Source: a virus (Duplodnaviria; Heunggongvirae; Uroviricota; Caudoviricetes). Taken from it: DNA of 64,000 nt. The notes under the pieces were generated by a model. The model ran no database searches, had not been told where the DNA came from, and worked only from the letters and a program-made list of their open reading frames with translations. Where the stretch lies: IMG/VR virus record IMGVR_UViG_3300008110_000029, one strand, 5' to 3'. Numbering within the stretch: the first letter of the stretch is position 1; the number at the start of each line of letters is the position of its first letter. Below are positions 1 through 64,000 of this stretch, in pieces. The translations under genes were made by a program, and so were the position numbers.

Positions 1-64
1 AATATGCAGAGTTTCTTGCAGAAACTTTACCACTATTGTTATTTGAGTCAACAAGGTTACAGTA

Positions 65-643
65 ATGCCAGATATTGATATTGACTTTGCAGATAGAACA
101 AAAGCATTGGCTTTGTTCAAACATCACAGAGCCAGCAGAGTAGAAGATAACAAATTAGTAGTTCATAACACAGGTGTTTATTTTCATCCTGTGCCAATTG
201 ATGCAAGAACTAATCTTTCGTCAATACCATATGATCAAGCAGAAGAACAAGGATTTTTTAAAATTGATTTTCTCAATGTAGGAATCTATAAAAATATCAA
301 AGATGAAAATCATCTTAAGACTTTAATGGAGACTGAACCACTATGGGATTTACTGTTACAGGACGACTTCGTGAACTTATTGTTCCATGTGAATGGGCAT
401 GGGTCTATTCTAAGAGAGATGGAACCAAAATCTATAGAAGAATTGGCAGCAGTACTGGCAATGATAAGACCCGCGAAACGTTATCTGATTGGGAAGCCAT
501 GGACTACGGTGATGAACGAGATCTGGACGAAACCAGAGAATGACGAATACTACTTTAAAAAGAGTCATGCTACTGCGTATGCTCTTTCAATTATAGTTCA
601 AATGAATCAAATTTGTGAAAGTATTAGTTACGGTTATAGTTAA
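65..643 (+). CDS. dnaE: DnaE (Pol III alpha)-like polymerase catalytic core, highly reduced (192 aa)
   Basis: PDIDIDF at the N-terminus, KIDFL and FKKSHATAY match the DnaE motifs PDIDIDF, KMDFLGL and FNKSHAAAY. Confidence 0.75.
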   Translation: MPDIDIDFADRTKALALFKHHRASRVEDNKLVVHNTGVYFHPVPIDARTNLSSIPYDQAEEQGFFKIDFLNVGIYKNIKDENHLKTLMETEPLWDLLLQDDFVNLLFHVNGHGSILREMEPKSIEELAAVLAMIRPAKRYLIGKPWTTVMNEIWTKPENDEYYFKKSHATAYALSIIVQMNQICESISYGYS

Positions 644-1011
644 CCAGCTTTTCTAATTAATACTATGCTTCTACGTTTAATTCTTTTGGTGATAATTTGA
701 TTTAGACTTACGCAAGGCCCAAGCATTAATTTAACATCTTTGGTACTGAAATTTCTAATAGCGTATCTAAAAGGTTGTATTTCTTTAGCTAGAAAAATAC
801 TAATAGGAATTTGTCTATTTGATTCCCACCACCAAGCTTCCCCTAGTTCTAAAAATCTAGTTTTTTCTTCTTCGCTTTTTAAAGAAGTGTAATCATACAT
901 GCTAGTGATACTAGAGTCTTGATTAATAATAATGCCCACATATTCTTTGTCAACGTAGTTTATAACACTTATAAATGGGAAGTTTTGTTGTAAGTTTTCT
1001 GTTATTCTCAT
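640..1011 (-). CDS. hypothetical phage protein
   Basis: 123-aa ORF, divergent from the next gene across a TAAATA/TATTTA spacer. Confidence 0.65.
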   Translation of the reverse strand: MRITENLQQNFPFISVINYVDKEYVGIIINQDSSITSMYDYTSLKSEEEKTRFLELGEAWWWESNRQIPISIFLAKEIQPFRYAIRNFSTKDVKLMLGPCVSLNQIITKRIKRRSIVLIRKAG

Positions 1012-1041
1012 AGGTAAATATTATTAATCAAAGGACCAATA

Positions 1042-1797
1042 ATGCAATTTAATCCAAGTTATTTATACGCAAACAAAGTGGACGTTTTCAGCGATCTTGG
1101 CTCCTGGCAAACTGAGAGGTATCGCAAAGTGTATCAACGCACCCTAAAAATTTATCGCGGAGTCGATAATCCTATAGATTTTCAAGTTCGCAACTCTGAT
1201 CAAAAACCCCAATCCATTGCTGGACAAACTGTGGTATTTAATCTTTTTGCTTATGAGTCGCAAGAACTTATTATGTCCAGAGATTGTACAGTTGTAGATG
1301 CTGTTAAAGGTAAAGTATCTGTAACTATCAGTGAAGGAGAAGCATTAACGCTAACTCCTGGATTTTATACATTTTCTTTATATACTCTATCCAATGGTAT
1401 TAAAAAACCATTGTACGGAGACAGCCAATTTGGCGCACTGGGTAGATTAGAATTAATTGGTAACGTGTATGGTAATGTTATACCTACAGATATCATAACA
1501 ACTTTTAATACAGAAAGTACGTATAAAGTCAGCAGCATCATTGATGCCAAACCGCATTTGAATAATAATTCTGCACTGCATACTTTTGCGTTCTATGGAA
1601 CTGCATATAGTGGTAGTGTAGTAATTCAAGCAAGCATGGACGAAAATACCACTACTGGAAATTGGATTGATCTAGCAACAATTCCATTAACCAATTCTTC
1701 AATATCATATAAAAATATAGAAGGCGTTTGGAGTTGGTTTAGAATCAAGCATACTCAAACTGCTGGAACACTTGACAAAGTATTGTATAGATATTAA
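1042..1797 (+). CDS. probable virion structural protein (BppU-like beta-rich baseplate/head-associated)
   Basis: 251 aa, beta-strand-rich, TAAATA late motif and AAGGA RBS upstream. Confidence 0.5.
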   Translation: MQFNPSYLYANKVDVFSDLGSWQTERYRKVYQRTLKIYRGVDNPIDFQVRNSDQKPQSIAGQTVVFNLFAYESQELIMSRDCTVVDAVKGKVSVTISEGEALTLTPGFYTFSLYTLSNGIKKPLYGDSQFGALGRLELIGNVYGNVIPTDIITTFNTESTYKVSSIIDAKPHLNNNSALHTFAFYGTAYSGSVVIQASMDENTTTGNWIDLATIPLTNSSISYKNIEGVWSWFRIKHTQTAGTLDKVLYRY

Positions 1798-1800
1798 AAT
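1772..1800 (+). promoter_or_regulatory. sigma70-type promoter of primase operon
   Basis: TTGACA-17nt-TAAAAT immediately upstream of ATG 1807. Confidence 0.75.
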
Positions 1801-1806
1801 GTATCT

Positions 1807-2823
1807 ATGACTCTGGTCTTAGATACCCTACGTACATTACTGCCATATAAAAGAAAGCAAACACCAAGTGGTTGGATTAGCTTTAATGCTCCCTGTTGTC
1901 ATCATCGTGGTCACAAATCAGATGATAGACTAAGAGGCGGAGTCACATTTAATGAAGGTTTTGTATATCACTGTTTTAACTGTGGATTTTCTACAGGTTG
2001 GCAACCAGGTCGTCCAATATCTTTTAAATTACGAGAATTATGTAGTTGGTTGGGTGCGTCAGATGATACTATAAAACGATTAATATTTGAAGCTTTAAAA
2101 ACCGAACGACCAGATTATGTAAATCAACATTACACCCCTCCAGTTGAATTTACCAAAAAAGAATTACCAGAAGGTAGTTTGCCGTTAATAGAATGGATGC
2201 AGGAAAAATTAGATGTAGAAACTGAACAAAAAATATTGTTAGTGATACAATATCTTATTGATCGTGGATTTAATCCGTTGGCAGAAAACTTTTATTGGTC
2301 ACCGTTAGCGGGTTATGACAATAGAGTTATAATTCCGTTTTTGTATCATGGTCAAACTGTAGGTAGTACTGCAAGACGCATTACACCTGGAAAGCCAAAG
2401 TATCTTTCAGATCAGCATCCAAACTTTGTATTCAATATGGATGCACAGGCTAATGATAGAAAATATGTAATTGTCTGCGAAGGTCCATTTGATGCACTGG
2501 CAATTGGCGGTGTTGCACTTCTCACAAACGAAATTTCTGAACAACATGCTAGGATAATTAATAGTCTATCCCGTCAAGTTATTTTCGTTCCAGATCAAGA
2601 TAAAGCAGGTATAGCAGGTATCGATAAAGCTAGAGAATTGGGTTGGAGCGTAGCATTCCCTAATTGGAATAGCAGTATCAAAGATTGTGCCGATGCAGTG
2701 AAAGAATACGGAAAAATGTTTACTATTGTTGATATTATAAAGACATCAGTTAGTGGTAATATAAAAATTAATTTGATGAAAAATCAAATGATTAAAAGGA
2801 TTAAAAATGTTCAGACTAATTGA
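1807..2823 (+). CDS. DNA primase (T4 gp61/DnaG-like)
   Basis: N-terminal Zn-binding PCCHH...HCFNC, TOPRIM motifs CEGPFDA and VPDQDKAG. Confidence 0.88.
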   Translation: MTLVLDTLRTLLPYKRKQTPSGWISFNAPCCHHRGHKSDDRLRGGVTFNEGFVYHCFNCGFSTGWQPGRPISFKLRELCSWLGASDDTIKRLIFEALKTERPDYVNQHYTPPVEFTKKELPEGSLPLIEWMQEKLDVETEQKILLVIQYLIDRGFNPLAENFYWSPLAGYDNRVIIPFLYHGQTVGSTARRITPGKPKYLSDQHPNFVFNMDAQANDRKYVIVCEGPFDALAIGGVALLTNEISEQHARIINSLSRQVIFVPDQDKAGIAGIDKARELGWSVAFPNWNSSIKDCADAVKEYGKMFTIVDIIKTSVSGNIKINLMKNQMIKRIKNVQTN

Positions 2824-2899
2824 AAAAATAAAAGAATACATTAAAAGAAAACGTAGATTAAAAGAACTACGTAAAAGAGATCCGTTTATCTATAAATGA
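2807..2899 (+). CDS. 30-aa basic peptide (MFRLIEKIKEYIKRKRRLKELRKRDPFIYK), absent from ORF track
   Basis: read manually, AAGGA RBS, stop overlaps the carbamoyltransferase ATG (ATGA). Confidence 0.65.
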   Translation: MFRLIEKIKEYIKRKRRLKELRKRDPFIYK

Positions 2900-4365
2900 T
2901 TACTTGGGGGATTTCGGCTAACAGTCACAATGCTGCACTTGCAGTATTTGATGAAGATCATTTAATATTTGCCAGTGAATCGGAAAGATTTAGCAAAATT
3001 AAAAATGATCCGCATCTACATCACGATTTAATTGACTACGCAAAAACTATTGCGGGCGAACCTGATCTAGTATGTTGGTATGAAAAGCCGTGGCTGAAAA
3101 CCATGCGTCAAATATTTGCAGGACAAGATTTTGAATACAATAGTGTTAAAAAATATTTGTCTAGGTACAGCATTAATGCCCCTATAAAAACATTTAGACA
3201 TCATCACAGTCATGCAGCAGCAGGTTATTATACCAGTACATTTAAAGATGCATGTGTTATTGTTATTGATGCAATTGGAGAATTTGAAACTTTATCAATT
3301 TGGAAAGGTCAAGGTAAGAATTTAACAAAAGTATATTCACTTTCTTATCCTGACAGCATTGGTTTATTTTACTCTGCAATGACACAACGATGTGGTTTAA
3401 AACCCAATGAAGAAGAGTACATTCTTATGGGCATGGCCGCATATGGTGACTATTCAGTGTTATTGAGAGACGTAACAAAAGATTTTATACATTTTCCAAC
3501 TGATTATAAACATCCTGTGTTGTTTAAACAAAATTTACATAGAGGATGCAACTGGTGGAAACCTGAACTACAATCTCCTAAGCAGTTATTTGATATTGCA
3601 GCCGCAACACAGAAGATGTATGAAATTTGTTTTGTTAGAATTTTACAGTTCGCACAACAACTTGTTGAAAGTGAAAATTTAGTGTTAATGGGAGGCTGTG
3701 CTTTAAATTGCTCAGCTAATTCAAAAATCTTTGATTACTTTAATGATGCATGGATCATGCCTGCACCAGGGGATAGCGGATCAGCCATTGGTGCAGTGTT
3801 AGCACACAAAGGAACACGTATTAAATGGACAGGACCGTATTTAGGTTACGATATTAGTCCACGAAAATTAAACAGAGAAATTGTTGAATACTTACAGATA
3901 AACAAAATATGTGGAGTAGCTAGAGGCCCTGCAGAATTTGGTCCACGTGCATTGGGCAATAGGAGCTTACTGGCAGATCCCAGGGATCCTAGTATAAAAG
4001 ATCGTGTAAACGAAATAAAGAAAAGAGAAACATTTAGACCATTTGCGCCTGCTATATTAGAAGAACATGCCAACAGGTATTTTGTAATGCCTACAAAGAA
4101 AAGTCCATATATGCAATACACTGCATATTGTCTACAACCAAATTTATTTCCTTCTATTGTTCACAAAGACGGAACCAGTAGAGTTCAAACAGTTGGTCCT
4201 AATGATAATCCTAAATTTAGAGAACTGTTAGAAATGTGGTATGCTAAAACAGGATGCCCTATGTTGTTGAATACCAGTTTGAATATAAAAGGCGAACCTA
4301 TAGTAAACGACCTAGCAGATTCAATGACTTGGGCCAGTACCTATGGTTTACCTGTTTTTAATTAG
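2896..4365 (+). CDS. carbamoyltransferase (NodU/CmcH family)
   Basis: HHHSHAAAGYY, IDAIGE, GGCALNC, PAPGDSGSAIG, EFGPRALGNRSLLADP, RPFAP, LLNTSLN motifs. Confidence 0.93.
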   Translation: MITWGISANSHNAALAVFDEDHLIFASESERFSKIKNDPHLHHDLIDYAKTIAGEPDLVCWYEKPWLKTMRQIFAGQDFEYNSVKKYLSRYSINAPIKTFRHHHSHAAAGYYTSTFKDACVIVIDAIGEFETLSIWKGQGKNLTKVYSLSYPDSIGLFYSAMTQRCGLKPNEEEYILMGMAAYGDYSVLLRDVTKDFIHFPTDYKHPVLFKQNLHRGCNWWKPELQSPKQLFDIAAATQKMYEICFVRILQFAQQLVESENLVLMGGCALNCSANSKIFDYFNDAWIMPAPGDSGSAIGAVLAHKGTRIKWTGPYLGYDISPRKLNREIVEYLQINKICGVARGPAEFGPRALGNRSLLADPRDPSIKDRVNEIKKRETFRPFAPAILEEHANRYFVMPTKKSPYMQYTAYCLQPNLFPSIVHKDGTSRVQTVGPNDNPKFRELLEMWYAKTGCPMLLNTSLNIKGEPIVNDLADSMTWASTYGLPVFN

Positions 4366-4382
4366 AATGTATAATAATAACT

Positions 4383-5807
4383 ATGATTGACAATTACAGT
4401 CCCGAAACACAAAAAATATTCTTAGAAATGATGATGGCTGATGCTGAATCTTATTTCAGATGTCAAAGCATCTTTGATCACAGTCTATTTGATCGACGTT
4501 ATCAAGAATCTGCCGAATTTATTAAAGTATACGTTGATCAATATCGAGCAATGCCAGAATATAACATGGTCAATGCTGCCTGTAACACAGATTTTAAAAA
4601 GCCAGACAGCGTTAAAGAAGGCCATGTAGATTGGCTATTGGATAGTTTTGAAAAATTTGTAAGACACAAAAGTATTGAACGTGCAATCATTAATTCTGCA
4701 GATCTATTAGACAAAGGCGATTATGGATCTGTTGAAACTATGATTAAAGAAGCAGTACAGATTGGTCTTGCTAAAGATATGGGCACTGACTACTTTGCAG
4801 ATCCTAAATCACGATTAATGGGATTAAAAGATAAAAACGGACAAATATCTACTGGCTGGAAAAATCTTGATAATAGATTGTTTGGCGGTATGAATCGTGG
4901 CGAGCTTAATATTTTTGCTGGTGGTAGTGGTGCAGGTAAATCATTATTTCTTGCAAACCTTGGTCTTAATTGGGCAATGGCTGGATTAAATGTTGTCTAT
5001 GTAACATTAGAACTTAGTGAAGCATTAGTTAGTATGCGTATTGACAGTATGCTAACAGGAATTCCAACAAAAGAAATTTTTAAAGATATTGAAAACGTTG
5101 AAACCAAAGTTAAACTGATTGGAAAGAAGGCAGGTGCATATCAGATCAAATATGTACCAAGTGGTAAAAATGTTAACGATCTAAGAGCGTATATTAAAGA
5201 ATTTGAAATTAAAACAGAACGTAAGGTTGATGTTATCTTAGTTGACTACTTAGACTTACTAATGCCAATCAGCAGAAAGATTAGTCCTGCAGATTTGTTC
5301 ATCAAAGACAAATATGTTTCTGAAGAACTGCGTAACTTTGCAGTTGAACGTAAAGCTATTCTAGTCACAGCCGCACAGTTGAATCGAGGTGCTGTAGAAG
5401 AAGTAGAATATGATCACAGTCATATCTCAGGAGGACTTAGTAAGATTCAAACTGCAGATAATGTGTTTGGTATTTTTACATCACGTGCTATGAGAGAGCG
5501 AGGACGTTATCAATTACAATTAATGAAAACTAGATCATCAAGCGGTGTAGGAATGAAAGTAGATCTAGAATTTAATTTAGAAAGTCTAAGGATCAGCGAT
5601 CTACCCGAAGATGAACAAGAATCCAGTGGAGGTATGCGTCCTACTTCTGGAATATTAGATGACATAAAACGCAAAGCCACAGTAAAGGCCCATCAAGAGG
5701 ACTCTGAACCAAATCCATTCCAAGGTGCTGCTGTACCTAAAGTAAGAGCCAATGTTGAGAGCACGAAACTGCGGGATCTGCTGAACAATATTGGTAATGA
5801 AGAATAG
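4383..5807 (+). CDS. replicative DNA helicase (DnaB / T4 gp41-like)
   Basis: Walker A GGSGAGKS, Walker B ILVDYLDL, TAAQLNR, MKTR motifs. Confidence 0.92.
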   Translation: MIDNYSPETQKIFLEMMMADAESYFRCQSIFDHSLFDRRYQESAEFIKVYVDQYRAMPEYNMVNAACNTDFKKPDSVKEGHVDWLLDSFEKFVRHKSIERAIINSADLLDKGDYGSVETMIKEAVQIGLAKDMGTDYFADPKSRLMGLKDKNGQISTGWKNLDNRLFGGMNRGELNIFAGGSGAGKSLFLANLGLNWAMAGLNVVYVTLELSEALVSMRIDSMLTGIPTKEIFKDIENVETKVKLIGKKAGAYQIKYVPSGKNVNDLRAYIKEFEIKTERKVDVILVDYLDLLMPISRKISPADLFIKDKYVSEELRNFAVERKAILVTAAQLNRGAVEEVEYDHSHISGGLSKIQTADNVFGIFTSRAMRERGRYQLQLMKTRSSSGVGMKVDLEFNLESLRISDLPEDEQESSGGMRPTSGILDDIKRKATVKAHQEDSEPNPFQGAAVPKVRANVESTKLRDLLNNIGNEE

Positions 5808-6036
5808 AAGAGTAAAACTTTGTGATTGGACCCAAAGTCGTAGTATCGATACTGTTGATTTAAATTGGGTTAGAATAAGACAACTAATAGGATCGCCTAA
5901 AGTAGATTGGTTGTTAGATCAACCGCAAACTAAATGTCAATTAGTAGTTGATAAACTCAACGAAAATATATCCTTAGTAGCTGAATTTTACGATGATGCT
6001 ACATTAGTGCTTTACCATTTAACTTGGGCTAAATAA
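5791..6036 (+). CDS. small hypothetical protein
   Basis: 81-aa ORF coupled to the helicase end. Confidence 0.55.
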   Translation: MVMKNRRVKLCDWTQSRSIDTVDLNWVRIRQLIGSPKVDWLLDQPQTKCQLVVDKLNENISLVAEFYDDATLVLYHLTWAK

Positions 6037-6039
6037 TGG

Positions 6040-6384
6040 ATGCGAGCAAAAGAGTTTATTTTTGAAAGAGAATTTTCTAAAAGAAAAAGTGCTACTCTAA
6101 GTACTACTTACGAGTATCCTTCTATGCCCAGTGCCGATGCCTATAGAATTTATAGATTTGGTATGGCTATGGCAAATCATACTATGGCCAATAAAGAAGG
6201 ACCTACTGGTAATCATGCTGTTATTGTTGCTTATACCGATGGTGACGATGAGATTATCAAAGGTGCTGAAAAAACTACCGGACATAAAGGAAATCTAGCT
6301 GCGGATCGTGGAAGTCACGAACCAACAGATACCAACAACGTAAGTCCGGTATCTAAACTAAAACGTAACAAATACGGAGTTTAA
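6040..6384 (+). CDS. hypothetical protein with capsid-targeting-like leader (MRAKEFIFE)
   Basis: TAAATA upstream, leader resembles the T4 internal-protein CTS. Confidence 0.7.
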   Translation: MRAKEFIFEREFSKRKSATLSTTYEYPSMPSADAYRIYRFGMAMANHTMANKEGPTGNHAVIVAYTDGDDEIIKGAEKTTGHKGNLAADRGSHEPTDTNNVSPVSKLKRNKYGV

Positions 6385-6385
6385 T

Positions 6386-7099
6386 ATGTGGTTACGTGAG
6401 TTTGATTCTTCTAATAAAATTGTTACTGTTAACAAACGATTAAATCCTAAAATTTGGAATGATAGTGAACTTAATTCTGAAGTAACTAAAAAGCTATTAG
6501 AAATTGCTCGTGCATTTGAAGAATTTATTGGTATTGATCTTGATGTAATTGATTATACTATTACAGGATCTAATGCCAATTATACTTGGACTGAATACAG
6601 TGATTTGGACCTACATCTTATCATTCCGGGTACGCCCTCGGAAGAACAACGTGAACTTTTCAATGCTAAGAAAGCTCTTTGGGGCGAGCAACACAACATC
6701 ACAATAAAAGGGTTACCTGTAGAATGCTACGTACAGGGCCAAGACGAACCTCATCACAGCACAGGCGTGTATAGCATTGCTCAAAATCAATGGTTGGTTG
6801 AGCCAAAGAAAGTCAAACCAAAAGTAGATGATGCTGCTGTTGAGGCCAAAAAAGATGCAGTCATGCATGATATCGAAACAGCTATGTTAAGCAAAGATCT
6901 CAACAAGCTACGTATAGTTAAAGAGAAAATTACCAAGATGCGTAAAGCAGGACTTGAACGTGCTGGCGAATGGTCAGTGGAAAACTTGGTATTTAAAATT
7001 CTACGTAATCTAGGCCTTATTGATCAAATCACAGAAAAGATTCGTGAACTAGAAGATCAAGAACTCAGCCTGGAACAACAAACAAATATTCTAAACTAA
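6386..7099 (+). CDS. nucleotidyltransferase (DNA pol beta superfamily)
   Basis: GSNANY...SDLDLH (GS + DxD) and a downstream acidic strand VECYVQ. Confidence 0.8.
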   Translation: MWLREFDSSNKIVTVNKRLNPKIWNDSELNSEVTKKLLEIARAFEEFIGIDLDVIDYTITGSNANYTWTEYSDLDLHLIIPGTPSEEQRELFNAKKALWGEQHNITIKGLPVECYVQGQDEPHHSTGVYSIAQNQWLVEPKKVKPKVDDAAVEAKKDAVMHDIETAMLSKDLNKLRIVKEKITKMRKAGLERAGEWSVENLVFKILRNLGLIDQITEKIRELEDQELSLEQQTNILN

Positions 7100-7157
7100 A
7101 TATTTCTGCGTGTGAGGCGATCTGAGCTAGGCCTAAATCAACTTTAAGGAGATTTAG

Positions 7158-8021
7158 ATGGCCAGAGGCAAAAAGCAAGAACAGGCAGCAACCCCTGAAA
7201 AGTCCGAAATGGACATGATTAAAGAGTTGCAGGATGAACTACGCTTTCTAAGAGAACAGCGTACAGCCAAATCTGCTGATCCAGAGCAGGTGGCTAAACA
7301 ACAAGATCTTATTGCTAAGAATACTCGTAGAGCCTGGGACTCAGAAGCTCTAGTGCAGTTCAATGTGGCTCAAGTTCAAGTAGCTCGTAGTATTGTTGAA
7401 GAAAACGTTACAGATGCCATGCAAAGTTACACTATTAATGCAGGCGGTAATCGTGAACTGATCATGCGTACTACAGACGATGTTTATCGCAATCGTATGA
7501 TGATGTTGACACAATTACAACCTGCAACACCTATGCAGGCGTTATTCCAAGATTCAATGATTACCAAAACTAAGCTAGAATATCTGCATCATCGTAATCA
7601 TGTTAATCAAGAAATGGTTACTATTATTCAAGAAATGGCCGCAGCTATTCGTGCAATTGGGGATGTGTCAGAGCGGTTCTATGCTATCAATGAATATATG
7701 GTTGAGCACTGTGACGAAGTCAGCGATGAAAATGCATTATGGTTTGATGGTGAATTACAGAACATGATGCAGTCAGCCACACAAGATGGTAACAGTCAGC
7801 GTGTAGAATTATCAGAAACAGAAACTGATATCCTTCTAAAAGCAGCAGAACTAAACCGTTTAGAAATTCGTGCTCTAGCAGGATTGGCTGATAGTTTAGG
7901 TGAACACCTACAAGAATGTCAGGATCACGGTAATGAACTACGTGATGAAGTTATTAACTTGCGTGAAAAAGTTGACGGTACACAAAAACGTATCGCTAAT
8001 CGTATTGCACCTTCAAAATGA
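7158..8021 (+). CDS. helical/coiled-coil hypothetical protein
   Basis: 287 aa, TAAATA motif and TAAGGAG RBS upstream. Confidence 0.75.
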   Translation: MARGKKQEQAATPEKSEMDMIKELQDELRFLREQRTAKSADPEQVAKQQDLIAKNTRRAWDSEALVQFNVAQVQVARSIVEENVTDAMQSYTINAGGNRELIMRTTDDVYRNRMMMLTQLQPATPMQALFQDSMITKTKLEYLHHRNHVNQEMVTIIQEMAAAIRAIGDVSERFYAINEYMVEHCDEVSDENALWFDGELQNMMQSATQDGNSQRVELSETETDILLKAAELNRLEIRALAGLADSLGEHLQECQDHGNELRDEVINLREKVDGTQKRIANRIAPSK

Positions 8022-8218
8022 TATTTCCAGACAAGCCTAGGCCTCCGTGGCAGTACGCCAAACCTAAGTCGACTACGGGCAAGGTCCCAGTGATCCTGCC
8101 TGTAGAAAAACCTAAAAAAGAACCTAAGCCTGCGGGGTATTATCGTGAACGTATTGAATTTGCTGCAATTGTTATTGGCATGTATTTTTGGATACAATAT
8201 TGGATTCAGTATCAATAG
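8018..8218 (+). CDS. small membrane protein
   Basis: ATGA coupling, C-terminal hydrophobic helix. Confidence 0.6.
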   Translation: MIFPDKPRPPWQYAKPKSTTGKVPVILPVEKPKKEPKPAGYYRERIEFAAIVIGMYFWIQYWIQYQ

Positions 8219-8442
8219 TATTTGATCGTTTGACACCTGACTTGGTGTTGCCTTTTAGACGTTGGAGTCGTATTAGACGTATAAGAAATGCACTAAGAGG
8301 AATTCAAAGGTGTCATCCGGCGATCAAATTTAAAACTATACGCAAGGATAATATTATTACTGTAGAATTTGAAACTGGGTCGATGTTGACCCAGTTTGCA
8401 CTTTTGTGGCGAGCTGATTTGCCCGCTTGGCGTAGACTTTAG
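8188..8442 (+). CDS. small hypothetical protein
   Basis: 84-aa ORF sharing a C-terminal F.L.W motif with 5791 and 10301. Confidence 0.5.
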   Translation: MDTILDSVSIVFDRLTPDLVLPFRRWSRIRRIRNALRGIQRCHPAIKFKTIRKDNIITVEFETGSMLTQFALLWRADLPAWRRL

Positions 8443-9125
8443 TCGTTACGTTGACCAAATAGCTGTAGAAGGCTAAGAAAGATATTGATAAAGTTCAAGT
8501 ACAGACTTAGTGCGCCCCATACTTCCATCTTACCGTCATTTTCATAGCTGATCATCTGGCGAATGTTCTGTGTGTCGTAGGCAGTTAGTCCTAGAAAGAT
8601 CACAATGGCAATTGCCGAAATCACCATCTGCATTACCGAGCTGCCAATAAAAATGTTAATAATGCTGGCAATGACAATGGCAATCAAACCCACAAACATA
8701 AACTGACCCATACTGGTCAAATCACGTTTGGTAAAATAACCATAACCACTCATAACACCAAACAACACTGCTGCGGCCATGAATGCTGACACAATTGACC
8801 CCATGTTATAGACCACAAAGATCGTGGCAAAACTCAGACCCATGATGGCAGCAAAACCATGTAGGAAAATCTGTAGGGTACTTTTGCTCATACGCTCGTA
8901 GGCAAAGCCTGCGGCCAAAATAGCTACCAGCGGAGCAAACATCACTAGCCATTTTAAGGGTGTGCCAAACAGCAGAGCCATCAATGCAGGACTGCCAGCT
9001 ACCAGAGCACTGACAATCATACTGGTCAACACAGCCAATCCCATGTGACCATAGACTCGACCCATGGCTGAATTGATTTCTCTAGCGGAACGGTAGATTC
9101 CCGTACCTAGTGTAGCGTCAAACAT
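8439..9125 (-). CDS. yccA: Bax inhibitor-1 / YccA family membrane protein
   Basis: about 7 TM helices, TKRDL, GLTAYDTQ and ALSLYLNFINIFLSLL signature, AAGGAG RBS. Confidence 0.9.
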   Translation of the reverse strand: MFDATLGTGIYRSAREINSAMGRVYGHMGLAVLTSMIVSALVAGSPALMALLFGTPLKWLVMFAPLVAILAAGFAYERMSKSTLQIFLHGFAAIMGLSFATIFVVYNMGSIVSAFMAAAVLFGVMSGYGYFTKRDLTSMGQFMFVGLIAIVIASIINIFIGSSVMQMVISAIAIVIFLGLTAYDTQNIRQMISYENDGKMEVWGALSLYLNFINIFLSLLQLFGQRND

Positions 9126-9245
9126 AAAAAGACTCCTTGAAGTTAATGTAAGTATAGTTTAGCAGAAATATTTATAGTTGTCAATTGCAGATCAGGCAAT
9201 TTTCTTGTAAAATTATTAAATACGCATATAACCAAAGGTAACATC

Positions 9246-9683
9246 ATGTTAAGCATCATTACACAAATCACAGAAGAAATACAGGAACTGATCAAGGACG
9301 ATCCAGTTCGTCCGGAAATTCCTCTAGAGCAGCGCATCAATCAACAGAGTAAAATCTACGTGTTAAAAGACGACGGTACCGGTAAGGCCAGTGCTGTGGT
9401 ATGTGTGAAATTTTTACCCAAAATCCCCGAATCAGTTGATGAACTGTTGAACACCATGAATGGCAGTTCTACCGCAGTGTTCTATACCATTTGGTCATAT
9501 GCACAGGGTGCCGGACGAACATTGATAGAACAAGCTCAAGCAGAAATCAAACAGCACAATCCCGAAGTAACTACCTTTGTGACCCTAAGCCCCAAAACAG
9601 AAATGGCCCGCAAATTCCACCACAAAAACGGTGCCACTACCTACAGAGAAAATGCTGACTCAGTTAACTATCTTTACAAATAA
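9246..9683 (+). CDS. GNAT-fold protein resembling the malonyl-CoA decarboxylase catalytic domain
   Basis: TAVFYTIWS...GAGRTLI...TTFVTLSP parallels the MCD motifs AIFYSIS...G..LIK...TFATLSP. Confidence 0.55.
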   Translation: MLSIITQITEEIQELIKDDPVRPEIPLEQRINQQSKIYVLKDDGTGKASAVVCVKFLPKIPESVDELLNTMNGSSTAVFYTIWSYAQGAGRTLIEQAQAEIKQHNPEVTTFVTLSPKTEMARKFHHKNGATTYRENADSVNYLYK

Positions 9684-9882
9684 CTAGACTGTGTTCGGGC
9701 CACTGCATGATCCACTGCAGACCGCAAAACTGATTGTGAAACAGCAGATACCAATCTAAAGCAGTAGCTGATTCCATACCCCTCATGCTGACACTTCTGG
9801 GCCAATAGTCCACCCAAGACTGCCAGGAAATCAACAGCTCTTGTTGTGGTACAGCTAATTGTTGTGTATAGACAACTAACAT
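9664..9882 (-). CDS. small hypothetical protein
   Basis: 72-aa ORF, weak support. Confidence 0.4.
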   Translation of the reverse strand: MLVVYTQQLAVPQQELLISWQSWVDYWPRSVSMRGMESATALDWYLLFHNQFCGLQWIMQWPEHSLVICKDS

Positions 9883-10059
9883 AAAAATATTTACGCAGAA
9901 GTCTAAAAAAGAGCGCGAAGCGCCGCTAGATTTTTTTCTAGAGCGAAGCGACAGCGGTAGCGCAAGATCGGTAAAAGGTTTTTTAACTGGGAGTTATCAG
10001 AGTAGTTTATTCTACGCCGTGATCGTCAATCCAGCGTAGAGTCCACACTAGGCGAAATT

Positions 10060-10266
10060 CTATATGTAGTCTAGATTATGCTGCCTAACTAGATCTGGAT
10101 AGGCTAATAGCATTAAAGACAGATACTGAGCAGGTATCCAAAAGTCTATGACATCGTTGCGTATGCTCATATAACCACCATGGCGCTGCACAAACTCCCA
10201 TACGTCTTCATCATCGTAGGGTTCGTATACTGTGAGCCTATAACAGTAATAAGTGGTGTCAATCAC
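10060..10266 (-). CDS. small hypothetical protein
   Basis: 68-aa ORF, TAAATA on the - strand upstream. Confidence 0.6.
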   Translation of the reverse strand: MIDTTYYCYRLTVYEPYDDEDVWEFVQRHGGYMSIRNDVIDFWIPAQYLSLMLLAYPDLVRQHNLDYI

Positions 10267-10300
10267 ATGAATATTTAATGATAATTTTAAATACTAGTAT

Positions 10301-10531
10301 ATGCATATTGAGTTCATGTTGCCAACTGGAGCGGGTGGACAATCAGCTCTATACTATAACACTGTACTGGATCAACATCTAGTAGAGTGGAGTCAATATT
10401 ACCATTGCACATATACCAAAACACTGACCTATTATAGAGCTAGTATACAGCTGAACAGTGAGCAGGCGTATACACTGTTTGCACTGACTTGGACATGGTC
10501 TACACCCAAGTGGATTATCAAAGAAGATTAA
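10301..10531 (+). CDS. small hypothetical protein
   Basis: 76-aa ORF, TAAATA upstream. Confidence 0.6.
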   Translation: MHIEFMLPTGAGGQSALYYNTVLDQHLVEWSQYYHCTYTKTLTYYRASIQLNSEQAYTLFALTWTWSTPKWIIKED

Positions 10532-10947
10532 AGTCTTGCAGCTGAAAAAGGCTACAGCCCAAAAAAAATCTGCTGCGCAAAAATTTTTGAGGAGTACTTG
10601 AGTAGCCCAGCTGGCTGCTTTTTAACCCGCAAATAACATGTATACTGCTGCTGAAAAAAGAGCCACTACAGAAATGACTACAAACAGTTGTATACAGATA
10701 TACAAATACTTGAAAAAACCCTGGTCCATAAGCTGACTAGTATACTAGAGAAAAGGCTGCAGGTCAAGTGTAAACCAGCTGCGCAAAAAATTTAGGTGGA
10801 GTACTTTTCATTTCAGGGTGGTGATTTTGCTACCCCAGCTCCAAAATGTTGCGTATAAACAACACTATGCCCCCCATGCCCCTCGACTGAACCTCCCCAC
10901 CACCGGCCCCCCTAGATTCCTCTCGAGTTCCTCAGAATCCTAAAGTC
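10532..10947. repeat. non-coding tract with A-tracts, a duplicated CTGCGCAAAAA(A)TTT..GGAGTACTT element and a C-rich end
   Basis: two copies near 10573 and 10779, convergence point of + and - transcription. Confidence 0.6.
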
Positions 10948-10976
10948 AAAAAAAATCCTACCTCTGGGGTAGGATT
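10948..10976 (-). terminator. intrinsic terminator ending the early block
   Basis: ATCCTACC/GGTAGGAT stem plus 8-T tail on the - strand. Confidence 0.8.
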
Positions 10977-10993
10977 CTCTGGTTCAGGCCACC

Positions 10994-11197
10994 TTATCTC
11001 AGTGCTGCCTCTAGCGCAGCTAGGACCTCTGTGCGCGGTGCGCTTTTGCGTAGCCCTAGCTCGTCACGTGCTATAGCTGTTGCTGACCTGCCCCTGCTGC
11101 TGCGGCGCAGTCCCATCAGCTCTAACTTGACTGCGGCCTTCAGTGCTGCTATGCGGAACAGTGCAATCTGCTCTGGTGTATTCAGTACAGTCATCAT
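10994..11197 (-). CDS. small basic early protein
   Basis: 67 aa, TAAGGAG RBS. Confidence 0.75.
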   Translation of the reverse strand: MMTVLNTPEQIALFRIAALKAAVKLELMGLRRSSRGRSATAIARDELGLRKSAPRTEVLAALEAALR

Positions 11198-11204
11198 CGT
11201 CTCC

Positions 11205-11282
11205 TTAGTAGGGGTATGCTGCGATGGCTATCATTACCATTGCTGTCAAGTACAACCAACCAATGCTTATACGCTTTTGCAT
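11205..11282 (-). CDS. 25-aa membrane micropeptide (MQKRISIGWLYLTAMVMIAIAAYPY), absent from track
   Basis: own promoter, AGGAGCG RBS, stop overlaps the next RBS. Confidence 0.65.
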   Translation of the reverse strand: MQKRISIGWLYLTAMVMIAIAAYPY

Positions 11283-11357
11283 TCTATCGCTCCTTGGTGT
11301 CACTGCGTTGTTGCAGTGTTTATAGTATACCCTCAGCTGTCCAAAATGTCAACCAAT

Positions 11358-11591
11358 TTACTCCGGTTTGAACACTAGATATTTGTGCTGTTTCAACAGC
11401 TGGATTGCCGCTCGGACCTCCCTGGCTCTGAGTTCCTGATACTCTAGGTTCTCACGTGCGGCCTTCAGAGTCTGCTCCTCGTCCTGATGATTAAAGAAGT
11501 GGTGTGTGCTGATGTACCACCTCTTACCCTCGTCTATGATCATCTTTATGGTGCCAAGGTTCTTGTACTGCTGGATCTCATTGACTTTCAT
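11358..11591 (-). CDS. hypothetical early protein
   Basis: 77-aa ORF. Confidence 0.6.
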   Translation of the reverse strand: MKVNEIQQYKNLGTIKMIIDEGKRWYISTHHFFNHQDEEQTLKAARENLEYQELRAREVRAAIQLLKQHKYLVFKPE

Positions 11592-11610
11592 AGTGGCTTC
11601 TTTCTAGAAT

Positions 11611-11642
11611 AAAAAAGCCCGGGGAGTCCCCTCAACCCGGGC
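11611..11642 (-). terminator. intrinsic terminator
   Basis: GCCCGG stem plus 6-T tail. Confidence 0.65.
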
Positions 11643-11668
11643 AAGGGGATCCAATCCCCGGAGCAACC

Positions 11669-11851
11669 TTAACGATATCCCTTTTGACGTATCATCAGCG
11701 TGGCCACCCACATCAAGGCCACACCCACTAGGCTGACTGCTAGACTGCACAGCAGATCGTAATCCGTAGTGCTCTGCTCAATGCCGCCTACCCCGCCTGC
11801 GGCTAGGATGATACCCATGAATACAAAAAATGCTATGACTCGATCTGACAT
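11669..11851 (-). CDS. two-TM small membrane protein
   Basis: AGGAGC RBS, own promoter, two hydrophobic segments. Confidence 0.75.
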   Translation of the reverse strand: MSDRVIAFFVFMGIILAAGGVGGIEQSTTDYDLLCSLAVSLVGVALMWVATLMIRQKGYR

Positions 11852-11903
11852 GTTCTGCTCCTTTGTTTAACTGTTTACAGTATAGCTTCTCCGGCCCAAC
11901 CTG

Positions 11904-12035
11904 TCAACCAAAATTTAATTTAATCTGATTGATCTCTCGGACCCGGCCCCGAGGTTTCTTCTGCAGATAGAACGCGAATCCTACGCGAAAGATCTTAACG
12001 AAATGCAGTCCGCCTACTCGCTTGTATGAAATCAT
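11904..12035 (-). CDS. 43-aa basic peptide (MISYKRVGGLHFVKIFRVGFAFY...), absent from track
   Basis: AGGAGCG RBS, manual translation. Confidence 0.65.
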   Translation of the reverse strand: MISYKRVGGLHFVKIFRVGFAFYLQKKPRGRVREINQIKLNFG

Positions 12036-12088
12036 CTGATCGCTCCTTGATTGAAAGGGGACTTACGCTGTCGCTGCCCCGAAACTGT

Positions 12089-12385
12089 TTAATAAACTTC
12101 GTCTGCGTAACCGTAGTCTTCGTCTGTGCCGTAGCCTGCGCTGGCCATTGCTGAATCAAAATCTCCGTCCATGCTTTCGTCCGGAGCACCCCAGGCGCAC
12201 TCACGTTCCTGTGCGTTGGTCAACTCCCAATCTTCCTGAATCTTTGCCTTGGCCAACTCCACGTCCCCGCCGCACAGTTCCAGCACATCGTTATAATCTG
12301 CTGCGTCCCAGCACTCGGCAACCCAGTGGCCGCCTGCTTCGTAGTTGTCCATTGCGAACTGTTGCAGTTGTTGGATTTTGCTCAT
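12089..12385 (-). CDS. acidic early protein
   Basis: own promoter and AGGAGC RBS, C-terminal SMDGDFDSAMASAGYGTDEDY. Confidence 0.8.
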   Translation of the reverse strand: MSKIQQLQQFAMDNYEAGGHWVAECWDAADYNDVLELCGGDVELAKAKIQEDWELTNAQERECAWGAPDESMDGDFDSAMASAGYGTDEDYGYADEVY

Positions 12386-12464
12386 TTTGGGCTCCTTTGT
12401 TTAGTTCACTGCGTTTGTGCAGTGTCTAAAGTATAGCGCAGGTTGTCCAATTTGTCAACCAAAA

Positions 12465-12752
12465 TCAGCAGCGATTTGTCTGGTAGGGTTTTCTTTGATT
12501 TTTAGGGAGGTGTCCCGCGCACATCTTTTCAGCGGCACGATCCCAGTGCGGAACCTGAGCGATCAAACTTTCTCCAGGCTTTGGATCCCACGGGCGGTCA
12601 CGAGGATCTCTACGATTCTCTGCCACGATGGTTTCTAAGGCTGCACAGCCTGTTAATGCACAGAGGATGAGTGCTGTACCGCACCACCTGCCTGCTGATG
12701 ATCCCAAAGTAGCTTTCTGGTTACCAGCGTGTTGACCTTGTTCTCTAGCCAT
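12465..12752 (-). CDS. possible lipoprotein (start uncertain)
   Basis: LILCALTGC lipobox-like segment. Confidence 0.45.
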   Translation of the reverse strand: MAREQGQHAGNQKATLGSSAGRWCGTALILCALTGCAALETIVAENRRDPRDRPWDPKPGESLIAQVPHWDRAAEKMCAGHLPKNQRKPYQTNRC

Positions 12753-12916
12753 TTCAGTTCCTCTTCTGTGAGTGTGTCAGTGTCCTGCTCGCCCTGCAGT
12801 ACCTTAATTATAGCTTGGGTTTGATCCTGTGTCAAGCTGTGATATTCACTTTCAACCCACTGAGTCAACTGCCGTCCCAGCTGCTGAGTTCTTCCTATCT
12901 TGCGCCAATCATTCAT
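12653..12916 (-). CDS. hypothetical protein
   Basis: 87 aa, ATGA coupling. Confidence 0.6.
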   Translation of the reverse strand: MNDWRKIGRTQQLGRQLTQWVESEYHSLTQDQTQAIIKVLQGEQDTDTLTEEELKWLENKVNTLVTRKLLWDHQQAGGAVQHSSSVH

Positions 12917-13286
12917 TTGAGGTTGCCTTGATTAATTCATTGCCCTCGACTATGACCAAACGCACATTGTTCATCTTGCTCTTGAGATCATCTATAAGGC
13001 TGTCACGATCACGGCCTTGGCCAAGGAATGAATCATCATCCTTGCGAAAGGCGTAGAGCTGACCTTGGTGCTGCTCTAGAGTTACTTCAATGACTGTGAG
13101 TTCATCTTCGGGGGTGGGTTCTGTCTCGAGTTCATACTTCTTCATCTGAGCCTTGAGCTGCTGCTCAGTGATGCCCATGTCTCGCATTATGGACAACATG
13201 GTGAAACGAGAAAATGCGGCATGTAGTCTCCATCCTATTGCTACGCCCAGGACCAAGACCAAAATCGTTAGAGTTGCATCATCCAT
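12909..13286 (-). CDS. membrane-anchored hypothetical protein (start MDDATL)
   Basis: N-terminal TM, TAAATA motif upstream, start trimmed from the track ORF. Confidence 0.65.
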   Translation of the reverse strand: MDDATLTILVLVLGVAIGWRLHAAFSRFTMLSIMRDMGITEQQLKAQMKKYELETEPTPEDELTVIEVTLEQHQGQLYAFRKDDDSFLGQGRDRDSLIDDLKSKMNNVRLVIVEGNELIKATSNE

Positions 13287-13347
13287 AATATTATTTAATC
13301 TATTTGTGTGTATAGTGCGGGCAGCGGGGCCTTGGGCCCCAACTGCC

Positions 13348-13692
13348 TCAATCCAGCCTAGAACCAGCGTAGGCTTGGAATCCGTATTTCTTAAACACCT
13401 GTGCTGCGGCCTCTGCGCCTGCTTCCAGTGTGTCCACATTCTGGCAACCAAACTTACTTGGGTTCCACATCTGCAGTCCCCCTGAGTAGGCTGGGCGGAT
13501 ATCGCATTCTTTCAAGGCCTTGCCCAACTTGGTATTTCCCTTGACGCCGTGGATGGTAACCCAGGCGAAGCCACAGGCAAACTGATCCTGACCGCCCAAC
13601 CTCTCTTGGAAGAACTTGGCTGCTGCCTGATGGGCCGCGGTCTGTGCCTCTTGAACCACTGCAGGGATCTGCTCTGGAGTTACTGTGATCAT
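13348..13692 (-). CDS. conserved phage hypothetical protein (CGFAWV...SRLD type)
   Basis: 114 aa, AGGAG RBS, motif pattern recalled from many phages. Confidence 0.8.
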   Translation of the reverse strand: MITVTPEQIPAVVQEAQTAAHQAAAKFFQERLGGQDQFACGFAWVTIHGVKGNTKLGKALKECDIRPAYSGGLQMWNPSKFGCQNVDTLEAGAEAAAQVFKKYGFQAYAGSRLD

Positions 13693-13814
13693 TGTGCGGT
13701 CTCCTTCATGATGGTCTGTGTCTTGCCCACGGCCTTGTCAATTGCTGAGGCCACGCCCGAGATACCAACTGTGGCCACGAACATGCCTGCCACGAACGCT
13801 ATCAAGATTTTCAT
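13689..13814 (-). CDS. 41-aa membrane peptide (MKILIAFVAGMFVATVGISG...), absent from track
   Basis: own promoter, RBS, ATGA coupling. Confidence 0.7.
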   Translation of the reverse strand: MKILIAFVAGMFVATVGISGVASAIDKAVGKTQTIMKETAQ

Positions 13815-13874
13815 CGCTCACTCCTTGTTGTCTAAGTGTTTACAGTATACTACCTTGCCTGCCCTTTGTCAACC

Positions 13875-13906
13875 AAAATAAAGACCCTGCTGTGTGCAGG
13901 GCCTTT
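13875..13906 (-). terminator. intrinsic terminator
   Basis: CCCTGC/GCAGGG stem plus T-rich tail. Confidence 0.6.
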
Positions 13907-13912
13907 GCTTAG

Positions 13913-14167
13913 TTAATTTACAATTATAATGTTATTTGTTGCTAGTTGCTGTTTTGCTGATTGTAATGCTTTGTTAATTGCTTGTGCTTTTTGTTGTGCA
14001 GTGTCTGTAATATTGCAAATGTCCCCGGTAGCGTAAACTGCGCTGCGTTGTGTTATGTGACTGTTATTGCAGAAGCTTACTAAAATGCGTAGTGTTTTTA
14101 GCTTTTTGTTTTGTACAATTTTAGCAAAAGCTTTTTGTGCAAGTATTGCGTTAGCGTAAGTTTGCAT
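13913..14167 (-). CDS. hypothetical early protein lacking Glu
   Basis: own promoter and AGGAGCG RBS. Confidence 0.75.
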   Translation of the reverse strand: MQTYANAILAQKAFAKIVQNKKLKTLRILVSFCNNSHITQRSAVYATGDICNITDTAQQKAQAINKALQSAKQQLATNNIIIVN

Positions 14168-14239
14168 TGTTGCGCTCCTTTTTGTTTAACAGTGTGTATA
14201 TAATAGCACCAGCTGTCCAAAAAGTCAACCAAAATGTTC

Positions 14240-14266
14240 AATAACCCGGCGCAGTGCCGGGTTATT
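14240..14266 (-). terminator. terminator-like hairpin
   Basis: perfect 11-bp stem AATAACCCGGC/GCCGGGTTATT. Confidence 0.65.
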
Positions 14267-14274
14267 GCTAACAG

Positions 14275-14550
14275 TTACGCATACAAGTAATTGTCGGTGC
14301 AATAGTGTACAGTTTTATAAAACTTGCTTTGTGCGTCGGTGTACATGTGCATAATTGTGTCGCAAAGTTGGACTGCATTTTTATTTTGCATAAACTGTAC
14401 AAGTGCTGCGTAAATTGTAACAATGTCGGTGTGTTGCTCGGCGCAGACAGTGTTGTCGGCGTTGACGTCGACAGTGCGTAAGTATTTTGCAATGTCGGCT
14501 TGCAAAAGTTGTACAATAATTGCTACGTCGGCGTTAGTAACTTTTTGCAT
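14275..14550 (-). CDS. hypothetical early protein (start MQKVTN)
   Basis: own promoter, GGAGC RBS. Confidence 0.75.
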   Translation of the reverse strand: MQKVTNADVAIIVQLLQADIAKYLRTVDVNADNTVCAEQHTDIVTIYAALVQFMQNKNAVQLCDTIMHMYTDAQSKFYKTVHYCTDNYLYA

Positions 14551-14680
14551 TGTTAGCTCCGGTAGTTGCACTGCGTTTTGCAGTGTTTAAATTATAGTAC
14601 CAAAACGCCGGACTGTCAACCAAAAAATTAGTTGTTAAAAAAGCAACCGGGTCAGTTGGGGGGCGTGTGCCCCCCTCCCC

Positions 14681-15160
14681 TTACTCTGCAGTTACCACGC
14701 TGCCTAGTTTGATGTTAAACACAATGCTGTCGTCCCCCGCCCTAAACTCGCTTGCCAGTGCCGCTGCCTGCGCCTCATCCCTAGTAATCTCTACACCGTT
14801 GCGTGTGTAGCGTGGCGCTTTGCGTTCCGCAGTCTTGTCCATTGTGCATCGCACATAGTATTCGCCCTTGTGTGCGATAATGTAGGGGAATACAGCCCAC
14901 TCGCCCCATGGCAAACCTGCATTCTCTGCTGGCAGTTCGCCAGTTGCTCGCTTCTCAATCACTTCCTCAATCTCGTCGTATACCTGTCCGATGATTGCGG
15001 TAAACTCTGAACGCTTAACAATAGCGTCCTGTCCCTTGCGTACCTTCAACATACGCTCCGTGACAAACTTGACTGGCTGTTGCTTCTTGCTCAACACCAA
15101 GTCCAACAGTTGTTGTGTGTTGTTGTCTGTGCCCTGAACTACTAGTTGTGCTATTTGCAT
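14681..15160 (-). CDS. conserved phage hypothetical protein
   Basis: own promoter and AGGAGC RBS, GLPWGEW..FPYII.HKG motif. Confidence 0.8.
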   Translation of the reverse strand: MQIAQLVVQGTDNNTQQLLDLVLSKKQQPVKFVTERMLKVRKGQDAIVKRSEFTAIIGQVYDEIEEVIEKRATGELPAENAGLPWGEWAVFPYIIAHKGEYYVRCTMDKTAERKAPRYTRNGVEITRDEAQAAALASEFRAGDDSIVFNIKLGSVVTAE

Positions 15161-15328
15161 TTGTTGCTCCTTAGTTGCCTGCGTATCGCAGTATCATTAG
15201 TATATGGCCAGCACACCAAAATGTCAACCAAAATATCAAATGTCCCATCAGTCCGTAGGGTTATTCATCATGTTCGTTCATCGTCATCATGCAGACATTC
15301 TAACACCGTTCGTCCATTTGGTCAAGCC

Positions 15329-15359
15329 AAAAAAAAGCCCTGAGCACGTAGCCCAGGGC
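15329..15359 (-). terminator. intrinsic terminator
   Basis: GCCCTG/CAGGGC stem plus 8-T tail. Confidence 0.75.
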
Positions 15360-15384
15360 CTGCCAATCCCGGGAGCGAATCGGG

Positions 15385-15681
15385 TTAGGCAGCAACAGTT
15401 GCCGCAGCAGCAGTACTTGCTGTAGCTGTGGCAGGGTTCTTCTTCGCGGTGTAGGCGATCGCAGCTTCCACAGCAGCATTGCCAGCACCAAAGCCACGAG
15501 CCACGAGTTCTTGAACGATCTCACCTTTGGTCATTGGCTTGCCAAGATCAACCAGCTCAACACCAGTGTGTCCGTTCTTGGCCAGAATCTTGATACGCAT
15601 CTGGTCATTGGCGAAACGCAGCTTGGTCTTGCCGTTAAGGGTTGAAACACCTGCTACACTAAAACGCTTGTCAGTCGACAT
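15385..15681 (-). CDS. conserved phage hypothetical protein with Ala-rich tail
   Basis: own promoter, AGAGG RBS. Confidence 0.8.
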   Translation of the reverse strand: MSTDKRFSVAGVSTLNGKTKLRFANDQMRIKILAKNGHTGVELVDLGKPMTKGEIVQELVARGFGAGNAAVEAAIAYTAKKNPATATASTAAAATVAA

Positions 15682-15770
15682 AATAATTACCTCTCTGTGT
15701 GTGAATAAAAACTACCAACCAATTTGATAGCATTTTGAGTATACTACCAAACCATTTGTCCGTCAACCAA

Positions 15771-15965
15771 TTATTTTTCCAAATTGTTTGGAATTGGCAA
15801 CAATTGGATTGTCACGGACTCCTTCTCATCAAGAGCGGCAATGAACTCGTCGTCGTAGATTAAGTCCTGAAGGGCTAAATCCAATAGTTCTTCCACCCTG
15901 CGATGATCTGCATCGCCCGCCCCACCGCATTCGATGGAGAAGGCAAAATTAAATGTTCTTGCCAT
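15771..15965 (-). CDS. small acidic protein
   Basis: 64 aa. Confidence 0.6.
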   Translation of the reverse strand: MARTFNFAFSIECGGAGDADHRRVEELLDLALQDLIYDDEFIAALDEKESVTIQLLPIPNNLEK

Positions 15966-16001
15966 GCTGTTTCCCTATATAGTCGTATATAGCAGCGGGG
16001 C

Positions 16002-16628
16002 CTACTGGTCCACTAACTTCAAGGCCTCGCCGCCTTCTTTGGTCCAGCGATAGAGATCCTCATCCATACGCTCTTCCTCTTCGTATTCAGCCAGGCTCTC
16101 GCTGATGGCAAAGAACTCATCTAGATCTTCGGGCAAGGTATCCTTGGCACCCTGACTGTCACCCCAATCTGAGTAGCAGTCATCACAGCCGTTGTCCCAT
16201 ACACCAGCAAAGCACATACCTGGTTCGTAGTAGTATGCACGAACTGTGTAGCCCTGTTCAACCAACTCCTCATAGACTCCTGTGGGAGGTGCCCAGGCTG
16301 AATCAAAACTTGCAGTCATCAAGTTACCATCAGGATGAATATCCAAGGTGCCATCCTGGCCACCTACATCCCATTTAGTTCCCCAACGGCCAGACTGGAA
16401 TGAATACCAATCACTGTGACCAAACTTCTCTATGTTGCTCTTAACTCGTGCTTCGTGTGCGGCCTGTTCGTCTCCTCCCACACTGCCTGCCACGGTTTCA
16501 GTCAACTCCTTGGGTGTAGGAATCACATGGTGACAGAACTCGCCACGCTCGTAGGCTTCAGCCAGCGCCTTGATCTTGGCAGGATCCTCATGACCAATTT
16601 CTATAAAGTTGTTGCACCAATTAGGCAT
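16002..16628 (-). CDS. DUF1281/YubB-like (ferredoxin-like) protein
   Basis: MPNWCNN, WGTKWD, F.SAWAPP and YYEPGMCFAG motifs. Confidence 0.75.
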   Translation of the reverse strand: MPNWCNNFIEIGHEDPAKIKALAEAYERGEFCHHVIPTPKELTETVAGSVGGDEQAAHEARVKSNIEKFGHSDWYSFQSGRWGTKWDVGGQDGTLDIHPDGNLMTASFDSAWAPPTGVYEELVEQGYTVRAYYYEPGMCFAGVWDNGCDDCYSDWGDSQGAKDTLPEDLDEFFAISESLAEYEEEERMDEDLYRWTKEGGEALKLVDQ

Positions 16629-16629
16629 A

Positions 16630-16857
16630 CTAGGCTCCTCGAATCATGTTTAACAAACGATCGTTCTGTGCGTCTTGATATTGACGTTGCATCACTGTGT
16701 CGAAGCGATCAATCATACGATCCTCAATCCTCTGTGCATTCATGTCAAAGATCTGACTCACGGTCTTGTAGATCTTGTGCTGTGCCCACGGAGTAGTCTC
16801 GGGGTCCTCTAGCACGGCCATTGCACGACGAATGTAATCAAACTCTTGAGGTGTCAT
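16630..16857 (-). CDS. hypothetical early protein (start MTPQEF)
   Basis: own promoter and AGGAGCG RBS. Confidence 0.75.
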   Translation of the reverse strand: MTPQEFDYIRRAMAVLEDPETTPWAQHKIYKTVSQIFDMNAQRIEDRMIDRFDTVMQRQYQDAQNDRLLNMIRGA

Positions 16858-16922
16858 AGTTCGCTCCTGTTTAGTTAGTGTGTATATAATAACACACACT
16901 AACCAAACTGTCAACCAAAATC

Positions 16923-17282
16923 TTATACAACCTTGACCTTGCTATAGCCTGCGGACAACAATGCCAGAGCATCTTGTGCAGTTGCTGCCATAGTCACTAC
17001 ACGCTTACGGTTAATATGGCCAGTAGTTGGATAGTAACGACCACCGCCATTGCCGATGGCATTGAAGTTACCACTACCAGGATTGAATCGATTATTGTTT
17101 CCCAGAATCCAACGATTGAGGCGACCGTCCTTGATTGATCGAAGGTGATCACTGTTTTCGAGAATGTTCATTCTCTTAGACATATCCTCGCTCCAGTAAC
17201 CAAGAGCGTTGGCCACGTCTTTAGTATAGCACAGGGGATGAGCAGCGACGTATTCGCAAATCATCTGATTTTGACTTTTCAT
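16923..17282 (-). CDS. possible winged-helix protein
   Basis: own promoter, N-terminal HTH-like segment TKDVANALG. Confidence 0.6.
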   Translation of the reverse strand: MKSQNQMICEYVAAHPLCYTKDVANALGYWSEDMSKRMNILENSDHLRSIKDGRLNRWILGNNNRFNPGSGNFNAIGNGGGRYYPTTGHINRKRVVTMAATAQDALALLSAGYSKVKVV

Positions 17283-17348
17283 GGGTTCTCCATAAAGTGT
17301 TGTTTAGTTCAAACAGTATAACAGGGGGTTGCCCCCCTGTCAACCAAT

Positions 17349-17702
17349 TTATGCCTCTGCAAATGCCTCCAACGCTGCCTGTGCCGCACCGTCCAGCATT
17401 ACGCCATCTTGTGCTTTAATCTTGTCTGCAGTTACCTTTATGCGGTATGCGTCCATCTCTGCAGTCTTTGCTTCCATAGCAGGCCACACTACGTCTTGCG
17501 GGTTAAGGTAAGCACCTGTGTAGTCTACCTTGTCCTCTTTCAGTGTAATCTCGCCTGCCTTAATGCCTTCAAACACCATGCCCCATGTAGGCTGTTGCGG
17601 ACGGCCAGTAGGGCCAAACAGTTCCACTGCCTTTGCCTGCAGTTTCTCTGTTGCAATTTCATTCAAGCGACGGAGAAAGTAATTGCGTTGTTCCTGTTCC
17701 AT
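17349..17702 (-). CDS. hypothetical early protein
   Basis: own promoter and AGGAGCG RBS. Confidence 0.8.
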   Translation of the reverse strand: MEQEQRNYFLRRLNEIATEKLQAKAVELFGPTGRPQQPTWGMVFEGIKAGEITLKEDKVDYTGAYLNPQDVVWPAMEAKTAEMDAYRIKVTADKIKAQDGVMLDGAAQAALEAFAEA

Positions 17703-17781
17703 AATACGCTCCTAAAAAGTCTGTCACTGCAAAATTGCAGTGTGTGTATATTAACACACACTGCCCAATCTGTCAACCGTT

Positions 17782-18093
17782 TTATGCCTCAAAATTTTCT
17801 ACAATCATAATACGTCCAGCCAGCAAGTCTTCTACCAGTTGCACTGCTCGCCGCTCTGTGCCGCCAATGTGCCAGTCATAGTGCCCCATGGGAGTGCCAT
17901 ACTCTTTCCAGTCGTAAATCGTTGCTACTGTGCCGTCGCTAAACTCAATGCACCACTCCTGCGTGGTCTTGTCGCCACCGCCCATCCCCTCCCCCAGCAA
18001 GTCCTGCAGCTTTGCAAAGGTGGTTCCTACATAGCCCTGCAGATGTGTGCCGTTGAACTTTTCTGCAAAGTAATCGTAAACTCGTGCTTCCAT
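17782..18093 (-). CDS. conserved phage hypothetical protein
   Basis: own promoter and RBS, DKT..EW...ATIYDWK...WHIGG. Confidence 0.8.
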   Translation of the reverse strand: MEARVYDYFAEKFNGTHLQGYVGTTFAKLQDLLGEGMGGGDKTTQEWCIEFSDGTVATIYDWKEYGTPMGHYDWHIGGTERRAVQLVEDLLAGRIMIVENFEA

Positions 18094-18166
18094 GTTGCGC
18101 TCCTAGTATGTCACTGCGTTATTGCAGTGTGTGTATAGTAACACACACTGCCCAAAATGTCAAGTG

Positions 18167-18382
18167 TTAAATTGTGCTGTACTTTCTGTATTCCTTGCCA
18201 CCCACGTTGCTGTACCACAGCCCGTTAGTTTTTTTGTAATAACCCTGCTTGTACCAGTTTTTAATCTGTGTTGCGTGTTGCTGTCTGCCCTGCTCTGCAA
18301 TAGCTTGTTCCAACGTCATTGTAGCACCTGCTGCGTCTTGTGCTGCCTGCTGTGCTTGTTGTTGTGCGTGTAGTGCTAGCAT
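18167..18382 (-). CDS. Gln/Ala-rich early protein
   Basis: own promoter and AGGAGC RBS. Confidence 0.7.
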   Translation of the reverse strand: MLALHAQQQAQQAAQDAAGATMTLEQAIAEQGRQQHATQIKNWYKQGYYKKTNGLWYSNVGGKEYRKYSTI

Positions 18383-18460
18383 AGCTTGCTCCTTAGTTGC
18401 ACTGCGTTATTGCAGTGTGTGTATATTAACACACACTGCCCAAAATGTCAACCAAAATGT

Positions 18461-18784
18461 TTATACTTCCATGCTTGCAAGTTCGTCTTCTTGCATACCC
18501 TGCTCTGTAAAGCGCACACCAAACCCTAGTGCATCACTAATAGCACTTTCAAATGCACTGTCTGTGTATATGTCCCATGTGCTGTTGTGCGTTACATTAA
18601 CCATAACGCTTACATTGTCGTCATAAGCATTTGTCACAATGCTAATGCCTGTCACACGCACTTGCCTGTCAGCCTCGCAGCCCCACAAGCCGTCGCCAGC
18701 TGTCCAAACAGTAAAGTCGCAGTCAAAGTCTTGTGCAGTGTAGTCGCCGTCAACCTCAAACCGTGTAAGTGTAAGTTTTTGCAT
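18461..18784 (-). CDS. acidic early protein
   Basis: own promoter and AGGAGC RBS. Confidence 0.8.
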   Translation of the reverse strand: MQKLTLTRFEVDGDYTAQDFDCDFTVWTAGDGLWGCEADRQVRVTGISIVTNAYDDNVSVMVNVTHNSTWDIYTDSAFESAISDALGFGVRFTEQGMQEDELASMEV

Positions 18785-18858
18785 TGTGTGCTCCTGTGTG
18801 TCACTGCGTTAGTGCAGTGTGTATATAATAGCACCAGCTGTTCAAAATGTCAACCAAA

Positions 18859-19017
18859 TTATTCTGCGTAACCGTCTTCTTCCCAGCCCTCGTAGGTGGC
18901 ATTAACTCCCGCAGAGTTTACATCAGTCATCCCAGCAATCTCGTCTGCTGCTTCTGCTGTGTCTGCTTCAACCTGTAAAGTATATGTTACAGTCTGTGTG
19001 TAATAAAATTTAGGCAT
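18859..19017 (-). CDS. small acidic protein (start MPKFYY)
   Basis: own promoter and AGGAGCG RBS. Confidence 0.75.
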   Translation of the reverse strand: MPKFYYTQTVTYTLQVEADTAEAADEIAGMTDVNSAGVNATYEGWEEDGYAE

Positions 19018-19074
19018 CTCTCGCTCCTGTAAAATTAAACAGCGTGTGTATAGTAACACACGCTGTCCAAAATA

Positions 19075-19365
19075 TCAATCTCCAGAATCAATTTGAAAAC
19101 GATCTCCACACTCACTGCAGGTGAATTCTGTCAGACACCTGCCTACATTCTTAGAAACATATTTGTGGGTGCAAGGCACTCCATCTTTGTCAAGCCGTAC
19201 TTCGCCTGTAGGCCGACCGTACATGTACTGACCACCGCAGTTCGTGCAGGGCACAGTGTCTGTGTCCTTGTCATAGCCAGCGATAACCTTCTTGTATCGC
19301 TCCATACTGATCGGCACTGCGACTCTGCCGCTACCATTACAAACTGGACAACATCCTTTTTCCAT
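19075..19365 (-). CDS. Cys-rich zinc-finger protein (DnaJ-type CxxCxGxG repeats)
   Basis: CPVCNGSG, CTNCGG and CSEC, own promoter and RBS. Confidence 0.75.
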   Translation of the reverse strand: MEKGCCPVCNGSGRVAVPISMERYKKVIAGYDKDTDTVPCTNCGGQYMYGRPTGEVRLDKDGVPCTHKYVSKNVGRCLTEFTCSECGDRFQIDSGD

Positions 19366-19426
19366 GTTTCGCTCCTAATTTCTTACTGTATGTCTAGTAT
19401 AGCACCACTCGTCCAAAATGTCAACC

Positions 19427-19459
19427 AAAATAAAAGCTGTGGCATTTCTGCCACAGCTT
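19427..19459 (-). terminator. intrinsic terminator
   Basis: 11-bp stem AAGCTGTGGCA/TGCCACAGCTT plus T-rich tail. Confidence 0.75.
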
Positions 19460-19479
19460 CCTTAGTTGCTAAATCTTAA

Positions 19480-19737
19480 TTAAAACTGTAAATTACGCCC
19501 TGTGCGCTCTCGCTTTTTACTACGCTTGTCTACTTTAACTGCAATTTTAGTCTTGCGGTAGTTAATGTGTATGCCTTGTGCGCTAAACACTTCCCCCAGC
19601 ACTAGCTTCATACGCTCTGCGCGGAGTTTTTGCTTGTCTGTATACAAGCTAGCGTTGGCAATATTGCGCATACTTGCATCCTGCGCTGCCCACCACTTAA
19701 CAGTTGCTTCTTTAGTATCCAGTTGCTTATAACGCAT
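19480..19737 (-). CDS. basic early protein
   Basis: own promoter and AGGAGCG RBS. Confidence 0.7.
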   Translation of the reverse strand: MRYKQLDTKEATVKWWAAQDASMRNIANASLYTDKQKLRAERMKLVLGEVFSAQGIHINYRKTKIAVKVDKRSKKRERTGRNLQF

Positions 19738-19802
19738 AACACGCTCCTTGGGTTACACTGCACATCGCAGTATCAATACTATAACACCAGTTGTCCAATC
19801 TG

Positions 19803-19916
19803 TCAACCAATAAAAACCCAGTAGGCAGTAAGGACAACGGCGTAGATCACAAGTGCGGGGATGACCTGTGACATTGTGTCACTAACAATCCATTCCGCGT
19901 ATTCTTTATCGTTCAT
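19803..19916 (-). CDS. 37-aa membrane peptide, absent from track
   Basis: ATGA coupling, C-terminal TM. Confidence 0.55.
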   Translation of the reverse strand: MNDKEYAEWIVSDTMSQVIPALVIYAVVLTAYWVFIG

Positions 19917-20356
19917 GTGGGGATATCTCCTGTATGTATAGATTTAAGAAATGCAGTTAGTGTCCTACTACGTCCAACCATTAACTTCACTGGCCAGTTG
20001 TAGTTGACATGATAGTCCGTAAGGGCCATGACCACACTGTGTTTGACTCCACCTTTGGGGCCAAGTACCTTTACTTCGTAGCGTTCGCGATGATTCCACG
20101 TTTCTTTCTTATTGGCTGACTTAACTTTAGTGGCAATGATAGTTTTGCCATTGTGAGTTGCTTGATACCCGCTAGAGGTAACCTCATGTGGAATCTGGTG
20201 CAGCATCTCACTGAGAGTGATCAGAGCAGCACGTTCTTGCTGCCTCTTGAGACGACCACCGATGCTGACTAGATCACTGGCTGTTAGGCCGCTGAGTAAG
20301 GCCATTGTGAGTATGCGCTCACGTGCATCTTTTTGCTGTTCAGTTAAACGTGCCAT
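19913..20356 (-). CDS. hypothetical protein
   Basis: about 147 aa, promoter at 20397-20425 inside the upstream gene. Confidence 0.7.
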   Translation of the reverse strand: MARLTEQQKDARERILTMALLSGLTASDLVSIGGRLKRQQERAALITLSEMLHQIPHEVTSSGYQATHNGKTIIATKVKSANKKETWNHRERYEVKVLGPKGGVKHSVVMALTDYHVNYNWPVKLMVGRSRTLTAFLKSIHTGDIPT

Positions 20357-20648
20357 CGTGTTCATCCAATAAACGTGTTACTACTTTGTTCTTTCTAGTA
20401 TATGTCTTTTTGACTTTCTTGTCAACCTTTTTGGTCTTAGGTTCAAATTCTCTAAAGACATAATACTCTATCAAACAGTTGCGAATCATAATCGTGAGAT
20501 CCAGGCCGCTGTTCTCAGGGACAATGAATCTGACCGGACATTTACCCCAACCTCCATATTCTAGAAAGTCGTAGTACCACTTCCTATGCTGCTTGTTAGC
20601 GGGGTCAAAGGCCACAAGCGGCCGGGCGAGGTATTCTAGTTTGCTCAT
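20340..20648 (-). CDS. conserved phage hypothetical protein
   Basis: 102 aa, coupled. Confidence 0.7.
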   Translation of the reverse strand: MSKLEYLARPLVAFDPANKQHRKWYYDFLEYGGWGKCPVRFIVPENSGLDLTIMIRNCLIEYYVFREFEPKTKKVDKKVKKTYTRKNKVVTRLLDEHDGTFN

Positions 20649-20833
20649 GCGCCCCAGAATGGACTATATGGTTCGTCACATTCTACCTTAAAGTTCAGAC
20701 CAGTATCTGAAATCAGCTGCTGTACGTGGGGCATGTCGTAGTCGTTCATGACATGAATAGTTTCGCCATTCATATAGACATCATAGATGCCCATGTCCTC
20801 AAGCGAAGATAGGATCTCTTTGGGTTTGATCAT
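20645..20833 (-). CDS. small hypothetical protein
   Basis: 62 aa, coupled. Confidence 0.6.
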   Translation of the reverse strand: MIKPKEILSSLEDMGIYDVYMNGETIHVMNDYDMPHVQQLISDTGLNFKVECDEPYSPFWGA

Positions 20834-21118
20834 TTGTACCTTTCAATGCATTCATAATTCGTAGACGATCAAGATGTTCCCTAGTCGTCATTGGTTCAAC
20901 CACCTCACGGACTGCTGCGCTAGTTGCCAACATGCCCTTGAGGAACTGTTGCATCTCCTTGGCCACCAGATGCTGCGATAAGTTGTTGCCTCCGTTGTAA
21001 AGGCAGTACAATCGCTGATAGCCAGGGCGATAACTCTCTATGTGATAGTTGGTCCCCAGGCTATCGTTCACCTGGGTAACCATCTCACGTATACCGTACT
21101 TGTTAATCCTCATGGTCA
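20799..21118 (-). CDS. hypothetical protein (start uncertain)
   Basis: trimmed from track ORF 20799..21152. Confidence 0.55.
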
Positions 21119-21237
21119 TACCAGTTGCGAGGAAGCTTGTCTTCTTGCTCATCCAAGTAGTCGTTGTACTCTTGCTCGTACTCCTGCCACTCTTCGTCCG
21201 TCATATCGTAGGTTTCAGGGTTGTTGAAGCCATCCAT
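21103..21237 (-). CDS. 44-aa highly acidic peptide, absent from track
   Basis: own promoter, AGGAG RBS, 17 D/E versus 2 K/R. Confidence 0.7.
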   Translation of the reverse strand: MDGFNNPETYDMTDEEWQEYEQEYNDYLDEQEDKLPRNWYDHED

Positions 21238-21295
21238 ATTAGTCTCCTAGACTGTGTTGAACATGATCACAGTATACGACAGAGTCACGACTCTG

Positions 21296-21439
21296 TCAAC
21301 CTATTTCACTTAGAAATCCCTGCAGCTTGTTCTCGGGAACATTGCGCAGCAGTTCTTCGATCGCAGTGAGGTCACCGCTCTCAACATCAATGAGGATCTG
21401 CTCGAGGGCAGCATCAATCAAACCTTGATCTAGTTCCAT
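21296..21439 (-). CDS. 47-aa acidic helical peptide, absent from track
   Basis: AAGGA RBS, manual translation MELDQGLIDAALEQIL... Confidence 0.65.
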   Translation of the reverse strand: MELDQGLIDAALEQILIDVESGDLTAIEELLRNVPENKLQGFLSEIG

Positions 21440-21450
21440 GATGATTCCTT

Positions 21451-21525
21451 TCAGTCTGTGTGTGGAGGAAGGTCGTAGTCCGCTGGGTCTGCGGGAAACC
21501 TAGGTATGTTGTTGGGGTCCTTCAT
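21451..21525 (-). CDS. 24-aa Pro/Asp-rich micropeptide, absent from track
   Basis: own promoter and AGGAG RBS. Confidence 0.5.
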   Translation of the reverse strand: MKDPNNIPRFPADPADYDLPPHTD

Positions 21526-21587
21526 ACAAACTCCTATGTTGTTTAGTGTTCGTATTATATGATAGAGTCACGACTCTGTCAAGAACT

Positions 21588-22160
21588 TTATTTGAAGCCC
21601 ATGACCATGTAACGGTTAAAGCCCCAGTCAGGATATTGAAATCGTTTAGTACCTGTGAACAGTTGTTCCTTCAAAGGCCATGCAGCAGCAAAAGCCTCGT
21701 CTGACTCATAGCTGGCCACGTGATCTTCATGAGGCATATCGTTCCCTTGCAGCACTGTGAATGTATTCTCAGGGATGTTGTCGAACCACTGACGTGACTC
21801 TATGTGCTCTACGCTGGTGTTGATTATAATACTAGGCTGATGTCCCAATGCCCACCAGTTGATGTTGTTGACGTCGTGCGTAACAGCTGAGAACTCTCCC
21901 TGCCAGTGCCACAGACGATTAACGTGTACCGCGATAGATTCGCATTCAGGATCTATGTCCCAACTGCGAACATGCTGGATGGGGATTCTACTTTGTGTGC
22001 GTAGGATGAAATTGGTAAGTGCATACCAGCCTGCGAAGATCTCTATCCTATGGCCCTGCAGCGGGGCCTGTATGTCATTGATGGAGAGTACCTGACTCAG
22101 CTTCTCAGCCAGCCAAATCTTACTGCCAATTTGACCGGATGAGAAGCTGTCCCAATTCAT
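21588..22160 (-). CDS. class I SAM-dependent methyltransferase-like protein
   Basis: IEIFAGWY glycine-loop variant, WDID acidic motif II, INTSVEH. Confidence 0.55.
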   Translation of the reverse strand: MNWDSFSSGQIGSKIWLAEKLSQVLSINDIQAPLQGHRIEIFAGWYALTNFILRTQSRIPIQHVRSWDIDPECESIAVHVNRLWHWQGEFSAVTHDVNNINWWALGHQPSIIINTSVEHIESRQWFDNIPENTFTVLQGNDMPHEDHVASYESDEAFAAAWPLKEQLFTGTKRFQYPDWGFNRYMVMGFK

Positions 22161-23359
22161 TAGGCCTTCTCGTCGTAGATAACAGTCTGACCAAAGGGTG
22201 CTTCGTTATTACTGCCCTTGACAATGAACAAGGTATCGCAGTAGTCTTCATCACCCCAACCACCGCAGGGGTAGCCGTCTGTAAACATAATGAACTTCTT
22301 GGGCTGGATGTCGTTCTCTTTCATAAACTGCCAGTTGGCTTCAAAGTCCGTACCACCACCGCCTTGGAGATCATAAGTCAACAGTTCGTCGCCGTTGTCC
22401 TGCGTAATCTTCTGCGGATTGTAAACGTCTGTGTCAAAGCACCAGATGTGAATGTTGTAGTCTGAATATTGATCCATGATGCCCTTGACTTCACTCAAGA
22501 ACACCTTAGCATCAGCATCGCCAATTGAACCACTCATATCCAATGCAATGGCCACGTCAATGGTCTCATCGTTCTTCATGCCTGGAAGGATAGCGCCACT
22601 GTGCATTGACTTACGATTAGGGCGAGTAAAGGAGTAGTCGTTGCGGATGATGCTTTGAATGTTCATACGGATCAACTCACGCCAGTTCATCTTAGGCTCA
22701 GTGAGGTCTTTGATCAAACGCTGAATGCCCAACGGAGTCTTACCTGCACCTGCGGCCGCGGCACTCTGAACCATAGCCTGCTTGATCTCATCGCGAATAG
22801 CCTGTGCTTCTTCTTTGGTAAGAACTGGAGCACCCTTGCCATCCTTACCATCTTTGCCTGCACCCTGACCTTCGTGCTCTTGCTCGTTGATATGCTGGTC
22901 CAACAATTCGCCCAACTGATCCAGACTAATGGTCTTGACGTTCTTCATCAGGTCGTCGTAGATCTCTTCCCAGGCCATGCCGCGATACTTGTTGTCTTGG
23001 CAAATCTTAACTTCAGTGATACGCTCGCCAATGCGGTCGTCTACAAGGATCTGGTTCACTGCGAAGTCTTGTGCGATGTTAGACATCTGACGATCACGCG
23101 AACCTACACGACCAAAGTGATCAAACACACAATGGCAAATCTCATGTGCGAACAAGAACTCTAGTTTCTTAACGCTGAGCTTCTCAACGAACTTGGTGTT
23201 GTAGTAGAAGTTGCGTCCGTCAGTTGCGGCTGTAGGGCACCAGTCGTCTGCACACTTGATCTGCATACGAGTTGCCATGTTACCAAAGAACGGTTGCTTC
23301 AGCAGAAGCCCTACACGAGCGGTAATGAGCTTTTCAACGATTGCGGGATCTTCTTTCAT
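22160..23359 (-). CDS. VWA-like domain protein with putative metallopeptidase (DUF2201-type)
   Basis: TAATDG, HEICH (HExxH), MIDAS-like DMSGS, GGGTDF, MFTDGY. Confidence 0.85.
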   Translation of the reverse strand: MKEDPAIVEKLITARVGLLLKQPFFGNMATRMQIKCADDWCPTAATDGRNFYYNTKFVEKLSVKKLEFLFAHEICHCVFDHFGRVGSRDRQMSNIAQDFAVNQILVDDRIGERITEVKICQDNKYRGMAWEEIYDDLMKNVKTISLDQLGELLDQHINEQEHEGQGAGKDGKDGKGAPVLTKEEAQAIRDEIKQAMVQSAAAAGAGKTPLGIQRLIKDLTEPKMNWRELIRMNIQSIIRNDYSFTRPNRKSMHSGAILPGMKNDETIDVAIALDMSGSIGDADAKVFLSEVKGIMDQYSDYNIHIWCFDTDVYNPQKITQDNGDELLTYDLQGGGGTDFEANWQFMKENDIQPKKFIMFTDGYPCGGWGDEDYCDTLFIVKGSNNEAPFGQTVIYDEKA

Positions 23360-23473
23360 ATGGGCTCCTTTGTCTAAGTATGTATATTATATGGCCTAGT
23401 GCCTATTCTGTCAACCAAAAAAGGTGAGTGAGGGACCCTGAACAAGTCCCCCACTCTAGCCATGGTGGAGGTC

Positions 23474-24550
23474 TTAATTCTCCATGGCCTTCAAAACATA
23501 CTTACCGTATTTCTTGTGGAACTCATCAAAGTTCTTCATCTTTGTTGCGTCCAACGGCAAGTTGTAGTTAGTAAGGGCAGTCTTAGCACCCATCACAACC
23601 AACTCTGTTGGGAAGTTATCCATCATGTAGCGGAAGAAGCAGTCCGCCTGACTGTCCCAATTAGTAGCCTTCTTGTCTGCTTGATCTTTGAGCTCGTAGC
23701 ACAAGCTCACAGTCAAGGAATACATGGCTGACACTTCCTTAATCTGCAGGTCCTTAACCTTGCCGCTAAGGATGTCGGGAGCCTTAGGCAGTTTACCAGC
23801 AATCTTACGATGTGCCATAAACTTAACAGCCAAGCCGTCACCAATAGCACCTGCAACCAAGTCAGTGAGCGTGTCAGTGTCAGTGTCATCGTCCTGCAGG
23901 AGATCGCTGACGAACACCCATGAACGAGGAGTTGCAAAAGCCTTAGAGCTGGACTTGGGATCAAAGTCATACAAGTCCTGCTTGGCAAAGCCTACATAAC
24001 CAACAACCTCAGGATGGATCTTGTTAGCAGTAGCCCACTCTTGGAAATCGTCAAAGTCAACTTTGGCTTCCAAGTGCAGGAAGCGGTTGGCCAACGGAGC
24101 AGGCATACGATAGGTAACACCCTTGTCGCCATCGCGGTTACCAGCCGCTACAATGTCCACGCCCTTGGGCAGGATGTATTGTCCTACACGACGGTTCAGA
24201 ACCAACTGGTAGGCGGCCGCTTGGACTGCGGGAGGAGCGGAGTTGAGCTCGTCCAAGAAGATGATTGCACGGCTGTCTGGGTCAGTGGGCAATTCTGCTG
24301 GGGGTGCCCAAACCATTGTGCCTTGTTCTGCGTTGTAATAAGGGATACCTTTGATGTCTGTAGGTTCCCAGAGTGGTAGACGAATATCAATTACTTCTCT
24401 CCCCTCGGAGTCGCCAATCTGCTTGACGATGTCACTCTTACCAATACCGGGCGGGCCCCACAGGAACACCGGACGGCGCTTTTGAATTGCTTTTTGAATT
24501 GCCTTCTTGGCCTTCTTAGGACCAACCTGGCGAATAGAATTATCAGACAT
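23474..24550 (-). CDS. MoxR-like AAA+ ATPase
   Basis: Walker A GPPGIGKS, Walker B IFLDELN, AAGN, PLANRF. Confidence 0.88.
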   Translation of the reverse strand: MSDNSIRQVGPKKAKKAIQKAIQKRRPVFLWGPPGIGKSDIVKQIGDSEGREVIDIRLPLWEPTDIKGIPYYNAEQGTMVWAPPAELPTDPDSRAIIFLDELNSAPPAVQAAAYQLVLNRRVGQYILPKGVDIVAAGNRDGDKGVTYRMPAPLANRFLHLEAKVDFDDFQEWATANKIHPEVVGYVGFAKQDLYDFDPKSSSKAFATPRSWVFVSDLLQDDDTDTDTLTDLVAGAIGDGLAVKFMAHRKIAGKLPKAPDILSGKVKDLQIKEVSAMYSLTVSLCYELKDQADKKATNWDSQADCFFRYMMDNFPTELVVMGAKTALTNYNLPLDATKMKNFDEFHKKYGKYVLKAMEN

Positions 24551-24619
24551 TTAAGACCTCCAAAAAAAGTGTTTTGCTACTTGCTACTGACTGTGTCGTT
24601 CAGTTCATATATTATGCGT

Positions 24620-25270
24620 TCAAACTGCTGTCTTGTCAACGACAATCTTCACATAATTCAACTGTGTTGTATTGTCGCCACGCACGTTCTTGATCTTGCC
24701 CTTGATGGTATACTCACCGCCCACAGGCAGCTCTTTGTTGAACCAGAAGTCCACGAAGCTGTTGTTCATACGAGCGGTGATATGATATTTGTTGTAGTGA
24801 ATGCTATAGCGTTGTTTGATTACCTGAATGTCACCCTCCACACGCTGACCATCAGTGCCTGTCAGCTGATCGCTTTCACGGATCTGATCCATGAGCTGCT
24901 TGTTGGCATGATCCTTGAGCATGACGTAGGGGAGGCAGCTGACCACGCTGAGCTGATAGCTGTCTTTGGCCGAATCAAACTCCTCACGCTGAGTCAGCTT
25001 GAGCGCAGTGGTCTGAAAGTCGTTGATCTTGCCACTGAGCTGCAACAGAAGGTAACCAGTGAAGTGACGGCGAACTTCGCGGCCTTCAATGATATCATTC
25101 TCAGTTACGGGATTGGGTTCTTTGCCCATCAACCAGAACTTGACCAAGACCTTGTTGCAGCGAGTCTCGATCTTCTGAGTCTCAGTGTTGTAGACGTCGC
25201 TCTTGAAGTAGCCGCCGTTGATACGGTGTGCTGCAACTGCTGTACCCCAAACAAGATCTGCTGTTAGCAT
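24620..25270 (-). CDS. conserved phage hypothetical protein (possible C-terminal OB fold)
   Basis: own promoter and AGGAGCG RBS. Confidence 0.7.
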   Translation of the reverse strand: MLTADLVWGTAVAAHRINGGYFKSDVYNTETQKIETRCNKVLVKFWLMGKEPNPVTENDIIEGREVRRHFTGYLLLQLSGKINDFQTTALKLTQREEFDSAKDSYQLSVVSCLPYVMLKDHANKQLMDQIRESDQLTGTDGQRVEGDIQVIKQRYSIHYNKYHITARMNNSFVDFWFNKELPVGGEYTIKGKIKNVRGDNTTQLNYVKIVVDKTAV

Positions 25271-25328
25271 TATCGCTCCTTGTGTCTAAGTATGTATATT
25301 ATATGACCTCTTTTGGATTTTGTCAACC

Positions 25329-25352
25329 AAAAGAAAAGCCGCACTAGGCGGC
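25329..25352 (-). terminator. intrinsic terminator
   Basis: GCCGC/GCGGC stem plus TTTTCTTTT. Confidence 0.65.
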
Positions 25353-25404
25353 TCAAAGAAATTCCCCGGGAGCGAATCGGATCTTTTACTTTGTGTAGTT
25401 CCTC

Positions 25405-25650
25405 TTAGGCGAACACGTTAGCGCGGCTACCAGTGATGTCACGAGCAGAAACGCTGTACTGAGCGCGGCCGTCTTTGTTCTTGTGCTTGCGAACAACAAG
25501 ACCTGCTTGACGGAACTCAGTCATACGAGCGCGGAGATTCTTGATACCGTAGGTGCTGTCAGCTTGCAAAGAGCTGAGGCTGTTACCTGTACCGCGGAGA
25601 TGTGACTCCAAGAATTCCTTTTGAGTAGTTTTGATAGTTGTAAATGGCAT
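25405..25650 (-). CDS. small basic winged-HTH-like protein
   Basis: AAGGA RBS, HTH-like spacing with NLRARMTEFR recognition helix. Confidence 0.6.
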   Translation of the reverse strand: MPFTTIKTTQKEFLESHLRGTGNSLSSLQADSTYGIKNLRARMTEFRQAGLVVRKHKNKDGRAQYSVSARDITGSRANVFA

Positions 25651-25742
25651 TTTAAGTTTCCTTTGTTAAATGGCTAACATTCGTTAGCGTCCTGTTATTA
25701 TGCACTCTTGACCATCCCTGATCAAGAGTGCATTTTGCCAAT

Positions 25743-25931
25743 TTACTTCTTAACAGTAATATCTGAACGAATAAACATACCAATTACCAAAACAGCCAAC
25801 CACGTCCAGAAGGTGAACGGAATGGCCAGAGTGGGGAACAGTGTGTTCAATGCCCAAATAACTGCCCAGGGGAACAGTACTATCAGAACCAATAGGGCAA
25901 TAATAAACCCTGCGACACCAAGCTTGATCAT
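25743..25931 (-). CDS. two-TM membrane protein (start MIKLGV)
   Basis: AAGGAG RBS, hydrophobic. Confidence 0.7.
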   Translation of the reverse strand: MIKLGVAGFIIALLVLIVLFPWAVIWALNTLFPTLAIPFTFWTWLAVLVIGMFIRSDITVKK

Positions 25932-25933
25932 AA

Positions 25934-27016
25934 TTAACTCCTTTTCATAACAGTGACTTCTGCCATGCTCTTCCAATTAGTAGGAAAGCTCTTGCGCAGA
26001 TCTGCACATTTTAGCACAGTTCTAAGGCTGAGTTCACGCAGACGATTCTTGTTCACGTGAATAAATTCTAGGATCTCGTCCTTGACACAGTCTTCAAACT
26101 CATAACTATCTAGCATTCCGTCCTGCGTGATCTGCTTGATCCTGAGCACTTTCTCACGCTCAGTATCCATTTGGAGATCAATATAGTGACAGCGTGACTC
26201 TAGTGCCGCCAAGTGATCCTGAAGCTTCTTAGAGCGAACATTCTCAAACTTGATGTTAGTGATAAAGATAGCGCCTGCTTTGAACTCAAACTTGTCCGGC
26301 ACTCCCTCTGTGCGCAGTACACGGCTGTCAGTGTTCCACGAAATGGTTCGCTTACTGCCACTGTCCAAAGCCGCTTTGAGGATGTTCAAGCTTAGGTCAT
26401 CTAGTAGCACTGAGTCGCAGTCATCAAACACCACGACATTGCCCTTCTCATGGTACTTGTAGAGCTTGCTATATAGACCCACTGCTGACATTGCGCCCTT
26501 GACAATCTCGTACTTGGGCTTGCGTTGTCCCATCATGTCAAACAGATCGTCCTTGCTCAGTACTTCTTCAACACCAAACGATTTGCCTACACCCGGAGGG
26601 CCTGTAACAATCATTGCGCGAACTGTGCCTTCTTTCACGGCTTTGGTCATCTCTTTCAGTACATCAAAGCGACCCCGTAGGCGTTCAATGATCTGTTCAT
26701 CAGTCTCGTGTGCAATCACTGCATCTGGAACTGAGTTCTGCACCAAGCTCATAACACCCTCTGGCTCTGTGCTCTTGACGGGTTCTGTAATAGCAGGCAG
26801 TTCACCCTCTACTACAGTATACGAACGTGGACCCTGGCAACGGATGCGGATATTACGCTCTGGGAATCCCTCACAGCTAGCACCGTTGACAGTAACATAG
26901 CCTGTGCCGTCACTGCCCACGCGAAACTGCTCTACCAATTCAAATCGCCGACCCGCAACTGAAGTGTCCTGTCCGCGGATTTTGTAAGTACCTTCTAGTA
27001 TTTCAATAACAGCCAT
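25934..27016 (-). CDS. AAA+ ATPase
   Basis: Walker A GPPGVGKS, Walker B VVVFDDCD, ALESR, own promoter. Confidence 0.85.
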   Translation of the reverse strand: MAVIEILEGTYKIRGQDTSVAGRRFELVEQFRVGSDGTGYVTVNGASCEGFPERNIRIRCQGPRSYTVVEGELPAITEPVKSTEPEGVMSLVQNSVPDAVIAHETDEQIIERLRGRFDVLKEMTKAVKEGTVRAMIVTGPPGVGKSFGVEEVLSKDDLFDMMGQRKPKYEIVKGAMSAVGLYSKLYKYHEKGNVVVFDDCDSVLLDDLSLNILKAALDSGSKRTISWNTDSRVLRTEGVPDKFEFKAGAIFITNIKFENVRSKKLQDHLAALESRCHYIDLQMDTEREKVLRIKQITQDGMLDSYEFEDCVKDEILEFIHVNKNRLRELSLRTVLKCADLRKSFPTNWKSMAEVTVMKRS

Positions 27017-27082
27017 GCTCGCTCTCCTGTGTGTGTAAAGTCATTATTATAGGGCCACTAGGGCCCTATGTCAACCAAAACC

Positions 27083-27550
27083 TTACCAGCTGCTACAGTA
27101 TTCAAAATCCCAAGCTTCTGGCAGTTCCAAACAGTCGTTGACAATTTGGACTGTGGTCTCTAGATCATCGTAGTAGTATTGATCGTAGTCAGTGCTGCCA
27201 AAGAAGAATCCGCTGGCTGAGGGCAACAGAGTTGCTGCACGATCTCTGTTGGCCAGTACTTCTTCACAGAGCTGCTTGAGCTTGATCAACTGCTCCCTGC
27301 TGACGTAGTGAGGCTTACATTCGTCCTCGCCCCCCTGCACGTTGTCAACGAACCATTGATGAATAGCATTGGCCTTGCGCCAGTAGCCGGCCTCAATGCG
27401 TACTTCTTTGACGCAGCTGTCTGCACCCGATCGATCCCGGCCCTTGAGTTCTGGGAACTGCTCTTGAATAGCTTCTGCACGTTCTTTGTCTGCTTCATCC
27501 ATGTAACCGCTGATGTAGCGTTTACCGCTGAGGTACATGTCTAAACCCAT
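27083..27550 (-). CDS. conserved phage hypothetical protein (MGLDMYL...YWRKAN type)
   Basis: own promoter and AGGAGCG RBS. Confidence 0.8.
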   Translation of the reverse strand: MGLDMYLSGKRYISGYMDEADKERAEAIQEQFPELKGRDRSGADSCVKEVRIEAGYWRKANAIHQWFVDNVQGGEDECKPHYVSREQLIKLKQLCEEVLANRDRAATLLPSASGFFFGSTDYDQYYYDDLETTVQIVNDCLELPEAWDFEYCSSW

Positions 27551-27593
27551 GATTCGCTCCTAAGTAGTTTAAAGGAAGTACTAGTATACGATC

Positions 27594-28085
27594 TCAGCTG
27601 CCCGTTGTCAATCGGAGAACGCCTGGGCGGCCCTTGACCGGTTCAAAACCTTCAATAAACATGTGATGAAGGTCGCCTGAATTTGTGATCAGATTGTTGG
27701 CCAACATGTACATGGTTCCCCAGGTACGACCCTGCAGTTCAGCTTCCACAGGCTCAGGGCCCCAATGACCGTCATAGATCACAGTGTGATAGTCTTGATA
27801 GGGATGCTCTTGGTAGAGATCATCAACTTCGTAGATGCTCCAAACTGAGCCCAAATCAAATTCAACAGCAAACGAACGATAGTTCTCGTACTTGCGATCA
27901 AATGCTTCAGTGTCCTGATCATAGGCATGCTTTAGCCCCTGTTCAAAACCCCTGATCACAGCCTGCAGCTGATCAGCGAGATTATTGTTGATCACTCCCG
28001 TGAGCTTTTGCTGCACTGTGCGCAGCTGGCAGAGAGTGTTGTGTACCGTGGTAAAGTCTTCGCCCTTGAGTGTAACAGTTTGCAT
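27594..28085 (-). CDS. hypothetical protein
   Basis: 163 aa. Confidence 0.7.
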   Translation of the reverse strand: MQTVTLKGEDFTTVHNTLCQLRTVQQKLTGVINNNLADQLQAVIRGFEQGLKHAYDQDTEAFDRKYENYRSFAVEFDLGSVWSIYEVDDLYQEHPYQDYHTVIYDGHWGPEPVEAELQGRTWGTMYMLANNLITNSGDLHHMFIEGFEPVKGRPGVLRLTTGS

Positions 28086-28086
28086 A

Positions 28087-28461
28087 TTAGACCTCTACAG
28101 TGTGTGAATGACGCAGCGACAGCATGAACAGACGTTGGCTTAACTGTGCTGCTGCCTGTTTGGCCTGCTGTAGCGCAGTACCGATTATATCCTCAGCTGT
28201 GCCATCTGTCAATACCTCGCGGGCATCACCATAGCAACAGCCACCTAGATACTCTGAGGCCAGCTCGTGATCATCTATCAGTACACGAACACGCAGCATG
28301 AACCAGTCATAGTAGCCCGTGTCAATCTGCTCACAGAGCTGACTGATATCAGTAACTGAGTCATCGAAACAGTCCCGAGGATGCATGTCTTCCCAGGTCT
28401 TGTCCACTATGATGTCAAAGCCATCCCGCTCCATGCGGGCCAATTGATCAAAATGTCGCAT
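28087..28461 (-). CDS. hypothetical protein (start MRHFDQ)
   Basis: trimmed track ORF. Confidence 0.65.
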   Translation of the reverse strand: MRHFDQLARMERDGFDIIVDKTWEDMHPRDCFDDSVTDISQLCEQIDTGYYDWFMLRVRVLIDDHELASEYLGGCCYGDAREVLTDGTAEDIIGTALQQAKQAAAQLSQRLFMLSLRHSHTVEV

Positions 28462-28705
28462 ACAGTTCCACCTTTGGATCAAGCTTGAACAATTCGCCCT
28501 CAGCACCCTTTAACAGTGTGTAGCGGCGCTGTACTTCAGATCTGCTGAGTTCACCATCGCAGGTAAGATTCTCGGGACTCAGTGCTGCTGCAATGTGATC
28601 AGCAACACGTTGACGATCTTCAAAGGTCTCTAAGGTTAACAATTGCTGCTGGAAGATCTCGCGGAAGCGATTCTCCTGAGCCAAGTACTTGTTGAGGTAT
28701 TTCAC
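28448..28705 (-). CDS. hypothetical protein, GTG start
   Basis: own promoter and AGGAGCG RBS before GTG. Confidence 0.7.
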   Translation of the reverse strand: MKYLNKYLAQENRFREIFQQQLLTLETFEDRQRVADHIAAALSPENLTCDGELSRSEVQRRYTLLKGAEGELFKLDPKVELYATF

Positions 28706-28776
28706 AGTTCGCTCCTGTAAACACTGCACATCGCAGTCTTAACAGTATACGATCACAGATCCAAACTGTCAACCAC

Positions 28777-28803
28777 AAAAAAACCCTACTGTACAGTAGG
28801 GTT
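28777..28803 (-). terminator. intrinsic terminator
   Basis: AACCCTACTG/CAGTAGGGTT stem plus T tail. Confidence 0.75.
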
Positions 28804-28814
28804 ATTCAAGCCCA

Positions 28815-29126
28815 TCAGCCGCGATCTATTTCAAGGTCGGGTTCATCGTCTAGGATCTTGTAGTCTGAAACGCGATCCCAGCGGAAACTGCGCCACTCGC
28901 CTTTGTCTAGATCCCACACGGGCTGCACATCAGGATTGGGTTCTTTGATGCCTCGAGGATGCTGCGATCCTGGCACGTAGTCCAAATTTGTAGTGCCGCG
29001 CAGCACACGTTGCGACCCATCTGCTTTGGTAAACGTTACAGCAACTTCTCCAGCAGCCAATGCACGTCTAACCTGATCTTTAAATTCAGCTGCTTCTGCT
29101 AGCTGCATGTCTTCTACTACTCGCAT
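28815..29126 (-). CDS. WYL_2/DUF2693-like SH3-fold protein
   Basis: VTFTKADGSQR...VWDLDKGEWRSFRWDRV. Confidence 0.75.
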   Translation of the reverse strand: MRVVEDMQLAEAAEFKDQVRRALAAGEVAVTFTKADGSQRVLRGTTNLDYVPGSQHPRGIKEPNPDVQPVWDLDKGEWRSFRWDRVSDYKILDDEPDLEIDRG

Positions 29127-29155
29127 AGTTATTCTCCAATTATATATTTAACTGT

Positions 29156-29240
29156 TGGTGCCCGGAGCCGGAATCGAACCGGCACGCTCGGACTCAACGG
29201 ATTATGAGTCCGCTGCTTTAACCAATTAAGCTAAAGGCCC
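29156..29240 (-). pseudogene. tRNA-like gene, apparent chimera (CAU-anticodon 5' half plus Leu-type 3' half), acceptor stem unpaired
   Basis: D arm, GCGGA-CTCATAA-TCCGT anticodon arm, GCCGG-TTCGATT-CCGGC T arm and encoded CCA. 5' GGGCCTT does not pair with 3' TCCGGGC. Confidence 0.75.
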
Positions 29241-29263
29241 TCAACAGCAGCAACTATACAGTG

Positions 29264-29536
29264 TTAAAGGTCTTTTGTCAATGGATTATTTGAGTCGTTC
29301 GCTCGGTCTTTGCTCACGACAAATTCTACGAATGTATCTAGACGATGCGCAACGATGTCAGGTGCAGCACGACATAAACAATCCAGATCAAAATCAGTGG
29401 GATAGTGACGCAGCAGTGCAGCAGCTTGTGTACGTATGATCTTGGGCACACCAGGTGTATTAATGCCCGCAGCTAGATCACTGAGAAATCGTCGCGATTC
29501 ACGTATAGCACGATAGCGTTCGTCAGGTAATGTCAT
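29264..29536 (-). CDS. BPSL0761-like protein
   Basis: MTLPDERYRAI...LLRHYP pattern. Confidence 0.65.
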   Translation of the reverse strand: MTLPDERYRAIRESRRFLSDLAAGINTPGVPKIIRTQAAALLRHYPTDFDLDCLCRAAPDIVAHRLDTFVEFVVSKDRANDSNNPLTKDL

Positions 29537-29542
29537 ATATGT

Positions 29543-29722
29543 TTATGTTGATAGGTATGTAGCAGCGGGGCCTTTGCGTGGCTTGATGTCATTGTCTCGT
29601 TCCCAGTGTATTTCTTCACGTAGTTGACCGTAGAAGTCACTGAGAGCCTGCAGGTATCCCACGTTATAGCTCAGTATATTAGTAGCTATGAACACTAGTG
29701 TAATTAGAATTTTAGTTAACAC
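29543..29722 (-). CDS. 59-aa membrane protein, GTG start, absent from track
   Basis: manual translation, N-terminal TM. Confidence 0.5.
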   Translation of the reverse strand: MLTKILITLVFIATNILSYNVGYLQALSDFYGQLREEIHWERDNDIKPRKGPAATYLST

Positions 29723-30022
29723 GGTGGGATCCTAAGGTAGAGATACTGTTATTATATACGCATATTTATGTGTGTGTCAATATTATGAATAGATATCTAC
29801 ATATATGTGTAGTATATACACAACACAGCAGCGGGGCCAGTTGACAGTGTGCGTATACTGTGTTAAACCCCCCTGAGTTGTGACTCTACGTTAAGAAATA
29901 GTCCAGGGAACCGTGGGAAAAAATAGGTCTTATGGTCCGTTATAGTGGGGTCCCTACTGTGAATTTTAGGCTATTTACAGCGTGTATAATGGTGGAGTGA
30001 GGGGTATACAAAAAATGGTCCC

Positions 30023-30072
30023 CTCTATAATTCTCTATAATTCTCTATAATTCTCTATAGTTCGCTATAATT
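30023..30072 (+). repeat. 10-bp tandem repeat (CTCTATAATT)n
   Basis: three perfect and two degenerate units. Confidence 0.85.
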
Positions 30073-30385
30073 GTCTACTGTGCGTATACAGTTATAACTG
30101 TTGCAGCGGGGCCTATCGTCTTGGTTGATCTTGACAGTGTTTGTGCTGTTCTGCATTAGGTTTCTTGCACAGTTCTCGTATCTGTTGTTCTAACCTAATT
30201 CTCTTTGGTTCGTGTACAGTGTGATACATTACTATGTGTGCTGTAAAGTACATGACTGTGAATACCACAAGTGTTATAGTGTATTGATTCATATATTGCA
30301 GCGGGGCCTATACATGTTTTGGGTTTTATACTGGTTAGTGTTAACACTATTATAACAGTTAATCAGTACTAGGTCAATCAGTGAA

Positions 30386-30604
30386 TTATTTTGGTGTATA
30401 GCTGCCGTTGTGTGTGCTGTCGTAGTATTTGACATATACACAGCGAGGACTTACTCTATATTGATCTATGTACCATGTGTGTTTAACGCGATCTCGCTCT
30501 CTAGTGCAGGCTTCATAGGATGAAAATGGTGCTTGTATAACACCTTTGCTCTGTACTTGTCCCAGGGGTTCGTGTACATATAAGCTGATCAGTAGTACCC
30601 ACAT
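30386..30604 (-). CDS. small secreted/membrane protein
   Basis: hydrophobic N-terminus, two Cys. Confidence 0.6.
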   Translation of the reverse strand: MWVLLISLYVHEPLGQVQSKGVIQAPFSSYEACTRERDRVKHTWYIDQYRVSPRCVYVKYYDSTHNGSYTPK

Positions 30605-30741
30605 CAGTATGTGCCCTCCAGTTGTTCCAGCCAGGTGATCAGTGCTGCTGCTATTAATGCTAGTGGGATCACGAACTCTGCTTGATCAGTGCGCATGGCC
30701 ACAACCATCAACACTGCAAAGTATGACACTATCTGCCACAT
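30604..30741 (-). CDS. 45-aa two-TM peptide, absent from track
   Basis: coupled on both sides, AGGAG RBS. Confidence 0.55.
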   Translation of the reverse strand: MWQIVSYFAVLMVVAMRTDQAEFVIPLALIAAALITWLEQLEGTY

Positions 30742-30742
30742 G

Positions 30743-30961
30743 TTACTTTACTCCTTTCTTTCGATTTTTTTCTTCTATGCCTGACTGTATCATCTTCTTA
30801 AACAGCAGGACCACACGCTGTCGTTCCTTGTCTGCTAGGATCTGTATCAGCATCTGTTTCTCTTCGTAGCTGTTGGCGCCGTCAAGGAAGCCTTCGGGTA
30901 CTGTGGGTTTGGGTTTTTTGGGCTTTAACTTGTTGAGTTTTTTTTGGAGATCTTCATCCAT
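30743..30961 (-). CDS. basic hypothetical protein (start MDEDLQ)
   Basis: GGAG RBS. Confidence 0.65.
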   Translation of the reverse strand: MDEDLQKKLNKLKPKKPKPTVPEGFLDGANSYEEKQMLIQILADKERQRVVLLFKKMIQSGIEEKNRKKGVK

Positions 30962-31063
30962 GATTAACCTAAATCTCCTAGGGTTTCCAGCCAGTATATG
31001 GCCAGAGCTGTCAGTGCTGCCGTAGACCAAATCACTGTCTGTACAGCCCAAAACTGTGGCCAA

Positions 31064-31294
31064 CTATTCACTGCTCTTGTTGGGCAAGAACTCTGGGGTT
31101 GTTACGTCTATTTCAGTACGGGGCCATTCGTGTGCATAGTCTGTGATACGGTGCAGATCACGACTGCTGTTTGCTGGCTCCCGCAAGGGTATCAGCGTGT
31201 TGCGTACCTGCCCATTTTGAGTCTGCTGTATCTGTAGATTCTTTCTAGTTGAGTCTAGACTGACACGCTGTTTGATAGTAATTGGACTGGCCAT
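31064..31294 (-). CDS. hypothetical protein
   Basis: 76 aa. Confidence 0.5.
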   Translation of the reverse strand: MASPITIKQRVSLDSTRKNLQIQQTQNGQVRNTLIPLREPANSSRDLHRITDYAHEWPRTEIDVTTPEFLPNKSSE

Positions 31295-31300
31295 GGTAAT

Positions 31301-31744
31301 TTACCCCTTTTGGGTATTTATCATAAACTTGGCTGCTTCTGCGTCCACTACACGCTGCCTTAATTCTGTGGTGCTGAACGTGTGATCTCTGCGGTTGTAG
31401 TAAAATTGGATATTGCGATCCATGCAGATTTTGCGTCCCGTGAACTCGCTATGCTCGTACTCTTGTCCCAGAATACGTATGTCTATGTCCGTGCTGAGTA
31501 GGATGTCTTCTAGTTCTCGCTCTGTGGCATAGGGTATGATCTCATCCACATACCTGCAGGCTTTGAGCTGCACCCAACGCTCGTATAAGGTCTGTACGGG
31601 TCGGTTCTTGTGGGGTCGATCTATAGTAGGATCTGACTGTAGGCCCACAATCAGATAGTGGCACTGGTTACGAGCTTCTTCCAGCATCTTAACGTGCCCT
31701 GCATGAAACAGATCAAATGTTGAACAGGTAAATCCGCGAATCAT
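31301..31744 (-). CDS. glycerol-3-phosphate cytidylyltransferase-like (TagD family)
   Basis: GFTCSTFDLFHAGH (HxGH), RDHTFSTTELR. Confidence 0.88.
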   Translation of the reverse strand: MIRGFTCSTFDLFHAGHVKMLEEARNQCHYLIVGLQSDPTIDRPHKNRPVQTLYERWVQLKACRYVDEIIPYATERELEDILLSTDIDIRILGQEYEHSEFTGRKICMDRNIQFYYNRRDHTFSTTELRQRVVDAEAAKFMINTQKG

Positions 31745-32451
31745 TGACGGGGGTCTCCAAAACGATAGCTGCCTTGGTGTGTGGCACGAATCCAGGGTAA
31801 CCATATGACTTCGCCCCCGGTCATGCGCCAATGATCACAGAAGAACGTGTCTTCACTGACATAGCCACGAGTGGTGGGATTCACAGCCATACCCCAGTAA
31901 TTGTAGCAGGGCTTACCGTAGTTGTCATAGGCCTGATGTTCACCATGGTGCTGCCTAAATCGTTCAAATGCACTGCGCTGGATCAACATTAGGCCTGCTC
32001 CACTGTGTGTCACAGGGTAGGTGCGATCACGGGGGCTTTTTGGATCACGGAAACGTATCACATCCTGCTGGCAGTTGCGGGCCAGGGTGTCATTGTCCAC
32101 ACCCTCTGCAATCAACTGTCGTACTAGATCCCAGTCTATCTGCTTCTTAGGGTAAGTGCCCACTACCACGGGTAGGTCTTGGTCCACCATCTCAGTTAGA
32201 TGGGGCTCTGGGCTAAAGCCCACGTCAGCATCTAACCAAAATAAGTGTGTGCAGTTTGAGTCCATGAACTCCTGTGTAAGATCATTGCGAGCATGACTGA
32301 TTGAGCTTTGGTTGGTACGGAACACAAACTCCACATAGATCTTGTGAGTATGGCTCCAGTGCTTGATCTGCAGCAGTGTTTCTATATAGTTGGCGCAGCC
32401 CTGACCCCCGTACATGGGGGTGGCTACCATAATTCTTGTGCTAGGGTTCAT
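31741..32451 (-). CDS. GT-A fold glycosyltransferase-like protein
   Basis: VATPMYGG, ISHARN, FWLDADV (DxD), GAGLMLI, SEDTFFC. Confidence 0.75.
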   Translation of the reverse strand: MNPSTRIMVATPMYGGQGCANYIETLLQIKHWSHTHKIYVEFVFRTNQSSISHARNDLTQEFMDSNCTHLFWLDADVGFSPEPHLTEMVDQDLPVVVGTYPKKQIDWDLVRQLIAEGVDNDTLARNCQQDVIRFRDPKSPRDRTYPVTHSGAGLMLIQRSAFERFRQHHGEHQAYDNYGKPCYNYWGMAVNPTTRGYVSEDTFFCDHWRMTGGEVIWLPWIRATHQGSYRFGDPRQ

Positions 32452-33068
32452 AATTGAAATTGTGTGTAATAGGGTTCGGCAAGTGGGTCCATGAGCATGG
32501 TAATCAACTGATCGTAGTCTACCAAGGTTGACCCCCAATACTGTTGCTGCACAGCTTCAAAGTTCTCACGACTCTGTAGCACCCAGGGCCAGCTGTGGGC
32601 TGGGTAGTAGGCCAAGCTGATGTGATTGAGACTGGAGTCCTGGGTCACATACTTGTGTCGTTCTAGGGTCAGGGGTATGCAGCAGATCATTTCCATCAAT
32701 CGCATTCTGTTGGCTGTTAGAGATAGATCACAGGCCCTGATGATGCTGCTGGGGTCTCTGACCTTGTCTACACTGGTACCCGGACTTTTAACACGGGTCA
32801 GGCCCAGTAAAAACTTATTGCGCTGGCGTATGTGATTGAAGTCTAGTCTAAAACGAATTTTAGGCTCACCAGTGACTAGATCTGGCACTGCAACCCACCC
32901 TGGCTCTCCAGTAAGCAAACAGGTCAACTGTCGAGTTGGATCACCCATGTATATGTGCTGCAACACAGATAGGTTTAGATTTTTATAGTAGGCCTTTTTG
33001 ATTTCGCCCGCTTTGTCACAAGTGGGTTGAAATAGGGCATCTACTGGTATGTAAATTTTTTTTGTCAT
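32448..33068 (-). CDS. divergent HNH-like endonuclease
   Basis: CLLTG...DFNHI...CCIPLTLERH spacing. Confidence 0.45.
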   Translation of the reverse strand: MTKKIYIPVDALFQPTCDKAGEIKKAYYKNLNLSVLQHIYMGDPTRQLTCLLTGEPGWVAVPDLVTGEPKIRFRLDFNHIRQRNKFLLGLTRVKSPGTSVDKVRDPSSIIRACDLSLTANRMRLMEMICCIPLTLERHKYVTQDSSLNHISLAYYPAHSWPWVLQSRENFEAVQQQYWGSTLVDYDQLITMLMDPLAEPYYTQFQL

Positions 33069-33153
33069 TATGGTTACGGTGTCTTAACAGTGGTCGTCCA
33101 CTAAATTAATTATCTGCGTAGATTATTCCACAGTTTAGATATGAGTTAAATAT

Positions 33154-34254
33154 ATGACTATGGCAAATCCTTTAGATCAATTAACTACCTATACTCAAGA
33201 AAATCCCAACAGTCTTACTGCTGCTGTGGAAAGACGCAGCACTGTCAATCCTTTGGCACGTAGATTGAACACAGTAATCGCAGCCAGTGCCAATCAAACA
33301 GTGTCCACAATCACAACAGACACCACTGAAATAATCGGTGATGTTGAGATAGGCACAGCCGATGCAGTTGTGACTGTACCAGCAGAAAGCATTGAAGCAT
33401 TAAAACAAGAACTATTAAATGATTACATCAGCCCGTTAACTGATGTAATTGCCAACCTAGAAAGTTTCAGTGGTGACCTAGAAGGCACCCCACCTAATGC
33501 ACAGATCAGAGAAAATGCTGTGGGCATCAGAGAATTAAATGTAATAGACGGTACCAACGGACAGGTATTGGCCACTGATGGTGCCGGTAATCTCAGCTTT
33601 GTCACTGCTTCGTTAGGTGGGGGTGGGGGTGGCGGAACTTTTATTCTACCCACTGCCACAGCCAGTGTGTTAGGTGGCGTAAAGATTGGTTCAAATATTA
33701 CCATTACTAACGGTGTGATCAGTGTAGCAGCTCCCTTTAGTGCTAGCTACAACGATTTAAGTAATAGACCCACGCTGACCACGGGTAATGTTAAATCTGT
33801 AGCAGTTGCAGGACAGACCACTGTTACCTTGGCACAGGATGATACCCTTACTTTAGTAGCAGGAGTTGCTATAGGTATTACAACAAACAGTACCAATAAG
33901 TCTGTGACCATAAGCAGTGCTAGAACAGTGAGAGCAGATACTGTGGGAGCCGCATCCTACGGTCTGGATTGTACTTTATACAATGCATGGAACCTTACAC
34001 TAACTGCCAGTGCTGCAACCACTGTACAGATTGCCACAGGTAAGGCCCCTCCAAACGGTGTAGAATACGAGATGCGAATTTTTATAACCTATAAGGCCAA
34101 TTCTTCTGTAACGTTTAACCTTCCTGGTTTGAAATGGCCCGGAAACATAGTTCCAACACAAACGGGTACGGCCGATAAAATAGATATCTTTGCTTTTACT
34201 ACAATAGATGGCGGCAGTATCTGGTATGGCTCAGTATTAGGACAGAACTTCTAA
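33154..34254 (+). CDS. tail fibre-associated protein
   Basis: GQVLATDGAG, poly-Gly linker, LPTATASVLGGVKIG, C-terminal KWPG...DIFAFTTIDGG..WYG. Confidence 0.75.
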   Translation: MTMANPLDQLTTYTQENPNSLTAAVERRSTVNPLARRLNTVIAASANQTVSTITTDTTEIIGDVEIGTADAVVTVPAESIEALKQELLNDYISPLTDVIANLESFSGDLEGTPPNAQIRENAVGIRELNVIDGTNGQVLATDGAGNLSFVTASLGGGGGGGTFILPTATASVLGGVKIGSNITITNGVISVAAPFSASYNDLSNRPTLTTGNVKSVAVAGQTTVTLAQDDTLTLVAGVAIGITTNSTNKSVTISSARTVRADTVGAASYGLDCTLYNAWNLTLTASAATTVQIATGKAPPNGVEYEMRIFITYKANSSVTFNLPGLKWPGNIVPTQTGTADKIDIFAFTTIDGGSIWYGSVLGQNF

Positions 34255-34949
34255 TGTGGAGTCATAGCCCTACAGTAAGCTTTGCCAGAGCCGGTAGTGT
34301 AATTTGGCAAAATATTCCAGCTAGTACTGGTAATTTGGATGTTGAAATATCTCAGTTTGGTATTTTACCAGGTCAAAGTGTTTTATATCATTGGGCCACT
34401 AATCGTGCCAATGGTGCTACCACAGTGGCCCATGCTGGCCTAACTCCAACAACTACTCTAGGAGTAGCAAATACTGGTAATACCGTATCTCAAGGGTTTG
34501 TATTAGTTCACTACCCCCTTGGACTCAGTGTTAATACTTTTGTTACATTCAGTAAGGCAAACTTCTGGGGTCCATGGTGTACACTCAGTGCTTGGCGTTT
34601 TACCAACGTTTTATATATTGCTAATGCACTGGCTCTTAACGGTAATGTAGTTGCCAACACCCCTGTTGGATCTGGATTTGGTTTTACTTCAGGCAATGTG
34701 TTTAGACCAGGGTATAAAAAATCAATAGCAGTGTTTGCAACCTCAGTGGCCACAGGCACAGCACTGACTTTAACTGGGATTGGAAATGGATATACCGCAC
34801 TGGCTCAGTATTCCAACACCAATCTCAGTGTTACCTGGCAGGCCAGACATTGGCCAATATCTTTACCAGAAACTAAAGACATAGTAGCATGGGCATTCAA
34901 TGCCAGTCAAACTGACACAAATTTTGCTATTATACGTCTTGTAATCTAG
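34254..34949 (+). CDS. probable tail-associated beta-rich protein
   Basis: coupled to the tail fibre gene, Gly/Thr/Asn-rich. Confidence 0.55.
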   Translation: MWSHSPTVSFARAGSVIWQNIPASTGNLDVEISQFGILPGQSVLYHWATNRANGATTVAHAGLTPTTTLGVANTGNTVSQGFVLVHYPLGLSVNTFVTFSKANFWGPWCTLSAWRFTNVLYIANALALNGNVVANTPVGSGFGFTSGNVFRPGYKKSIAVFATSVATGTALTLTGIGNGYTALAQYSNTNLSVTWQARHWPISLPETKDIVAWAFNASQTDTNFAIIRLVI

Positions 34950-34957
34950 GAGAATTT

Positions 34958-35155
34958 ATGAATAAAATTGTAATGGTTAACGGCGCTACCGTTAAAGTTG
35001 TGAATGAAACAGAAGTTGACAGTTTAGTAGAAAACTTAAAACTTGTTCTGCCCGATGCACAAATTAACATAATAGATTATGTTGATGCTAATTCTATAAT
35101 TGATATGAAAGACGCAAGCTTTACTGTTGTAAACCTTGAAGATCCTACAGTTTGA
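34958..35155 (+). CDS. small hypothetical protein
   Basis: AGGAG RBS. Confidence 0.65.
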   Translation: MNKIVMVNGATVKVVNETEVDSLVENLKLVLPDAQINIIDYVDANSIIDMKDASFTVVNLEDPTV

Positions 35156-35167
35156 TTAAATAGTTAT

Positions 35168-35536
35168 ATGAAATTGATTTTAACTTTGCTTTTAGCTGTG
35201 TCTTTATCTGGTTGTGCAGTAGTAGATAAAGTAAAACAAATGTGGCCTAGAGCGCATGATCCTGTTTTAGTTGATCGCTGGGTTACAGTTAGTCTAGCTA
35301 TTGAGCGTGTAGATTGCGCAGCAACACCCACAGGGTGGACAGATGTTGTTGTTCCAGCAGAACATCTAGCAAGACTCACAGAGTTTCGCAATGATCCACA
35401 GGCTAAGAACATGAGAGGGCTTGCTGATCATGCGGTGCGTATGAGCAAAGGTGGTAGCAAGACATTTTGTGAATTAGGTAAAAAGACCGCTGACCAAAGA
35501 TTGGCGGCAGCTAAATCTGCTTGGGAGGGTAGATGA
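35168..35536 (+). CDS. lipoprotein
   Basis: signal peptide with lipobox LSGC. Confidence 0.75.
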   Translation: MKLILTLLLAVSLSGCAVVDKVKQMWPRAHDPVLVDRWVTVSLAIERVDCAATPTGWTDVVVPAEHLARLTEFRNDPQAKNMRGLADHAVRMSKGGSKTFCELGKKTADQRLAAAKSAWEGR

Positions 35537-35724
35537 TGCATCCATTAGAACAAGAAGTACAGGCAATTGTAGAACAGTGTCAATTAGGTAATATTTCTCT
35601 AGAAGAACAAAATTATCTATTGCAAGAAATTCGTGATATCCGTGCTGCTCAAGAATGTGCTGGTGATGAACAGATGTTTAGATACATAGTACAGGCTTGT
35701 AACATAGCAATGAAAATTGTTTAA
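35533..35724 (+). CDS. small hypothetical protein
   Basis: coupled. Confidence 0.6.
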   Translation: MMHPLEQEVQAIVEQCQLGNISLEEQNYLLQEIRDIRAAQECAGDEQMFRYIVQACNIAMKIV

Positions 35725-35736
35725 TTAAATAATATT

Positions 35737-35976
35737 ATGAGAATAGCAGAAGTAGTTGAGAGACCAGTAGATGAAGCACCTGCAAGTCGCGCCTTATGCA
35801 CTTCAGGTAAACCAGATTCTGCCTTAGGTGCTAGCCAGTTGGCTTCATGTAAGAGCCAAGGTTACAGATCCAGAGACGGTGGCAAAAGTCATAAGATCGG
35901 CCAAGAACGTGTAAAAGTTCGCGGCAAGAAAATCAAAGGTAAGAAATATGGAGGTCCTCTTCCGGACTGGAGCTGA
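35737..35976 (+). CDS. small basic protein with CTS-like leader (MRIAEVVE)
   Basis: TAAATA upstream. Confidence 0.7.
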   Translation: MRIAEVVERPVDEAPASRALCTSGKPDSALGASQLASCKSQGYRSRDGGKSHKIGQERVKVRGKKIKGKKYGGPLPDWS

Positions 35977-36545
35977 TGGATATTAAAAATCATTATGAAG
36001 TAAATGTAGGGGATATGTTGGTTGCACCCCCTAACATGAAAGACCCAAGATTCAACAAATCCGTAGTTTTAATTACCCGTGTTAGTGAACATGGAAGTCA
36101 AGGATTTGTTATCAATAAACAAACTAGTCATGGTATTAACAGTCTAATTGATGATACCGGACTAACTCTAGATCAAAACTATCCTTTATATTGGGGCGGC
36201 CCAGTAAATCAAAATACTGTATGGATGCTACACGATTCTAATTGGGGTTTAGAACAAACATTATCTATTAACGATCAATGGAGCATGACCAGTCATCGTA
36301 ATATGTTTGAAGCACTAAAGGTTGGACACATGCCTGCTAGATTTAAAATTCTTTATGGATTTGCAGGTTGGGGTGCTGATCAATTAGAAAATGAAATCCG
36401 TGGAGAATATCCTTGGAACCAAAACTCCAGTTGGCTTATTCTCCACGAACCCGATCCAAATTGGATCGTAGAAAGAGATGCAGAAGATCTGTGGACTGAC
36501 GCTATAACTTTTACAGCTAATCAAACAGTTTCTACTTGGTTGTGA
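35976..36545 (+). CDS. YqgE/AlgH (DUF179) family protein
   Basis: LVAPPNMKDPRF, GFVINK, YWGGPV, GFAGWGADQLENE. Confidence 0.88.
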   Translation: MDIKNHYEVNVGDMLVAPPNMKDPRFNKSVVLITRVSEHGSQGFVINKQTSHGINSLIDDTGLTLDQNYPLYWGGPVNQNTVWMLHDSNWGLEQTLSINDQWSMTSHRNMFEALKVGHMPARFKILYGFAGWGADQLENEIRGEYPWNQNSSWLILHEPDPNWIVERDAEDLWTDAITFTANQTVSTWL

Positions 36546-36807
36546 GTTTATCGCTATTCTTGATTGTATCAAGCAACTCCTGCTTCTCCTTTTGATACTT
36601 GCGCCACTGTTCTTGAGAACCATCCCACACAACCCATTTAAGCATAGATCCTAGAATCACTATCATGGGAACTAGACTTAGATAGAAAACATAAGGTGGT
36701 TCAGACACCATTGCTGCTCCAAAGAATGCAGCACTAACTATCCAGCATTTCTGCCAGAATTCAAACTTTTTCCATTGCCACGATACAAAATTCCAAACGT
36801 CTTTCAT
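36532..36807 (-). CDS. two-TM membrane protein
   Basis: GAGG RBS, hydrophobic helices. Confidence 0.7.
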   Translation of the reverse strand: MKDVWNFVSWQWKKFEFWQKCWIVSAAFFGAAMVSEPPYVFYLSLVPMIVILGSMLKWVVWDGSQEQWRKYQKEKQELLDTIKNSDKLTTK

Positions 36808-37212
36808 TTAGACCTCCTCAAAAAGTTGACTAAACATAGGATTAACATACGAATAAGTTTTCTTATGATCTCCAAACAGCTTAGTTTTTTTGTTATGACA
36901 ATTAGCACATAAGATTTTTAAATTATCTTTAGAAGTATTGAGTTTATCTCCGTCGTGATGATCAATAGTTAAACTGTCATTATAAGGATCTCTACAGAAC
37001 CATCCTAGATATCCAGATCGATTTTCACATCCAACACTTTGTTTCCACTCGTCAACTTCAAATTTTAATGCGTTTCTATGAGCTGCACAAAATGTAGTCC
37101 ACTTCCATACAGGACTACCATCTAATTTGTTATTTCTTTTGTGATATCCTACTTGATTTAAACAACTAGGTAAACTGCATTTTGGTGCATGTTGTTTAGA
37201 TAGAGATACCAT
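36808..37212 (-). CDS. HNH endonuclease
   Basis: IDHHDG..N...NLKILCANCH. Confidence 0.85.
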   Translation of the reverse strand: MVSLSKQHAPKCSLPSCLNQVGYHKRNNKLDGSPVWKWTTFCAAHRNALKFEVDEWKQSVGCENRSGYLGWFCRDPYNDSLTIDHHDGDKLNTSKDNLKILCANCHNKKTKLFGDHKKTYSYVNPMFSQLFEEV

Positions 37213-37477
37213 TGTCTATTCCTTTAGGTAAATTAATTTGCCTGTTATACTGACTGTTAATACTGTTGTCTGCTTCTGGACCGGGATACTTTACATTGCT
37301 TTCTACTCCGAGTCCAAACGCTGCACGAATGTTCTTTTTATCTGCTTGACTACCACAGATTTGCGCACACTCTTCTGCTACTAGCTCTGCTAACATTTCC
37401 ATGCGATGTTGACAGTCTTCTGTAATGTATTTGTGAAGACCGTGATCTAACATTAATTGTTTAAGTCGTTGGTTCAT
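37196..37477 (-). CDS. hypothetical protein
   Basis: 93 aa, coupled. Confidence 0.6.
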   Translation of the reverse strand: MNQRLKQLMLDHGLHKYITEDCQHRMEMLAELVAEECAQICGSQADKKNIRAAFGLGVESNVKYPGPEADNSINSQYNRQINLPKGIDNGISI

Positions 37478-37670
37478 TCTTCAACTCCATATAAGGTGCT
37501 ATGTCGTTGTCAAAGATCTGTGCCATTACTGACCATATCCATTGACGCTCTTGTTCAGTAGTTCCAGAAGAAATAACATCTGCAAATCCTGTGCCTACTT
37601 GTTTTTCAAGCCCGTAGTCGTGTCTATATGTATAACACATTGAAGTGATTATTTCTTCACGTGTTTTCAT
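37461..37670 (-). CDS. hypothetical protein
   Basis: 69 aa, coupled. Confidence 0.65.
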   Translation of the reverse strand: MKTREEIITSMCYTYRHDYGLEKQVGTGFADVISSGTTEQERQWIWSVMAQIFDNDIAPYMELKNEPTT

Positions 37671-37987
37671 TCTTCAACTCCAAAATGTTTCTTAATCTGT
37701 CTAGCAATAATAGCACCCATATCATCATCACGATGACTACTGTTTAATGATACCTGAACACATTCCTTTACAATCATCTCAGCAAATCTATGAGCAGTGG
37801 GTTTCCACATTGGACTGTGATAGATATTAAAATGAGCTTTATCGGCTATCTCTTTAAATGGATCTTCCAGTTCGGCTAAAGACTGATTACGTTTTTTTAC
37901 AAACTCATCATACTCTTCTTGTGTTCCTAACTGATATCCACCATCGCCTGCGTGAATGTCTGCGCCTGCTTTAATATTTTCATTCAT
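37667..37987 (-). CDS. hypothetical protein
   Basis: 106 aa, coupled. Confidence 0.65.
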   Translation of the reverse strand: MNENIKAGADIHAGDGGYQLGTQEEYDEFVKKRNQSLAELEDPFKEIADKAHFNIYHSPMWKPTAHRFAEMIVKECVQVSLNSSHRDDDMGAIIARQIKKHFGVEE

Positions 37988-37989
37988 TA

Positions 37990-38223
37990 TTATCCCTTTA
38001 ATTCTTTCAAGACCTGCTCTTTAGCACGACGATCAAGATCAACTTCATTGGCCTCAATAATTTTGTAAGACATCAAATCAATAAATTCCATAACTGCTTC
38101 TTTGCCACTATCAGTAAGATGACTATAACCAGCACCTACAGATGAATGATAGTAGTATCTATTATTGTTTAGAATCTCTTCTAATCCACCGTAAACTAGA
38201 TCTTTGATAGCACCTTTTTGCAT
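37990..38223 (-). CDS. hypothetical protein (start MQKGAI)
   Basis: start 1 nt after the ligase stop. Confidence 0.7.
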   Translation of the reverse strand: MQKGAIKDLVYGGLEEILNNNRYYYHSSVGAGYSHLTDSGKEAVMEFIDLMSYKIIEANEVDLDRRAKEQVLKELKG

Positions 38224-38224
38224 C

Positions 38225-39553
38225 TTAGATTTTTTCACCTTTCGTAAAGCCACGGAATCGGAGGAATCTTGGGAAGCGTAAGGACCAAACATCTTCGCTG
38301 TCCTGGCTCCTAGTTGCCGCATCCGCCCTGACTTCCACAACTTGACCAATAAGGGTATCACGGACATCCCAGTAATCAGTGCGTTGGTCATCGGTAAAGC
38401 CGGACCCAACATTGACTTTAATAAACTTACCGTCATCTTCACCCTCGCAGATGAGAGCTCCAAGTCGTCCTTCATTTCTACCAGTTCCTTCCTCATAGGC
38501 TGTTACAGTTAGGCTCACTTCAATAAAAGGTTTCATTTTGAGCCAACTAGCAGAACGTTTGCACTCATATGGTGCATCCACATCCTTAATCATAATTCCT
38601 TCGTATCCATCTTCAATCATTTGTTTGTTGAAGTCCTGGAATTCAATTTTTCCAACCAGTGTTTCTAAATCAACTTCGACCCACGGTACGATGGTAATGC
38701 ACCCACTGTCTCCAAATAGGTTAGTAAAGTTAGACTTGAGAAAGTTAAGTCTGCGACGCTGACCCAATGCACTTTCACCTTGTTTAAATTCTACAAGTGG
38801 AATGATATCAAAAATGTTAAGCACAGCATCGCCTGCAGATACGTTGTCTTTGCGATGTACTTGTTTCATTAAATCTTGAAATGAGTTACTCATGATCTCG
38901 CCATCGATTACATAGCTGCGACTAATTTCATCTAAGTGATCTTCAAGGTACTTTGTGATATGTGCAAAGTTTTCTAACACTTTGCCATTGCGTGTATATT
39001 GGGTAACAGTACGTGCTTCGTAATTAACTACAGTAAGACAGCGAACGCCATCTAGTTTCTTCTGCAGAATCTTAGTACCTGTGATTTTACTTTCATGATT
39101 CTGACTATCATGACTTAGCATACATTCAAACACAGGAACGGCGTACTGTGTCTTTTTTTGTTTTTTAGCAACTGTGTTAACAGTTTTCTCTGATACACCG
39201 CAACGTAAATCTTTAATAAGAATACGACGGTAGTAGTCGTTCCATTGCGCCTGTGTGGCCACACCCATTGCTAATAATACGGCATCACGAGCAGCATGAC
39301 CGGTGAGTTCACGACGATATAGACTTTCGGCCAGTTGCTTAAAGTTTTCCCAACTTAGGCCTTGACCGTTGTTCTCTTCTTTAATAGGAACTTGTTTGAC
39401 ACCAAAAGTGTAAAGATTGTCAAGCGCCATACGAACGCCTTCAAAGAACTCGTCAAGTCCTTCATTCATAGCGTCTGCTAGAATAGCTTCTTTGGCTAAA
39501 CGACTGTTATCTGCTTCAAGTTTTTGAATGATAACTTCTGGTTGTGTGCGCAT
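38225..39553 (-). CDS. ATP-dependent DNA ligase
   Basis: KKLDGVR (motif I), VIDGEI, EGIMIK, WLKMKP, LRFPRF. Confidence 0.95.
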   Translation of the reverse strand: MRTQPEVIIQKLEADNSRLAKEAILADAMNEGLDEFFEGVRMALDNLYTFGVKQVPIKEENNGQGLSWENFKQLAESLYRRELTGHAARDAVLLAMGVATQAQWNDYYRRILIKDLRCGVSEKTVNTVAKKQKKTQYAVPVFECMLSHDSQNHESKITGTKILQKKLDGVRCLTVVNYEARTVTQYTRNGKVLENFAHITKYLEDHLDEISRSYVIDGEIMSNSFQDLMKQVHRKDNVSAGDAVLNIFDIIPLVEFKQGESALGQRRRLNFLKSNFTNLFGDSGCITIVPWVEVDLETLVGKIEFQDFNKQMIEDGYEGIMIKDVDAPYECKRSASWLKMKPFIEVSLTVTAYEEGTGRNEGRLGALICEGEDDGKFIKVNVGSGFTDDQRTDYWDVRDTLIGQVVEVRADAATRSQDSEDVWSLRFPRFLRFRGFTKGEKI

Positions 39554-39585
39554 CTGTGCCTCGCTCTGTTAACTACAATAACCAT

Positions 39586-39614
39586 ATTGTAGCATCAGTG
39601 CGAGGCATTGTCAA
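39586..39614 (-). promoter_or_regulatory. sigma70-type promoter of ligase operon
   Basis: TTGACA-17nt-TACAAT. Confidence 0.75.
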
Positions 39615-39615
39615 C

Positions 39616-40647
39616 TTATTCTTCTGAGAATAGTTCGTTGGCTATGTTGGATTGTTTTTTCTTTTTACCAAACCCGCGATTGCCCATACCTGGGTGATTG
39701 GTTTTGTTATCAACAATGATGTTACCTGCACGTTCATTTGGAACAAAGAAATAGTCCATGATGCCTTTGACTTTGGCCCAAGTATCTGGAAGTTTGTCGC
39801 CCTTGAATGTGTAGATACTGTAGTTTCCAATTTGATTAATAAAGAAATCTGCAATATCTTGCGGAGTATAACTAAACTTTTTAGCCTGTGCTTCAACCAT
39901 TTCTAGTTGAACTATTGGACGACATCTGCGTATAGTCTGTTCGCCGCCCTTAAGAACAGGAAACTCATATCCCTCAACGTCAACTTTTATAATGTCAACA
40001 TTTTCAAAATTATATGAGTCTAGTGTATTAACTGTGACTGTATGCAATGTATAATTAGTCTTGTCTTTACGTCCTTCTGTAAGGATACAATTGTGCCCAG
40101 CATTATTCGGATGATGTTCCATTTGAAATGATCCAGGAACTTCGCCTAGTCCTACATTGTGTGTATGAATATTTCCTGTAATGGAAAGACTAGCAAATTG
40201 TCCATTAGATAGTTTGTACCAACCATCTGCATGATTAGGATCGTGAACTGTATTAACTGTCTTTGTATCCCAATAACGACCTTTTAGTTCTACATGTTTA
40301 TTGAGATTGATATTTTCTAACGCCATTTGATAGGTATCGGGAAATGGTTCAAACCCGTGAACGTCCTGCGCCCATGTAGCATATTCCATTGTATTGTTTG
40401 CAACGTTCATGCCTACATCAATAATTGTGCGAGCGTTAGGAATTACATTTCTTAAGAATTTAAGATTGCGTCCCTGATAAGGACCGTTTTCTCTAGCAAA
40501 ACGCTGCACATAAAGGGCATCTCCTTTGGTTACCCAATAGAGTCTGCCCATACGATTATGTATTAATTCTTTAGTTGGATCGTTTGTTAAGTTGCCTAAT
40601 GTTCTAAAATGATTGATGTCCCATTCATGCCATTGATAGTTTTTCAT
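39616..40647 (-). CDS. FkbM-family methyltransferase
   Basis: IIDVGMNV, VHGFEP, IIKVDVEGYEFPVLKGG. Confidence 0.88.
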   Translation of the reverse strand: MKNYQWHEWDINHFRTLGNLTNDPTKELIHNRMGRLYWVTKGDALYVQRFARENGPYQGRNLKFLRNVIPNARTIIDVGMNVANNTMEYATWAQDVHGFEPFPDTYQMALENINLNKHVELKGRYWDTKTVNTVHDPNHADGWYKLSNGQFASLSITGNIHTHNVGLGEVPGSFQMEHHPNNAGHNCILTEGRKDKTNYTLHTVTVNTLDSYNFENVDIIKVDVEGYEFPVLKGGEQTIRRCRPIVQLEMVEAQAKKFSYTPQDIADFFINQIGNYSIYTFKGDKLPDTWAKVKGIMDYFFVPNERAGNIIVDNKTNHPGMGNRGFGKKKKQSNIANELFSEE

Positions 40648-41524
40648 TATTTTTATTTCCTGTATATTTTGCCTTAGATGGTTTGTGAGTGTAATGCAAT
40701 CGTTCGAGCTCGTGAAAGTCGTTGCTCACAAACACAGACAAGTCTTTAGGAATTTGGTGATAACTTTCTACTTTGTTGTAAAGAAAGTCAGTTGCCTCAT
40801 TCATTAACTTGTTATGATAGTTATCATCTATTGTATCTAGATGGTTTAGAATCCGGCTAATAAAAGGATCTTCGCGTGTTTGAATCATAGCAATTTCAGC
40901 CATGGTCATGTTGTTGGCAGGAACAAAGCCTTTGTCATTTCGCCAACACAATACACTGGTATCCATTTTAGCATAACGCCAAAACGGACGATGATTAGTA
41001 TTTTCGTGAGAGCCACTGTCATTACGTTCTTCATTCATAATAGTAGCAACAACAGTGTTGGCAAGGATCCATTTAGCAACATCAGTTGCCTTATTCATAT
41101 TTTCGCTTAGGATAGCCTCTACTAGTTCTTCACGACGTTGACGATTTTGTACTGTATGTTCGCAGTGATAAAACTCGCTGAATCGTCCTTGTGGTTGACC
41201 GTTGATCATCATGTGGCTGAGAGCACGAGCACTGATAAAAATAGAACCCCAATTGCCTTCTGTAGATTTAAGACCGTAGGTATCTGCTGCTTGTCGCAGA
41301 GCATAATCTACGCTAGATGTATTTTGATTAGATACACCGTGCCAACCTTGGCCACTGATGTGTTCACGGTAGTAGGCATTGTCTCGTGCCTTATCCATAT
41401 CGCCATTTAAAAGATTAATGACTTCTTTATAGCCATTAGTCATAACTAGAATACGGGCACAGATTCCCAGCAGTTTTTCTGCAACAAGTTTTGGATCTGC
41501 TTTAAGACGTTTTTCTAAGTTCAT
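40625..41524 (-). CDS. hypothetical protein (possible nuclease-related fold)
   Basis: 299 aa, HCEHTV segment, own promoter. Confidence 0.7.
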   Translation of the reverse strand: MNLEKRLKADPKLVAEKLLGICARILVMTNGYKEVINLLNGDMDKARDNAYYREHISGQGWHGVSNQNTSSVDYALRQAADTYGLKSTEGNWGSIFISARALSHMMINGQPQGRFSEFYHCEHTVQNRQRREELVEAILSENMNKATDVAKWILANTVVATIMNEERNDSGSHENTNHRPFWRYAKMDTSVLCWRNDKGFVPANNMTMAEIAMIQTREDPFISRILNHLDTIDDNYHNKLMNEATDFLYNKVESYHQIPKDLSVFVSNDFHELERLHYTHKPSKAKYTGNKNNEKLSMA

Positions 41525-41553
41525 TTAGAATCTCATTAGTTACTATAAAATAC

Positions 41554-41582
41554 ATTATAGCATCTAATGAGATTTTTGTCAA
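41554..41582 (-). promoter_or_regulatory. sigma70-type promoter
   Basis: TTGACA-17nt-TATAAT. Confidence 0.8.
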
Positions 41583-42097
41583 ACACCCAAATAATCAGCC
41601 CAACTTGGATGACGTAAATTGAATCCTTTGACTCTACGTTTCTCAGCCAATTCCCAGTAATCTGGTTTATAGGGTGTAGTTTTTGGTTTGTGCTTGCCTA
41701 CATGAGCAGCCTTGCGATAGTTGCAGGATTTACATGCTGTAGTTAGATTTAACCAAGAGCTTGTACCACCATGACTAATTGGATGCACGTGATCTAATGT
41801 GGCTGTTTGTTCATTCACATCAGTTCCGCAGTATTGACAAGTATAACGATCTCGTAAGAATACGTTTCGTTTGGTTAAACGAACGATATGCTTTTTCTTG
41901 TAGTACTCGTTTAATAGTAGTACAGCAGGCACACGAGTTTCCCAACGTGCAGATCTTACGATCCAATCGTCGTGCCAATCTAATACTCTGGCTTTTTCCA
42001 AAACCATGTAGCGGATAGCTTCTTGCCAATCGCAGGTAGACAACGGTAAAAGACTTACCGGCTGAGCATCTGCGTTTAATATTAATGTATCTGACAT
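41579..42097 (-). CDS. HNH endonuclease (McrA-like)
   Basis: RDRYTCQYCG, TLDHVHP, NLTTACKSCN. Confidence 0.92.
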   Translation of the reverse strand: MSDTLILNADAQPVSLLPLSTCDWQEAIRYMVLEKARVLDWHDDWIVRSARWETRVPAVLLLNEYYKKKHIVRLTKRNVFLRDRYTCQYCGTDVNEQTATLDHVHPISHGGTSSWLNLTTACKSCNYRKAAHVGKHKPKTTPYKPDYWELAEKRRVKGFNLRHPSWADYLGV

Positions 42098-42153
42098 GTT
42101 GTTTTGAATGGTTACAAACGTTATTTAAGTCTTAAAATATACATTCTTTTTGC

Positions 42154-42182
42154 TTGACTTGCAAGATGATTTTGCATAAAAT
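42154..42182 (+). promoter_or_regulatory. sigma70-type promoter of epimerase-clpP
   Basis: TTGACT-17nt-TAAAAT. Confidence 0.7.
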
Positions 42183-42188
42183 AAACAA

Positions 42189-43130
42189 ATGAAGCGTATC
42201 TTAATTACAGGGGCGGCCGGGTTCTTGGGTAGAAATTTAACCCATTATCTCAAAGACAAGTACGAATTAGTTTTAGTAGACCAAGACCCAGAACACTGGA
42301 CTAACTTTCAGTTAGAACCGCATGACTCAAATATTAGAATTGAAGTAGCAGATCTTCACGAAGACCTGTTTATATATGTTGCTCTGTTGCAGGATGTAGA
42401 CGCTGTTATTCATTGTGCCAATAGAGCAAGAATTGATCCTAGCTGGTTAGAGTATCAACAATATTATCAAACTAACATTGGCGACACTCAAAAGTTTTTT
42501 CAATTGTGTCAAGAACACAATATTAAAAAGTTTATCTATATCAGTTCTAGTTCAGTCTATGGTAACAATGGACAAGAAATACAAACAGAAGATGGTCAGT
42601 TAAATCCCAGCAGTCCATACGCAGTCAGCAAATTAGCAGCAGAATGGGCACTTCGTGTTCAAAGTCAAAAGGCATGGATAACTGAATTAATTATTGCAAG
42701 ACCATTTACCATGTATGGTGCATATATGGATTACAGTGACCGTGCTTTAATGATACCAAGATACATGAAGTCTTTGGTAGATGGACATCCTTTATTTTTA
42801 CACGGTGATGGTGCCCAACGTAGAGACTTTGTTCATGCATCTGATGCAGTTCAAGCTATAGAACTGTTAATAGAAAAAGGACAGCGCGATGAGATTTATA
42901 ATATTGGATCAGGAACATCGACAAGTGTTAAAGAAATAGCAGATGTTGTAAGCATGAAACAGATTAAGGTTCCTGATAGATTAGGACAGGTCAAGTCTAC
43001 TCTAGCAGATATATCAAAGTTACAGCAGTTAGGTTATGTACCAAAAGTAAATGTAATTAATTGGATTACCAATCAAGTTGAACAATTTAACAAAAGGAAA
43101 CAAAATGAGTCTAGTACCAGTAGTAGTTGA
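42189..43130 (+). CDS. NAD-dependent epimerase/dehydratase (extended SDR)
   Basis: [25 protein letters not shown]. Confidence 0.92.
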
Positions 43131-43695
43131 GTCTACCAGCAAAGGTGAGCGTGCCTATGATATCTATAGTCGTTTGCTCAAAGAGCGTATTGTCATGCTC
43201 AACGGCCCAGTTGAAGACATGATGAGTAATTTAATTGTAGCTCAAATATTATTCTTAGAATCGGAAGATCCTAAGAAAGAAATCAATCTTTTTATTAACA
43301 GTCCCGGAGGAGTTGTAACAGCAGGCATGGCTATCTACGATGTTATGCAATTTGTTAAATGCGATATTGCTACCTATGTTATGGGACAGGCCTGTTCAAT
43401 GGGTAGTTTGTTAGCACAGTCAGGAGCACCGGGTAAACGTTTTATGTTACCTAATGCTCGTCATATGATTCATCAACCTTCGGGAGGTGCAAGAGGTCAA
43501 GCCACTGACATGCAGATTCAAGTTGAAGAAATCTTAAAGATGAAAAAAGAACTTACTGGAATCTATGTTAAACATAACAGCAAAGGCAAAACATTTGAAC
43601 AGCTAACAGCTGACATGGAACGTGATAAGTTTATGTCAGCACAAGAAGCTCTTGACTACGGATTAATTGATAAGATTATTGATAAACGTCCTTAA
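43105..43695 (+). CDS. clpP: ATP-dependent Clp protease proteolytic subunit (start MSLVPV)
   Basis: [30 protein letters not shown] and RDKFMS, so the Ser-His-Asp triad is intact. Confidence 0.95.
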
Positions 43696-44869
43696 GAGCA
43701 GTTATCAAATTACTCATCATTGAGTCATCATGAAACGGAGTAGGTGCGAAACGTAACCGCTCCGTTCCCACATCAACCGTAGGATAGTTAATGGCCTGCA
43801 CATAAATGTTAAATTCATCTAACAATTTATCACTCATTTTTTTAGCACGTTTAGCATCACCAACTAACAACGGAACAATATGAGTAGTAGAGCAGGTCAT
43901 TAAGGGCAGTTCATTTTCTTTAAACAGTTGTTTGAGTTTACCAGCTCTTTCTTGATGTTTAACACGAACTTCGTTATGATCCTTAAGCCATTTAACTGCT
44001 GCCAGTGCACCTGCACAGGCCACTGGCGACATTGAAGTTGTAAAGATAAATCCTGCTGCCACTGAACGAATAGCATCAACGACATCAGCATCGGCAGCAA
44101 TATAACCACCTTGGACTCCAAACGCCTTGCCTAGGGTTCCATTGATTATATCAATCCTAGACTCTAGTCCGAGTTCTTCTACTTTTCCACCTCCGTGGGT
44201 TCCGTAGAGTCCTACCGCATGTACTTCGTCGATGTAAGTGATAGCATTGTATTTGTCTGCTAGGTCACAAATCTCTTTAATCAGTCCAACGTCGCCATCC
44301 ATTGAGTAAACTGATTCAAACACAATACAGGGTATCTGTCCTGATATGGTTACATTGGCTAACTTATCTTCTAGGTCTTGTAGATCATTGTGTTTGAAAA
44401 TACTCTTGCTGGCTTTGCTGTGACTAATACCTACAATTAAACTGTTATGATTATTAGCATCACTGATAAAATGTATGTTAGGAATAATCTTTGATAATGC
44501 TATCAAAGTCCATTCGTTGGCCACATAAGCTGAGCTGAACAATAACGCTTTACTCTTATTATGCAGCATGGCTAGTTCATGTTCCAAGGCCACATGATAG
44601 TGACTGTGTCCGCCAATATTGCGTGTACCTCCTGAACCTGCTCCTGTTTGATCTAAGGCTGTGTGCATAGCATCCAGAACTACTTTGTGTTGACCCATAC
44701 CTAGATAATCGTTTGAGCACCAATTTACTATGGTTTTGATATTATACGGGCCGTACCAAATTGCTCGTGGAAATTGCCCTCGTTCACGCACAATGTCGTT
44801 AAACACACGATATTTGCCCGTGTCCTTGAGATCTAGGATAAGTTTTTTAAAAGGTTCTTTGTTAATCAT
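43676..44869 (-). CDS. hemA: 5-aminolevulinate synthase (PLP-dependent, Shemin pathway)
   Basis: [53 protein letters not shown]. Confidence 0.92.
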
Positions 44870-44910
44870 AGTCCCATATTTACCGCTAAATATTTGATCG
44901 GAGATTTGGA

Positions 44911-45162
44911 ATGGATATTGTAAAATTAGACGTGCCTTTGTTTATAAGGCTTTTAGAACTAGCCCGTGAAGATGTAAAACAAGATGCAGATCTGCATGAT
45001 ATAGCAGAAGCAGTTATTAAACTAAGTCAGGACGGACCTGTTACAATGGCAGATTACGATACTATTGTATCCTTTATGAAAGGGCAGGGAGATCCAGCTC
45101 CGGAAAAACCTGCAGAATCTTTTGATGAATTAAACAGAATTAGAAAACTTGGAGGTCTATAA
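44911..45162 (+). CDS. small hypothetical (probable virion) protein
   Basis: TAAATA and GGAG upstream. Confidence 0.7.
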
Positions 45163-45584
45163 TGGCCAATATTACTATTTCTGTTCAGAGTTTTTTAAAT
45201 TCAGCTAACAATCTAAGTATTACTATTGACGATGGTCAAACTGTGGCTCAATTAAAAACTGCTGTCAATGCAGCAGAAGGTACCCCAGTAGACATAATGG
45301 ATTTATTTTTAAGTGGAACAAAATTAACTGACGCCACAACACTAGTGGCTAGTGGAATGATTGCAGGATCTTACATAAAGACTTCTAATAATCTAACTCA
45401 GACCGGTCTTTGGACCAAACAACAAAGACAGGATTACAAATTGCAAATTGCTGCTTTAAGAAGAGCAGCAACTAGTCGTCGTTCAACATACGATATTAAT
45501 GAATTACCGAATCCATATAACGGAAATGATACAGCTCCAGATGACGGAGCATCAACGCTGACCCTTGGTCGCCCTTGGAGTTAA
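45162..45584 (+). CDS. ubiquitin-like (beta-grasp) domain protein with C-terminal extension
   Basis: ungapped manual alignment to ubiquitin T22-S65 gives 13/44 identities. Confidence 0.7.
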   Translation: MANITISVQSFLNSANNLSITIDDGQTVAQLKTAVNAAEGTPVDIMDLFLSGTKLTDATTLVASGMIAGSYIKTSNNLTQTGLWTKQQRQDYKLQIAALRRAATSRRSTYDINELPNPYNGNDTAPDDGASTLTLGRPWS

Positions 45585-45587
45585 TTA

Positions 45588-46940
45588 ATGGGCGTTCGTA
45601 ATAAAAATTCAACAAACTACGTCCACGCAGACGAGCCCAATATTTTAAATCTCCATAAGGCTATGGAGTACAATGCTATTGGGCAACCTGTACTACGTGC
45701 CAACGTTAACCTAGTAGGCTCAGGCGAAGGTTCTGGAGTCAGTTCCAGCATAGACAGTAAAGGTCGTCTCAAAGTACAGACACAACAGACTATATTCTTC
45801 AACACATTCCAGTATGGTAAAGAAACTGATGTGTGGGATGAGAGCGCAGTCAACGGAGCCTCCGCAGTATTTGACACTTCATTTAGTCAAATACGCATGG
45901 AGGTGACAAATCAACTGGGATCCAAGGTCATACGACAAACCCGCAACGTTCAACGTTATACTCCAGGCCGCACACAGAGTGTGGCATTCGCTATTAGGTT
46001 AGATACACCAACAACTGGTATTCGTCGTAGGTTTGGTATGTTTGATGGCAATGATGGATTTTTCTTTGAGGACTGTGGAACTGTTGACCCTGACACAGGT
46101 GAGCCACAGTATGCCTGTGTGATTATCAACAGTGATGGTGCTACACCCACAGTGGAAAGAATATATCGTAAAGACTGGAACGGTGATAAACTAGATGGTA
46201 ATGGTCCCAGTGGTTTCACAGCAAATCCTCAAGCACAGCAGTTAGTCATGATGGACTACGAATGGTATGGTGCTGGACAGGTATCCTTTATGTTTGTGAT
46301 GAACGGCTTGCCCAGAGTTATACACACCTTTAACCACGGTAATAGACTACAGAGTCCTTGGGCGAAAACTCCATTCTTGCCCATCAGACTGGAGATAGAA
46401 AATCTCACTGGAGCCGCGGGCACACACTATCTATGGCAGGGCAGTAATAGTATTCTAGCAGAAGGATCGGTTGAAAAACTAGGCATCGCTGAAAGTATTC
46501 TAACACCGTTAACTGGTATCAACATGCCCTTGTCCAACACATTCTATCCCGTAGTCAGTATTAGAATAAAAAGCACAGCATTAACAGGCATTGTTATACC
46601 TACTTACTTCCAAGCAGGCACTGTAGACAACACTGACATTTACTTTAAACTTATACGCAATGCCACAGTAAACGGCACGTGGGTGGATCATCCAGATCCC
46701 AATGCTTTCACACAGTACAACTATACTTCAACGGGTGCTATCACAGACGGTGTTGAACTGTCAGCAGGTATCATTACAGCAGGCGGCGGTGCCGCACAGA
46801 TTAGAGTGGACACCGACACAGTTTATCAAATTGGTCGAAGTAATTTAGGCACAGTCAGCGATAACTTAACCTTGGCTATCGCTGCCAAGAATGCCAACAA
46901 GAATGCTGTGGCCACAATGACTTGGATTGAACAGAGATGA
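45588..46940 (+). CDS. probable virion structural protein (beta-sandwich rich)
   Basis: 450 aa, beta-rich, in a late operon. Confidence 0.6.
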   Translation: MGVRNKNSTNYVHADEPNILNLHKAMEYNAIGQPVLRANVNLVGSGEGSGVSSSIDSKGRLKVQTQQTIFFNTFQYGKETDVWDESAVNGASAVFDTSFSQIRMEVTNQLGSKVIRQTRNVQRYTPGRTQSVAFAIRLDTPTTGIRRRFGMFDGNDGFFFEDCGTVDPDTGEPQYACVIINSDGATPTVERIYRKDWNGDKLDGNGPSGFTANPQAQQLVMMDYEWYGAGQVSFMFVMNGLPRVIHTFNHGNRLQSPWAKTPFLPIRLEIENLTGAAGTHYLWQGSNSILAEGSVEKLGIAESILTPLTGINMPLSNTFYPVVSIRIKSTALTGIVIPTYFQAGTVDNTDIYFKLIRNATVNGTWVDHPDPNAFTQYNYTSTGAITDGVELSAGIITAGGGAAQIRVDTDTVYQIGRSNLGTVSDNLTLAIAAKNANKNAVATMTWIEQR

Positions 46941-47362
46941 TCTACAGAAAATATATAAACATCGTAGAAGCAGCCAACAAAGGTTGTCCTATTGCTACCT
47001 ACGACATAGACGTCAACCTAAAGAATCGTCAGAAGGCCATTGATGATTATCACTACGGCCCTGCTAATCCTGAGGAGCCAGAATCATATTGGAAGGATGC
47101 CGCAAAACGATGGGATATTACAGAAAAGACTGCTCGTACAATGCTGTGCGGTAACTGTGCGGCTTTTGATGTATCAGACAAAATGTGGACATGTATTGAA
47201 GATGGTATCAAAGGTGATGAAAAATCTGCAGATGCTATGGCCACAATCCACAAAGCAGACTTAGGCTACTGCAACTTCCTACACTTCAAATGCGCCGGAG
47301 ATCGTTCCTGCACAGCGTGGGTCACTGGCGGAGCAATAGATGACAAGGATCGTACAGAATGA
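46937..47362 (+). CDS. Cys-containing protein (HiPIP-like spacing)
   Basis: CGNC...C...C.....C..W. Confidence 0.6.
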   Translation: MIYRKYINIVEAANKGCPIATYDIDVNLKNRQKAIDDYHYGPANPEEPESYWKDAAKRWDITEKTARTMLCGNCAAFDVSDKMWTCIEDGIKGDEKSADAMATIHKADLGYCNFLHFKCAGDRSCTAWVTGGAIDDKDRTE

Positions 47363-47751
47363 AAATACAAGATGTAGTTTCTGAAGGCAAGTTTAGATCT
47401 AGAGACATCGAGGATTATAAACCCGATAATGAAAAACTCAACGATCTAAAAAGCAAATATCTTCCAGACTGGGAAATGTTAGATCATAAAACTCTACAAG
47501 CCAAATACGTTGCTAAGGATCACAGACATGCCTTATCATTTGTAAAATTCATTAATGGTCTTTCGGAACGTATGGATCATTTTGCAGAAGTTACACAGGA
47601 TGTTGCAGAAGTCACAGTAAAGACTACTACATTTGATGTCAAAGGGTTAACTGTATTAGATTTTAAACTGGCAATGAAAGTTGATCGTTACGCTGAAAAG
47701 AATGACATAGAACAAGTGCGTATGCAGGGCAACTTTGGTATGCATGAATAA
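47359..47751 (+). CDS. pterin-4a-carbinolamine dehydratase (PCD/PhhB)-like protein
   Basis: LPDWE, ALSFV, E..DH, GLT..DF.LA..VD pattern, catalytic His residues altered. Confidence 0.8.
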   Translation: MKIQDVVSEGKFRSRDIEDYKPDNEKLNDLKSKYLPDWEMLDHKTLQAKYVAKDHRHALSFVKFINGLSERMDHFAEVTQDVAEVTVKTTTFDVKGLTVLDFKLAMKVDRYAEKNDIEQVRMQGNFGMHE

Positions 47752-47762
47752 GGGAGCGAATA

Positions 47763-47897
47763 ATGGAAAAGGAATCAATTTGTAATTATTGTAAACATCA
47801 AGCACATTGCGGACAAAGTTGCTTAGACGAAAGTTGCGACCATTGTTCAGAATGCGCCTGCGATCATTGTCAAGCAGAATCTACTAGAGAAGAATAA
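47763..47897 (+). CDS. 44-aa Cys/His-rich metallothionein-like peptide, absent from track
   Basis: 9 Cys and 4 His, GGGAG RBS, TAATG coupling to the next gene. Confidence 0.7.
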   Translation: MEKESICNYCKHQAHCGQSCLDESCDHCSECACDHCQAESTREE

Positions 47898-48517
47898 TGT
47901 TTCGTAGACATCAAATTACATTGATGTCAAATCCGTCCTGTAATAAAAAAATTGAAAATTTAGAATTGACAGATTTTCAATACTACGATAAAGATGGATT
48001 TGAATTAAATCGCGCAGAACGTAAATTTTACGCTGCAATGAAATATCCTATTGATAATCCTATATTGAATCATACCTGTTGGCAAGAACCGTGGTTTGAA
48101 TTAGAAAAAGACAATTTAAATTTAATATTAGATCACAGTATATTTCTTTGTAAATGTAAGTTTGATGGTGAGGCAGAACAACAACTTAGAAGGTTAAAAG
48201 AATCAATTCCTCAAGCTGATTTATTATTAAGAACTAAACAAAAGTGGGGTTTTGATTTTGCGTTAGATGCAGTGCGTGATGGAACAGTGTTTGAGGTTCT
48301 GCATATAGAATACGATCATTACAACTATGATATTTTTAAGAATCGTATGATTAATTTTGAATGGACAGTGCGGCATACTGATTGGCGTGACGCTGCTGAT
48401 CGTATATGGTCAGTCAGAGACCAATGGCAAGGTCTACAAGGATTTGATCAAAATCACTGGAAAGCTAACTTTTTATTAGGTTGGACCAAAGCTGAATTTA
48501 CAGAGAAAAGCGTATAA
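47897..48517 (+). CDS. conserved phage hypothetical protein
   Basis: 206 aa. Confidence 0.75.
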   Translation: MFRRHQITLMSNPSCNKKIENLELTDFQYYDKDGFELNRAERKFYAAMKYPIDNPILNHTCWQEPWFELEKDNLNLILDHSIFLCKCKFDGEAEQQLRRLKESIPQADLLLRTKQKWGFDFALDAVRDGTVFEVLHIEYDHYNYDIFKNRMINFEWTVRHTDWRDAADRIWSVRDQWQGLQGFDQNHWKANFLLGWTKAEFTEKSV

Positions 48518-48543
48518 ATACAGCTATTATTAGTGAGGTTTTC

Positions 48544-49002
48544 ATGTTTAAAGAAAAACTATTCCTAGCTATGCTAGGATTTTTGCTGTTTTTTCCACTT
48601 AGCAAAGCAGCTTTTGCACAAAAAGCACCACAAGGTGTTACGTATGACGCACAAATTTTAAGGGTAAGCGACGGTGACACTATTGTTATCAGTGCACCAT
48701 TTCTTCCTAAGCCGCTCAAACCAGAACTTGCAGTTAGAATCTACGGAGTTGACACTCCAGAAAAAGGCCACAGAGCTCAGTGCCCAAGTGAAGCTCAGCG
48801 AGGGGAAGCAGCCTCAGCATTTACCAAAAACGCAGTAGCTACTACTCAAAAACATCAGGTTACGCTTTACGCCTGGGATAAGTTTGGTGGTCGTGTACTG
48901 GGAGATATCATTCTAAATGGTGTTAGTCTACGTGCCGAACTAATTAAAAATGGGTTTGCCCGTGAGTACTACGGCGAAGCCAAACAAAGTTGGTGTCAAT
49001 AA
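48544..49002 (+). CDS. thermonuclease (SNase-like) with signal peptide
   Basis: SDGDTI, VRIYGVDTPE, DKFGGRVLG, LIKNGFAR. TATAAATA upstream. Confidence 0.9.
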   Translation: MFKEKLFLAMLGFLLFFPLSKAAFAQKAPQGVTYDAQILRVSDGDTIVISAPFLPKPLKPELAVRIYGVDTPEKGHRAQCPSEAQRGEAASAFTKNAVATTQKHQVTLYAWDKFGGRVLGDIILNGVSLRAELIKNGFAREYYGEAKQSWCQ

Positions 49003-49838
49003 TGAAATCATTCCGCAATTATCTTTATGAAGTAGAACGTAGACGTCAGCCTGATGAGGATGATGATTCTGAACGTAAGCCTACTAAAGACAAACAGAAA
49101 GATCCTTTTGCGGACTTTGATGATCTATTTGCTCCTCGAGATGACAAGTTACCTGCTGCCCCAGAACCGGAGCGCAGACAAGAGGAACCACCACGTGACG
49201 ATGGAGATAGACGCAGACGTGCTAGTCAGGCTGATACACAACGAGCAGCTGGTAATATAGCACCAAATCAACGTATGCGTGATCTGTTAGGTCGTATGCG
49301 TGATATTGAAAATGATCCAGATGATCCAGGATATCCTGATCCAGAACCACCGCAAGATTTGCCCGATGTTAGAGTGAACAATCAAAACTTACCAGCGGTA
49401 GCAGGTGCTAATCTAAGAGCAGCAGGAGTTCAAGATCCAGACTTTCATAAGGTATCTAACTTACCAGGCAATATGAGTCGTGCTATTCGTACATTAGGCC
49501 GTCAACTGTTTAGATCATTTACCACAACAGATACAAACGACATCTGGATGGTAGGTAATTTAGGTGGGCAAGGTCCTAACTCAAGACAAGAAGTAAATGC
49601 AGTTGCTGGGTGGGTTAGGAATAACGGTGAAGATATTGGTACTGGTGATATTGATTTTGATACTAGTATTCCTGGATATCAAGCAGAAATACAACAGTAT
49701 TCAGCTGGCGGCATTCGTTGGCTATTAGTAAGAGATGAATTTGGTGACTATATCTATAGTTGGCCAGAAGCAGATAGTGTGGGACATAATCGTGCTGCAC
49801 AAATAGGTCGTGACCGACCACGTCTAGGAAATGATTAA
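49002..49838 (+). CDS. probable internal head protein
   Basis: leader MKSFRNYLYE, low-complexity D/P/R-rich N-terminal half. Confidence 0.6.
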   Translation: MKSFRNYLYEVERRRQPDEDDDSERKPTKDKQKDPFADFDDLFAPRDDKLPAAPEPERRQEEPPRDDGDRRRRASQADTQRAAGNIAPNQRMRDLLGRMRDIENDPDDPGYPDPEPPQDLPDVRVNNQNLPAVAGANLRAAGVQDPDFHKVSNLPGNMSRAIRTLGRQLFRSFTTTDTNDIWMVGNLGGQGPNSRQEVNAVAGWVRNNGEDIGTGDIDFDTSIPGYQAEIQQYSAGGIRWLLVRDEFGDYIYSWPEADSVGHNRAAQIGRDRPRLGND

Positions 49839-49846
49839 ATAAAATT

Positions 49847-50713
49847 ATGACAAACGCTGGAAAATTATTTGCCGATATGTATAAAGAATCTCTCACAGAG
49901 GCTTCTACCACTGGAGATATTATTAAAAGTAAACCTGGTGGTTCGGCCATTATGAAAGATCTACACACCACCGAACAAACTCCACATGATTTAAAATATG
50001 ATAAAATAGAAAAAATCAGTTGGAGTGAGTTAAAAGATTACAGTCGTAAGAGCTGGGTAGTTATTGTAGGTTCCGAAGGAACTGGTGCAATTAAAGTCGA
50101 TAACAATACATATCTTGCCAAAGCTGCTAAAGCAGATGGTGAAGTTAAAAGTTTTAGAAATGACAGAGGCGGCAATATATTAGATTTCCTTAAAGGTAAC
50201 ATTGGAAAATTAAGAGAGTTCCATGTAGCTTTAAAACAAAAAGATACCTCGGATACTCAAAGACAGCGAAAAGAACTTAATAAGAAACCCGATGCCGTTA
50301 AAGTAAGTCAAGAATCTCTTGTACAAAAATTCAAACCTTTATGGACTAAAGCTATTAATTCAGCCATTGTGGATATTAAAGGTCACGTAGTAAATCAAAT
50401 TAAAAATGATGCATTTGAAAAAGCAGAAAAGAAATTACATCATATTAAAAATTTAGAAAATGCTATACAAAATATGAATCAAGATAGATATGGAACAGTT
50501 AGTATTATTAAAAGTTCAGTAAATGTAGCAGTCATGATGACCGCTGCTCATTACTATCCAGAAAAAACTGGCGATATAACAAAAGATCGTAATGGGTATT
50601 CTGTTCAAAATAGAGAAGGTGTGAATCAATTGTTAACAGATCTTGAACAAGGTGATACAGCTAAACTTGGAACAGTCCTAGCATTCTTTAAAAGGACATT
50701 GATATCAGGATGA
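49847..50713 (+). CDS. probable internal head protein
   Basis: TAAATA upstream, leader ending SLTEA. Confidence 0.6.
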   Translation: MTNAGKLFADMYKESLTEASTTGDIIKSKPGGSAIMKDLHTTEQTPHDLKYDKIEKISWSELKDYSRKSWVVIVGSEGTGAIKVDNNTYLAKAAKADGEVKSFRNDRGGNILDFLKGNIGKLREFHVALKQKDTSDTQRQRKELNKKPDAVKVSQESLVQKFKPLWTKAINSAIVDIKGHVVNQIKNDAFEKAEKKLHHIKNLENAIQNMNQDRYGTVSIIKSSVNVAVMMTAAHYYPEKTGDITKDRNGYSVQNREGVNQLLTDLEQGDTAKLGTVLAFFKRTLISG

Positions 50714-51852
50714 AACTAACACAAATTATTCTAGAAGCAAACATTGCTGCCAAATTAAAAGATCCTAAAATTATAAAAATGTTAGGTATTGCCGTGCGTC
50801 ACGACGAAACTTTACCAAAACATAAGATAGCAGCATTAGGTCCAAAACCTGAAGATGATCAGATTCTTAATTTATGGAGCGAAATACTAGATCAAAGTTT
50901 AAGCTCAACTAATTATGGTAATATATCTACCGATGGTAAATTTGATGATTGGTTAACACGTCTTTATATTAATGGCGTGGTTGATTATGAGGATATCAGC
51001 GGAGAAGGTGGAGACGCTCTCGGTGCTTGGAAGGCTCTGAGTATACGAGGTAAATTAAAGCCAGAACATCAAGACTTTAACAAATTTAAAAGCATAAAAG
51101 AAATACAACGTATCGTAAGAATGCAAGAATATCGTACAGAATTAGATAGAATTAAAAATGCCGAAGTTATTGAAAAACATAAGCGTGAAAAGAAAGAAAC
51201 CACACTTATAGATAACGAACGTTTCTTGATTACACTGCCTTATAACTACGGTGCTTGCTATACATTTAATAATTCTGCAGGATTCCAAGCCAGCTTCTGT
51301 ACAGGATCTAGTTCGGGGCTACGTTGGTTCGAACGCTATGCTCCAGAAGGTCCAATTATTTCTATTTTTGATAAACAAAATCAAGAAGATGAAAATGGTA
51401 AATGGCAAATGCATGCCCCAACCGGACAGATGAACAACGGAGATCAAAGCGTAACTTATAGAAGTGGTGACAAAAGGTTTTCAGAATTATATCCTGGATT
51501 AATGAAAGAAATTATTGCAGCCATGCAGCAAAAGGCTGAAGAAATTAAAACCAATTCTACTGAAATTACCAGTGGCGGGTACGATGTTGAAGCAGCAATT
51601 AATGACATTAAAGATAAGTTACCTTCTTCTTACGCATCAGAAGCTCCTAAACCAGAAGTTGAACCAGAAGCCGAACCAGGAGCACAAGTTGACGGTCCTG
51701 GAGAATATCTAGTTACACATACTCCTACTGGTAGACAGGCACGTATTAATGCAGACGGTCGTGATGATGCACAACAGAAGTTATTACAAAGACATCCTAA
51801 TATTAATTTAGATGACTTTACATTTGAATTACAGCCCGGAGAGGCTCAATAA
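50710..51852 (+). CDS. probable internal head protein
   Basis: leader MKLTQIILEA. Confidence 0.6.
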   Translation: MKLTQIILEANIAAKLKDPKIIKMLGIAVRHDETLPKHKIAALGPKPEDDQILNLWSEILDQSLSSTNYGNISTDGKFDDWLTRLYINGVVDYEDISGEGGDALGAWKALSIRGKLKPEHQDFNKFKSIKEIQRIVRMQEYRTELDRIKNAEVIEKHKREKKETTLIDNERFLITLPYNYGACYTFNNSAGFQASFCTGSSSGLRWFERYAPEGPIISIFDKQNQEDENGKWQMHAPTGQMNNGDQSVTYRSGDKRFSELYPGLMKEIIAAMQQKAEEIKTNSTEITSGGYDVEAAINDIKDKLPSSYASEAPKPEVEPEAEPGAQVDGPGEYLVTHTPTGRQARINADGRDDAQQKLLQRHPNINLDDFTFELQPGEAQ

Positions 51853-51950
51853 CACCTACCTTAGGACGTTATCGTTACTTTAGGTGTGCCCGGCTGCTGG
51901 GCAGAACGTTATGGGAGTCGTGCCCCGGAATGGCGTTCTAAGTGAGCACT
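51852..51950 (+). ncRNA. candidate structured RNA (three stems plus tail), family unassigned
   Basis: ACACCTA/TAGGTGT, GCCC/GGGC and AGAACG/CGTTCT stems, with a nested GGG/CCC stem, filling an intergenic gap. Confidence 0.55.
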
Positions 51951-51953
51951 AAT

Positions 51954-52538
51954 TCAACTAACTATCTTTTGATAGATTTCTTTCCAGTTCTTGACTCGTG
52001 GTATCGCTGAATCTTCGTAATCCATATTGTGTCCGTGTTCCATCAGTAGACTTTTAAGACCTAGGCTATTGCCAACTTGACAGTTAACAATTTTATCTTC
52101 AATCCACCACAGTCCGCTATCACGATAAGGTTCTAAGGCTTCATCTTTGTCTGCACCTGTGTCTAAGAAAATAAATTTTTCAAATGCTGTTTCTCCAAAC
52201 AATTTCTTTAAATTCATTTTACGTAGTTCTTGTGCATTTTCATCTTTACTCAATGATGTAATACAATGAAACACATACCCATGTTCTTCGTGTAGCCGTT
52301 TTACATAATACATAGCATCGCGCAATGGAGGCAGGAATCCCATGTGTGCAGATTCGTTAAAAATCTTTATAAGCTTTTTACCTTGATCCATGTCAATGCC
52401 ATAACGGGCACCAATATTGTATTTTAAGTTTCCACCATCAACTTTATTAAAGCCATGCTGTCGCATGTACACATCAAAAGCGTATTCCCAATCTAGCAGA
52501 ACACCGTCTGCATCTGTTAATATAATTTTATTTTTCAT
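51954..52538 (-). CDS. HAD-family 5'(3')-deoxyribonucleotidase-like phosphatase
   Basis: TDADGVLLDW, ITSL, WIEDK. Confidence 0.8.
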   Translation of the reverse strand: MKNKIILTDADGVLLDWEYAFDVYMRQHGFNKVDGGNLKYNIGARYGIDMDQGKKLIKIFNESAHMGFLPPLRDAMYYVKRLHEEHGYVFHCITSLSKDENAQELRKMNLKKLFGETAFEKFIFLDTGADKDEALEPYRDSGLWWIEDKIVNCQVGNSLGLKSLLMEHGHNMDYEDSAIPRVKNWKEIYQKIVS

Positions 52539-52726
52539 ATTGTGATATCTATGTTTTGTCCTAATCGATTATCAAGTTCCCTGGCTCTTTGCATATTTTC
52601 TATTTTTAGTTTATCAAGATGTTGTTGATGATCTACTCTATCGTCATACAGAGTTTTATCTCGCATTTTCGTAAGATAACGTGCATATTCTTCGTAGTAG
52701 CGTACTGTAGTGGGATTGATTTTCAT
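52535..52726 (-). CDS. small hypothetical protein (start MKINPT)
   Basis: ATGA coupling. Confidence 0.6.
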   Translation of the reverse strand: MKINPTTVRYYEEYARYLTKMRDKTLYDDRVDHQQHLDKLKIENMQRARELDNRLGQNIDITI

Positions 52727-52935
52727 TTGTAGAATAATCCTATAACATAGATAATTAATAGACCAATATTGATTACTACTAAATTCCATTCTTTAATCCG
52801 TAAACTCCAAATCAAATATAGAACAGCACCAATGTTAAGCAACCAAATATTTGTAGGATCAATTCTTAAACTGGTACACATGGCCCCTGCTAATGTTATA
52901 AAACAAGCAGTCCATTTTAGGATAGAGTTTAGCAT
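52723..52935 (-). CDS. small multi-TM membrane protein
   Basis: own promoter TTGACA-17-TATAAT at 52942-52970. Confidence 0.75.
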   Translation of the reverse strand: MLNSILKWTACFITLAGAMCTSLRIDPTNIWLLNIGAVLYLIWSLRIKEWNLVVINIGLLIIYVIGLFYK

Positions 52936-52984
52936 ATTGTGATTATATAATCTGTTATTGAGTATGTCAAGCTATAAATACTTG

Positions 52985-53689
52985 ATGGAAATTATTATAG
53001 CAACGTTAGTGATGACGCACATCACAATAGTGTGCGTTACACTATATCTACACAGAAGCCAGGCGCATAGAGGATTAGAGTTTCATCCTATAGTCAGTCA
53101 TTTTATGCGTTTTTGGTTATGGCTCACAACCGGTATGACTACAAAACAATGGGTTGCAATACATCGCAAACACCATCAAATTACAGACGTGGAAGGCGAT
53201 CCGCACAGCCCGCATGTATTTGGAATATGGACCTTAATGTTTAGTGGTTGGAGTTTATATAATAACGCCGCCAAAGATCCCGAGTTCGTAGTCAAGTACG
53301 GAATGGGCACTCCTAACGACTGGATTGAACACAAGCTTTATACACCTCACCACAAACTTGGTATTCTCTTAATGCTGATCATAGACTTATTGTTATTTGG
53401 ACCATGGGGATTCTTAGTGTGGGGCGTTCAGATGATATGGATTCCATTCTGGGCCGCTGGTTTTATCAACGGTGTTGGTCATTGGTGGGGATATCGTAAT
53501 GGCGATACAAATGATTACAGTCACAATGTTAGCCCAATAGGTATTCTTATCGGTGGTGAAGAGCTACACAACAATCATCACTTAGATCCAGCAAATCCTA
53601 AACTAAGTCGTAAGTGGTTTGAATTTGACATTGGGTGGATGTGGTTTAAGATATTTGAGTTTTTGAAATTAGCAAAACTTAGAACATAA
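52985..53689 (+). CDS. membrane fatty-acid desaturase (delta-9/DesA-like)
   Basis: three His boxes HRSQAH, HRKHH and HNNHH, DIGW, TATAAATA upstream. Confidence 0.93.
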   Translation: MEIIIATLVMTHITIVCVTLYLHRSQAHRGLEFHPIVSHFMRFWLWLTTGMTTKQWVAIHRKHHQITDVEGDPHSPHVFGIWTLMFSGWSLYNNAAKDPEFVVKYGMGTPNDWIEHKLYTPHHKLGILLMLIIDLLLFGPWGFLVWGVQMIWIPFWAAGFINGVGHWWGYRNGDTNDYSHNVSPIGILIGGEELHNNHHLDPANPKLSRKWFEFDIGWMWFKIFEFLKLAKLRT

Positions 53690-53721
53690 AGAAAAAGCAC
53701 CCGAAGGTGCTTTTCTTTTTT
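53688..53721. terminator. bidirectional intrinsic terminator
   Basis: AAAAGCACC-CGAA-GGTGCTTTT with A/T tails between convergent genes. Confidence 0.85.
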
Positions 53722-53747
53722 CTAGTATATTACTCTACGAGCGTATA

Positions 53748-54017
53748 TTATTTCTTCACGCCGCTATTAACAAATGCGTACATTTTTTCGGCGGTTTCAA
53801 GTACTTTATCTAGACCTGGAAACTCTGGCATGCCAACCTTAGTAAGAACTTGTCCAGTTTTCTCATCACGAGAAACTGACATTTCCCAACCGCGAAACTT
53901 TGAATGAAAGTCTTCGCTAACTAAGCTCTTAGCCATGTCTAGGATGTCTGTACGGATTTCATATCCGTTTTTATTAAATTTAACTTCTGGTAGTCTAGGG
54001 GTATCAAAATTTGACAT
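53748..54017 (-). CDS. conserved phage hypothetical protein
   Basis: AAGGAG RBS, GYEIRTDIL..AK pattern. Confidence 0.8.
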   Translation of the reverse strand: MSNFDTPRLPEVKFNKNGYEIRTDILDMAKSLVSEDFHSKFRGWEMSVSRDEKTGQVLTKVGMPEFPGLDKVLETAEKMYAFVNSGVKK

Positions 54018-54106
54018 AATTTTCTCCTTTGTGTGTATGTCCGTACTATCAAGCTACTTCTGTTTCGCTGACAGTTTAGTATATATGCCTAAAATAAAAA
54101 AAACAA

Positions 54107-54682
54107 TTATTTTATGACGCTATCTATCCGTTTGCGAATTATTTCTATTACTGGTTCTGCCAATACCACTTCATAGTGATTGTAGCCAACCTCTACTAGT
54201 TCCATATCCTCGTGGTGCTTCTGACTATGTATACTGACTACTCCGTCGTTAGGAACTAAGATAAAAGGACTGCGACCCGTAGTAGTAACTATGTTAGTCC
54301 AAGGATGCTGTATCTTAATTTTAGCAGCTTCACGCATAGCCCAACTGCTAGGCCCTATGTCACGCATAAGTCTGCTAAATGGCAAGAAGTATTGAGCATA
54401 GTCTGCTACTTCTGCACCGCCATAAGGTGTGCTTAGAGTTACTGCTCCTAGAACATGTGCGGGCAAATGATGACTAAGGTGTAAGGCATAAATCCCTCCT
54501 AGACTATGAGCAATAAAAAAGCACTGTTTTGAAGCCATTAAACTGATCTTCATAGAGGCTAAGTTATGCTCAAACCCATCGCGGCTGTCGTAGTTTAGAT
54601 CTAGCCCTGCACCTAATTGGCTTCTAATATGATTAAAGCTTTCACTAGTGGCATTGGCCCCGTGTATATAAACCAATTGCAT
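54107..54682 (-). CDS. alpha/beta hydrolase
   Basis: YIHGA, AHSLGG nucleophile elbow, NDGVV, C-terminal His. Confidence 0.88.
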   Translation of the reverse strand: MQLVYIHGANATSESFNHIRSQLGAGLDLNYDSRDGFEHNLASMKISLMASKQCFFIAHSLGGIYALHLSHHLPAHVLGAVTLSTPYGGAEVADYAQYFLPFSRLMRDIGPSSWAMREAAKIKIQHPWTNIVTTTGRSPFILVPNDGVVSIHSQKHHEDMELVEVGYNHYEVVLAEPVIEIIRKRIDSVIK

Positions 54683-54696
54683 GGATTATTTACTGG

Positions 54697-54816
54697 TTAT
54701 TTGGCCATTATACGTTTAGCTCCGTCGTAGTCGCCTCTACGAGCAAGATAAGTGGCGGCACGAGCTTTGCCAAAAGATTCAAATACTGACCAAATATAGT
54801 TAAGAACTGTTTTCAT
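54697..54816 (-). CDS. 39-aa peptide, absent from track
   Basis: AAGGA RBS, ATGA-type overlap with the upstream stop. Confidence 0.6.
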   Translation of the reverse strand: MKTVLNYIWSVFESFGKARAATYLARRGDYDGAKRIMAK

Positions 54817-54989
54817 AGATAATTTTCCTTATGGGAGTTAAATTGCTGGATATAATTTTCCAACTGTGCAGCATCGGTAATGCCTTTGGTGCTTAGATAT
54901 TCTTCTAAGCGATTTTGATAGCTAGATCCCGGAAACATTTCTGATAACCGTTCTAAAATTCTTAGCATTCTGTTTGATATGTGTTTCAT
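54813..54989 (-). CDS. small protein, possibly DUF3563-like (start MKHISN)
   Basis: GAGGA RBS, RLEEYL....DAAQLE pattern. Confidence 0.55.
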   Translation of the reverse strand: MKHISNRMLRILERLSEMFPGSSYQNRLEEYLSTKGITDAAQLENYIQQFNSHKENYL

Positions 54990-55135
54990 ATTGTCCTCTG
55001 TAAGTGTGTGTAGATTCTTATGGTTTCTACTGATATATTTATGTTGCACCCGCACATACAAAATTTTACTATACTAAATTTTTTTGTTACAATACAATTA
55101 AATTGGTTAAATACTTGAACAGGCTAAATTATTCT

Positions 55136-55405
55136 ATGAAACTAAAAACACGATCAATATTACAAGAGCTGAATTCAATAGCTGAAGTGCGCCACACTGA
55201 TGCTGTTGTAGAAAGTCGTGCCGTTAACGTTATTAATTCGGCCATTAACCTAATTGAATCAATTAAAAATAATTACAGTGCTGAGGAAGCCGATGAATTA
55301 GAGCGTAGATTGATCAATGCTATCAAAGGGCAGGATACCTCCAAATTTTCCAGAGGTATTCGTAAAATTGCTGAAGATCGCAAAATTAACAAAAAACCCC
55401 TCTAA
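55136..55405 (+). CDS. small helical hypothetical protein
   Basis: TAAATA upstream. Confidence 0.7.
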   Translation: MKLKTRSILQELNSIAEVRHTDAVVESRAVNVINSAINLIESIKNNYSAEEADELERRLINAIKGQDTSKFSRGIRKIAEDRKINKKPL

Positions 55406-55481
55406 AACCATAATTTTTTCCAATCAAAATAAATACTATGCCAGCCTCTGAGCGAGGCTTTGATTATGAGGAGAAAATATC

Positions 55482-55844
55482 ATGGCAGATCTATTAAACG
55501 AAACAGTTGCAGCCAATTATGGCAAGCATGTAATCAACCAAGCTGACGTAGGTCGTGAGCTTATTGTTAAAGTTGCTTTAACTAACATGACAAACGCAAA
55601 CGTTACAGCTATCCGTAACGCAATCACTCTACCAGGTGGTTCAGGCGGTACATTACCAGCCGACACCGGTGATGCATTTACTGTAGCAGCTATTGGTACA
55701 GCAGATGGTTCAGCTTTTGTAAGCGGAACAACTGACGTTATCTATATGCGTGTTCAAGGTACAGGTACATTCAGTACTGTTGATGCAGCAGGTGCAACTG
55801 GTGCTACTGTAACTGTTGAAGCAATCTTTACACCAGCACTATAA
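55482..55844 (+). CDS. probable abundant virion protein (head decoration-type)
   Basis: TAAATA, leader hairpin, GAGGAG RBS, own terminator, Ala/Gly/Thr-rich. Confidence 0.6.
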   Translation: MADLLNETVAANYGKHVINQADVGRELIVKVALTNMTNANVTAIRNAITLPGGSGGTLPADTGDAFTVAAIGTADGSAFVSGTTDVIYMRVQGTGTFSTVDAAGATGATVTVEAIFTPAL

Positions 55845-55868
55845 TTTCCACTCGGGATGGGAAGGAAG

Positions 55869-55895
55869 AGAGCGGATTTATTCCGCTCTTTTTTT
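55869..55895 (+). terminator. intrinsic terminator
   Basis: AGAGCGGA/TCCGCTCT plus T tail. Confidence 0.85.
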
Positions 55896-55918
55896 ATCTG
55901 CGTAAATAGTAGCACATT

Positions 55919-56311
55919 ATGGCAAGATACACCATCATCACACTAGTAGACATTACTAGAACACAACCAACAAGATCTGAAACAGACAAAATTAAATTAG
56001 GCCAACAATCTAATTTTAACAGTCTACTTCAGGCCATTGGTTTACGATCAAATGTCAGTTGGGATACTGATCCAAAAATGCATACTGGTTCAATACCTAC
56101 AACAGACGGTAAAGCCAATCACTGGATTTGGGAGTTTGATACAGAACGCGATGACAGTTTTTTAAAAGATAAGGATCCAGTGGGATTATTGGTAGATGAT
56201 TTACACGGTGTTCCTATAATAACTAATCTTAATGAAAATACAGATATTCATCCTGCTGCTTTTGTATCTAAAGGTGACAATACCAATACATGGATAAAAT
56301 CCAATCATTGA
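55919..56311 (+). CDS. hypothetical late protein
   Basis: TAAATA upstream. Confidence 0.75.
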   Translation: MARYTIITLVDITRTQPTRSETDKIKLGQQSNFNSLLQAIGLRSNVSWDTDPKMHTGSIPTTDGKANHWIWEFDTERDDSFLKDKDPVGLLVDDLHGVPIITNLNENTDIHPAAFVSKGDNTNTWIKSNH

Positions 56312-56401
56312 TAAATATTCAGTAAAGGCACATTTATCTAGGCAATTTCACAAGGCACATATCCGAAAGGAACTTGACCAACAACAGGAGATTAGCCTAA
56401 A

Positions 56402-56791
56402 ATGGCGCGAGTAGCAATGTTACAGCCAGTCGCGGAGCGTGTCAGCGTACTGGAAACAAAAGTTGAGAATATCGACGAAAAAATTGACGATCTTAAAGTA
56501 GATGTCAGAGACATGCACGATTGTCTAGATCGTACCAGAGATTTATTAGATGCTAAATTAGACGAAATGTTAACCGAATACAAAGCTAACAGAGATAAAT
56601 TTTATGAACATGCTGATCGTTTACATTTAGAAGACGCTGCGGCACATGCAACTTTAGCAGCTAAGATTGAATCACTAGAAAAACAGAAACATAAATTTGT
56701 AATGTACGCTATGGTTGGATTGGCGTTTGCAGCAGGAGCAGGGTGGATTAATCAATTAGATCTTAATTCAATTGTCAAATTCTTTTTATAA
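56402..56791 (+). CDS. coiled-coil protein with C-terminal TM (holin/XhlA-like architecture)
   Basis: heptad pattern and one TM, CAGGAG RBS. Confidence 0.6.
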   Translation: MARVAMLQPVAERVSVLETKVENIDEKIDDLKVDVRDMHDCLDRTRDLLDAKLDEMLTEYKANRDKFYEHADRLHLEDAAAHATLAAKIESLEKQKHKFVMYAMVGLAFAAGAGWINQLDLNSIVKFFL

Positions 56792-56811
56792 CAATCAAAC
56801 ATAGTTTAAAT

Positions 56812-56836
56812 AAAAGGGCCCAGTGGGCCCTTTTTT
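56812..56836 (+). terminator. terminator-like hairpin
   Basis: AAAAGGGCCC-AGT-GGGCCCTTTT. Confidence 0.65.
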
Positions 56837-57277
56837 ATGTCTAACTTAAATTCAAAACTACAACAGGTAGTTGAACGCACTCATCGAAAGTTATATGAAC
56901 AGGACCGAATTATGCCTGTTAAAACCAGCGAAGGTATACTGGTTGGTAACGTTCTTATAGCGTCTGTTGGACATGTAAAAAATCTTTATCAAGATAATAT
57001 TTTGATCTATAAAGAAATAAGTTTAAATGTTGTGGCTATTAAAATTGCTAACATTTTAACAAAAAGTGGAACTACAGCCAGGGCTGAAGCACTGTATCGA
57101 GCTGATCAAGAGTACGGGCGATGGCTTCAAGAAAGCCAATTTTTAAGGCATAAGTATCAAATAGCTCGCAAAAATGGTAACAACGACCGTGCTGATATAT
57201 ATCTAGCCAGGTACTGCACAGCTAGAGACAAGGCAAAAAACGCACATTCACACGTACTTGCTTTGGCTGCGTTCTGA
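56837..57277 (+). CDS. hypothetical late protein
   Basis: 146 aa. Confidence 0.7.
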   Translation: MSNLNSKLQQVVERTHRKLYEQDRIMPVKTSEGILVGNVLIASVGHVKNLYQDNILIYKEISLNVVAIKIANILTKSGTTARAEALYRADQEYGRWLQESQFLRHKYQIARKNGNNDRADIYLARYCTARDKAKNAHSHVLALAAF

Positions 57278-57308
57278 ATAAATATACGATAATTCTGGAT
57301 TTTAACTT

Positions 57309-58262
57309 ATGAAAACACTTGATATTTTTACTAGGCCGTCTGTAAAAAAACTAAACGAAAGCTTTGAAAAAACTTACGGCAAAAAGCTCAATCTTGAAAC
57401 TTTTACATTGCCGCAGTTAGAGGACGCTAGAAACAGATTAAGAACAAAAGTTCATCAAATGCGCAATGACAGCACATTTAATGAAACTGTTGAAAACGAA
57501 GATCACCAAAAAACACAGTGGATGCTTGATATCATTAATCAAGAAATTGCTGAAAGATTAGAAGAAGTAGTTGAAGAAGATCAAGATCTAGCATCTATGT
57601 TTCAAGGTATCGAGACTGAAACAGCAGAAGTTGAATTAAATGATTACGAAACAGATGAAGTCACAGAAATAAGCGGAAGCGATGATGACGAGTCATTTGG
57701 TATATACGACGGCTACGATTTTAGCCAACAGGAACAATTTGGAGAAAGTATGAACACTCAAGTAAATGAAAACGAACTAAACAAAGCTTCTGCTGTAGTT
57801 TCAGCCAAAGGTATGGTTGACAAGGTTAGCAGATGGATTGAAGAATTAGCAGGTATTGAAAACGACACATTATTATCTTTAGGTGATAGTATTCGTGACG
57901 AAATGGGACAAGAACAAGCCAAGGCATTTTTAAGCTCAGTTGCTCCTGCAATTCAATCTGCATTAGATACACTAAAGCAGGCTAGAGAAACAATGAGTAC
58001 TGGTGTAAGAACCTTAACAGGTGAAGTACAGCCGGCAGAAATGCTAGGCGGTGGTGAAGCTGAAAATGAAGCTCCTCCAGGATTTGAAGAGCCGGGTGTA
58101 GAACCAGCTGATCCTGACGCTATGAACTCTGATGAATTAGAAGCACCAGAAGATGATTTTGCCGCAGCAGAACCAGCAGCAGGTGGTGCAGAAACCGCAG
58201 GACGTGAACAGCGCGAAAGTATTAACTTTCAAAGTCGTCTATTAAAAGCATTGGCAGGCTAG
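57309..58262 (+). CDS. acidic coiled-coil protein, prohead core/scaffold-like
   Basis: very acidic, helical, late motif upstream. Confidence 0.55.
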   Translation: MKTLDIFTRPSVKKLNESFEKTYGKKLNLETFTLPQLEDARNRLRTKVHQMRNDSTFNETVENEDHQKTQWMLDIINQEIAERLEEVVEEDQDLASMFQGIETETAEVELNDYETDEVTEISGSDDDESFGIYDGYDFSQQEQFGESMNTQVNENELNKASAVVSAKGMVDKVSRWIEELAGIENDTLLSLGDSIRDEMGQEQAKAFLSSVAPAIQSALDTLKQARETMSTGVRTLTGEVQPAEMLGGGEAENEAPPGFEEPGVEPADPDAMNSDELEAPEDDFAAAEPAAGGAETAGREQRESINFQSRLLKALAG

Positions 58263-58263
58263 C

Positions 58264-58734
58264 ATGAGCTCTTCACAAATTTTAAGGTCATACCTTGATA
58301 TTTTAAATGAAAGAGGCGGAAGGGGTGGCGCAGCCTCTAGACCGGCCGCGGCAAAACCTGCTATGCAACAACAGCCAGCTCAAACTGCTCAGCCTGCTAT
58401 GCAACAACAGCCAGCTGTACCTAAACCTGGTCAACCTGCTAATTTACAACAGACATCAAAGATACAACAAAAAACAAAAGTAGGATTACAAACTGTTGGA
58501 AAATCACTTACAGGAAAAAATCCTACCGGAGTAGGTCAAGCGGTTCAGGGTTTTAACAAAATTTCACAAGGATCAGCTGTGACTGGTACTCAGTCTACTG
58601 CCTTAGAACCTTTTATCGAACCTTTACAAATGATTTTAGCTAATCCGCAACTGAAACAAAGATTTTTAGCATTGGTTGCACAGGCAAAACAGGCTACTGC
58701 TAAGATTGATCCAACAGCAATACAACAACAATAA
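58264..58734 (+). CDS. Gln/Pro-rich probable internal protein
   Basis: leader ending LDILNE, 24-bp direct repeat at 58357-58380 and 58393-58416 (PAMQQQPA). Confidence 0.6.
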   Translation: MSSSQILRSYLDILNERGGRGGAASRPAAAKPAMQQQPAQTAQPAMQQQPAVPKPGQPANLQQTSKIQQKTKVGLQTVGKSLTGKNPTGVGQAVQGFNKISQGSAVTGTQSTALEPFIEPLQMILANPQLKQRFLALVAQAKQATAKIDPTAIQQQ

Positions 58735-58750
58735 CAGATTTCAATAAATT

Positions 58751-59140
58751 ATGAGATTAAAAGATTTAAAAGAGCACGATGAACAACTAGACGAAATACT
58801 GCCAGCGATTGGTGCTATTGCTGGCGGTGCTGCTCGAGTAGCTGGTGGTGCAATGAGTCGAGGACTTACAAAAGCAGGCGGCGCATTGGCTAGGGGAGTT
58901 AGTTCAGCGGGCGGTGCATTGGTTAGGGGAGTTAAATCAGCAGCCACCACTGTTGGACAAAAAGTAGCAGGTGCTGCCGGTCAAGCTGCATCTGGACTAG
59001 CAGGTGGCGGGATGGACCCTGCCCAAGCCGCCGCAGAAAAAAAACAGCATGATGACGATAAAAGGTCCATTCAGGCAGCTATTAAAGAAAAACAAGCTGA
59101 AATAGCAGAACTACAAAAACAACTGGCAAGCATAGGATGA
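58751..59140 (+). CDS. Gly/Ala-rich probable internal protein
   Basis: leader MRLKDLKE, GGAL.RGV repeats. Confidence 0.6.
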   Translation: MRLKDLKEHDEQLDEILPAIGAIAGGAARVAGGAMSRGLTKAGGALARGVSSAGGALVRGVKSAATTVGQKVAGAAGQAASGLAGGGMDPAQAAAEKKQHDDDKRSIQAAIKEKQAEIAELQKQLASIG

Positions 59141-59544
59141 GATTCTACGAATTTGTTTTACCTTTAGATGAAATTGAAACAGAGCCAATTGATAAATTCA
59201 TTTTAGCTCTTAAGAATTATATTGGCACCGCAGCTATTAAAAAACAACCAGCCGAATTCAATTGGAATGGGTTTGCTAAGATGATGCGTAGTCAAGGATT
59301 CGAGATGGCTGCAGACTATGAAGTTTTTAAATCAATTTATGATCAGCTTCCTCCAGATATGCAAAACTTAGTTTTAGATTTTAATGATAAAACTGTTCAA
59401 CTTAACGTTCCCGGAATTAAGAACGACAATCCAGATCTTGAACCAGAACAAGATAGTCAAAATGCTGTAAATCAAATGGCTCAAGGATTGGCACCTCAGC
59501 AGTTAGCTAAACAATCACAAACTCCACAAGTAACACAAGCTTGA
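59137..59544 (+). CDS. hypothetical protein
   Basis: leader MRFYEF, coupled. Confidence 0.65.
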   Translation: MRFYEFVLPLDEIETEPIDKFILALKNYIGTAAIKKQPAEFNWNGFAKMMRSQGFEMAADYEVFKSIYDQLPPDMQNLVLDFNDKTVQLNVPGIKNDNPDLEPEQDSQNAVNQMAQGLAPQQLAKQSQTPQVTQA

Positions 59545-59569
59545 CATACATAAAGTAATAAATTAAAAT
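59541..59569 (+). promoter_or_regulatory. sigma70-type promoter of exonuclease
   Basis: TTGACA-17nt-TAAAAT. Confidence 0.75.
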
Positions 59570-59574
59570 ACTTT

Positions 59575-60249
59575 ATGACTTTACTAATCGAAAAATTTCA
59601 ATACCCCACCACCACAAGAACTACTATAAACGGTAAAAGACATTACGATGCCGGAGACGGCATTCCTGTTCCTAGTGTTACGACTATTCTTGATGCAACA
59701 AAAGATAAAACTTTTTTACATGAGTGGCGTAAACGTGTAGGCGAACAAGCAGCTCAACAGATTACTACAGAGGCTGCAGGGGTTGGGACCTCAATGCACA
59801 AGTATCTTGAAGATTATGTCAAAGGAGAACCGCTGACTCCTAAGAGCAATATGGTGCATCAACAAGGTTTTAAGATGGCGCATGTCATTATTGAAAAGGG
59901 CATGAGCAATGTCAGCGAAATGTGGGGCTCGGAAGTTAACTTATGTTATCCTGGGCTGTATGCTGGTACCACTGACGGCGTAGGAGTGTTTAACGGCAAC
60001 CCTGCAATCATTGACTTTAAACAGACCAATAAACCCAAGAAAGAAGAGTGGGTAGAAGACTACTATCTACAACTAGTGGCCTACGCAATGGCTCACAACG
60101 AGATGCACGGAACAGACATAAAGTACGCACATATCTTGATGTGCAGCAGAGAGCTTCAATATCAACAGTTTGATATTACTCCTGACACATTTAACAAGTG
60201 GTCTGACAAGTGGTTAGAGCGGGTTCAGCAATACTATGACTCTAGATAA
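59575..60249 (+). CDS. PD-(D/E)XK exonuclease (MGME1/lambda-exo-like)
   Basis: PSVTTIL, GTSMH, EV.L, YAGTTD, IIDFKQ, QLVAY. Confidence 0.88.
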   Translation: MTLLIEKFQYPTTTRTTINGKRHYDAGDGIPVPSVTTILDATKDKTFLHEWRKRVGEQAAQQITTEAAGVGTSMHKYLEDYVKGEPLTPKSNMVHQQGFKMAHVIIEKGMSNVSEMWGSEVNLCYPGLYAGTTDGVGVFNGNPAIIDFKQTNKPKKEEWVEDYYLQLVAYAMAHNEMHGTDIKYAHILMCSRELQYQQFDITPDTFNKWSDKWLERVQQYYDSR

Positions 60250-60273
60250 ATACCCTAACAAGGGTATATTTCT

Positions 60274-61809
60274 ATGGCCGTAGTCCAAATAAGCAAAATA
60301 CAAATCCGTAAAGGAAAAAAGTTACAAACTGGGATTCCTCAGTTAAGTGGCGGTGAGTTCGCCTGGGCAGTTGATACACAAGAACTATACATAGGTAATG
60401 GTTCCGTGTTCGAAGGAGCTCCTTTAGTTGGTAATACTAAAATTTTAACAGAATACGATAATATTTTAGATCTTGCTAGAGGTTATAAATTTGCTTCCGG
60501 AAATCCTAGTATAACTAGAAGTGTATCTCGTTCAATACAATCAAAATTAGATGAATATGTAAGTGTGTTTGATTATGGTGCCAAGGGTGATGGCACTACA
60601 AATGATACTGTTGCATTTCAAAGAGCATTAGATGATCTTTTTTTAAATGCAAATACAAATTTTAAAAAAGCATTATTCATTCCGTCTGGAAATTATCTAA
60701 TTTCTTCAGAATTACGTATTCCTAGTAGTGCAGTTATTATTGGAGACGGCCAGAATAATACAACTCTTCTCATGAATGCTAGTACTGTAACTTTTAAAAC
60801 TTCTAGTAATTCAACTTTAGGAAATTTCACAGGGTCTAATAGGCCAGAAAATATTTCTTTATCAAATTTTAAATTTTATTTTACAAGTGGATCTTTAAAT
60901 TTAACAGGCGTAAAAAATGCAAAGTTTGATAATATAATTTTTGAATCAACATATTCATTAGGCAACAGTACTGAAACTTCAATGGTTAACTGGTCTAATG
61001 ACATTGACAGCACTAAAGTTACTGATATTTTCTTTTCTAATTGTAAATTTACCAAAGGATATATTGCAGTATCTGCAATATTTTCATCGGTACTAACTAC
61101 CAGTGTAAATTTTAATAATTGTAATTTTTATATATGTGGTAAAGGAATTTATTTACAAGGGCAAGCCAATCAAAGCAATCAGTGGTCAATTCAAAATTCT
61201 CAGTTTGAATTAATCTTCAATCAAGCCATACATGTAACCAACGGTTACAATATGTCTGTGCAAAATAGTAAATTTTTAATTTGTGCAAATGGATTGAATG
61301 ATGCAGCTACTCCAACTTTACCTGTTATATCATTTTCTCAAACAAAAAATAACACAGTCATTGATTGTTATTTTGATAGAACACAAGAAGCCGGAGTATC
61401 AAATACATCATCTAAACCGGGATGGCCAGAAGTTCAGAATAGTTCAAAAACTACAATTATTAATAATGTTGTTACTGACATTGCACTGTCTGATGGTCAA
61501 AGAACTTTAGCAGTATTTTCTGCGTTTAATAAATTTATAAAAATTGATTATGTATTAACTTTAGGAACAAGTATTAGAAAAGGTATATTAACTCTAATAG
61601 TTGATGGACTCAGTCCTAGTACTATATCGTTAACTGACGAATTTAATTTTACATCGGGGGTAACAGTCATGACAGGATTTGAATTTGGAACAAACGTATT
61701 TGATAATAATTTAGATTCTGGGATTGATACTATTCAGTTATGGTATAGAAATCCAATTGCCAATCAATCCACTGGCACTATTTCTTATTTCATAACATAC
61801 GGTGTTTAA
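60274..61809 (+). CDS. tail spike/fibre protein with pectin-lyase-like beta-helix
   Basis: N-terminal IQIRKG...GEFAWAVDTQELYIG, SVFDYGAKGDGTTNDT.AFQRAL, FIPSGNY. Confidence 0.85.
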   Translation: MAVVQISKIQIRKGKKLQTGIPQLSGGEFAWAVDTQELYIGNGSVFEGAPLVGNTKILTEYDNILDLARGYKFASGNPSITRSVSRSIQSKLDEYVSVFDYGAKGDGTTNDTVAFQRALDDLFLNANTNFKKALFIPSGNYLISSELRIPSSAVIIGDGQNNTTLLMNASTVTFKTSSNSTLGNFTGSNRPENISLSNFKFYFTSGSLNLTGVKNAKFDNIIFESTYSLGNSTETSMVNWSNDIDSTKVTDIFFSNCKFTKGYIAVSAIFSSVLTTSVNFNNCNFYICGKGIYLQGQANQSNQWSIQNSQFELIFNQAIHVTNGYNMSVQNSKFLICANGLNDAATPTLPVISFSQTKNNTVIDCYFDRTQEAGVSNTSSKPGWPEVQNSSKTTIINNVVTDIALSDGQRTLAVFSAFNKFIKIDYVLTLGTSIRKGILTLIVDGLSPSTISLTDEFNFTSGVTVMTGFEFGTNVFDNNLDSGIDTIQLWYRNPIANQSTGTISYFITYGV

Positions 61810-62227
61810 CCTCTATCGCGACGATAGAATTAAAATTTGGAGAGAATTTAGAGATGTGTTAGAAACAAGCAATAATCCGCTACAGGATATTGCTGAATTT
61901 TGGTCTTTAGCTCCATTTGTTAATCCTTATCTAAATCCACAAAAACCTTCTGAATGGCCAGATCCTTGGCGTTTAATTCTCGAAGGCAAATACGATGATC
62001 TTGCAATTTCATTAGGAATGCTGTATACTCTGAAATTAACACAGCGGTTTATGAATGCCTATTGCGAGATACATACGTCTATGCTCCTCAATGAAAAACA
62101 TCCTAAATTTTTCGTAGTTGTAGAGCGGTCTGATGTTTTAAATTTTGAATATAAAAGAAGTTTAAAGATACATGAAGTTTCCCAAATAGATTCACAGATA
62201 ATATGGCAAGGTAGCACTCTGCCATAA
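61802..62227 (+). CDS. hypothetical late protein
   Basis: 141 aa, coupled. Confidence 0.7.
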   Translation: MFNLYRDDRIKIWREFRDVLETSNNPLQDIAEFWSLAPFVNPYLNPQKPSEWPDPWRLILEGKYDDLAISLGMLYTLKLTQRFMNAYCEIHTSMLLNEKHPKFFVVVERSDVLNFEYKRSLKIHEVSQIDSQIIWQGSTLP

Positions 62228-62270
62228 ATATCTGCTCATCATAAAAAATAATATTGAGGCATAAAGAAAG

Positions 62271-64000
62271 ATGAACATTACAGTTATTAAAAGAAACGGG
62301 GAGAGAGAGCCACTAATGATTGAAAAGTGGCAGGCACAGGTGGCAAAGGTATGTAAGAGCATTGCTGATGTTAGCCAATCAATGATAGAAATCAAAGCGC
62401 AGTTACACTTTTATGATGGTATTACAACTGAAGAGATTGATAATATTACTCTTAGAGCGATTGTAGATTTAATCGACGTAGAACATAATCCTGATGTAGG
62501 ACATACCAATTATCAGTATGTTGCCGGAAAACAAAGATTATCAATGCTTCGTAAAGACGTATATGGATCTTATGAGGTTCCCCATCTTTATGAAATCGTA
62601 AAGAAAAATATTAAAGTTGGTCTTTATACTTCGGAACTTCTTGAATGGTATTCAGAAGATGATTGGAATAAGATGAATGATATGTTAGATCATTCTAAAG
62701 ATGAAGAATATTCCTATGCTGCTATTGAACAACTAATTGAAAAATATCTAGTGCGTAATCGTGCTACAAAAGAAATATACGAAACTCCTCAAGTTCGTTA
62801 TATGATTGCAGCAGCTACAGTATTTCATAAGGAAGAACCAAATGCTGCCAGAATGCGTTACATAAAGGAATATTATAATGCTGCTAGTGATGGTCTTTTT
62901 ACTCTTGCTACTCCTGTCCTTGCTGGGCTTGGCACTCCGACGAAACAATTTTCTTCTTGCGTTCTCATTAGGTCTGATGATGACCTGGATAGTATATTCG
63001 CTAGTGGCGAGATGATGGCCAAGTATGCCAGCAAACGTGCTGGCATTGGCTTAGAGATTGGACGTTTGCGTCCTTTGGGTAGTCCAATTCGCGGTGGCGA
63101 GATCATGCACACTGGCATGATCCCTTTCCTTAAGAAGTGGTTTGGTGACCTACGCAGTTGCAGTCAAGGAGGTATTCGTAATGCTAGTGCTACAGTTTTT
63201 TATCCTATTTGGCATCATCAGTTTGATGATCTTATCGTCCTTAAGAACAACCAAGGCACAGACGAAACCAGAGTCCGTCATATGGATTATGGGGTTGTGC
63301 TTAGTGCTTTCTTCTGGAGAAGATTTAAAAACAGAGAAAACATAACCTTCTTTGATCCTAATGAAGTACCGGATTTATATGAAGCTTTCTACAGCAATAC
63401 AGAACGCTTTGAAGAATTATATGTTAAATATGAAAAGCAAAAAAGTCTCCGTAAAAAAGTAATGAGTGCTGAAGAGGTATTCAAAGGAGGCATTTTAAAA
63501 GAGCGCACAGACACAGGACGTATCTATCTTGTATTCATTGACAATGTAATGAATCAAGGTCCGTTTGATACAGAGTATCATACCATTTATCAGAGTAACC
63601 TTTGCTGTGAGATCCTATTACCTACGAAACCATTTAAGAGACTCGACGATCCGGAGGGCAGAATTGCTCTTTGCACCCTTGGGTCCATTAACTGGGGTGC
63701 CTTCCGCAATCCTGAAGACATGCGTCGTGCTTGCCGTATATTGCAGCGTAGTCTTTGCAATATATTGGATTATCAAGATTTTCTAAGTATACAATCTGAG
63801 TTAAGCAATCAAGAAATACAACCGTTGGGTATTGGTGTTACTAATCTAGCCTACTGGCATGCTAAACGTAGTTTGAAATACGGTGAGAAGGATGCACTAC
63901 AAGAAGTTAAGTCGTGGATGGAACACCAAGCGTTCTATCTTACAGAAGCAACAGTGGATCTTGCTAAGGAAAGAGGCAAATGTTTAGACAGTAACAAAAC
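62271..64000 (+). CDS. nrdA: ribonucleoside-diphosphate reductase class Ia alpha subunit, 5' partial (runs off the window, so absent from the track)
   Basis: manual translation: ATP cone VIKRNG, ATPVLAG, QFSSCV, SQGGIR, QSNLCCEI, IALCTL. Confidence 0.97.
   Translation, partial: MNITVIKRNGEREPLMIEKWQAQVAKVCKSIADVSQSMIEIKAQLHFYDGITTEEIDNITLRAIVDLIDVEHNPDVGHTNYQYVAGKQRLSMLRKDVYGSYEVPHLYEIVKKNIKVGLYTSELLEWYSEDDWNKMNDMLDHSKDEEYSYAAIEQLIEKYLVRNRATKEIYETPQVRYMIAAATVFHKEEPNAARMRYIKEYYNAASDGLFTLATPVLAGLGTPTKQFSSCVLIRSDDDLDSIFASGEMMAKYASKRAGIGLEIGRLRPLGSPIRGGEIMHTGMIPFLKKWFGDLRSCSQGGIRNASATVFYPIWHHQFDDLIVLKNNQGTDETRVRHMDYGVVLSAFFWRRFKNRENITFFDPNEVPDLYEAFYSNTERFEELYVKYEKQKSLRKKVMSAEEVFKGGILKERTDTGRIYLVFIDNVMNQGPFDTEYHTIYQSNLCCEILLPTKPFKRLDDPEGRIALCTLGSINWGAFRNPEDMRRACRILQRSLCNILDYQDFLSIQSELSNQEIQPLGIGVTNLAYWHAKRSLKYGEKDALQEVKSWMEHQAFYLTEATVDLAKERGKCLDSNK

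Follow-up and report, generated by a model that had tools for sequence, protein, structure and literature searches.

In a 64,000-nucleotide stretch of viral DNA (the window, IMG/VR record IMGVR_UViG_3300008110_000029), the -10 hexamers of several early promoters lie in the loops of inverted repeats, which raises the question of whether such stems act in the DNA of the promoter itself or in an RNA that runs through it. The source phage is large and lytic (DnaB, ligase, AAA ATPase and virion genes are present in the window), its nearest cultured relatives by DnaB are PA5oct (49% identity) and Atu_ph07 (52% identity), related contigs reach 260 kb, and the sequencing runs that contain this phage group are mostly lake and freshwater metagenomes. 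By these comparisons it is a freshwater jumbo phage related to PA5oct, a phage that depends on the host RNA polymerase (PMC7318152). The beta-subunit family PF00562 is absent from three related genomes (the positive control worked), a search of the same number of related genomes for PF00940, run without a positive control, gave no match, and the largest ORF in the window does not exceed 511 amino acids.

The promoters belong to an array of approximately 25 co-directional sigma70 promoter/SD cassettes on the minus strand (11301-28772), mostly one per small gene, in which TTGACA-17-TAnnnT is followed by an SD and then by a small ORF. Sites that fit the sigma70 consensus number 36 compared with 12.6 in shuffles, and the five hairpin cassettes match the promoter consensus at 9-11 out of 12 positions. 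The cassette genes are small and have no confident family match. PA5oct contains 19 sites with the promoter pattern and Atu_ph07 contains two, with no dense array in either. Stems are also found at other positions within the array: in the spacer (17343, 21299 and 27074), around the -35 (25326) and upstream (19424 and 14228). [quoted passage not shown] A cassette of unrelated sequence at 15700-15766 (minus strand) has the same three-arm layout as the hairpin cassettes (spacer arm, -10 in the loop region, +1 arm and leader arm), contains G.T pairs on the sense strand and is conserved in strains. Inverted repeats at 25309-25334 and 20397-20425 put the -35 box in the loop or an arm, representing other PeSL-like registers. 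With regard to the genes of the array, a 119-aa ORF at 16923-17282 has a weak MarR-family match (PHROG 1687, E=1.6e-4) and no Pfam match, and is missing at this position in four related loci (L079, L088, L099 and L104), and the 208-aa gene at 16002-16628 has in-frame internal length variants of 192 and 166 aa in strains (L061 and L062, joint at 16385-16608).

The inverted repeats are real. Perfect 11-bp arms around a 6-nt loop were found exactly where an earlier note on this DNA had reported them (17737-17764, 18124-18151, 18412-18439 and 19039-19066), as was a copy with 10-bp arms and a 10-nt loop (16874-16903). Between positions 16801 and 19200 there are four inverted repeats of at least 11 bp, compared with none in each of 300 dinucleotide shuffles. 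The loops are, as the same note had stated, the -10 hexamers of minus-strand sigma70-type early promoters with a 17-nt spacer, an extended TG and -35 elements at 17776, 18163, 18451 and 19078. On the minus strand the loop of the first copy (17748-17753) reads TAATAT with the -35 at 17771-17776, that of the second (18135-18140) reads TACTAT with the -35 at 18158-18163 and a leader hairpin at 18112-18129, and that of the third (18423-18428) reads TAATAT with the -35 at 18446-18451 and a leader hairpin at 18400-18417. The 19039 copy, also on the minus strand with a TACTAT loop, shows the compensatory differences ascribed to it, which affect positions 1 and 5 of both arms; the upstream stop codon lies inside its -35 TTGATA (19073-19078), it has no leader hairpin and it is the only copy with a T-rich run after the stem. 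The fifth copy, whose promoter has its -35 at 16909-16914 and whose -10 loop reads TATTAT, adopts the same 11/6/11 geometry with one G.T pair on the sense strand, and around the core at 16874-16903 its stem lengthens to approximately 17 pairs with two sense-strand G.T pairs (16869-16908, minus strand). Three of the four perfect copies are near-identical repeats and hence not independent events, so that the independent arm sequences in the window number three instead of five. The arms of the perfect copies, which flank an AT-rich 6-nt centre, are predicted to form DNA hairpins of approximately -12 kcal/mol on either strand.

An exact search of IMG/VR for the full 28-mer returned 0 matches. The core GTGTGT/ACACAC, tried as a marker, returned 33 matches, mostly unrelated promoters with unpaired outer arms, and was set aside as common and uninformative. 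The plus strand across the loops at 17737-17764, 18124-18151 and 18412-18439 reads TATAGT or TATATT, a better -10 match than the sense hexamer; an antisense promoter with this mirror -10 was considered and dropped, there being no -35 at the right distance. Two metatranscriptome runs contain contigs of 150-250 nt at a depth of 2-3.6, unstranded and possibly derived from DNA, and those at 16827-16978 and 18362-18517 each cross a hairpin promoter; with strand and origin in doubt, these contigs were set aside as evidence.

The search for relatives fixed only the -35, the -10 and the right arm, and the sequences that it collected are not phylogenetically independent but represent roughly 7-10 lineages. 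Within the lineage of this phage (73-89% DNA identity) the left arm is retained and the GCAGT-type palindrome is nearly invariant, and about half of the members have an inner C.A mismatch that gives an 8-nt loop. A sister lineage carries the same right arm and leader with the left arm further upstream, forming a 13-14-bp stem with a 3-nt loop in which the -10 is paired; the same half-site is spaced 13 nt there and 6 nt here. One genome (G003) contains both registers, 0 and -3.5. The centre-0 register recurs with different arms in L052, L053, L322, L361 and L018, and unrelated arm sequences were identified in L052, L082, L322, L340 and L361. Overall, stems scoring at least 8 are present at 45 out of 504 non-redundant promoters compared with 2.1 in column shuffles (approximately 20-fold), and the long-stem centres in this set range from -14 to +1. 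The stems that overlap the -10 in relatives are 10-14 bp long, have centres from -7 to +2 and often hold the -10 paired in the stem, and, whatever the register, the 3' arm lies over the stretch that is melted in the open complex. Few -10-centred dyads are present in the distant relatives that were identified by protein. The check for covariation across relatives bears out that the structure is kept, through covarying arms and through unrelated arm sequences in other lineages. The exact geometry with the -10 as the loop did not hold up as the conserved feature: in the sequences compared, the hairpin is conserved and -10-as-loop is only one register of several. The stems are under selection and are a variant of a known cassette class.

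The same gene module is found with the arm in some strains and without it in others (m6 and m7). The window itself provides an internal control, a sister cassette at 18802-18853 (minus strand) that has the leader hairpin but no upstream arm, the same module carrying the arm in L079 and L099. Module m5 has moved in L060 and modules m27, m31 and m24 are inserted, with the changes at cassettes, and contigs have loose ends at cassettes (19078, 16903 and 18459). Go-back joints (mini-circles) were not found in the contigs, which drop rare forms.

The stems show asymmetries of strand and gene context. The interior non-Watson-Crick pairs of stems overlapping the -10 comprise ten G.T, one A.C and two others on the sense strand, compared with a null of 18:17:55 (about 1:1:3), and among the spacer-class stems GNRA or UNCG loops are found in 13 out of 22 on the sense strand and in none on the antisense strand. 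All stems overlapping the -10 (57/57) have a co-directional ORF that ends at most 120 nt upstream. The upstream co-directional stop lies within 15 nt of the -35 in 53 of these 57, compared with 219 out of 505 promoters (43%) without a stem (OR 17, the control promoters including non-array sites), and 56 of the 57 have no upstream U-tract terminator. In the window, for example, the 103-aa ORFan at 17782-18093 (minus strand) has its stop 5 nt before the -35 of the next cassette. Mutual exclusion between promoter stems and upstream hairpins or terminators was not significant (p=0.33 and p=0.11). A U-tract is absent after the stems (a mean of 1.5 T in 8 nt compared with 3.3 for upstream hairpins), and only one of the five copies in the window, the 19039 copy, is terminator-like by prediction. 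The lack of a U-tract makes canonical intrinsic termination doubtful, and as judged from their sequences the stems are probably not canonical terminators. Taken together, the asymmetries in these sequences favour the sense strand. Part of the G.T bias could stem from C-to-T mutation on the non-template strand, some of the G.T pairs involve fixed -10 bases, and the sense-strand bias fits displaced non-template single-stranded DNA as well as RNA.

A second, shorter fold overlaps the long stem. The earlier note had proposed that one arm pairs alternatively with the leader to give mutually exclusive folds of the DNA; the alternative pairing exists in three copies, whereas a mutually exclusive DNA switch is not supported. 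At the first copy the leader hairpin (17725-17742, minus strand) starts at the predicted +1 (17741), and its first arm is the 3' arm of the long stem. The leader hairpin begins 7 nt after the -10, at the +1 predicted from spacing; the ACTGC arm is found exactly 7 nt after the -10 in approximately nine cassettes, and six of these are without the upstream arm. In the collection as a whole, leader hairpins with varying loop lengths start 5-7 nt after the -10 in 29 cases compared with 3.6 expected, part of the promoter set having been selected with this motif by the search pattern. Since the hairpin lies at the predicted +1 and is present without the upstream arm, it would be a 5' mRNA leader and not a DNA switch. 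In a read-through RNA the long stem (-19.9 kcal/mol) is predicted to win over the leader hairpin (-8.5 kcal/mol) and forms first, and an RNA that starts at +1 does not contain the upstream arm, so that the fold would be set by where transcription starts; the simplest view is that each fold belongs to a different RNA. Because SD accessibility changes little (0.38-0.72 in the read-through RNA and 0.47-0.75 in the +1 RNA), a translational switch was rejected. A pattern search for the leader alone gave mostly chance matches. A 5' hairpin is reported to impede conversion by RppH and to block RppH-dependent decay (PMC3997798). The leader hairpins resemble these mRNA-stabilizing 5'-terminal stem-loops in starting at the first nucleotide of the predicted transcript and differ in having only 5-6 bp and a start site predicted from spacing. 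They are tied more tightly than the long stems to TC/CC-poor genes (median observed/expected 0.07 compared with 0.84, a statistic that ignores kinship), and the same 3' motif of the promoter appears to drive tRNA-like sequences directly in L091, L105 and L118.

The four 11-bp copies had also been placed within a GA-depleted island. The depletion is real and strand-specific (a loss of TC and CC from the coding strand), but the 19039 copy lies at its edge and the gene upstream is not depleted. The loss goes gene by gene, and many related genes are at exactly zero. Genes with zero or near-zero TC and CC, on the coding strand only, occupy 17349-19017, 19480-19737 and 13913-15160 of the window and adjoin normal genes. 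Within the first of these segments, all on the minus strand, lie a 117-aa ORFan (17349-17702, SD at 17708-17713, predicted to be driven by the 17776 cassette) with four sense-strand TC compared with 12.8 expected, a 71-aa ORFan (18167-18382) and a 107-aa ORFan (18461-18784) that both lack any TC or CC on the sense strand, and a 52-aa ORF (18859-19017, predicted to be driven by the 19078 cassette) with one TC compared with 6.3 expected. Similar genes are found in loci L035, L079, L084, L096, L485, L486 and L488, and a 160-codon gene of L486 contains 0 TC/CC compared with 35.9 expected. The enrichment of stems overlapping the -10 beside TC/CC-free genes is stronger upstream (OR 8) than it is downstream (OR 4), and such stems also occur elsewhere. 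TC/CC-free arms are present in 21 out of 24 stems overlapping the -10, and spacers between two TC/CC-free genes are themselves TC/CC-free in 21 out of 21 cases. Under such a rule G/C tracts are unavailable to a perfect stem, and this may be why the arms are long and alternating and straddle the -10. Candidates for the cause of the depletion are an ssDNA deaminase, UV damage whose repair is biased by strand, or a nuclease or modifier of RNA directed at YC. The genes and spacers without TC and CC on the sense strand are the more striking neighbouring feature, and the link of the cassettes to such genes may matter more than the hairpins.

On balance, and with moderate confidence, the sequence comparisons favour a PeSL cassette in which the stem is the 3'-end hairpin of a read-through mRNA. 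The array shares with the PeSLs of RB49 and phi1 the repeated sigma70 promoter (TTGACA-17-TAnnnT) after an upstream stop, followed by an SD, a start codon and small ORFans in an intergenic layout, an AT-rich upstream run (here judged by inspection), a stem-loop in one of five positions, including the spacer and over the -10, and gene exchange with shuffling at the cassettes. PeSL stems are most often located between the boxes or overlapping the -10, and one stem (whichever subclass it belongs to) terminated transcription in vivo (PMC2839356); in the PeSL literature (Arbiol et al. 2010, PMC2839356; Comeau et al. 2014, PMC4122927) no test specific to the -10-overlapping subclass was found. In a scan of RB49, at least eight promoters had arms of 6-10 bp around a 6-nt loop whose centre lies 1 nt upstream of the middle of the -10; they lack U-tracts and hold five of the six -10 bases in the loop. 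RB49 also has spacer-class stems that resemble the one at 17343. The differences are that this phage is not T4-type by its nearest DnaB, that its stems have a greater length (10-14 bp) and consist of alternating purines and pyrimidines free of TC and CC rather than of polyG/polyC, that an additional 5' leader hairpin overlaps the 3' arm in many cassettes, and that the cassettes are enriched next to TC/CC-free genes. PolyG/polyC tracts are typical but not obligatory in PeSL stems; they are missing from the -10 class here and present in the 17343 spacer-class cassette, and the PeSLs of PST and nt-1 likewise depart from them.

Each cassette starts a few bases after the preceding co-directional stop, leaving no room for a separate terminator, and contains a 10-14-bp stem. 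As a PeSL-type cassette, the DNA would be an ordinary duplex sigma70 promoter, and the stem would fold in sense-strand RNA produced by read-through from the upstream gene, where it would form the 3'-end hairpin of that mRNA and may act as a pause, a weak terminator or a barrier to 3' exonucleases. The RNA from the cassette's own +1 would lack the upstream arm and form the short leader hairpin at its 5' terminus, a structure that should shield it against 5'-dependent decay, and the repeats may double as crossover sites for the shuffling of gene modules. Arms that lack G/C tracts (alternating purine-pyrimidine and TC/CC-free) would have to be long and so would straddle the fixed hexamer, which is probably why the -10 lies in the loop in this lineage.

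The alternatives differ in the molecule on which the stem would act. Structure at the DNA level might instead damp or gate initiation, with supercoiling or R-loops behind strong tandem polymerases letting the non-template strand (or both strands) fold, and the fold capturing the discriminator and +1 and distorting the -35/-10 spacing as feedback repression. The predicted stability of the perfect 11-bp arms on either strand and the 3' arm over the melting region in every register are in keeping with this, as are the TC/CC-free spacers of all 21 cassettes between TC/CC-free genes, which imply that the sense-strand constraint reaches upstream of +1. Furthermore, PMC6060812 cites Horwitz and Loeb (1988) for a cruciform that repressed, not activated, an E. 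coli sigma70 promoter. However, a true cruciform predicts no strand bias of G.T pairs whereas a ratio of 10:1 to A.C was observed, and the tight link to stop codons and the RNA tetraloops of the sister class remain unexplained, and this explanation is regarded as unlikely. Its narrower form, in which long TC/CC-free stems act on the non-template strand exposed (by supercoiling or R-loops) in the early island with the strongest transcription and fold over the discriminator and -10 to gate sigma70 re-initiation, is slightly less likely still. If true, exposure of the non-template strand would account for TC and CC being missing from that strand alone, in the genes there and even in spacers that are not transcribed, and the stems would represent a structure-gated class of sigma70 promoter common to the -10 subclass of RB49 PeSLs. 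The dyad operator that the earlier note had offered as its alternative, covering the -10 for a dimeric phage or host regulator that shuts off the early promoters, is also decidedly unlikely. The near-invariant palindrome and the weak MarR-like match within the array (16923-17282) speak for an operator, but the conserved half-site and spacing that it calls for are found only within this lineage: the window alone contains three different outer-arm sequences, the half-site spacing changes in the sister lineage with the centre paired, the arms of five other loci are unrelated, and an operator gives no reason for the G.T strand bias.

A neutral origin, in which TC/CC avoidance forces a low-complexity TG/CA sequence that template switching perfects and gene conversion spreads among the repeats, must be rated lower again, as improbable. 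It would account for the ACACAC motif that is common after the -10 of promoters without a stem, for an arm that comes and goes before the same gene and for the rarity of -10-centred dyads in distant relatives, but not for the excess of long stems over column shuffles, the repeated independent origins with unrelated arms and registers, the compensated pairs or the contextual bias towards stop codons. Least probable is the earlier reading of a pre-opened cruciform or ssDNA promoter that offers the -10 to sigma70 as a single-stranded loop for immediate expression and is switched off by refolding. Sigma70 reads the -10 on the non-template strand, the same one that is favoured in these stems, and the recurrence of the centre-0 register in lineages with different arms fits this reading as well. 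However, the most frequent of the other registers, including that of the sister lineage and one of the two of G003, have the -10 base-paired within the stem, the inner pair is often a C.A mismatch, extrusion would use 11 of the 17 spacer bases and leave the -35 out of register, the promoters are near-consensus as duplex, and the arm is missing from neighbouring cassettes and, in other strains, from the same modules. The two systems named as precedents differ from the cassettes in their defining features. The promoters of the N4 vRNAP also have an inverted repeat near -11 in early promoters, but depend on a phage vRNAP, on EcoSSB and on a hairpin of the template strand whose 3-nt loop (5'G, 3'A) is closed by a G:C pair (PMC4496689); here the loop is 6-8 nt, the sigma70 boxes have the canonical form and the wobble pairs favour the non-template strand. 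Frpo of the F-plasmid leading region likewise combines a stem-loop and sigma70 boxes upstream of early-expressed genes, but rebuilds its -35 and -10 only when ssDNA folds and loses its activity as duplex (PMC9849209), whereas both boxes here are correctly spaced (17 nt) in the linear duplex with the -35 outside the stem.

If the PeSL-type reading with its 3'-end hairpin is right, a single unit of 60 nt would combine the 3' end of one mRNA, a promoter, the protected 5' end of the next mRNA and a crossover site, and would do so with stems that have no U-tracts. With this array, the range of PeSL cassettes reaches a freshwater group of jumbo phages related to PA5oct. The strand bias, the freedom of register and the adjacency to stop codons provide comparative evidence on the role of the stems that overlap the -10, a role that is testable in cultured RB49.

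What the first reader, a model, noticed from the sequence alone, without database searches (positions are those of the whole stretch)
17341..19830. GA-free island: 857 nt without a single GA on the + strand (no TC on the coding strand)
Seen: zero GA in 18057-18913, only 7 in 17341-18913 and 1 in about 19350-19830, versus about 3 per 60 nt in neighbouring genes. The intervening Zn-finger gene (19075-19365) is not depleted, so the pattern is gene-by-gene and also covers promoters. Known: GA/TC is the core of many m6A-based restriction-modification sites (GATC, GANTC), and TC contexts are targets of ssDNA-acting DarT ADP-ribosyltransferases and cytidine deaminases. Inference: these genes must be expressed while the DNA is exposed to a GA/TC-reading host system, or must stay free of the phage's own modification so host RNA polymerase can read them. 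I cannot say which.
Basis: partly seen in the sequence, partly recalled or inferred. Interest (0 to 1): 0.82.

Follow-up and report, generated by a model that had tools for sequence, protein, structure and literature searches.

The report
Phage early genes banning pyrimidine-C
A handful of the first-expressed genes of this uncultured giant lake phage are written, proteins included, so that their messenger strand never has a C after a T or C. Selection keeps this rule across a whole phage clade, most likely to hide these first messages from a cell factor that grips pyrimidine-C steps, with the terminator Rho as best candidate.

Summary
GA is absent from the + strand at 18056-18913, and GG is also absent at 18056-18894. 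The genes lie on the minus strand, so their sense strand has no 5'-YC (TC or CC) for 839 nt, against about 70 expected.

Total C is unchanged; it has been moved behind purines. Genes D and E have 0 YC where synonymous resampling never gives fewer than 5-9, and neither encodes a proline. Pooled over 23 YC-free ORFs from several lineages, NNY|CNN codon junctions number 0 against about 130 expected.

Homologues at 40-72% protein identity in many uncultured phages (41-52% GC) keep the ban, with runs up to 1271 nt. A 98%-complete 353-kb relative has exactly one such zone.

The ban is strand-specific, so GATC/GANTC avoidance does not explain it. C-to-T decay does not fit. No DpdA or C5-methylase gene was found in the complete relative.

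My best reading (about 0.38) is transcripts with no ligand for the YC-specific primary binding site of Rho. The main rival (about 0.27) is an unknown YC-specific RNA or ssDNA enzyme.

Earlier notes of this scan describe the same ban in at least eight other giant-phage genomes. I found no published description.

The parts
18056..18894 (-). Core zone: 839 nt with no TC or CC on the sense (minus) strand, which is no GA or GG on the + strand
18461..18784 (-). Gene D (107 aa, acidic, no proline). It is the constant member of the zone in all relatives. YC 0.
18167..18382 (-). Gene E (71 aa, Gln/Ala-rich, no proline). YC 0.
18859..19017 (-). Gene C (52 aa, acidic). YC 4 against 7.0 expected.
17782..18093 (-). 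Gene F (103 aa). YC 8 against 15.4 expected. Homologues elsewhere have 13-32 YC.
17349..17702 (-). Gene G (117 aa). YC 15 against 23.4 expected. A 75%-identical homologue has 36.
19480..19737 (-). Gene A (85 aa, basic, no proline), its own promoter-to-terminator unit. YC 4 against 12.4 expected.
19075..19365 (-). Zn-ribbon gene embedded in the block and not depleted (21 YC, 21.0 expected)
19778..19806 (-). Promoter of A (TTGACA-17-TATAGT)
19432..19461 (-). Intrinsic terminator after A. It contains a YC.
19396..19424 (-). Promoter of the Zn-ribbon gene
19050..19078 (-). Promoter of C
18825..18853 (-). Promoter of D
18423..18451 (-). Promoter of E. Its -10 lies in the loop of a (GT)n/(AC)n palindrome.
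18135..18163 (-). Promoter of F
17748..17776 (-). Promoter of G
17319..17342 (-). Terminator-like GC hairpin that ends the depleted block. It overlaps the promoter of the YC-normal gene H.
13913..14167 (-). Gene O (84 aa, basic, no proline), the second constant family of the zone in relatives. YC 4 against 15.3 expected. It is also poor in GR.
14275..14550 (-). Gene N (91 aa, no Pro, no Gly). It has few TC, and its residual CC are mostly in a repeated CCGAC context.
14681..15160 (-). Gene M (159 aa). YC 17 against 30.7 expected.
13880..13906 (-). Intrinsic terminator after O. It contains YC.

Best explanation
The block is a set of immediate-early transcription units read by host sigma-70 RNA polymerase. 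Their sense strand, and hence their mRNA including leaders and intergenic promoters, is kept free of 5'-YC by purifying selection.

The most likely purpose is to make these first transcripts invisible to the host termination factor Rho. Each of Rho's six primary-binding-site clefts holds one 5'-YC dinucleotide. An RNA with no YC offers no rut site, however much C it contains. Transcription would then not depend on tight ribosome coupling in the first minutes, before the phage's own tRNAs and other takeover functions exist.

Shown: the ban, its strand, its selection and its conservation.
For: 1. The avoided word is exactly YC. TC and CC are both 0, while AC and GC are raised 1.8x and 1.6x, and total C is unchanged at 19.8% against 19.0%. 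This matches the ligand of the Rho PBS clefts (PMC12360218 and PMC6144790).
2. The ban is strictly on the sense strand in the window and in every YC-free run seen in the fetched loci. Only one short GR-free run (213 nt, in L213) appeared on that strand. The antisense strand stays YC-rich.
3. It acts at the nucleotide level. There are 0 NNY|CNN junctions against 129.5 expected in 23 YC-free ORFs. D and E have 0 YC against synonymous nulls of 15.9 and 10.8.
4. It is kept under divergence. D homologues at 40-72% identity, with 30-50% synonymous codon turnover, have 0-3 YC.
5. A 98%-complete 353-kb relative has one such zone only, 921 nt long. The next longest run free of any comparable dinucleotide class is 262 nt.
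6. The units start at consensus promoters just after terminators. Terminator stems are exempt from the ban, as expected if only RNA upstream of the 3' end matters.
7. Zone genes are also purine-rich, T-poor and skewed G>C. This is the direction shown experimentally to avoid Rho in Bacillus subtilis (PMC13323073).
8. The ban recurs in phages of 41-52% GC from many samples. That suggests a broadly conserved reader rather than a sporadic defence system.
9. No RNA polymerase or sigma gene was detected in the complete relative, so host polymerase, and thus Rho, would be relevant.
Against: - Rho binding is multivalent, so a single YC should matter little. Yet runs of 0.8-1.3 kb have none.
- Short single-gene units with strong ribosome-binding sites (A, O) are also purged, although translated mRNAs are normally shielded from Rho.
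- C is not lowered; it is higher than a YC-ban-only null predicts.
- The rest of the genome, also read by host polymerase, is not purged.
- Gene O is additionally poor in GR, which Rho does not explain.
- The host, and therefore its Rho, is unknown.
Confidence: 0.38

Rival explanations
1. An undescribed enzyme cuts or covalently modifies single-stranded RNA at 5'-YC. It could be an endoribonuclease, an RNA ADP-ribosyltransferase or an RNA deaminase. It could be a host abortive-infection effector or the phage's own host-shutoff weapon. The first genes, perhaps including its inhibitor, are written to be immune, as ACA-less mRNAs are to MazF.
For: - The purge is complete, as expected when one hit inactivates a message.
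- The pattern is gene by gene, with a separate promoter for each gene.
- Depletion is graded around D/E: C 4, D 0, E 0, F 8, G 15, H 39.
- Short single-gene units are purged too.
- C after purines is freely used.
- Terminator stems, which are double-stranded, are exempt.
- There are precedents for dinucleotide-specific attack on mRNA and for motif-less immune mRNAs: CmdT at GA (PMC11618068) and MazF with ACA-less messages (PMC9102682, PMC5408214).
Against: - I know of no RNase or modifier with YC specificity, and the literature searches found none.
- No nuclease, deaminase or defence-related family was detected in the zone proteins.
- A sporadic host system fits poorly with a strict ban across many lineages.
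- A phage-borne weapon would have to be switched off before about 450 YC-normal genes are expressed.
Confidence: 0.27
2. The constraint is on the template strand. G followed by a purine (5'-GR) carries a phage-made DNA mark or is a damage hot spot, and the first genes must be readable by unmodified host RNA polymerase.
For: - The + strand is the template and lacks GA and GG.
- Phage DpdA enzymes insert 7-deazaguanines at GA and GGC, or at GA only (PMC7544227, PMC10484667).
- Earlier notes of this scan describe large radical-SAM and amine-chemistry islands of unknown target in this genome.
- A carbamoyltransferase gene sits between the primase and helicase genes.
- One blocking lesion per template would explain a complete purge, and terminators being exempt.
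Against: - No TGT/DpdA gene, no C5-methyltransferase gene and only a weak PP-loop fragment for QueC in relatives, one of them 98% complete.
- To my knowledge, 7-deazaguanines do not block polymerases.
- Most other sigma-70-driven early genes in the same array (H to L, Zn-ribbon) are not purged although they are read from the same parental DNA.
- The sense-strand G in the -35 hexamer TTGACA sits in a GA step and is kept.
- The oxidation variant would not explain why template dipyrimidines, the main sunlight lesion sites, are left in place.
Confidence: 0.1
3. The non-template DNA strand, exposed as single-stranded DNA in heavily transcribed early genes, is attacked at YC. The agent could be an APOBEC-like deaminase, a dC-specific ssDNA endonuclease like T4 endonuclease IV, or a DarT-type ADP-ribosyltransferase.
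For: - The strand is the same as in the RNA models.
- From general knowledge, TC and CC are the classical contexts of APOBEC3 enzymes, and T4 endonuclease IV cuts 5' of dC in ssDNA.
Against: - C content is not lowered and CT is not in excess, so there is no deamination footprint.
- The characterised bacterial deaminase toxins are either TC-specific on double-stranded DNA (DddA, which would hit both strands) or context-independent on ssDNA (SsdA).
- Terminator-coding DNA, which is equally exposed, is rich in YC.
- Polymerase flux from tandem promoters should rise downstream, yet depletion falls off downstream.
- DarT's TNTC motif cannot explain the loss of all TC and CC.
Confidence: 0.08
4. The pattern is avoidance of palindromic restriction-modification sites built on GA/TC (GATC, GANTC), or a by-product of codon usage and amino-acid composition.
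For: GATC and GANTC are necessarily absent from a YC-free stretch.
Against: - Only one strand is purged. The sense strand keeps 49 GA and 52 GG.
- CC is purged as well.
- Synonymous-resampling and codon-order nulls are rejected.
- The leaders and promoters obey the ban too.
Confidence: 0.01

Closest known systems
Rho utilisation sites, the YC-specific primary binding site of Rho, and Rho-avoiding purine bias of coding strands (PMC12360218, PMC6144790, PMC13323073)
   Same: The dinucleotide (5'-YC) and the strand (nascent RNA) are the same. The accompanying shift in composition runs the same way: more purine, less T, G>C. Synonymous enrichment in pyrimidines is known to create Rho termination.
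   Different: Here the rule is an absolute ban on one degenerate dinucleotide over a few phage early genes. C content stays normal and the proteins are recoded (no proline). The published case is a genome-wide statistical bias in bacteria with runaway transcription. Rho dependence is untested here.
Motif-less mRNAs that escape sequence-specific mRNA interferases: ACA-less messages and MazF, the single-protein-production system (PMC9102682, PMC5408214)
   Same: A message stays functional because it lacks the short word that an RNA-directed enzyme reads. The leaders are included.
   Different: That word has three to seven bases and the enzyme is known. Here the word has two bases, is degenerate, and no enzyme is known.
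CmdTAC defence: CmdT ADP-ribosylates adenine in GA dinucleotides of single-stranded mRNA (PMC11618068)
   Same: It shows that a dinucleotide in mRNA can be the target of an antiphage effector.
   Different: CmdT reads GA in the RNA. The zone mRNA has 49 GA and lacks YC, so CmdT itself is not what is evaded.
Phage DpdA 7-deazaguanine DNA modification at GA and GGC (CAjan, PMC7544227) or at GA only (phage iggy, PMC10484667)
   Same: The motifs resemble the GA and GG missing from the template strand.
   Different: No DpdA/TGT gene was found in the relatives searched, one of them 98% complete. The ban covers all GG, not only GGC. Only some early genes obey it.
Restriction-site and short-motif avoidance in phage early or first-entering DNA (for example the T5 first-step-transfer region); from general knowledge
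   Same: Local depletion of short words in the earliest-acting part of a phage genome.
   Different: Such sites are usually four to eight bases long and are avoided on both strands. Here the word is a dinucleotide and one strand only is affected.

Membership tests
Rho-evading (rut-less) transcript / Rho-avoiding coding-strand composition | Depletion of the Rho PBS ligand 5'-YC on the transcribed sense strand | tested here: met
   0 YC in 839 nt. AC and GC are enriched.
Rho-evading (rut-less) transcript / Rho-avoiding coding-strand composition | Sense strand rich in purines, poor in T, with no C>G excess | tested here: met
   Purine content lies at the 78th-98th percentile. T lies mostly at the 0-15th percentile (35th for gene D). 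G-C skew is mostly at the 82nd-99th percentile (38th for gene E). Total C is average, not reduced.
Rho-evading (rut-less) transcript / Rho-avoiding coding-strand composition | Strand asymmetry: the antisense strand remains a good Rho target | tested here: met
   The antisense strand of the zone has 101 YC in 839 nt (sense GA 49 + GG 52).
Rho-evading (rut-less) transcript / Rho-avoiding coding-strand composition | Expression becomes Rho-dependent when the feature is removed | not testable with these tools
   Needs termination assays or reporters with bicyclomycin or rho mutants.
Rho-evading (rut-less) transcript / Rho-avoiding coding-strand composition | The host has a Rho with a canonical YC-binding site | not testable with these tools
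   The host is unknown. D-family hits in MAG bins of four unrelated phyla look like mis-binned phage contigs.
Palindromic restriction-modification site avoidance (GATC, GANTC) | The site is avoided on both strands, and the depletion is limited to the full site | tested here: not met
   One strand only is purged, all TC and CC are gone, and the sense strand keeps 49 GA.
DpdA-type 7-deazaguanine DNA modification | A DpdA (TGT-family) gene and preQ0 pathway genes in the genome | tested here: not met
   No PF01702 match in four relatives, one of them 98% complete. QueC gives only a 26-bit N-terminal fragment. The window's own whole genome was not available.
Cytosine-deaminase footprint (APOBEC-like, DddA) | Loss of C at the target context with a matching gain of the product YT | tested here: not met
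   C is 19.8% against 19.0% in reference genes. CT O/E is 1.02 and TT O/E is 1.46.
Motif-less mRNA escaping an mRNA interferase (MazF or MqsR type) | The word is absent from the whole message, leader included | tested here: met
   Leaders, intergenic promoters and coding sequences of D and E have no YC.
Motif-less mRNA escaping an mRNA interferase (MazF or MqsR type) | A cognate endoribonuclease with that specificity exists | not testable with these tools
   None is known. No nuclease family was detected in the early region.

The most novel reading that the evidence does not exclude
Infected cells contain an undescribed activity, host- or phage-encoded, that cuts or chemically marks single-stranded RNA (or the displaced DNA strand) at every pyrimidine-C step. 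The phage's first genes, possibly including the antidote (the D or O family), are written in a YC-free dialect so that they alone are expressed while this activity is on. This would be a natural equivalent of the MazF/ACA-less single-protein-production trick.
Probability: 0.27. Interest if true: 0.9.

Novelty: new variant of a known kind. Interest (0 to 1): 0.78.

Why it matters
The ban shows that a two-letter rule on one strand can override both codon choice and protein composition in a defined set of viral genes. These genes encode no proline and no forbidden dipeptides.

It would work by sequence alone, without an antiterminator protein. It would also extend the recently shown Rho-driven 'hidden code' from bacterial genomes to viruses, and give a simple design rule for termination-proof genes.

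Either way the hypothesis is directly testable with recoded reporters, and the YC-free signature is a cheap marker of immediate-early genes in uncultured giant phages.

Tried and rejected
- **Own genome:** no whole genome is held for the window. The window has no nucleotide match among deposited phages, and its record is not in IMG/VR.
- **Zone proteins:** Pfam, PHROGs and PADLOC gave nothing for the zone or the other early proteins. The only exceptions are a PHROG of unknown function and a weak Zn-ribbon match for the non-depleted Zn-ribbon gene, plus a sub-threshold Spo0A_C match for gene I.
- **Structures:** models of D (pLDDT 90.7) and O (pLDDT 77.8) gave no informative PDB or AlphaFold DB match.
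- **Cultured model:** no D homologue among 50,697 deposited phages. F has only distant hits. The cultured Methylophilales phage Melnitz has no YC-free island in its first 100 kb.
- **Host:** D-family hits in bacterial genome bins fall in four unrelated phyla, so they look like mis-binned phage contigs and name no host.
- **Phage-encoded reader:** the relatives have no Rho RNA-binding domain. A dCMP-type deaminase domain occurs in two partial relatives but not in the complete one. A cold-shock protein gene is present but is commonplace.
- **DNA versus RNA level:** the promoter-aligned profile could not separate them. The non-transcribed stretch is only about 45 nt long and is fixed by the promoter consensus.
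- **UV (6-4) photoproducts at TC/CC:** rejected. The purged strand is the non-template one, and TT and CT are kept.
- **Guanine oxidation at 5'-GG/GA in the template:** kept only as a minor variant of the template rival.
- **CRISPR PAM avoidance:** rejected because it would be symmetric between strands.
- **tRNA or codon explanations:** rejected by the junction test and by the YC-free leaders.
Full report
**1. Observation**

The longest GA-free interval of the 64-kb window runs from the GA at 18055 to the GA at 18914, a gap of 859 nt. There are 7 GA in 17341-18913 and one GA (at 19624) in 19350-19830. The Zn-ribbon gene 19075-19365 has 12 GA.

GG is also absent. From 18056 to 18894 every G on the + strand is followed by C or T.

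All genes here are on the minus strand. The rule, read on the sense strand, is therefore: no C may follow a pyrimidine, so no TC and no CC.

Total C on the sense strand is unchanged, 19.8% against 19.0% in other genes. AC is raised 1.81x, GC 1.60x and CA 1.87x, and CT is not in excess (O/E 1.02). This is neither C avoidance nor C-to-T decay. It is a context rule.

**2. More than chance or composition**

Sense-strand YC density in other genes is about 0.08 per nt. About 70 YC are therefore expected in 839 nt.

Resampling synonymous codons while keeping the protein sequence gives clear results:

| Gene | YC observed | Null mean | Null minimum |
|---|---|---|---|
| D (18461-18784) | 0 | 15.9 | 9 |
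| E (18167-18382) | 0 | 10.8 | 5 |
| A | 4 | 12.4 | 4 |
| C | 4 | 7.0 | 1 |
| F | 8 | 15.4 | 6 |
| G | 15 | 23.4 | 13 |
| O | 4 | 15.3 | 8 |
| M | 17 | 30.7 | 18 |
| Zn-ribbon | 21 | 21.0 | 14 |
| H | 39 | 28.1 | 19 |

The Zn-ribbon gene and H are normal.

I pooled 23 YC-free ORFs from the window and independent relatives (1981 codons). Of these codons, 994 end in a pyrimidine and 267 begin with C, yet the two are never adjacent. Random codon order would give 129.5 such junctions.

These proteins contain no proline at all and are strongly acidic. Leaders, intergenic promoters and ribosome-binding regions obey the rule too. The constraint therefore acts on nucleotides and reshapes the proteins, not the reverse.

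**3. Anatomy**

The region is an array of small genes. Each has a near-consensus sigma-70 promoter (TTGACA, 17 nt, TATAAT-like) and a strong AGGAG site.

Gene A is a promoter-to-terminator unit of its own. The Zn-ribbon gene and C, D, E, F and G follow without intrinsic terminators, up to a GC hairpin at 17342-17319. After that hairpin, gene H is YC-normal.

A second cluster (M, N, O at 13880-15230) consists of single-gene units with terminators. The terminator stems themselves contain YC.

The hairpins inside the zone are built from (GT)n/(AC)n and CAGTG-type steps. These are the promoter palindromes and the leader hairpin CACTGC-AATAAC-GCAGTG. Such steps are the only way to pair two arms on one strand without YC, because a YC-free arm forces its partner to be GR-free.

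**4. Relatives**

The window is from a large uncultured phage. It encodes ribonucleotide reductase, DnaB, primase, ligase and MoxR/VWA proteins. It has no nucleotide match among deposited phages. Earlier notes of this scan place it in a freshwater jumbo phage.

IMG/VR holds many relatives:
- The closest one with enough flank, L002, has a 665-nt YC-free run on the sense strand.
- D homologues at 57-72% protein identity have 0-3 YC, in phages of 43-52% GC, and lie in runs of 288-1271 nt.
- Homologues at about 40% identity in L108, L120 and L121 also have 0 YC.
- Four further contigs from genome bins behave the same way.
- Between lineages, 30-50% of codons for identical residues differ. The ban has been kept through extensive synonymous turnover.
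- More distant homologues at about 44% identity are not purged: L099 (GC 43%) and L100-L104 (GC 37%).
- Apart from one short run (213 nt, in L213), no GR-free run appeared on the sense strand.

I fetched a 98%-complete 353-kb relative in full. It has exactly one zone, 921 nt long. Among 48 degenerate-dinucleotide classes, the next longest free run is 262 nt. Its zone genes have three of the four lowest YC densities among 457 ORFs.

**5. Family or position**

The D and O families are purged in every lineage. F, G, A, C, E and M are purged only in the window's phage. For example, G has 15 YC here and 36 in a 75%-identical homologue.

This phage has therefore extended the ban to the neighbours of D and E, and it has the widest depleted region seen. 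Most residual YCs in those neighbours are avoidable ones, so the purge there is graded, not saturated.

**6. What reads YC**

The one established, near-universal bacterial reader of exactly 5'-YC in single-stranded RNA is the primary binding site of Rho (PMC12360218 and PMC6144790). Coding-strand composition is known to be shaped by Rho avoidance, and synonymous enrichment in pyrimidines creates Rho termination (PMC13323073).

Several features agree with this reading:
- Beyond the ban, zone genes are purine-rich, T-poor and skewed G>C.
- Terminator stems are exempt.
- The trait spans many lineages.
- No RNA polymerase or sigma gene was detected in the complete relative, so host polymerase is probably used throughout.

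I therefore put Rho evasion first, at about 0.38.

Several features weigh against it:
- Rho binding is multivalent, so single YCs should be tolerated.
- Short, well-translated single-gene units are purged too.
- C is not lowered.
- The other roughly 450 genes are not purged.
- Gene O is also somewhat GR-poor.

**7. Rivals**

A single-hit enzyme acting at YC on RNA explains the completeness and the gene-by-gene pattern better. There are precedents in kind: CmdT at GA (PMC11618068) and ACA-less mRNAs with MazF. No YC-specific enzyme is known, however, and the zone mRNA is rich in GA. I give this about 0.27.

A mark or lesion on template-strand G resembles the DpdA motifs (PMC7544227, PMC10484667). 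But no DpdA or C5-methyltransferase gene, and no convincing QueC gene, was found in the relatives. Neighbouring early genes on the same DNA are also not purged. I give this about 0.10.

Attack on the non-template strand is disfavoured, at about 0.08, for three reasons:
- There is no deamination footprint.
- The characterised bacterial deaminase toxins have other specificities.
- Terminator-coding DNA is rich in YC.

Restriction-site avoidance and compositional artefact are refuted.

**8. Novelty**

My literature searches found no description of YC-free phage genes. Earlier notes of this scan report the same ban in at least eight other freshwater and marine giant-phage genomes. Several of those follow-ups also named Rho. 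These are unchecked AI notes, which I used only as leads. I read the cited paper myself.

The scan also lists islands free of other dinucleotides (CA/TG, GG/CC) in unrelated phages. This keeps open the idea of a wider class of dinucleotide readers.

I classify the finding as a new variant of a known kind: motif avoidance and Rho-avoiding composition taken to an absolute, strand-specific dinucleotide ban in viral immediate-early genes.

**9. Limits**

There are no expression, modification or host data. All mechanistic statements are inferences from sequence.

Noticed in passing
window 18398-18451, 17725-17776, 18110-18163 (minus strand): Each zone promoter has its -10 hexamer in the loop of a 10-11-bp palindrome, CAGTGTGTGT..ACACACACTG. 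A leader hairpin CACTGC-AATAAC-GCAGTG follows right after the predicted start. All stems use only steps allowed under a YC and GR ban.
   Followed up: partly
window 13913-14167; L002 11550-12000: Gene O and its surroundings are poor in GA/GG on the sense strand as well as in TC/CC. GR lies at the low tail of the synonymous null in 5 of 6 lineages. This depletion on both strands is unexplained.
   Followed up: partly
window 14275-14550: Gene N has no GG on its sense strand and no Gly or Pro. Seven of its eight CC are followed by GA, six of them in a repeated CCGAC context (GCC-GAC or ACC-GAC).
   Followed up: no
L163 217-669; L184 5935-7197: In distant low-GC phages (28-30% GC), single early genes are almost free of C on the sense strand. 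One gene of 453 nt has a single C. This may be a cruder form of the same avoidance.
   Followed up: partly
window 18834-18841, 14209-14216 (minus strand, promoter spacers): The spacers of several early promoters contain GCTGGTG, which matches 7 of the 8 bases of the E. coli Chi sequence.
   Followed up: no
L081 3925-3945, L083 3915-3935, L120 6005-6030 and 6240-6262: Inside YC-free zones, the intergenic regions keep only the 3' arm (CTGTAGGGTTATT) of a terminator hairpin. Outside the zones the hairpin is complete (AACCCTACAG...CTGTAGGGTT). The YC-bearing 5' arm is missing.
   Followed up: no
window 2896-4365: A NodU/CmcH-type carbamoyltransferase gene sits between the primase and DnaB helicase genes. 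It may act on nucleic acid or nucleotides.
   Followed up: no
L100 (about 4001-4267 within a 795-aa ORF): The conserved C-terminal half of the D family (YTDSGF..AIS..FTEQGMQ) also occurs as the C-terminal part of a 795-aa protein in phages of 37% GC. There it is not YC-depleted.
   Followed up: no
window 19075-19365: The Zn-ribbon gene inside the depleted block has normal YC content and its own promoter. Its homologue in L081 is also YC-normal. It looks like a later insertion into the block, or a gene exempt from the rule.
   Followed up: partly

Follow-up and report, generated by a model that had tools for sequence, protein, structure and literature searches.

How a ubiquitin domain comes to lie in the genome of a tailed phage of bacteria, and what such a domain would do there, is the question raised by an open reading frame (ORF) at positions 45162-45584 of the DNA stretch analysed here (the window, 64,000 nucleotides), whose product we call P0001. 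The original prediction, made from the letters of the sequence, had placed this ORF in a bacteriophage, and the window bears this out with genes for a primase, a DnaB-type helicase, a ligase, a ribonucleotide reductase, a tailspike-like pectate lyase and virion proteins. The stretch occurs in lake and freshwater metagenomes of 16 studies, and the exact P0001 protein is present on contigs of up to 260 kb. Three members of its family gave no tblastn match in 50,697 deposited phage genomes, and megablast of the region likewise returned no match.

Beta-grasp domains are already known from phage tail assembly (the TAPI proteins), a eukaryote-like ubiquitin from Bacteroides fragilis (BfUbb) and ubiquitin genes from viruses of eukaryotes. 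In the literature searched, we came upon no report of a tailed bacterial phage in which a eukaryotic-type ubiquitin domain is fused to a putative virion docking module. The docking module itself was not described there either; we call it helix-tail (HT), and it comprises P0001 residues 77-140. The parts of P0001 are as follows.

45162-45584, plus strand: the P0001 ORF, 140 aa.
45162..45389, plus strand: ubiquitin-derived beta-grasp domain, residues 1-76, also called the cap below (assigned from PF00240, AF2, Foldseek and likeness to the relative L064).
45390..45473, plus strand: linker and basic helix, residues 77-104 (helix 86-104), the first half of HT.
45474..45584, plus strand: conserved tail, residues 105-140, with the stop codon, the second half of HT.

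A ubiquitin fold at the N terminus of P0001

Three independent measures place the ubiquitin likeness of P0001 far beyond chance. PF00240 matches residues 13-71 with 28.0 bits and an E-value of 1.9e-6, above its curated gathering score of 25.4 bits. A profile of 44 family members (A1), which is also the alignment behind the AF2 model of P0001, was compared with PDB sequences and found single ubiquitin chains at about 29 bits (E about 1e-5) and a 'viral ubiquitin' (6kna) at E 3.4e-7. The AF2 model has a pLDDT of at least 90 for residues 1-100, and its top PDB matches in Foldseek are ubiquitin and NEDD8, with target-normalised TM-scores of 0.85-0.92 and an rmsd of 0.9-1.1 Å across 73 residues; for ubiquitin itself the values are 0.91 and 1.0 Å over 73 residues. 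P0001 is a member of PF00240 on both its sequence score and its superposable beta-grasp fold.

These measures bear out the ubiquitin domain that had been read into this ORF from a gap-free alignment of residues 27-70 with ubiquitin T22-S65. Recounting that alignment gave the same 13 identities in 44 positions, and structure prediction with a Foldseek search, which had been put forward as the check, returned a beta-grasp fold nearest to ubiquitin and NEDD8.

Relationship to eukaryotic ubiquitin

We compared 130 relatives in IMG/VR. One member of the family, L064, is a 130-aa protein encoded at 609-1001 of a 19.7-kb IMG/VR contig, begins with MQIFVQS, and matches ubiquitin with 67.5 bits (E 1.3e-17) and PF00240 with 62.8 bits. 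It is identical to ubiquitin 1-66 at 38 of 66 positions (57.6%) and to the P0001 domain at 36%, against a median identity to ubiquitin of 21.5% in the rest of the family. L064 and the family have in common an invariant V-Q-S, a two-residue insertion in the first loop and the tail, and L064 adjoins the same aminolevulinate-synthase-like gene as is found in the window; its capped gene stands alone there, without the small upstream gene and without the lectin-like neighbour.

Because L064 combines roughly 58% identity to ubiquitin with the V-Q-S, the insertion and the tail of the family, we take the family to be of eukaryotic ubiquitin descent. On these sequence grounds it is a diverged offshoot of eukaryotic-type ubiquitin and not of a ThiS/MoaD-type or Bil-type bacterial ubiquitin-like protein (Ubl). 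L064 itself may be an orthologue that has evolved slowly, or it may stem from a second capture of ubiquitin. The domain had been called 'eukaryote-like'; with 57.6% identity between L064 and ubiquitin 1-66 this was right, and holds more strongly than was claimed. The descent is from eukaryotic ubiquitin and not from partners of the bacterial Bil/Bub or CBASS systems, which the original prediction had cited as background.

Loss of conjugation features and selection on the gene

Residue conservation was tallied over 185 distinct family sequences. The core positions I3, V5, V/I17, V/I23, L26, I30, L43, L50, T55, L56 and I61 are kept, and the structural Lys27 is retained in 97% as the sole survivor of the seven lysines, K6 being always Gln and K11, K29, K33, K48 and K63 all gone. 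Arg42 is changed to Asp in 63% of the sequences, and the position of ubiquitin Ile44 is occupied by V, F, Y or S. The LRLRGG C terminus is replaced in the family: in P0001 the domain passes directly into a linker at residues 71-76 (YIKTSN), after which 64 residues follow, and a search of the whole protein found no Gly-Gly, as was also the case across the family. The surfaces read by E1s, DUBs and ubiquitin receptors (LRLRGG, Arg42 and the Ile44 patch) are absent or unconserved, and the cap has lost all that conjugation or recognition by ubiquitin enzymes would require.

The genes around P0001 agree. A Pfam scan of the 102 non-overlapping window ORFs of at least 70 aa (E <= 1e-5, family lists complete) detected no ThiF/E1, no UQ_con or prokaryotic E2 and no JAB. 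ThiF and Prok-JAB were also absent from five related records (two complete genomes of about 360 kb and three partial ones), each of which has at most one ubiquitin domain; UQ_con (E2) was not found in the relatives, a result that counts weakly since the search had no positive control. P0001 accordingly has neither the C-terminal Gly, nor the nearby E1, E2 or peptidase, nor the recognition surfaces of a conjugatable Ubl. The original prediction had noted the missing terminal Gly-Gly, a tail of about 65 residues and the lack of an E1, E2 or JAB gene in the window, and these statements hold, the tail after the domain measuring 64 residues.

Purifying selection acts on both halves of the gene. Over 15 pairs, in which synonymous sites are largely saturated, the cap has a median omega of about 0.13 and HT one of about 0.10, and the least saturated pair gives 0.05 and 0.04, respectively.

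The helix-tail module

Most of the invariant positions of the family fall in P0001 residues 77-140. The invariant residues are Q90, K93, L94 and R101 in the helix and L115, P116, Y119, L133, R137, P138 and W139 in the tail, which carries the motif LPxxY..GN...GL..GRPW. The helix is modelled by AF2 with a pLDDT as high as that of the cap, so the two may form one unit, and the tail is predicted to be disordered in the monomer (pLDDT about 55). HT has no match in Pfam or among the PHROGs, its profile finds nothing among PDB sequences at E <= 10, and a search of the ESM Atlas with the tail gave no usable match.

The profile of HT alone (A3), run against 1.84 billion cluster representatives, matched 393 clusters at E <= 1e-3, of which 239 remain at E <= 1e-10. 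Among the best 150 of these 393, HT stands at the N terminus without a cap in 89 (61 with a C-terminal extension, 28 without), is preceded by a ubiquitin cap in 47 (27 with an extension, 20 without) and follows some other N-terminal region in 14; the cap is thus missing from about 60% of the best 150 clusters. The conserved core of the family is the helix and tail, with the ubiquitin domain optional, and genes of only 67 aa that encode nothing but HT (L071 and L085, for example) share the three-gene context of the window gene.

Many relatives attach sugar-binding domains C-terminal to GRPW. Pfam identifies LamG_3, a ConA-like lectin domain, in 35 of the 75 long members, PA14/GLEYA in 16 and ILEI in seven; a sialidase N-terminal lectin, SPRY, Calx-beta, Toxin_R_bind_N and a glycine-rich fibre domain also occur in these 75. 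The C-terminal regions of P0196 and P0254 reach 600-700 residues with fibre-like repeats. Modular phage fibres and decoration proteins (T4 Hoc-type display, for example) combine a conserved anchor at the N terminus with exchangeable glycan-binding domains at the C terminus, and the HT family resembles them in placing LamG, PA14, ILEI or fibre-like domains interchangeably behind a short conserved anchor. It differs from them in the lack of any Pfam, PHROG or PDB match to HT and in the ubiquitin cap before the anchor, an arrangement not found in the literature searched.

Two variations on the common plan were seen. In the 302-aa P0220, an inserted LamG-like domain separates the helix (residues 6-27) from the LPxxY...GRPW tail (residues 267-302); the two are therefore sub-motifs that can be parted and that probably meet in space. 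In P0193, P0200, P0236 and P0251, a different N-terminal region of about 90 residues, which Pfam does not recognise, ends in a ubiquitin-like 'TL..LGI..G' strand and may be an extremely diverged or an alternative cap.

The lectin-like neighbour

The gene that follows P0001 lies at 45588-46940, begins 4 nt past the stop codon of the P0001 gene, is translationally coupled to that gene, and encodes 450 aa in two parts.

45588..45752, plus strand: N-terminal extension, residues 1-55, with the conserved motif N-S/T-T-x-Y-x-H-x-x-E-x-N-L-L-N-L-H-K-A-M-E-Y...G-x-P-x-x-R and disordered in AF2.
45753..46940, plus strand: body, matching phrog_1645, with a ConA-like/GH16-like jelly roll and a second beta-sandwich.

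Residues 39-449 align with positions 34-439 of the 440 in the phrog_1645 profile (E 1.5e-130), which is labelled 'virion structural protein', an annotation borne by the cyanophage homologues of the neighbour. The protein shares about 50% identity with proteins of Synechococcus myophages, and 58% with one of a 55-kb uncultured phage. Its AF2 model (mean pLDDT 78.5) contains a ConA-like/GH16-like jelly roll at residues 56-294, which VIA-align matches to GH16 glucanases and legume-type lectins with Z-scores of 15-18, and a second beta-sandwich at residues 295-450. When the whole chain was compared by Foldseek, the matches took in mycobacteriophage TM4 gp23, in its receptor-binding domain, as well as binding domains of clostridial neurotoxins. 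An 'E1 FCCH domain' lead from the Atlas, with a score of 0.78 that is below the reliable range, was dropped.

A phrog_1645 homologue is the next gene after HT in 42 of 64 distinct HT genes (at -10 to +40 nt), and all 42 of these homologues carry the N-terminal extension, 36 with the motif up to its E-Y (N-S/T-T-x-Y-x-H-x-x-E-x-N-L-L-N-L-H-K-A-M-E-Y) and six with a second variant. We have seen the extension only in homologues that follow an HT gene; for the homologues in 165 deposited phages, the alignment begins only at residue 60 among the matches listed, and the three family members used as queries found no HT gene in that collection. The small ORF that precedes the S-CAM9 homologue proved unrelated to the P0001 family (hhalign probability 0.1%). 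This co-occurrence of the extension and HT is our main argument, an indirect one, that the two touch. No fusion of HT to the phrog_1645 body was found among 73 long representatives, and a prediction of the complex of P0001 with the 450-aa neighbour, with each chain given its own alignment, returned 'no answer' (score 0.00), which weighs neither for nor against contact.

Genomic context of the capped gene

The immediate surroundings of the pair in the window are these.

43078-43695, plus strand: ClpP protease (E 3e-80).
43676-44869, minus strand: 5-aminolevulinate-synthase-like aminotransferase (PF00155, E 1e-60).
44911..45162, plus strand: small ORF of 83 aa upstream of P0001, a truncated representative of a conserved family of small proteins.
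47359-47751, plus strand: pterin-4a-carbinolamine dehydratase (E 4e-18).

A nuclease gene is also near, and the pair sits among metabolic genes and not in a classical structural block. The stop codon of the small upstream ORF overlaps the P0001 start codon (TAATG). Proteins of this small family (75-130 aa), which has no match in Pfam or PHROG, precede the HT gene in most loci (upstream ORFs of L003-L086) and share the motifs '(D/E)ELxR(I/M)KxLxGL' or 'ELxRMKQIAGL' and, at the C terminus, 'GGGVNGPKHPADIR..S.SMYP..Q'. The 83-aa copy in the window ends right after the first motif and is without the 'GGGVNGPKHPADIR..S.SMYP' part. The original prediction had spoken of a late operon; neither a sigma-70 promoter scan nor a look at the 42-nt spacer upstream revealed a convincing promoter, late or other.

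Beyond the pairs with phrog_1645, the contexts of HT genes are structural too, with fibre genes and terminase as neighbours. In L053 and its relatives the capped gene lies between a tail-fibre-like protein of 450-1300 residues and another fibre-like protein, and in L021 and L054-L059 it directly precedes the terminase large subunit.

Discussion

We tend to read P0001 as an anchor or adaptor for a virion adhesin, capped by the ubiquitin domain, and regard this as the probable explanation of this locus. HT would be a docking module whose tail probably folds only upon binding or oligomerisation, and it would anchor sugar-binding adhesin domains to the particle or link them together. In other phages the adhesin domains would be fused behind GRPW, and in the window phage the adhesin would be supplied by the coupled ConA-like protein, through its HT-specific N-terminal extension. 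The ubiquitin-derived domain would have been fused ahead of HT with the ubiquitin core kept, as a compact and stable N-terminal unit that might aid folding or solubility, act as a spacer or, through the invariant V-Q-S, offer an extra contact surface. We infer from this arrangement that P0001 is present in the virion, binds the lectin-like protein physically and has a role in adhesion. Weighing against this reading are the absence of an HT-phrog_1645 fusion from the 73 long representatives, the solitary capped gene of L064 and the metabolic surroundings of the pair in the window. Of the two readings that the original prediction had offered, the recruitment of a beta-grasp module into the virion fits the lectin-like neighbour, the LamG, PA14 and ILEI fusions and the tail-fibre and terminase contexts. 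A non-conjugatable decoy of host E1, E2 or DUB enzymes finds no support, given that the cap is dispensable in most of the family and that LRLRGG, Arg42 and the Ile44 patch are absent or unconserved.

The main rival is an assembly factor like gpI, one that helps the lectin-like or fibre protein to fold or attach and is absent from the mature particle; we think this unlikely, while giving it real weight. Its model is TAPI, the lambda/T1 tail assembly protein I (PF06805) described by Iyer, Burroughs and Aravind in 2006 (PMC1779556), which is linked to morphogenesis, as P0001 would be, and shares with it an N-terminal beta-grasp domain, a linker, a small C-terminal region and a neighbour of the host-specificity type (PMC1779556). 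The translational coupling of P0001 to its neighbour and a tail that AF2 predicts to be disordered in isolation would both suit such a factor. TAPI, however, has a ThiS/MoaD-type beta-grasp with a conserved C-terminal glycine and a JAB + NlpC/P60 partner, gpK (PMC1779556), whereas P0001 is of the PF00240 type, ends in the unrelated HT module and is without the C-terminal glycine and a peptidase partner of the JAB/NlpC kind. PF06805 is not among the Pfam matches of P0001 at E <= 1, and P0001 is flanked by the small ORF and the ConA-like protein and not by gpK and gpJ. Many members are moreover fused to large lectin or fibre-like domains, which gives the family the look of a structural anchor and not of a transient chaperone.

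A part in counter-defence, with the cap blocking or misleading a Ubl-conjugation defence such as Bil, acting as a decoy or else as a cap that is 'pre-attached' to the adhesin by its genetic fusion, is improbable. Bil conjugates its Ubl to the central tail fibre of the phage, a receptor-binding structure (10.1101/2023.09.04.556158), and the cap sits on adhesin-like gear, is under purifying selection and keeps its V-Q-S invariant. The Ubls of Bil/Bub and type II CBASS, which share with P0001 the beta-grasp fold and a setting of phage-host conflict, have a C-terminal glycine and operon-encoded E1, E2 and DUB (10.1101/2023.09.04.556158; PMC10557695; PMC10097602); unlike them, P0001 has no C-terminal glycine and no E1/E2 (Cap2-like) or JAB/DUB gene in its operon. 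The cap itself resembles eukaryotic ubiquitin and not the bacterial Ubls, is without the C-terminal tail, Arg42 and Ile44 patch, and is lacking in some 60% of the best-matching members with the gene context unchanged. We would give equally little credence to an active ubiquitin mimic, displayed on the surface or injected, that shields the adhesin against Bil-type tagging or has an effect in protist grazers; the latter variant, in which the fate of particles or infected cells eaten by protists would be altered, comes from the eukaryotic descent of the domain and the lake-water origin of the DNA. Most improbable of all is a non-structural role in the cytoplasm, for instance as an adaptor that brings a client to the phage ClpP in the manner of ubiquitin-like degradation tags. 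The ClpP gene does lie 1.5 kb upstream, and in L006 a ClpA/B-like ATPase gene is found 4 kb upstream, but nearness to Clp genes is not conserved among the loci, a gene on the opposite strand parts ClpP from the cluster in the window, and the lectin fusions with the fibre and terminase contexts point outside the cytoplasm.

The capped protein also invites comparison with another ubiquitin of eukaryotic descent in a prokaryotic setting. BfUbb, the eukaryote-like ubiquitin of Bacteroides fragilis, is a free, secreted toxin of 76 residues whose target is a periplasmic PPIase (PMC5705921, PMC6194340, PMC11467351). Like the phage cap, it combines eukaryotic descent with a prokaryotic setting, has no terminal Gly-Gly and serves a use other than conjugation, and its reported 63% identity to ubiquitin is close to the 58% of L064. 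The phage cap differs in being fused to a docking module and in the low identity of most members (about 20%). P0001 itself, at 140 aa, carries the fused 64-residue module and has no N-terminal extension, and there is no room for a signal peptide since the beta-grasp starts at residue 3.

Set beside these systems, the family shows clearly that tailed phages of bacteria have captured a eukaryotic ubiquitin gene. The domain has shed its conjugation function, and purifying selection has maintained it in hundreds of phage lineages, where it serves as a building block. The family also brings to light an uncatalogued docking module, a helix with LPxxY...GRPW, that bears swappable lectin domains in uncultured phages of freshwater and other environments. 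If HT truly anchors adhesins, it could serve as a handle with which to predict or re-target host or glycan binding in a large uncultured phage group.

Other observations on the window

At 59575-61809 the window encodes an exonuclease (phrog_298) followed by a 511-aa pectate-lyase-like tailspike. In L053 (1344-7656) the same exonuclease precedes, in this order, a fibre-like protein of 1299 aa, the capped HT gene and another fibre-like protein. Comparison of these two exonuclease contexts suggests that, among related phages, the HT gene shifts from one fibre-gene setting to another.

Some Pfam matches in the leading half of the window (1-29536) are unusual for a phage. They comprise Bax1-I (inhibitor of apoptosis-promoting Bax1; E 1e-55), a carbamoyltransferase, a malonyl-CoA-decarboxylase-like domain, and a pair of a DUF2201 metallopeptidase and a VWA protein that is accompanied by a MoxR-like AAA ATPase.

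Follow-up and report, generated by a model that had tools for sequence, protein, structure and literature searches.

The locus examined here raises the question of what occupies the ~100-base spacer at positions 51852-51950 of a 64,000-nucleotide stretch of phage DNA (IMG/VR record IMGVR_UViG_3300008110_000029, Caudoviricetes; the whole stretch is called the window below), which is bounded by the stop codon of a 380-aa plus-strand ORF (50710-51852) and by that of a convergent 194-aa ORF (51954-52538). An initial annotation, made from the letters alone, had read this spacer as a structured non-coding RNA with three stems (P1, P2 and P3), lying directly after a stop codon, GC-rich in AT-rich surroundings and lacking a U-tail. 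All of these points were confirmed: the TAA stop overlaps the first base of P1, the GC content of the element is 0.54 as compared with about 0.36 for its flanks, no U-tract was found at the element, the sequence 3′ of P3 being AAGUGAGCACUAAUUC, and the three stems are present within 51852-51950 and covary across relatives. The element and its neighbours are listed below.

50710-51852, plus strand: upstream ORF of 380 aa, with its TAA stop at 51850-51852
51852-51887, plus strand: hairpin P1, arms 51852-51858 and 51881-51887; its interior holds the internal loop CCUUAGG, the inner hairpin P1a and then GUUAC
51866-51875, plus strand: inner hairpin P1a within P1, ACG-UUAU-CGU
51856-51878, plus strand: segment complementary to 23S rRNA, starting with CUACCUUAGGAC (51856-51867)
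51888-51902, plus strand: hairpin P2, GCCC/GGGC with the 7-nt loop GGCUGCU, arms 51888-51891 and 51899-51902
51891-51900, plus strand: segment complementary to 16S rRNA, CGGCUGCUGG, made up of the P2 loop and its two inner pairs
51903-51939, plus strand: hairpin P3, ten pairs (51903-51912 with 51930-51939), enclosing P3a
51913-51915 with 51924-51926, plus strand: P3a, with the pairing taken from covariation
51916-51923, plus strand: P3a loop AGUCGUGC, 8 nt, invariant
51927-51929, plus strand: GGA bulge within P3
51940-51950, plus strand: single-stranded tail AAGUGAGC(A), invariant, with AAGUGAGC itself at 51940-51947
51954-52538, minus strand: convergent gene of 194 aa, phrog_420, with a phosphatase / 5′-3′ deoxyribonucleotidase annotation in other phages

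The same three-hairpin fold was obtained with RNAfold (-37 kcal/mol), with the loops predicted to be unpaired, and the minus strand folded no better than shuffled sequences (z = -0.1). The folding z-score of the window sequence alone was only -1.8 against shuffles, a modest value, so the proof of structure rests on the comparison with relatives. No ORF of ≥30 aa in the ORF list overlaps the element on either strand, and the substitutions between copies are paired changes in the stems; a small protein-coding ORF was rejected on these grounds.

Relatives of both flanking proteins were collected from viral contigs, and the element was found in about 75 of these protein-anchored loci at 80-98% DNA identity, in loci where the upstream protein is only 60-75% identical, indicating that the spacer is better conserved than the genes that adjoin it. 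When 43 distinct protein-anchored copies were aligned with MAFFT, which is blind to structure, standard pairs were observed in 88.9% of the cells as against 26-45% with slid partners, double-change cells numbered 116 as against 20-30 in the slid controls, and the observed pairing score was reached by none of 500 shuffles. A covariance model built from this alignment recovered 94 further copies. With 93 distinct sequences aligned to the model, a fit that leans towards structure, 24 of the 27 pairs were changed on both sides. All seven P1 pairs carry changes on both sides, the G-C pair of P1a is flipped to C-G in 25 of the 93 sequences, and the outer two pairs of P2 covary, with the inner two C-G pairs almost never varying; the strongest covariation was found in P3, where a single position can show as many as five pair types. 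G-U pairs exceed A-C pairs by about five to one (108 vs 21), which places the RNA on the plus strand. The covariation also corrected the register of P3a, which the initial annotation had set off by one: 51913-51915 pair with 51924-51926 and leave the 8-nt loop. Both pseudoknots that it had proposed (UGCU/AGCA and GAC/GUC) fall on invariant bases, beyond the reach of covariation, and in 20 of 131 variants U or C comes after GAGC, which breaks the fourth UGCU/AGCA pair.

Four single-stranded blocks are invariant in the protein-anchored set, whereas the stems around them vary and covary.

Block 1: (CUA)CCUUAGGA(C), in the P1 internal loop
Block 2: CGGCUGCUGG, the P2 loop with its two inner pairs
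Block 3: GGAGUCGUGCCC, P3a with its loop
Block 4: AAGUGAGC, the tail

In total, at least 136 distinct copies of the element were found in uncultured phage contigs, and a pattern scan placed it in at least 118 viral contigs, some of them over 300 kb. The pattern used to collect most of the extra copies already includes the blocks of the P2 and P3a loops, so the invariance of these two blocks in the extra copies is partly built in; the unbiased set consists of the 43 protein-anchored variants and three further relatives, L126, L144 and L158. Minimal relatives lack P1a altogether, with P1 reduced to a hairpin whose loop is CUUAGGAC, and the divergent relative L158 retains the tail and the complement of 23S helix 69, its second hairpin being a different one. 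A scan of 185,579 species genomes gave 12 matches, of which one is a true copy, on a 14.6-kb contig binned with a Lishizhenia MAG that is probably a mis-binned phage contig; the other matches were rejected as partial chance matches in GC-rich genomes. No near-identity match was found among the sequenced phages of INPHARED. Homologues were thus obtained from phages together with covariation, and the compensatory changes in more than 130 distinct copies uphold the claim of a structured functional non-coding RNA: judged by this comparison, the element is a real folded RNA of large freshwater phages.

The element was then compared with known families and classes. Rfam 15 at the gathering threshold detected only a tRNA (29159-29238) in the whole window and nothing at the element, and at E ≤ 10 the interval 51750-52050 gave two chance matches that barely touch it, in line with the earlier statement that no family could be assigned. 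ARAGORN reported nothing in the window, and no Rfam tRNA match was obtained at the element. The known self-cleaving ribozymes were rejected, with no model of the hammerhead, twister, twister-sister, pistol, hatchet or HDV-like classes matching, and so were riboswitches and other cis-regulatory leaders, for which the downstream genes are inconsistent or absent and no expression platform is visible. A C/D-box guide RNA was rejected since neither a C box (RUGAUGA) nor a D box (CUGA) occurs within 51852-51950, and a PeSL cassette boundary of the T4-type phages was rejected since the element is present in a single copy in the window and is followed by a promoter in only 39 of 131 contexts. What therefore stood of the earlier interpretation is a structured, uncatalogued non-coding RNA that is not a terminator, and its ribozyme and riboswitch suggestions gained no specific support. 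From its sequence, the element would instead qualify as a candidate base-pairing regulatory RNA, having a conserved seed that is predicted to be accessible and that is complementary to conserved rRNA. A catalogue of more than 10,000 unnamed phage RNA candidates has been published (PMC10690425); in the literature outside that catalogue no description of the motif was found, and the element is apparently an undescribed RNA family.

The initial annotation had made no mention of the complementarity of the P1 internal loop and the P2 loop to rRNA. As these two loops are exactly complementary to rRNA, they point to a base-pairing RNA and not to a ligand-binding or catalytic one. The invariant blocks had been defined by conservation alone, before any rRNA comparison, and were then compared with the annotated E. 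coli rrnH operon. CUACCUUAGGAC is complementary to E. coli 23S 1922-1933 at 12/12 bases; over the 11 nt that follow, the complementarity runs on, with mismatches, through the helix 69 loop as far as 23S 1910. Taken whole, the P1 interior is an imperfect antisense of helix 69 plus the strand after it, matched at 22 of 24 positions in the window copy, at 23 of 24 in L149 and at 22 of 23 in L257. CGGCUGCUGG is complementary at 10/10 bases to 16S 518-527, within the 530 loop. All 136 distinct members carry 9-15 contiguous 23S-complementary bases covering 1923-1929, and, for 16S 517/518-527, 10-11 complementary bases are present in all 136. L126 has a P2 pair flipped in a compensatory manner, by which its 10-nt 16S complement is retained but moved to 519-528, and L144 carries, in place of the P3a loop, 9 nt complementary to 23S 1929-1937, a site that adjoins the P1 target. 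A pairing-energy scan ranked both predicted rRNA sites best, with energies that include large loops.

The chance of a perfect complement within 4.6 kb of rRNA was estimated at ~3e-4 for the 12-mer and ~4e-3 for the 10-mer, and a comparable combination was observed in only 18 of 6390 segments of 101 nt across the 64-kb window, a count that includes the overlapping segments of the element itself. Twelve-mers complementary to rRNA are present throughout the window at chance frequency (23 on both strands), so the argument lies in the matches falling on the invariant blocks and in the pattern across the family, which would outweigh a single rRNA match, a thing that in itself proves little. For the P3a loop and the tail, the comparison with rRNA, with G-U pairs allowed, gave nothing beyond chance-level 7- to 8-mers; the 6-nt match of UCGUGC to 23S 1964-1969 is not significant, and the complements of both segments showed no enrichment elsewhere in the window. 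A 12-nt complement between the inner hairpin and E. coli 23S 1264-1275 lies at variable positions and was treated as chance.

The gene context was examined in the window and in the relatives. Since the stop codon TAA shares its last base with the first base of P1, the element forms a 3′ extension of the upstream message. The 380-aa ORF belongs to no Pfam or PHROG family and its protein has no tblastn match in INPHARED; its homologues lie upstream of the element in 49 of 141 contexts, and dCMP-deaminase-like, SNase-like, IscA-like and other genes take that place in further relatives. Whatever its family, the upstream gene is always co-directional and its stop lies within a few bases of P1, and the element is a module moving between gene neighbourhoods. 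On the other side, an ORF starts 4-22 nt from the tail in 57 of 131 distinct contexts, mostly at 13-18 nt, and in the remaining contexts the element is followed by a sigma-70 type promoter (39), a canonical terminator (9) or something else (26). The downstream genes of the relatives encode BPL_N/GATase-like, desaturase, PstS-like and small unknown proteins, or convergent HAD or TerC proteins. In the window no co-directional ORF follows the element; the convergent 194-aa gene stops 3 nt from it, in place of the co-directional ORF of the relatives, and a perfect sigma-70 type promoter of its minus-strand unit lies at 52970-52942, with no terminator between this promoter and the element. Contigs covering the element were also found in metatranscriptome assemblies from two libraries of different studies. 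One is identical to the window over 51781-51934 and runs from the end of the upstream ORF into the element, which is weakly suggestive of co-transcription, assembled RNA contigs having neither defined ends nor strand and possibly stemming from DNA carry-over; the second comes from a relative.

Our preferred explanation, held tentatively and at a little less than even confidence, is that the element acts by base-pairing with host rRNA. The plus strand would be transcribed as a 3′ extension of the upstream message; its fold into three hairpins is borne out by the covariation and gives a scaffold that would keep the invariant segments single-stranded. The P1 internal loop would pair with 23S 1922-1933, continuing imperfectly through the inner hairpin to the helix 69 loop, and the partner of 16S 518-527 in the 530 loop would be the P2 loop together with both of its closing pairs. 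Helix 69 forms intersubunit bridge B2a, the 530 loop belongs to the decoding site, and both targets are located at the subunit interface and the decoding centre. As both targets are largely folded in the mature 70S ribosome, the likeliest partners would be free subunits or rRNA that is being assembled. The RNA might then block or sequester subunits, or it might tether a subunit to the phage message, an option that would fit the relatives in which an ORF lacking a Shine-Dalgarno sequence begins 13-18 nt after the tail. A more specific proposal, an anti-ribosome RNA that pairs simultaneously with the 16S 530 loop and the 23S helix 69 region, which come together at the decoding centre, and so captures, blocks or recruits subunits or assembly intermediates, is possible, and we advance it with reserve. 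The equally invariant P3a loop and tail may form tertiary contacts or bind a protein. Several observations weigh against rRNA pairing: a large part of either target is taken up by base-pairing or by protein in the mature ribosome, ribosomes are in vast excess over any plausible amount of the element RNA, and the P2 loop could pair with the tail instead.

That last pairing (UGCU/AGCA), which extends to 6 bp in L126, also belongs to the strongest alternative, namely a self-contained tertiary RNA such as a new self-cleaving ribozyme, an aptamer, or an element binding a protein or RNA polymerase, for example a put-like antiterminator, in which the loops would be invariant for folding or protein contact, with the rRNA complementarity a coincidence or a relic of its origin. 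Ribozymes and aptamers typically combine a covarying scaffold with invariant blocks, of which the element has four, two of the four have no rRNA complement, which also counts against rRNA pairing, a second short loop-loop pairing (GAC/GUC) is possible, and nine variants lie just 5′ of a canonical terminator, as antiterminator RNAs do. We nevertheless consider this alternative rather unlikely, as no Rfam ribozyme, riboswitch or other model matches at E ≤ 10, the genes downstream vary between copies or are missing, and chance fails to account for the pair of perfect rRNA complements, for the nearly complete antisense helix 69 seen in variants, or for the way in which L126 and L144 shift without losing complementarity.

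An alternative that accepts the rRNA pairing but confines it to cis is a translation element that holds a ribosomal subunit and delivers it to a start ~16 nt downstream lacking a Shine-Dalgarno sequence, either after termination on the upstream gene or alone, in the manner of a calicivirus TURBS or an IRES; in the window, the downstream ORF would have been lost and the element would be a leftover. The close ORFs that follow the tail (≤22 nt, in the 57 contexts given above) belong to several unrelated gene families, the element always begins a few bases from a co-directional upstream stop, and a Shine-Dalgarno-like motif (GGAG, GAGG or AGGA) was found at 0 of 51 immediately following starts as against 28%, a crude baseline set against copies that are related and not independent; AGGAGA is present upstream of other genes in the loci of the relatives. 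More than half of the contexts, however, have no close ORF and carry a promoter, a terminator or a convergent gene instead, and the window copy shows no decay, sharing 98% identity with copies that precede ORFs, which makes this alternative improbable. With a convergent next gene and no downstream ORF, a cis role in translation is inapplicable to the window copy, for which only a role in trans or as a 3′ UTR is left. The TURBS, or termination upstream ribosomal binding site, pairs with helix 26 of 18S rRNA, and it is similar to the element in having rRNA complementarity beside a stop codon and, in about half of the relatives, a downstream start without a ribosome-binding signal of its own. It differs in lying upstream of the stop/start overlap, whereas the element lies between the stop and the start, and many copies of the element, including that of the window, have no downstream ORF.

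A plain 3′-end structure, that is, a bidirectional terminator or an exonuclease barrier between convergent genes, would suit the flanking genes of the window, the GC-rich and stably folded element, its place right after a stop codon as in intrinsic terminators, and the fact that no other terminator is predicted nearby. It is nevertheless very improbable: no terminator-like site was detected at the element on either strand, no U-run follows the hairpin and no U-tract is present on either strand, the minus-strand fold equals that of shuffled sequence, and a hairpin that serves stability needs no sequence-invariant loops. The element also differs from intrinsic terminators in having three hairpins with invariant loops, and relatives place it before co-directional ORFs, promoters or, just downstream, a separate canonical terminator, which indicates that the element itself is not the terminator, as the initial annotation had argued. 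That the minus strand is the functional one, offering its rRNA-identical 12-mer and 10-mer segments as a decoy to an rRNA-binding enzyme or toxin, would draw on the strong minus-strand promoter that points to the element, but is hardly credible in view of the excess of G-U over A-C pairs in favour of the plus strand, the plus direction of the neighbouring genes and of all the downstream terminators in relatives, and the minus-strand folding score already given.

Returning to pairing with host rRNA, the nearest functional models are the loop-presenting antisense RNAs and the 3′-UTR-derived base-pairing small RNAs of bacteria and plasmids, such as CopA/CopT, RNA I/RNA II and OxyS-fhlA. These resemble the element in having a stable hairpin scaffold that exposes short conserved complementary seeds and in using two separate contact loops, but the apparent targets of the element would be 16S and 23S rRNA and not an mRNA. 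The position at the 3′ end of an mRNA, with a terminator that is sometimes shared, is a further resemblance. We know of no guide-RNA machinery in bacteria, and no natural phage or bacterial RNA antisense to rRNA was found in the literature. The nearest published idea to the rRNA-pairing reading is v-snoRNA1 of Epstein-Barr virus, reported as a C/D-box snoRNA that guides host rRNA methylation and pairs with small- and large-subunit rRNA at conserved A-site residues (PMC13597479). Both are virus-encoded small RNAs with complementarity to both rRNAs, but v-snoRNA1 works with eukaryotic methylation proteins, whereas the element has neither the C box UGAUGA nor the D box CUGA. The helix 69 target region is also common to the element and to synthetic anti-rRNA PNAs: a PNA against helix 69 inhibits the growth of E. 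coli (Kulik et al. 2017, reviewed in PMC7038079), indicating that the site is vulnerable to antisense agents and that both ribosome function and growth can be impaired by an oligomer complementary to it, although the PNAs are man-made with a strand-invading backbone and the element is a natural, folded RNA.

Should the pairing prove real, phages would have an undescribed way of contacting the ribosome, through two rRNA segments that are among the most highly conserved and the most central to its function, and the element would be the first case in the bacterial world of a natural antisense RNA that acts in trans on rRNA; in copies followed by an ORF, it might recruit ribosomes without a Shine-Dalgarno sequence. 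Such an activity would bear on the takeover or reprogramming of translation by large phages, on bacterial initiation through mRNA-rRNA contacts other than Shine-Dalgarno pairing, and on which rRNA sites are open to antisense attack in nature. Should the rRNA reading fail, the element still constitutes a widespread and strongly constrained RNA family.

The rRNA target sites are conserved across phyla, with the helix 69 stem differing in actinobacteria (CCAUCC type, complement GGAUGG, as against the CGGUCC type, complement GGACCG), and since the target sequences are identical in E. coli the hypothesis can be tested without a cultured phage host. In the MAG that holds one copy (L284), which is probably incomplete, the 23S target motif was not found, and a search of viral contigs for the perfect antisense helix 69 pattern returned nothing but a genuine 23S gene present as contamination. 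A search with the actinobacterial form of the complement led to an unrelated small-RNA candidate on another viral contig (L312), which carries a 23/25 complement of actinobacterial 23S 1909-1933, the first 14 complementary bases being the search seed so that only the extension counts as evidence. This candidate has its own extended -10 promoter, a terminator stem and a folding z-score of -4.0.

Among the copies of the element carried by other contigs, an ORF starts 4-22 nt past the tail AAGUGAGC, mostly at 13-18 nt, in 57 of the 131 distinct contexts, and the products include BPL_N/GATase-like proteins, fatty-acid desaturases and others. A Shine-Dalgarno-like motif is absent from the ORFs starting shortly after this tail, and AGGAGA is present at other genes of the same loci. 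Examples of such starts were observed on three contigs:

L123:4320-4340, ORF start after the tail
L149:4363-4382, ORF start after the tail
L192:2480-2500, ORF start after the tail

In some relatives, the gene immediately 3′ of the element is a desaturase gene. In the window, three small minus-strand genes form a unit that is headed by a perfect promoter and reads into the element, with no terminator predicted between the two. The promoter and the genes located just past this convergent unit are as follows:

52942-52970 (-), promoter matching the sigma-70 consensus perfectly (TTGACA, 17 nt, TATAAT)
52958-53689 (+), short fatty-acid desaturase homologue
54107-54682 (-), small alpha/beta-hydrolase-like gene

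Two members of the family are divergent:

L144:3850-3955, divergent member
L158:3154-3264, divergent member

The third loop of the L144 member is complementary to 23S 1929-1937. The L158 member has no third loop, harbors AGGAGG in its second hairpin in place of the 530-loop complement, and is followed on its 3′ side by a canonical terminator.

A search of 185,579 species genomes revealed only one true copy. The contig that carries it is 14.6 kb long and was assigned to an uncultured Lishizhenia MAG, probably a case of phage DNA sorted into a bacterial bin:

L284:1082-1201 (-), true copy of the element

Elsewhere in the window, the Rfam tRNA model scored 44 bits over 80 nt at 29159-29238 (-), and ARAGORN reported no tRNA gene across the whole window, this site included; the site may be an interrupted or unusual tRNA gene. 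A stand-alone small-RNA candidate, unrelated to the element, was detected on a 54-kb viral contig:

L312:10335-10432 (-), small-RNA candidate

The promoter of this candidate is TGnTATAAT, a long stem with a U-tract closes the RNA, and its fold has a z of -4.0; the interior of the RNA complements actinobacterial-type 23S rRNA 1909-1933 at 23 of 25 positions.
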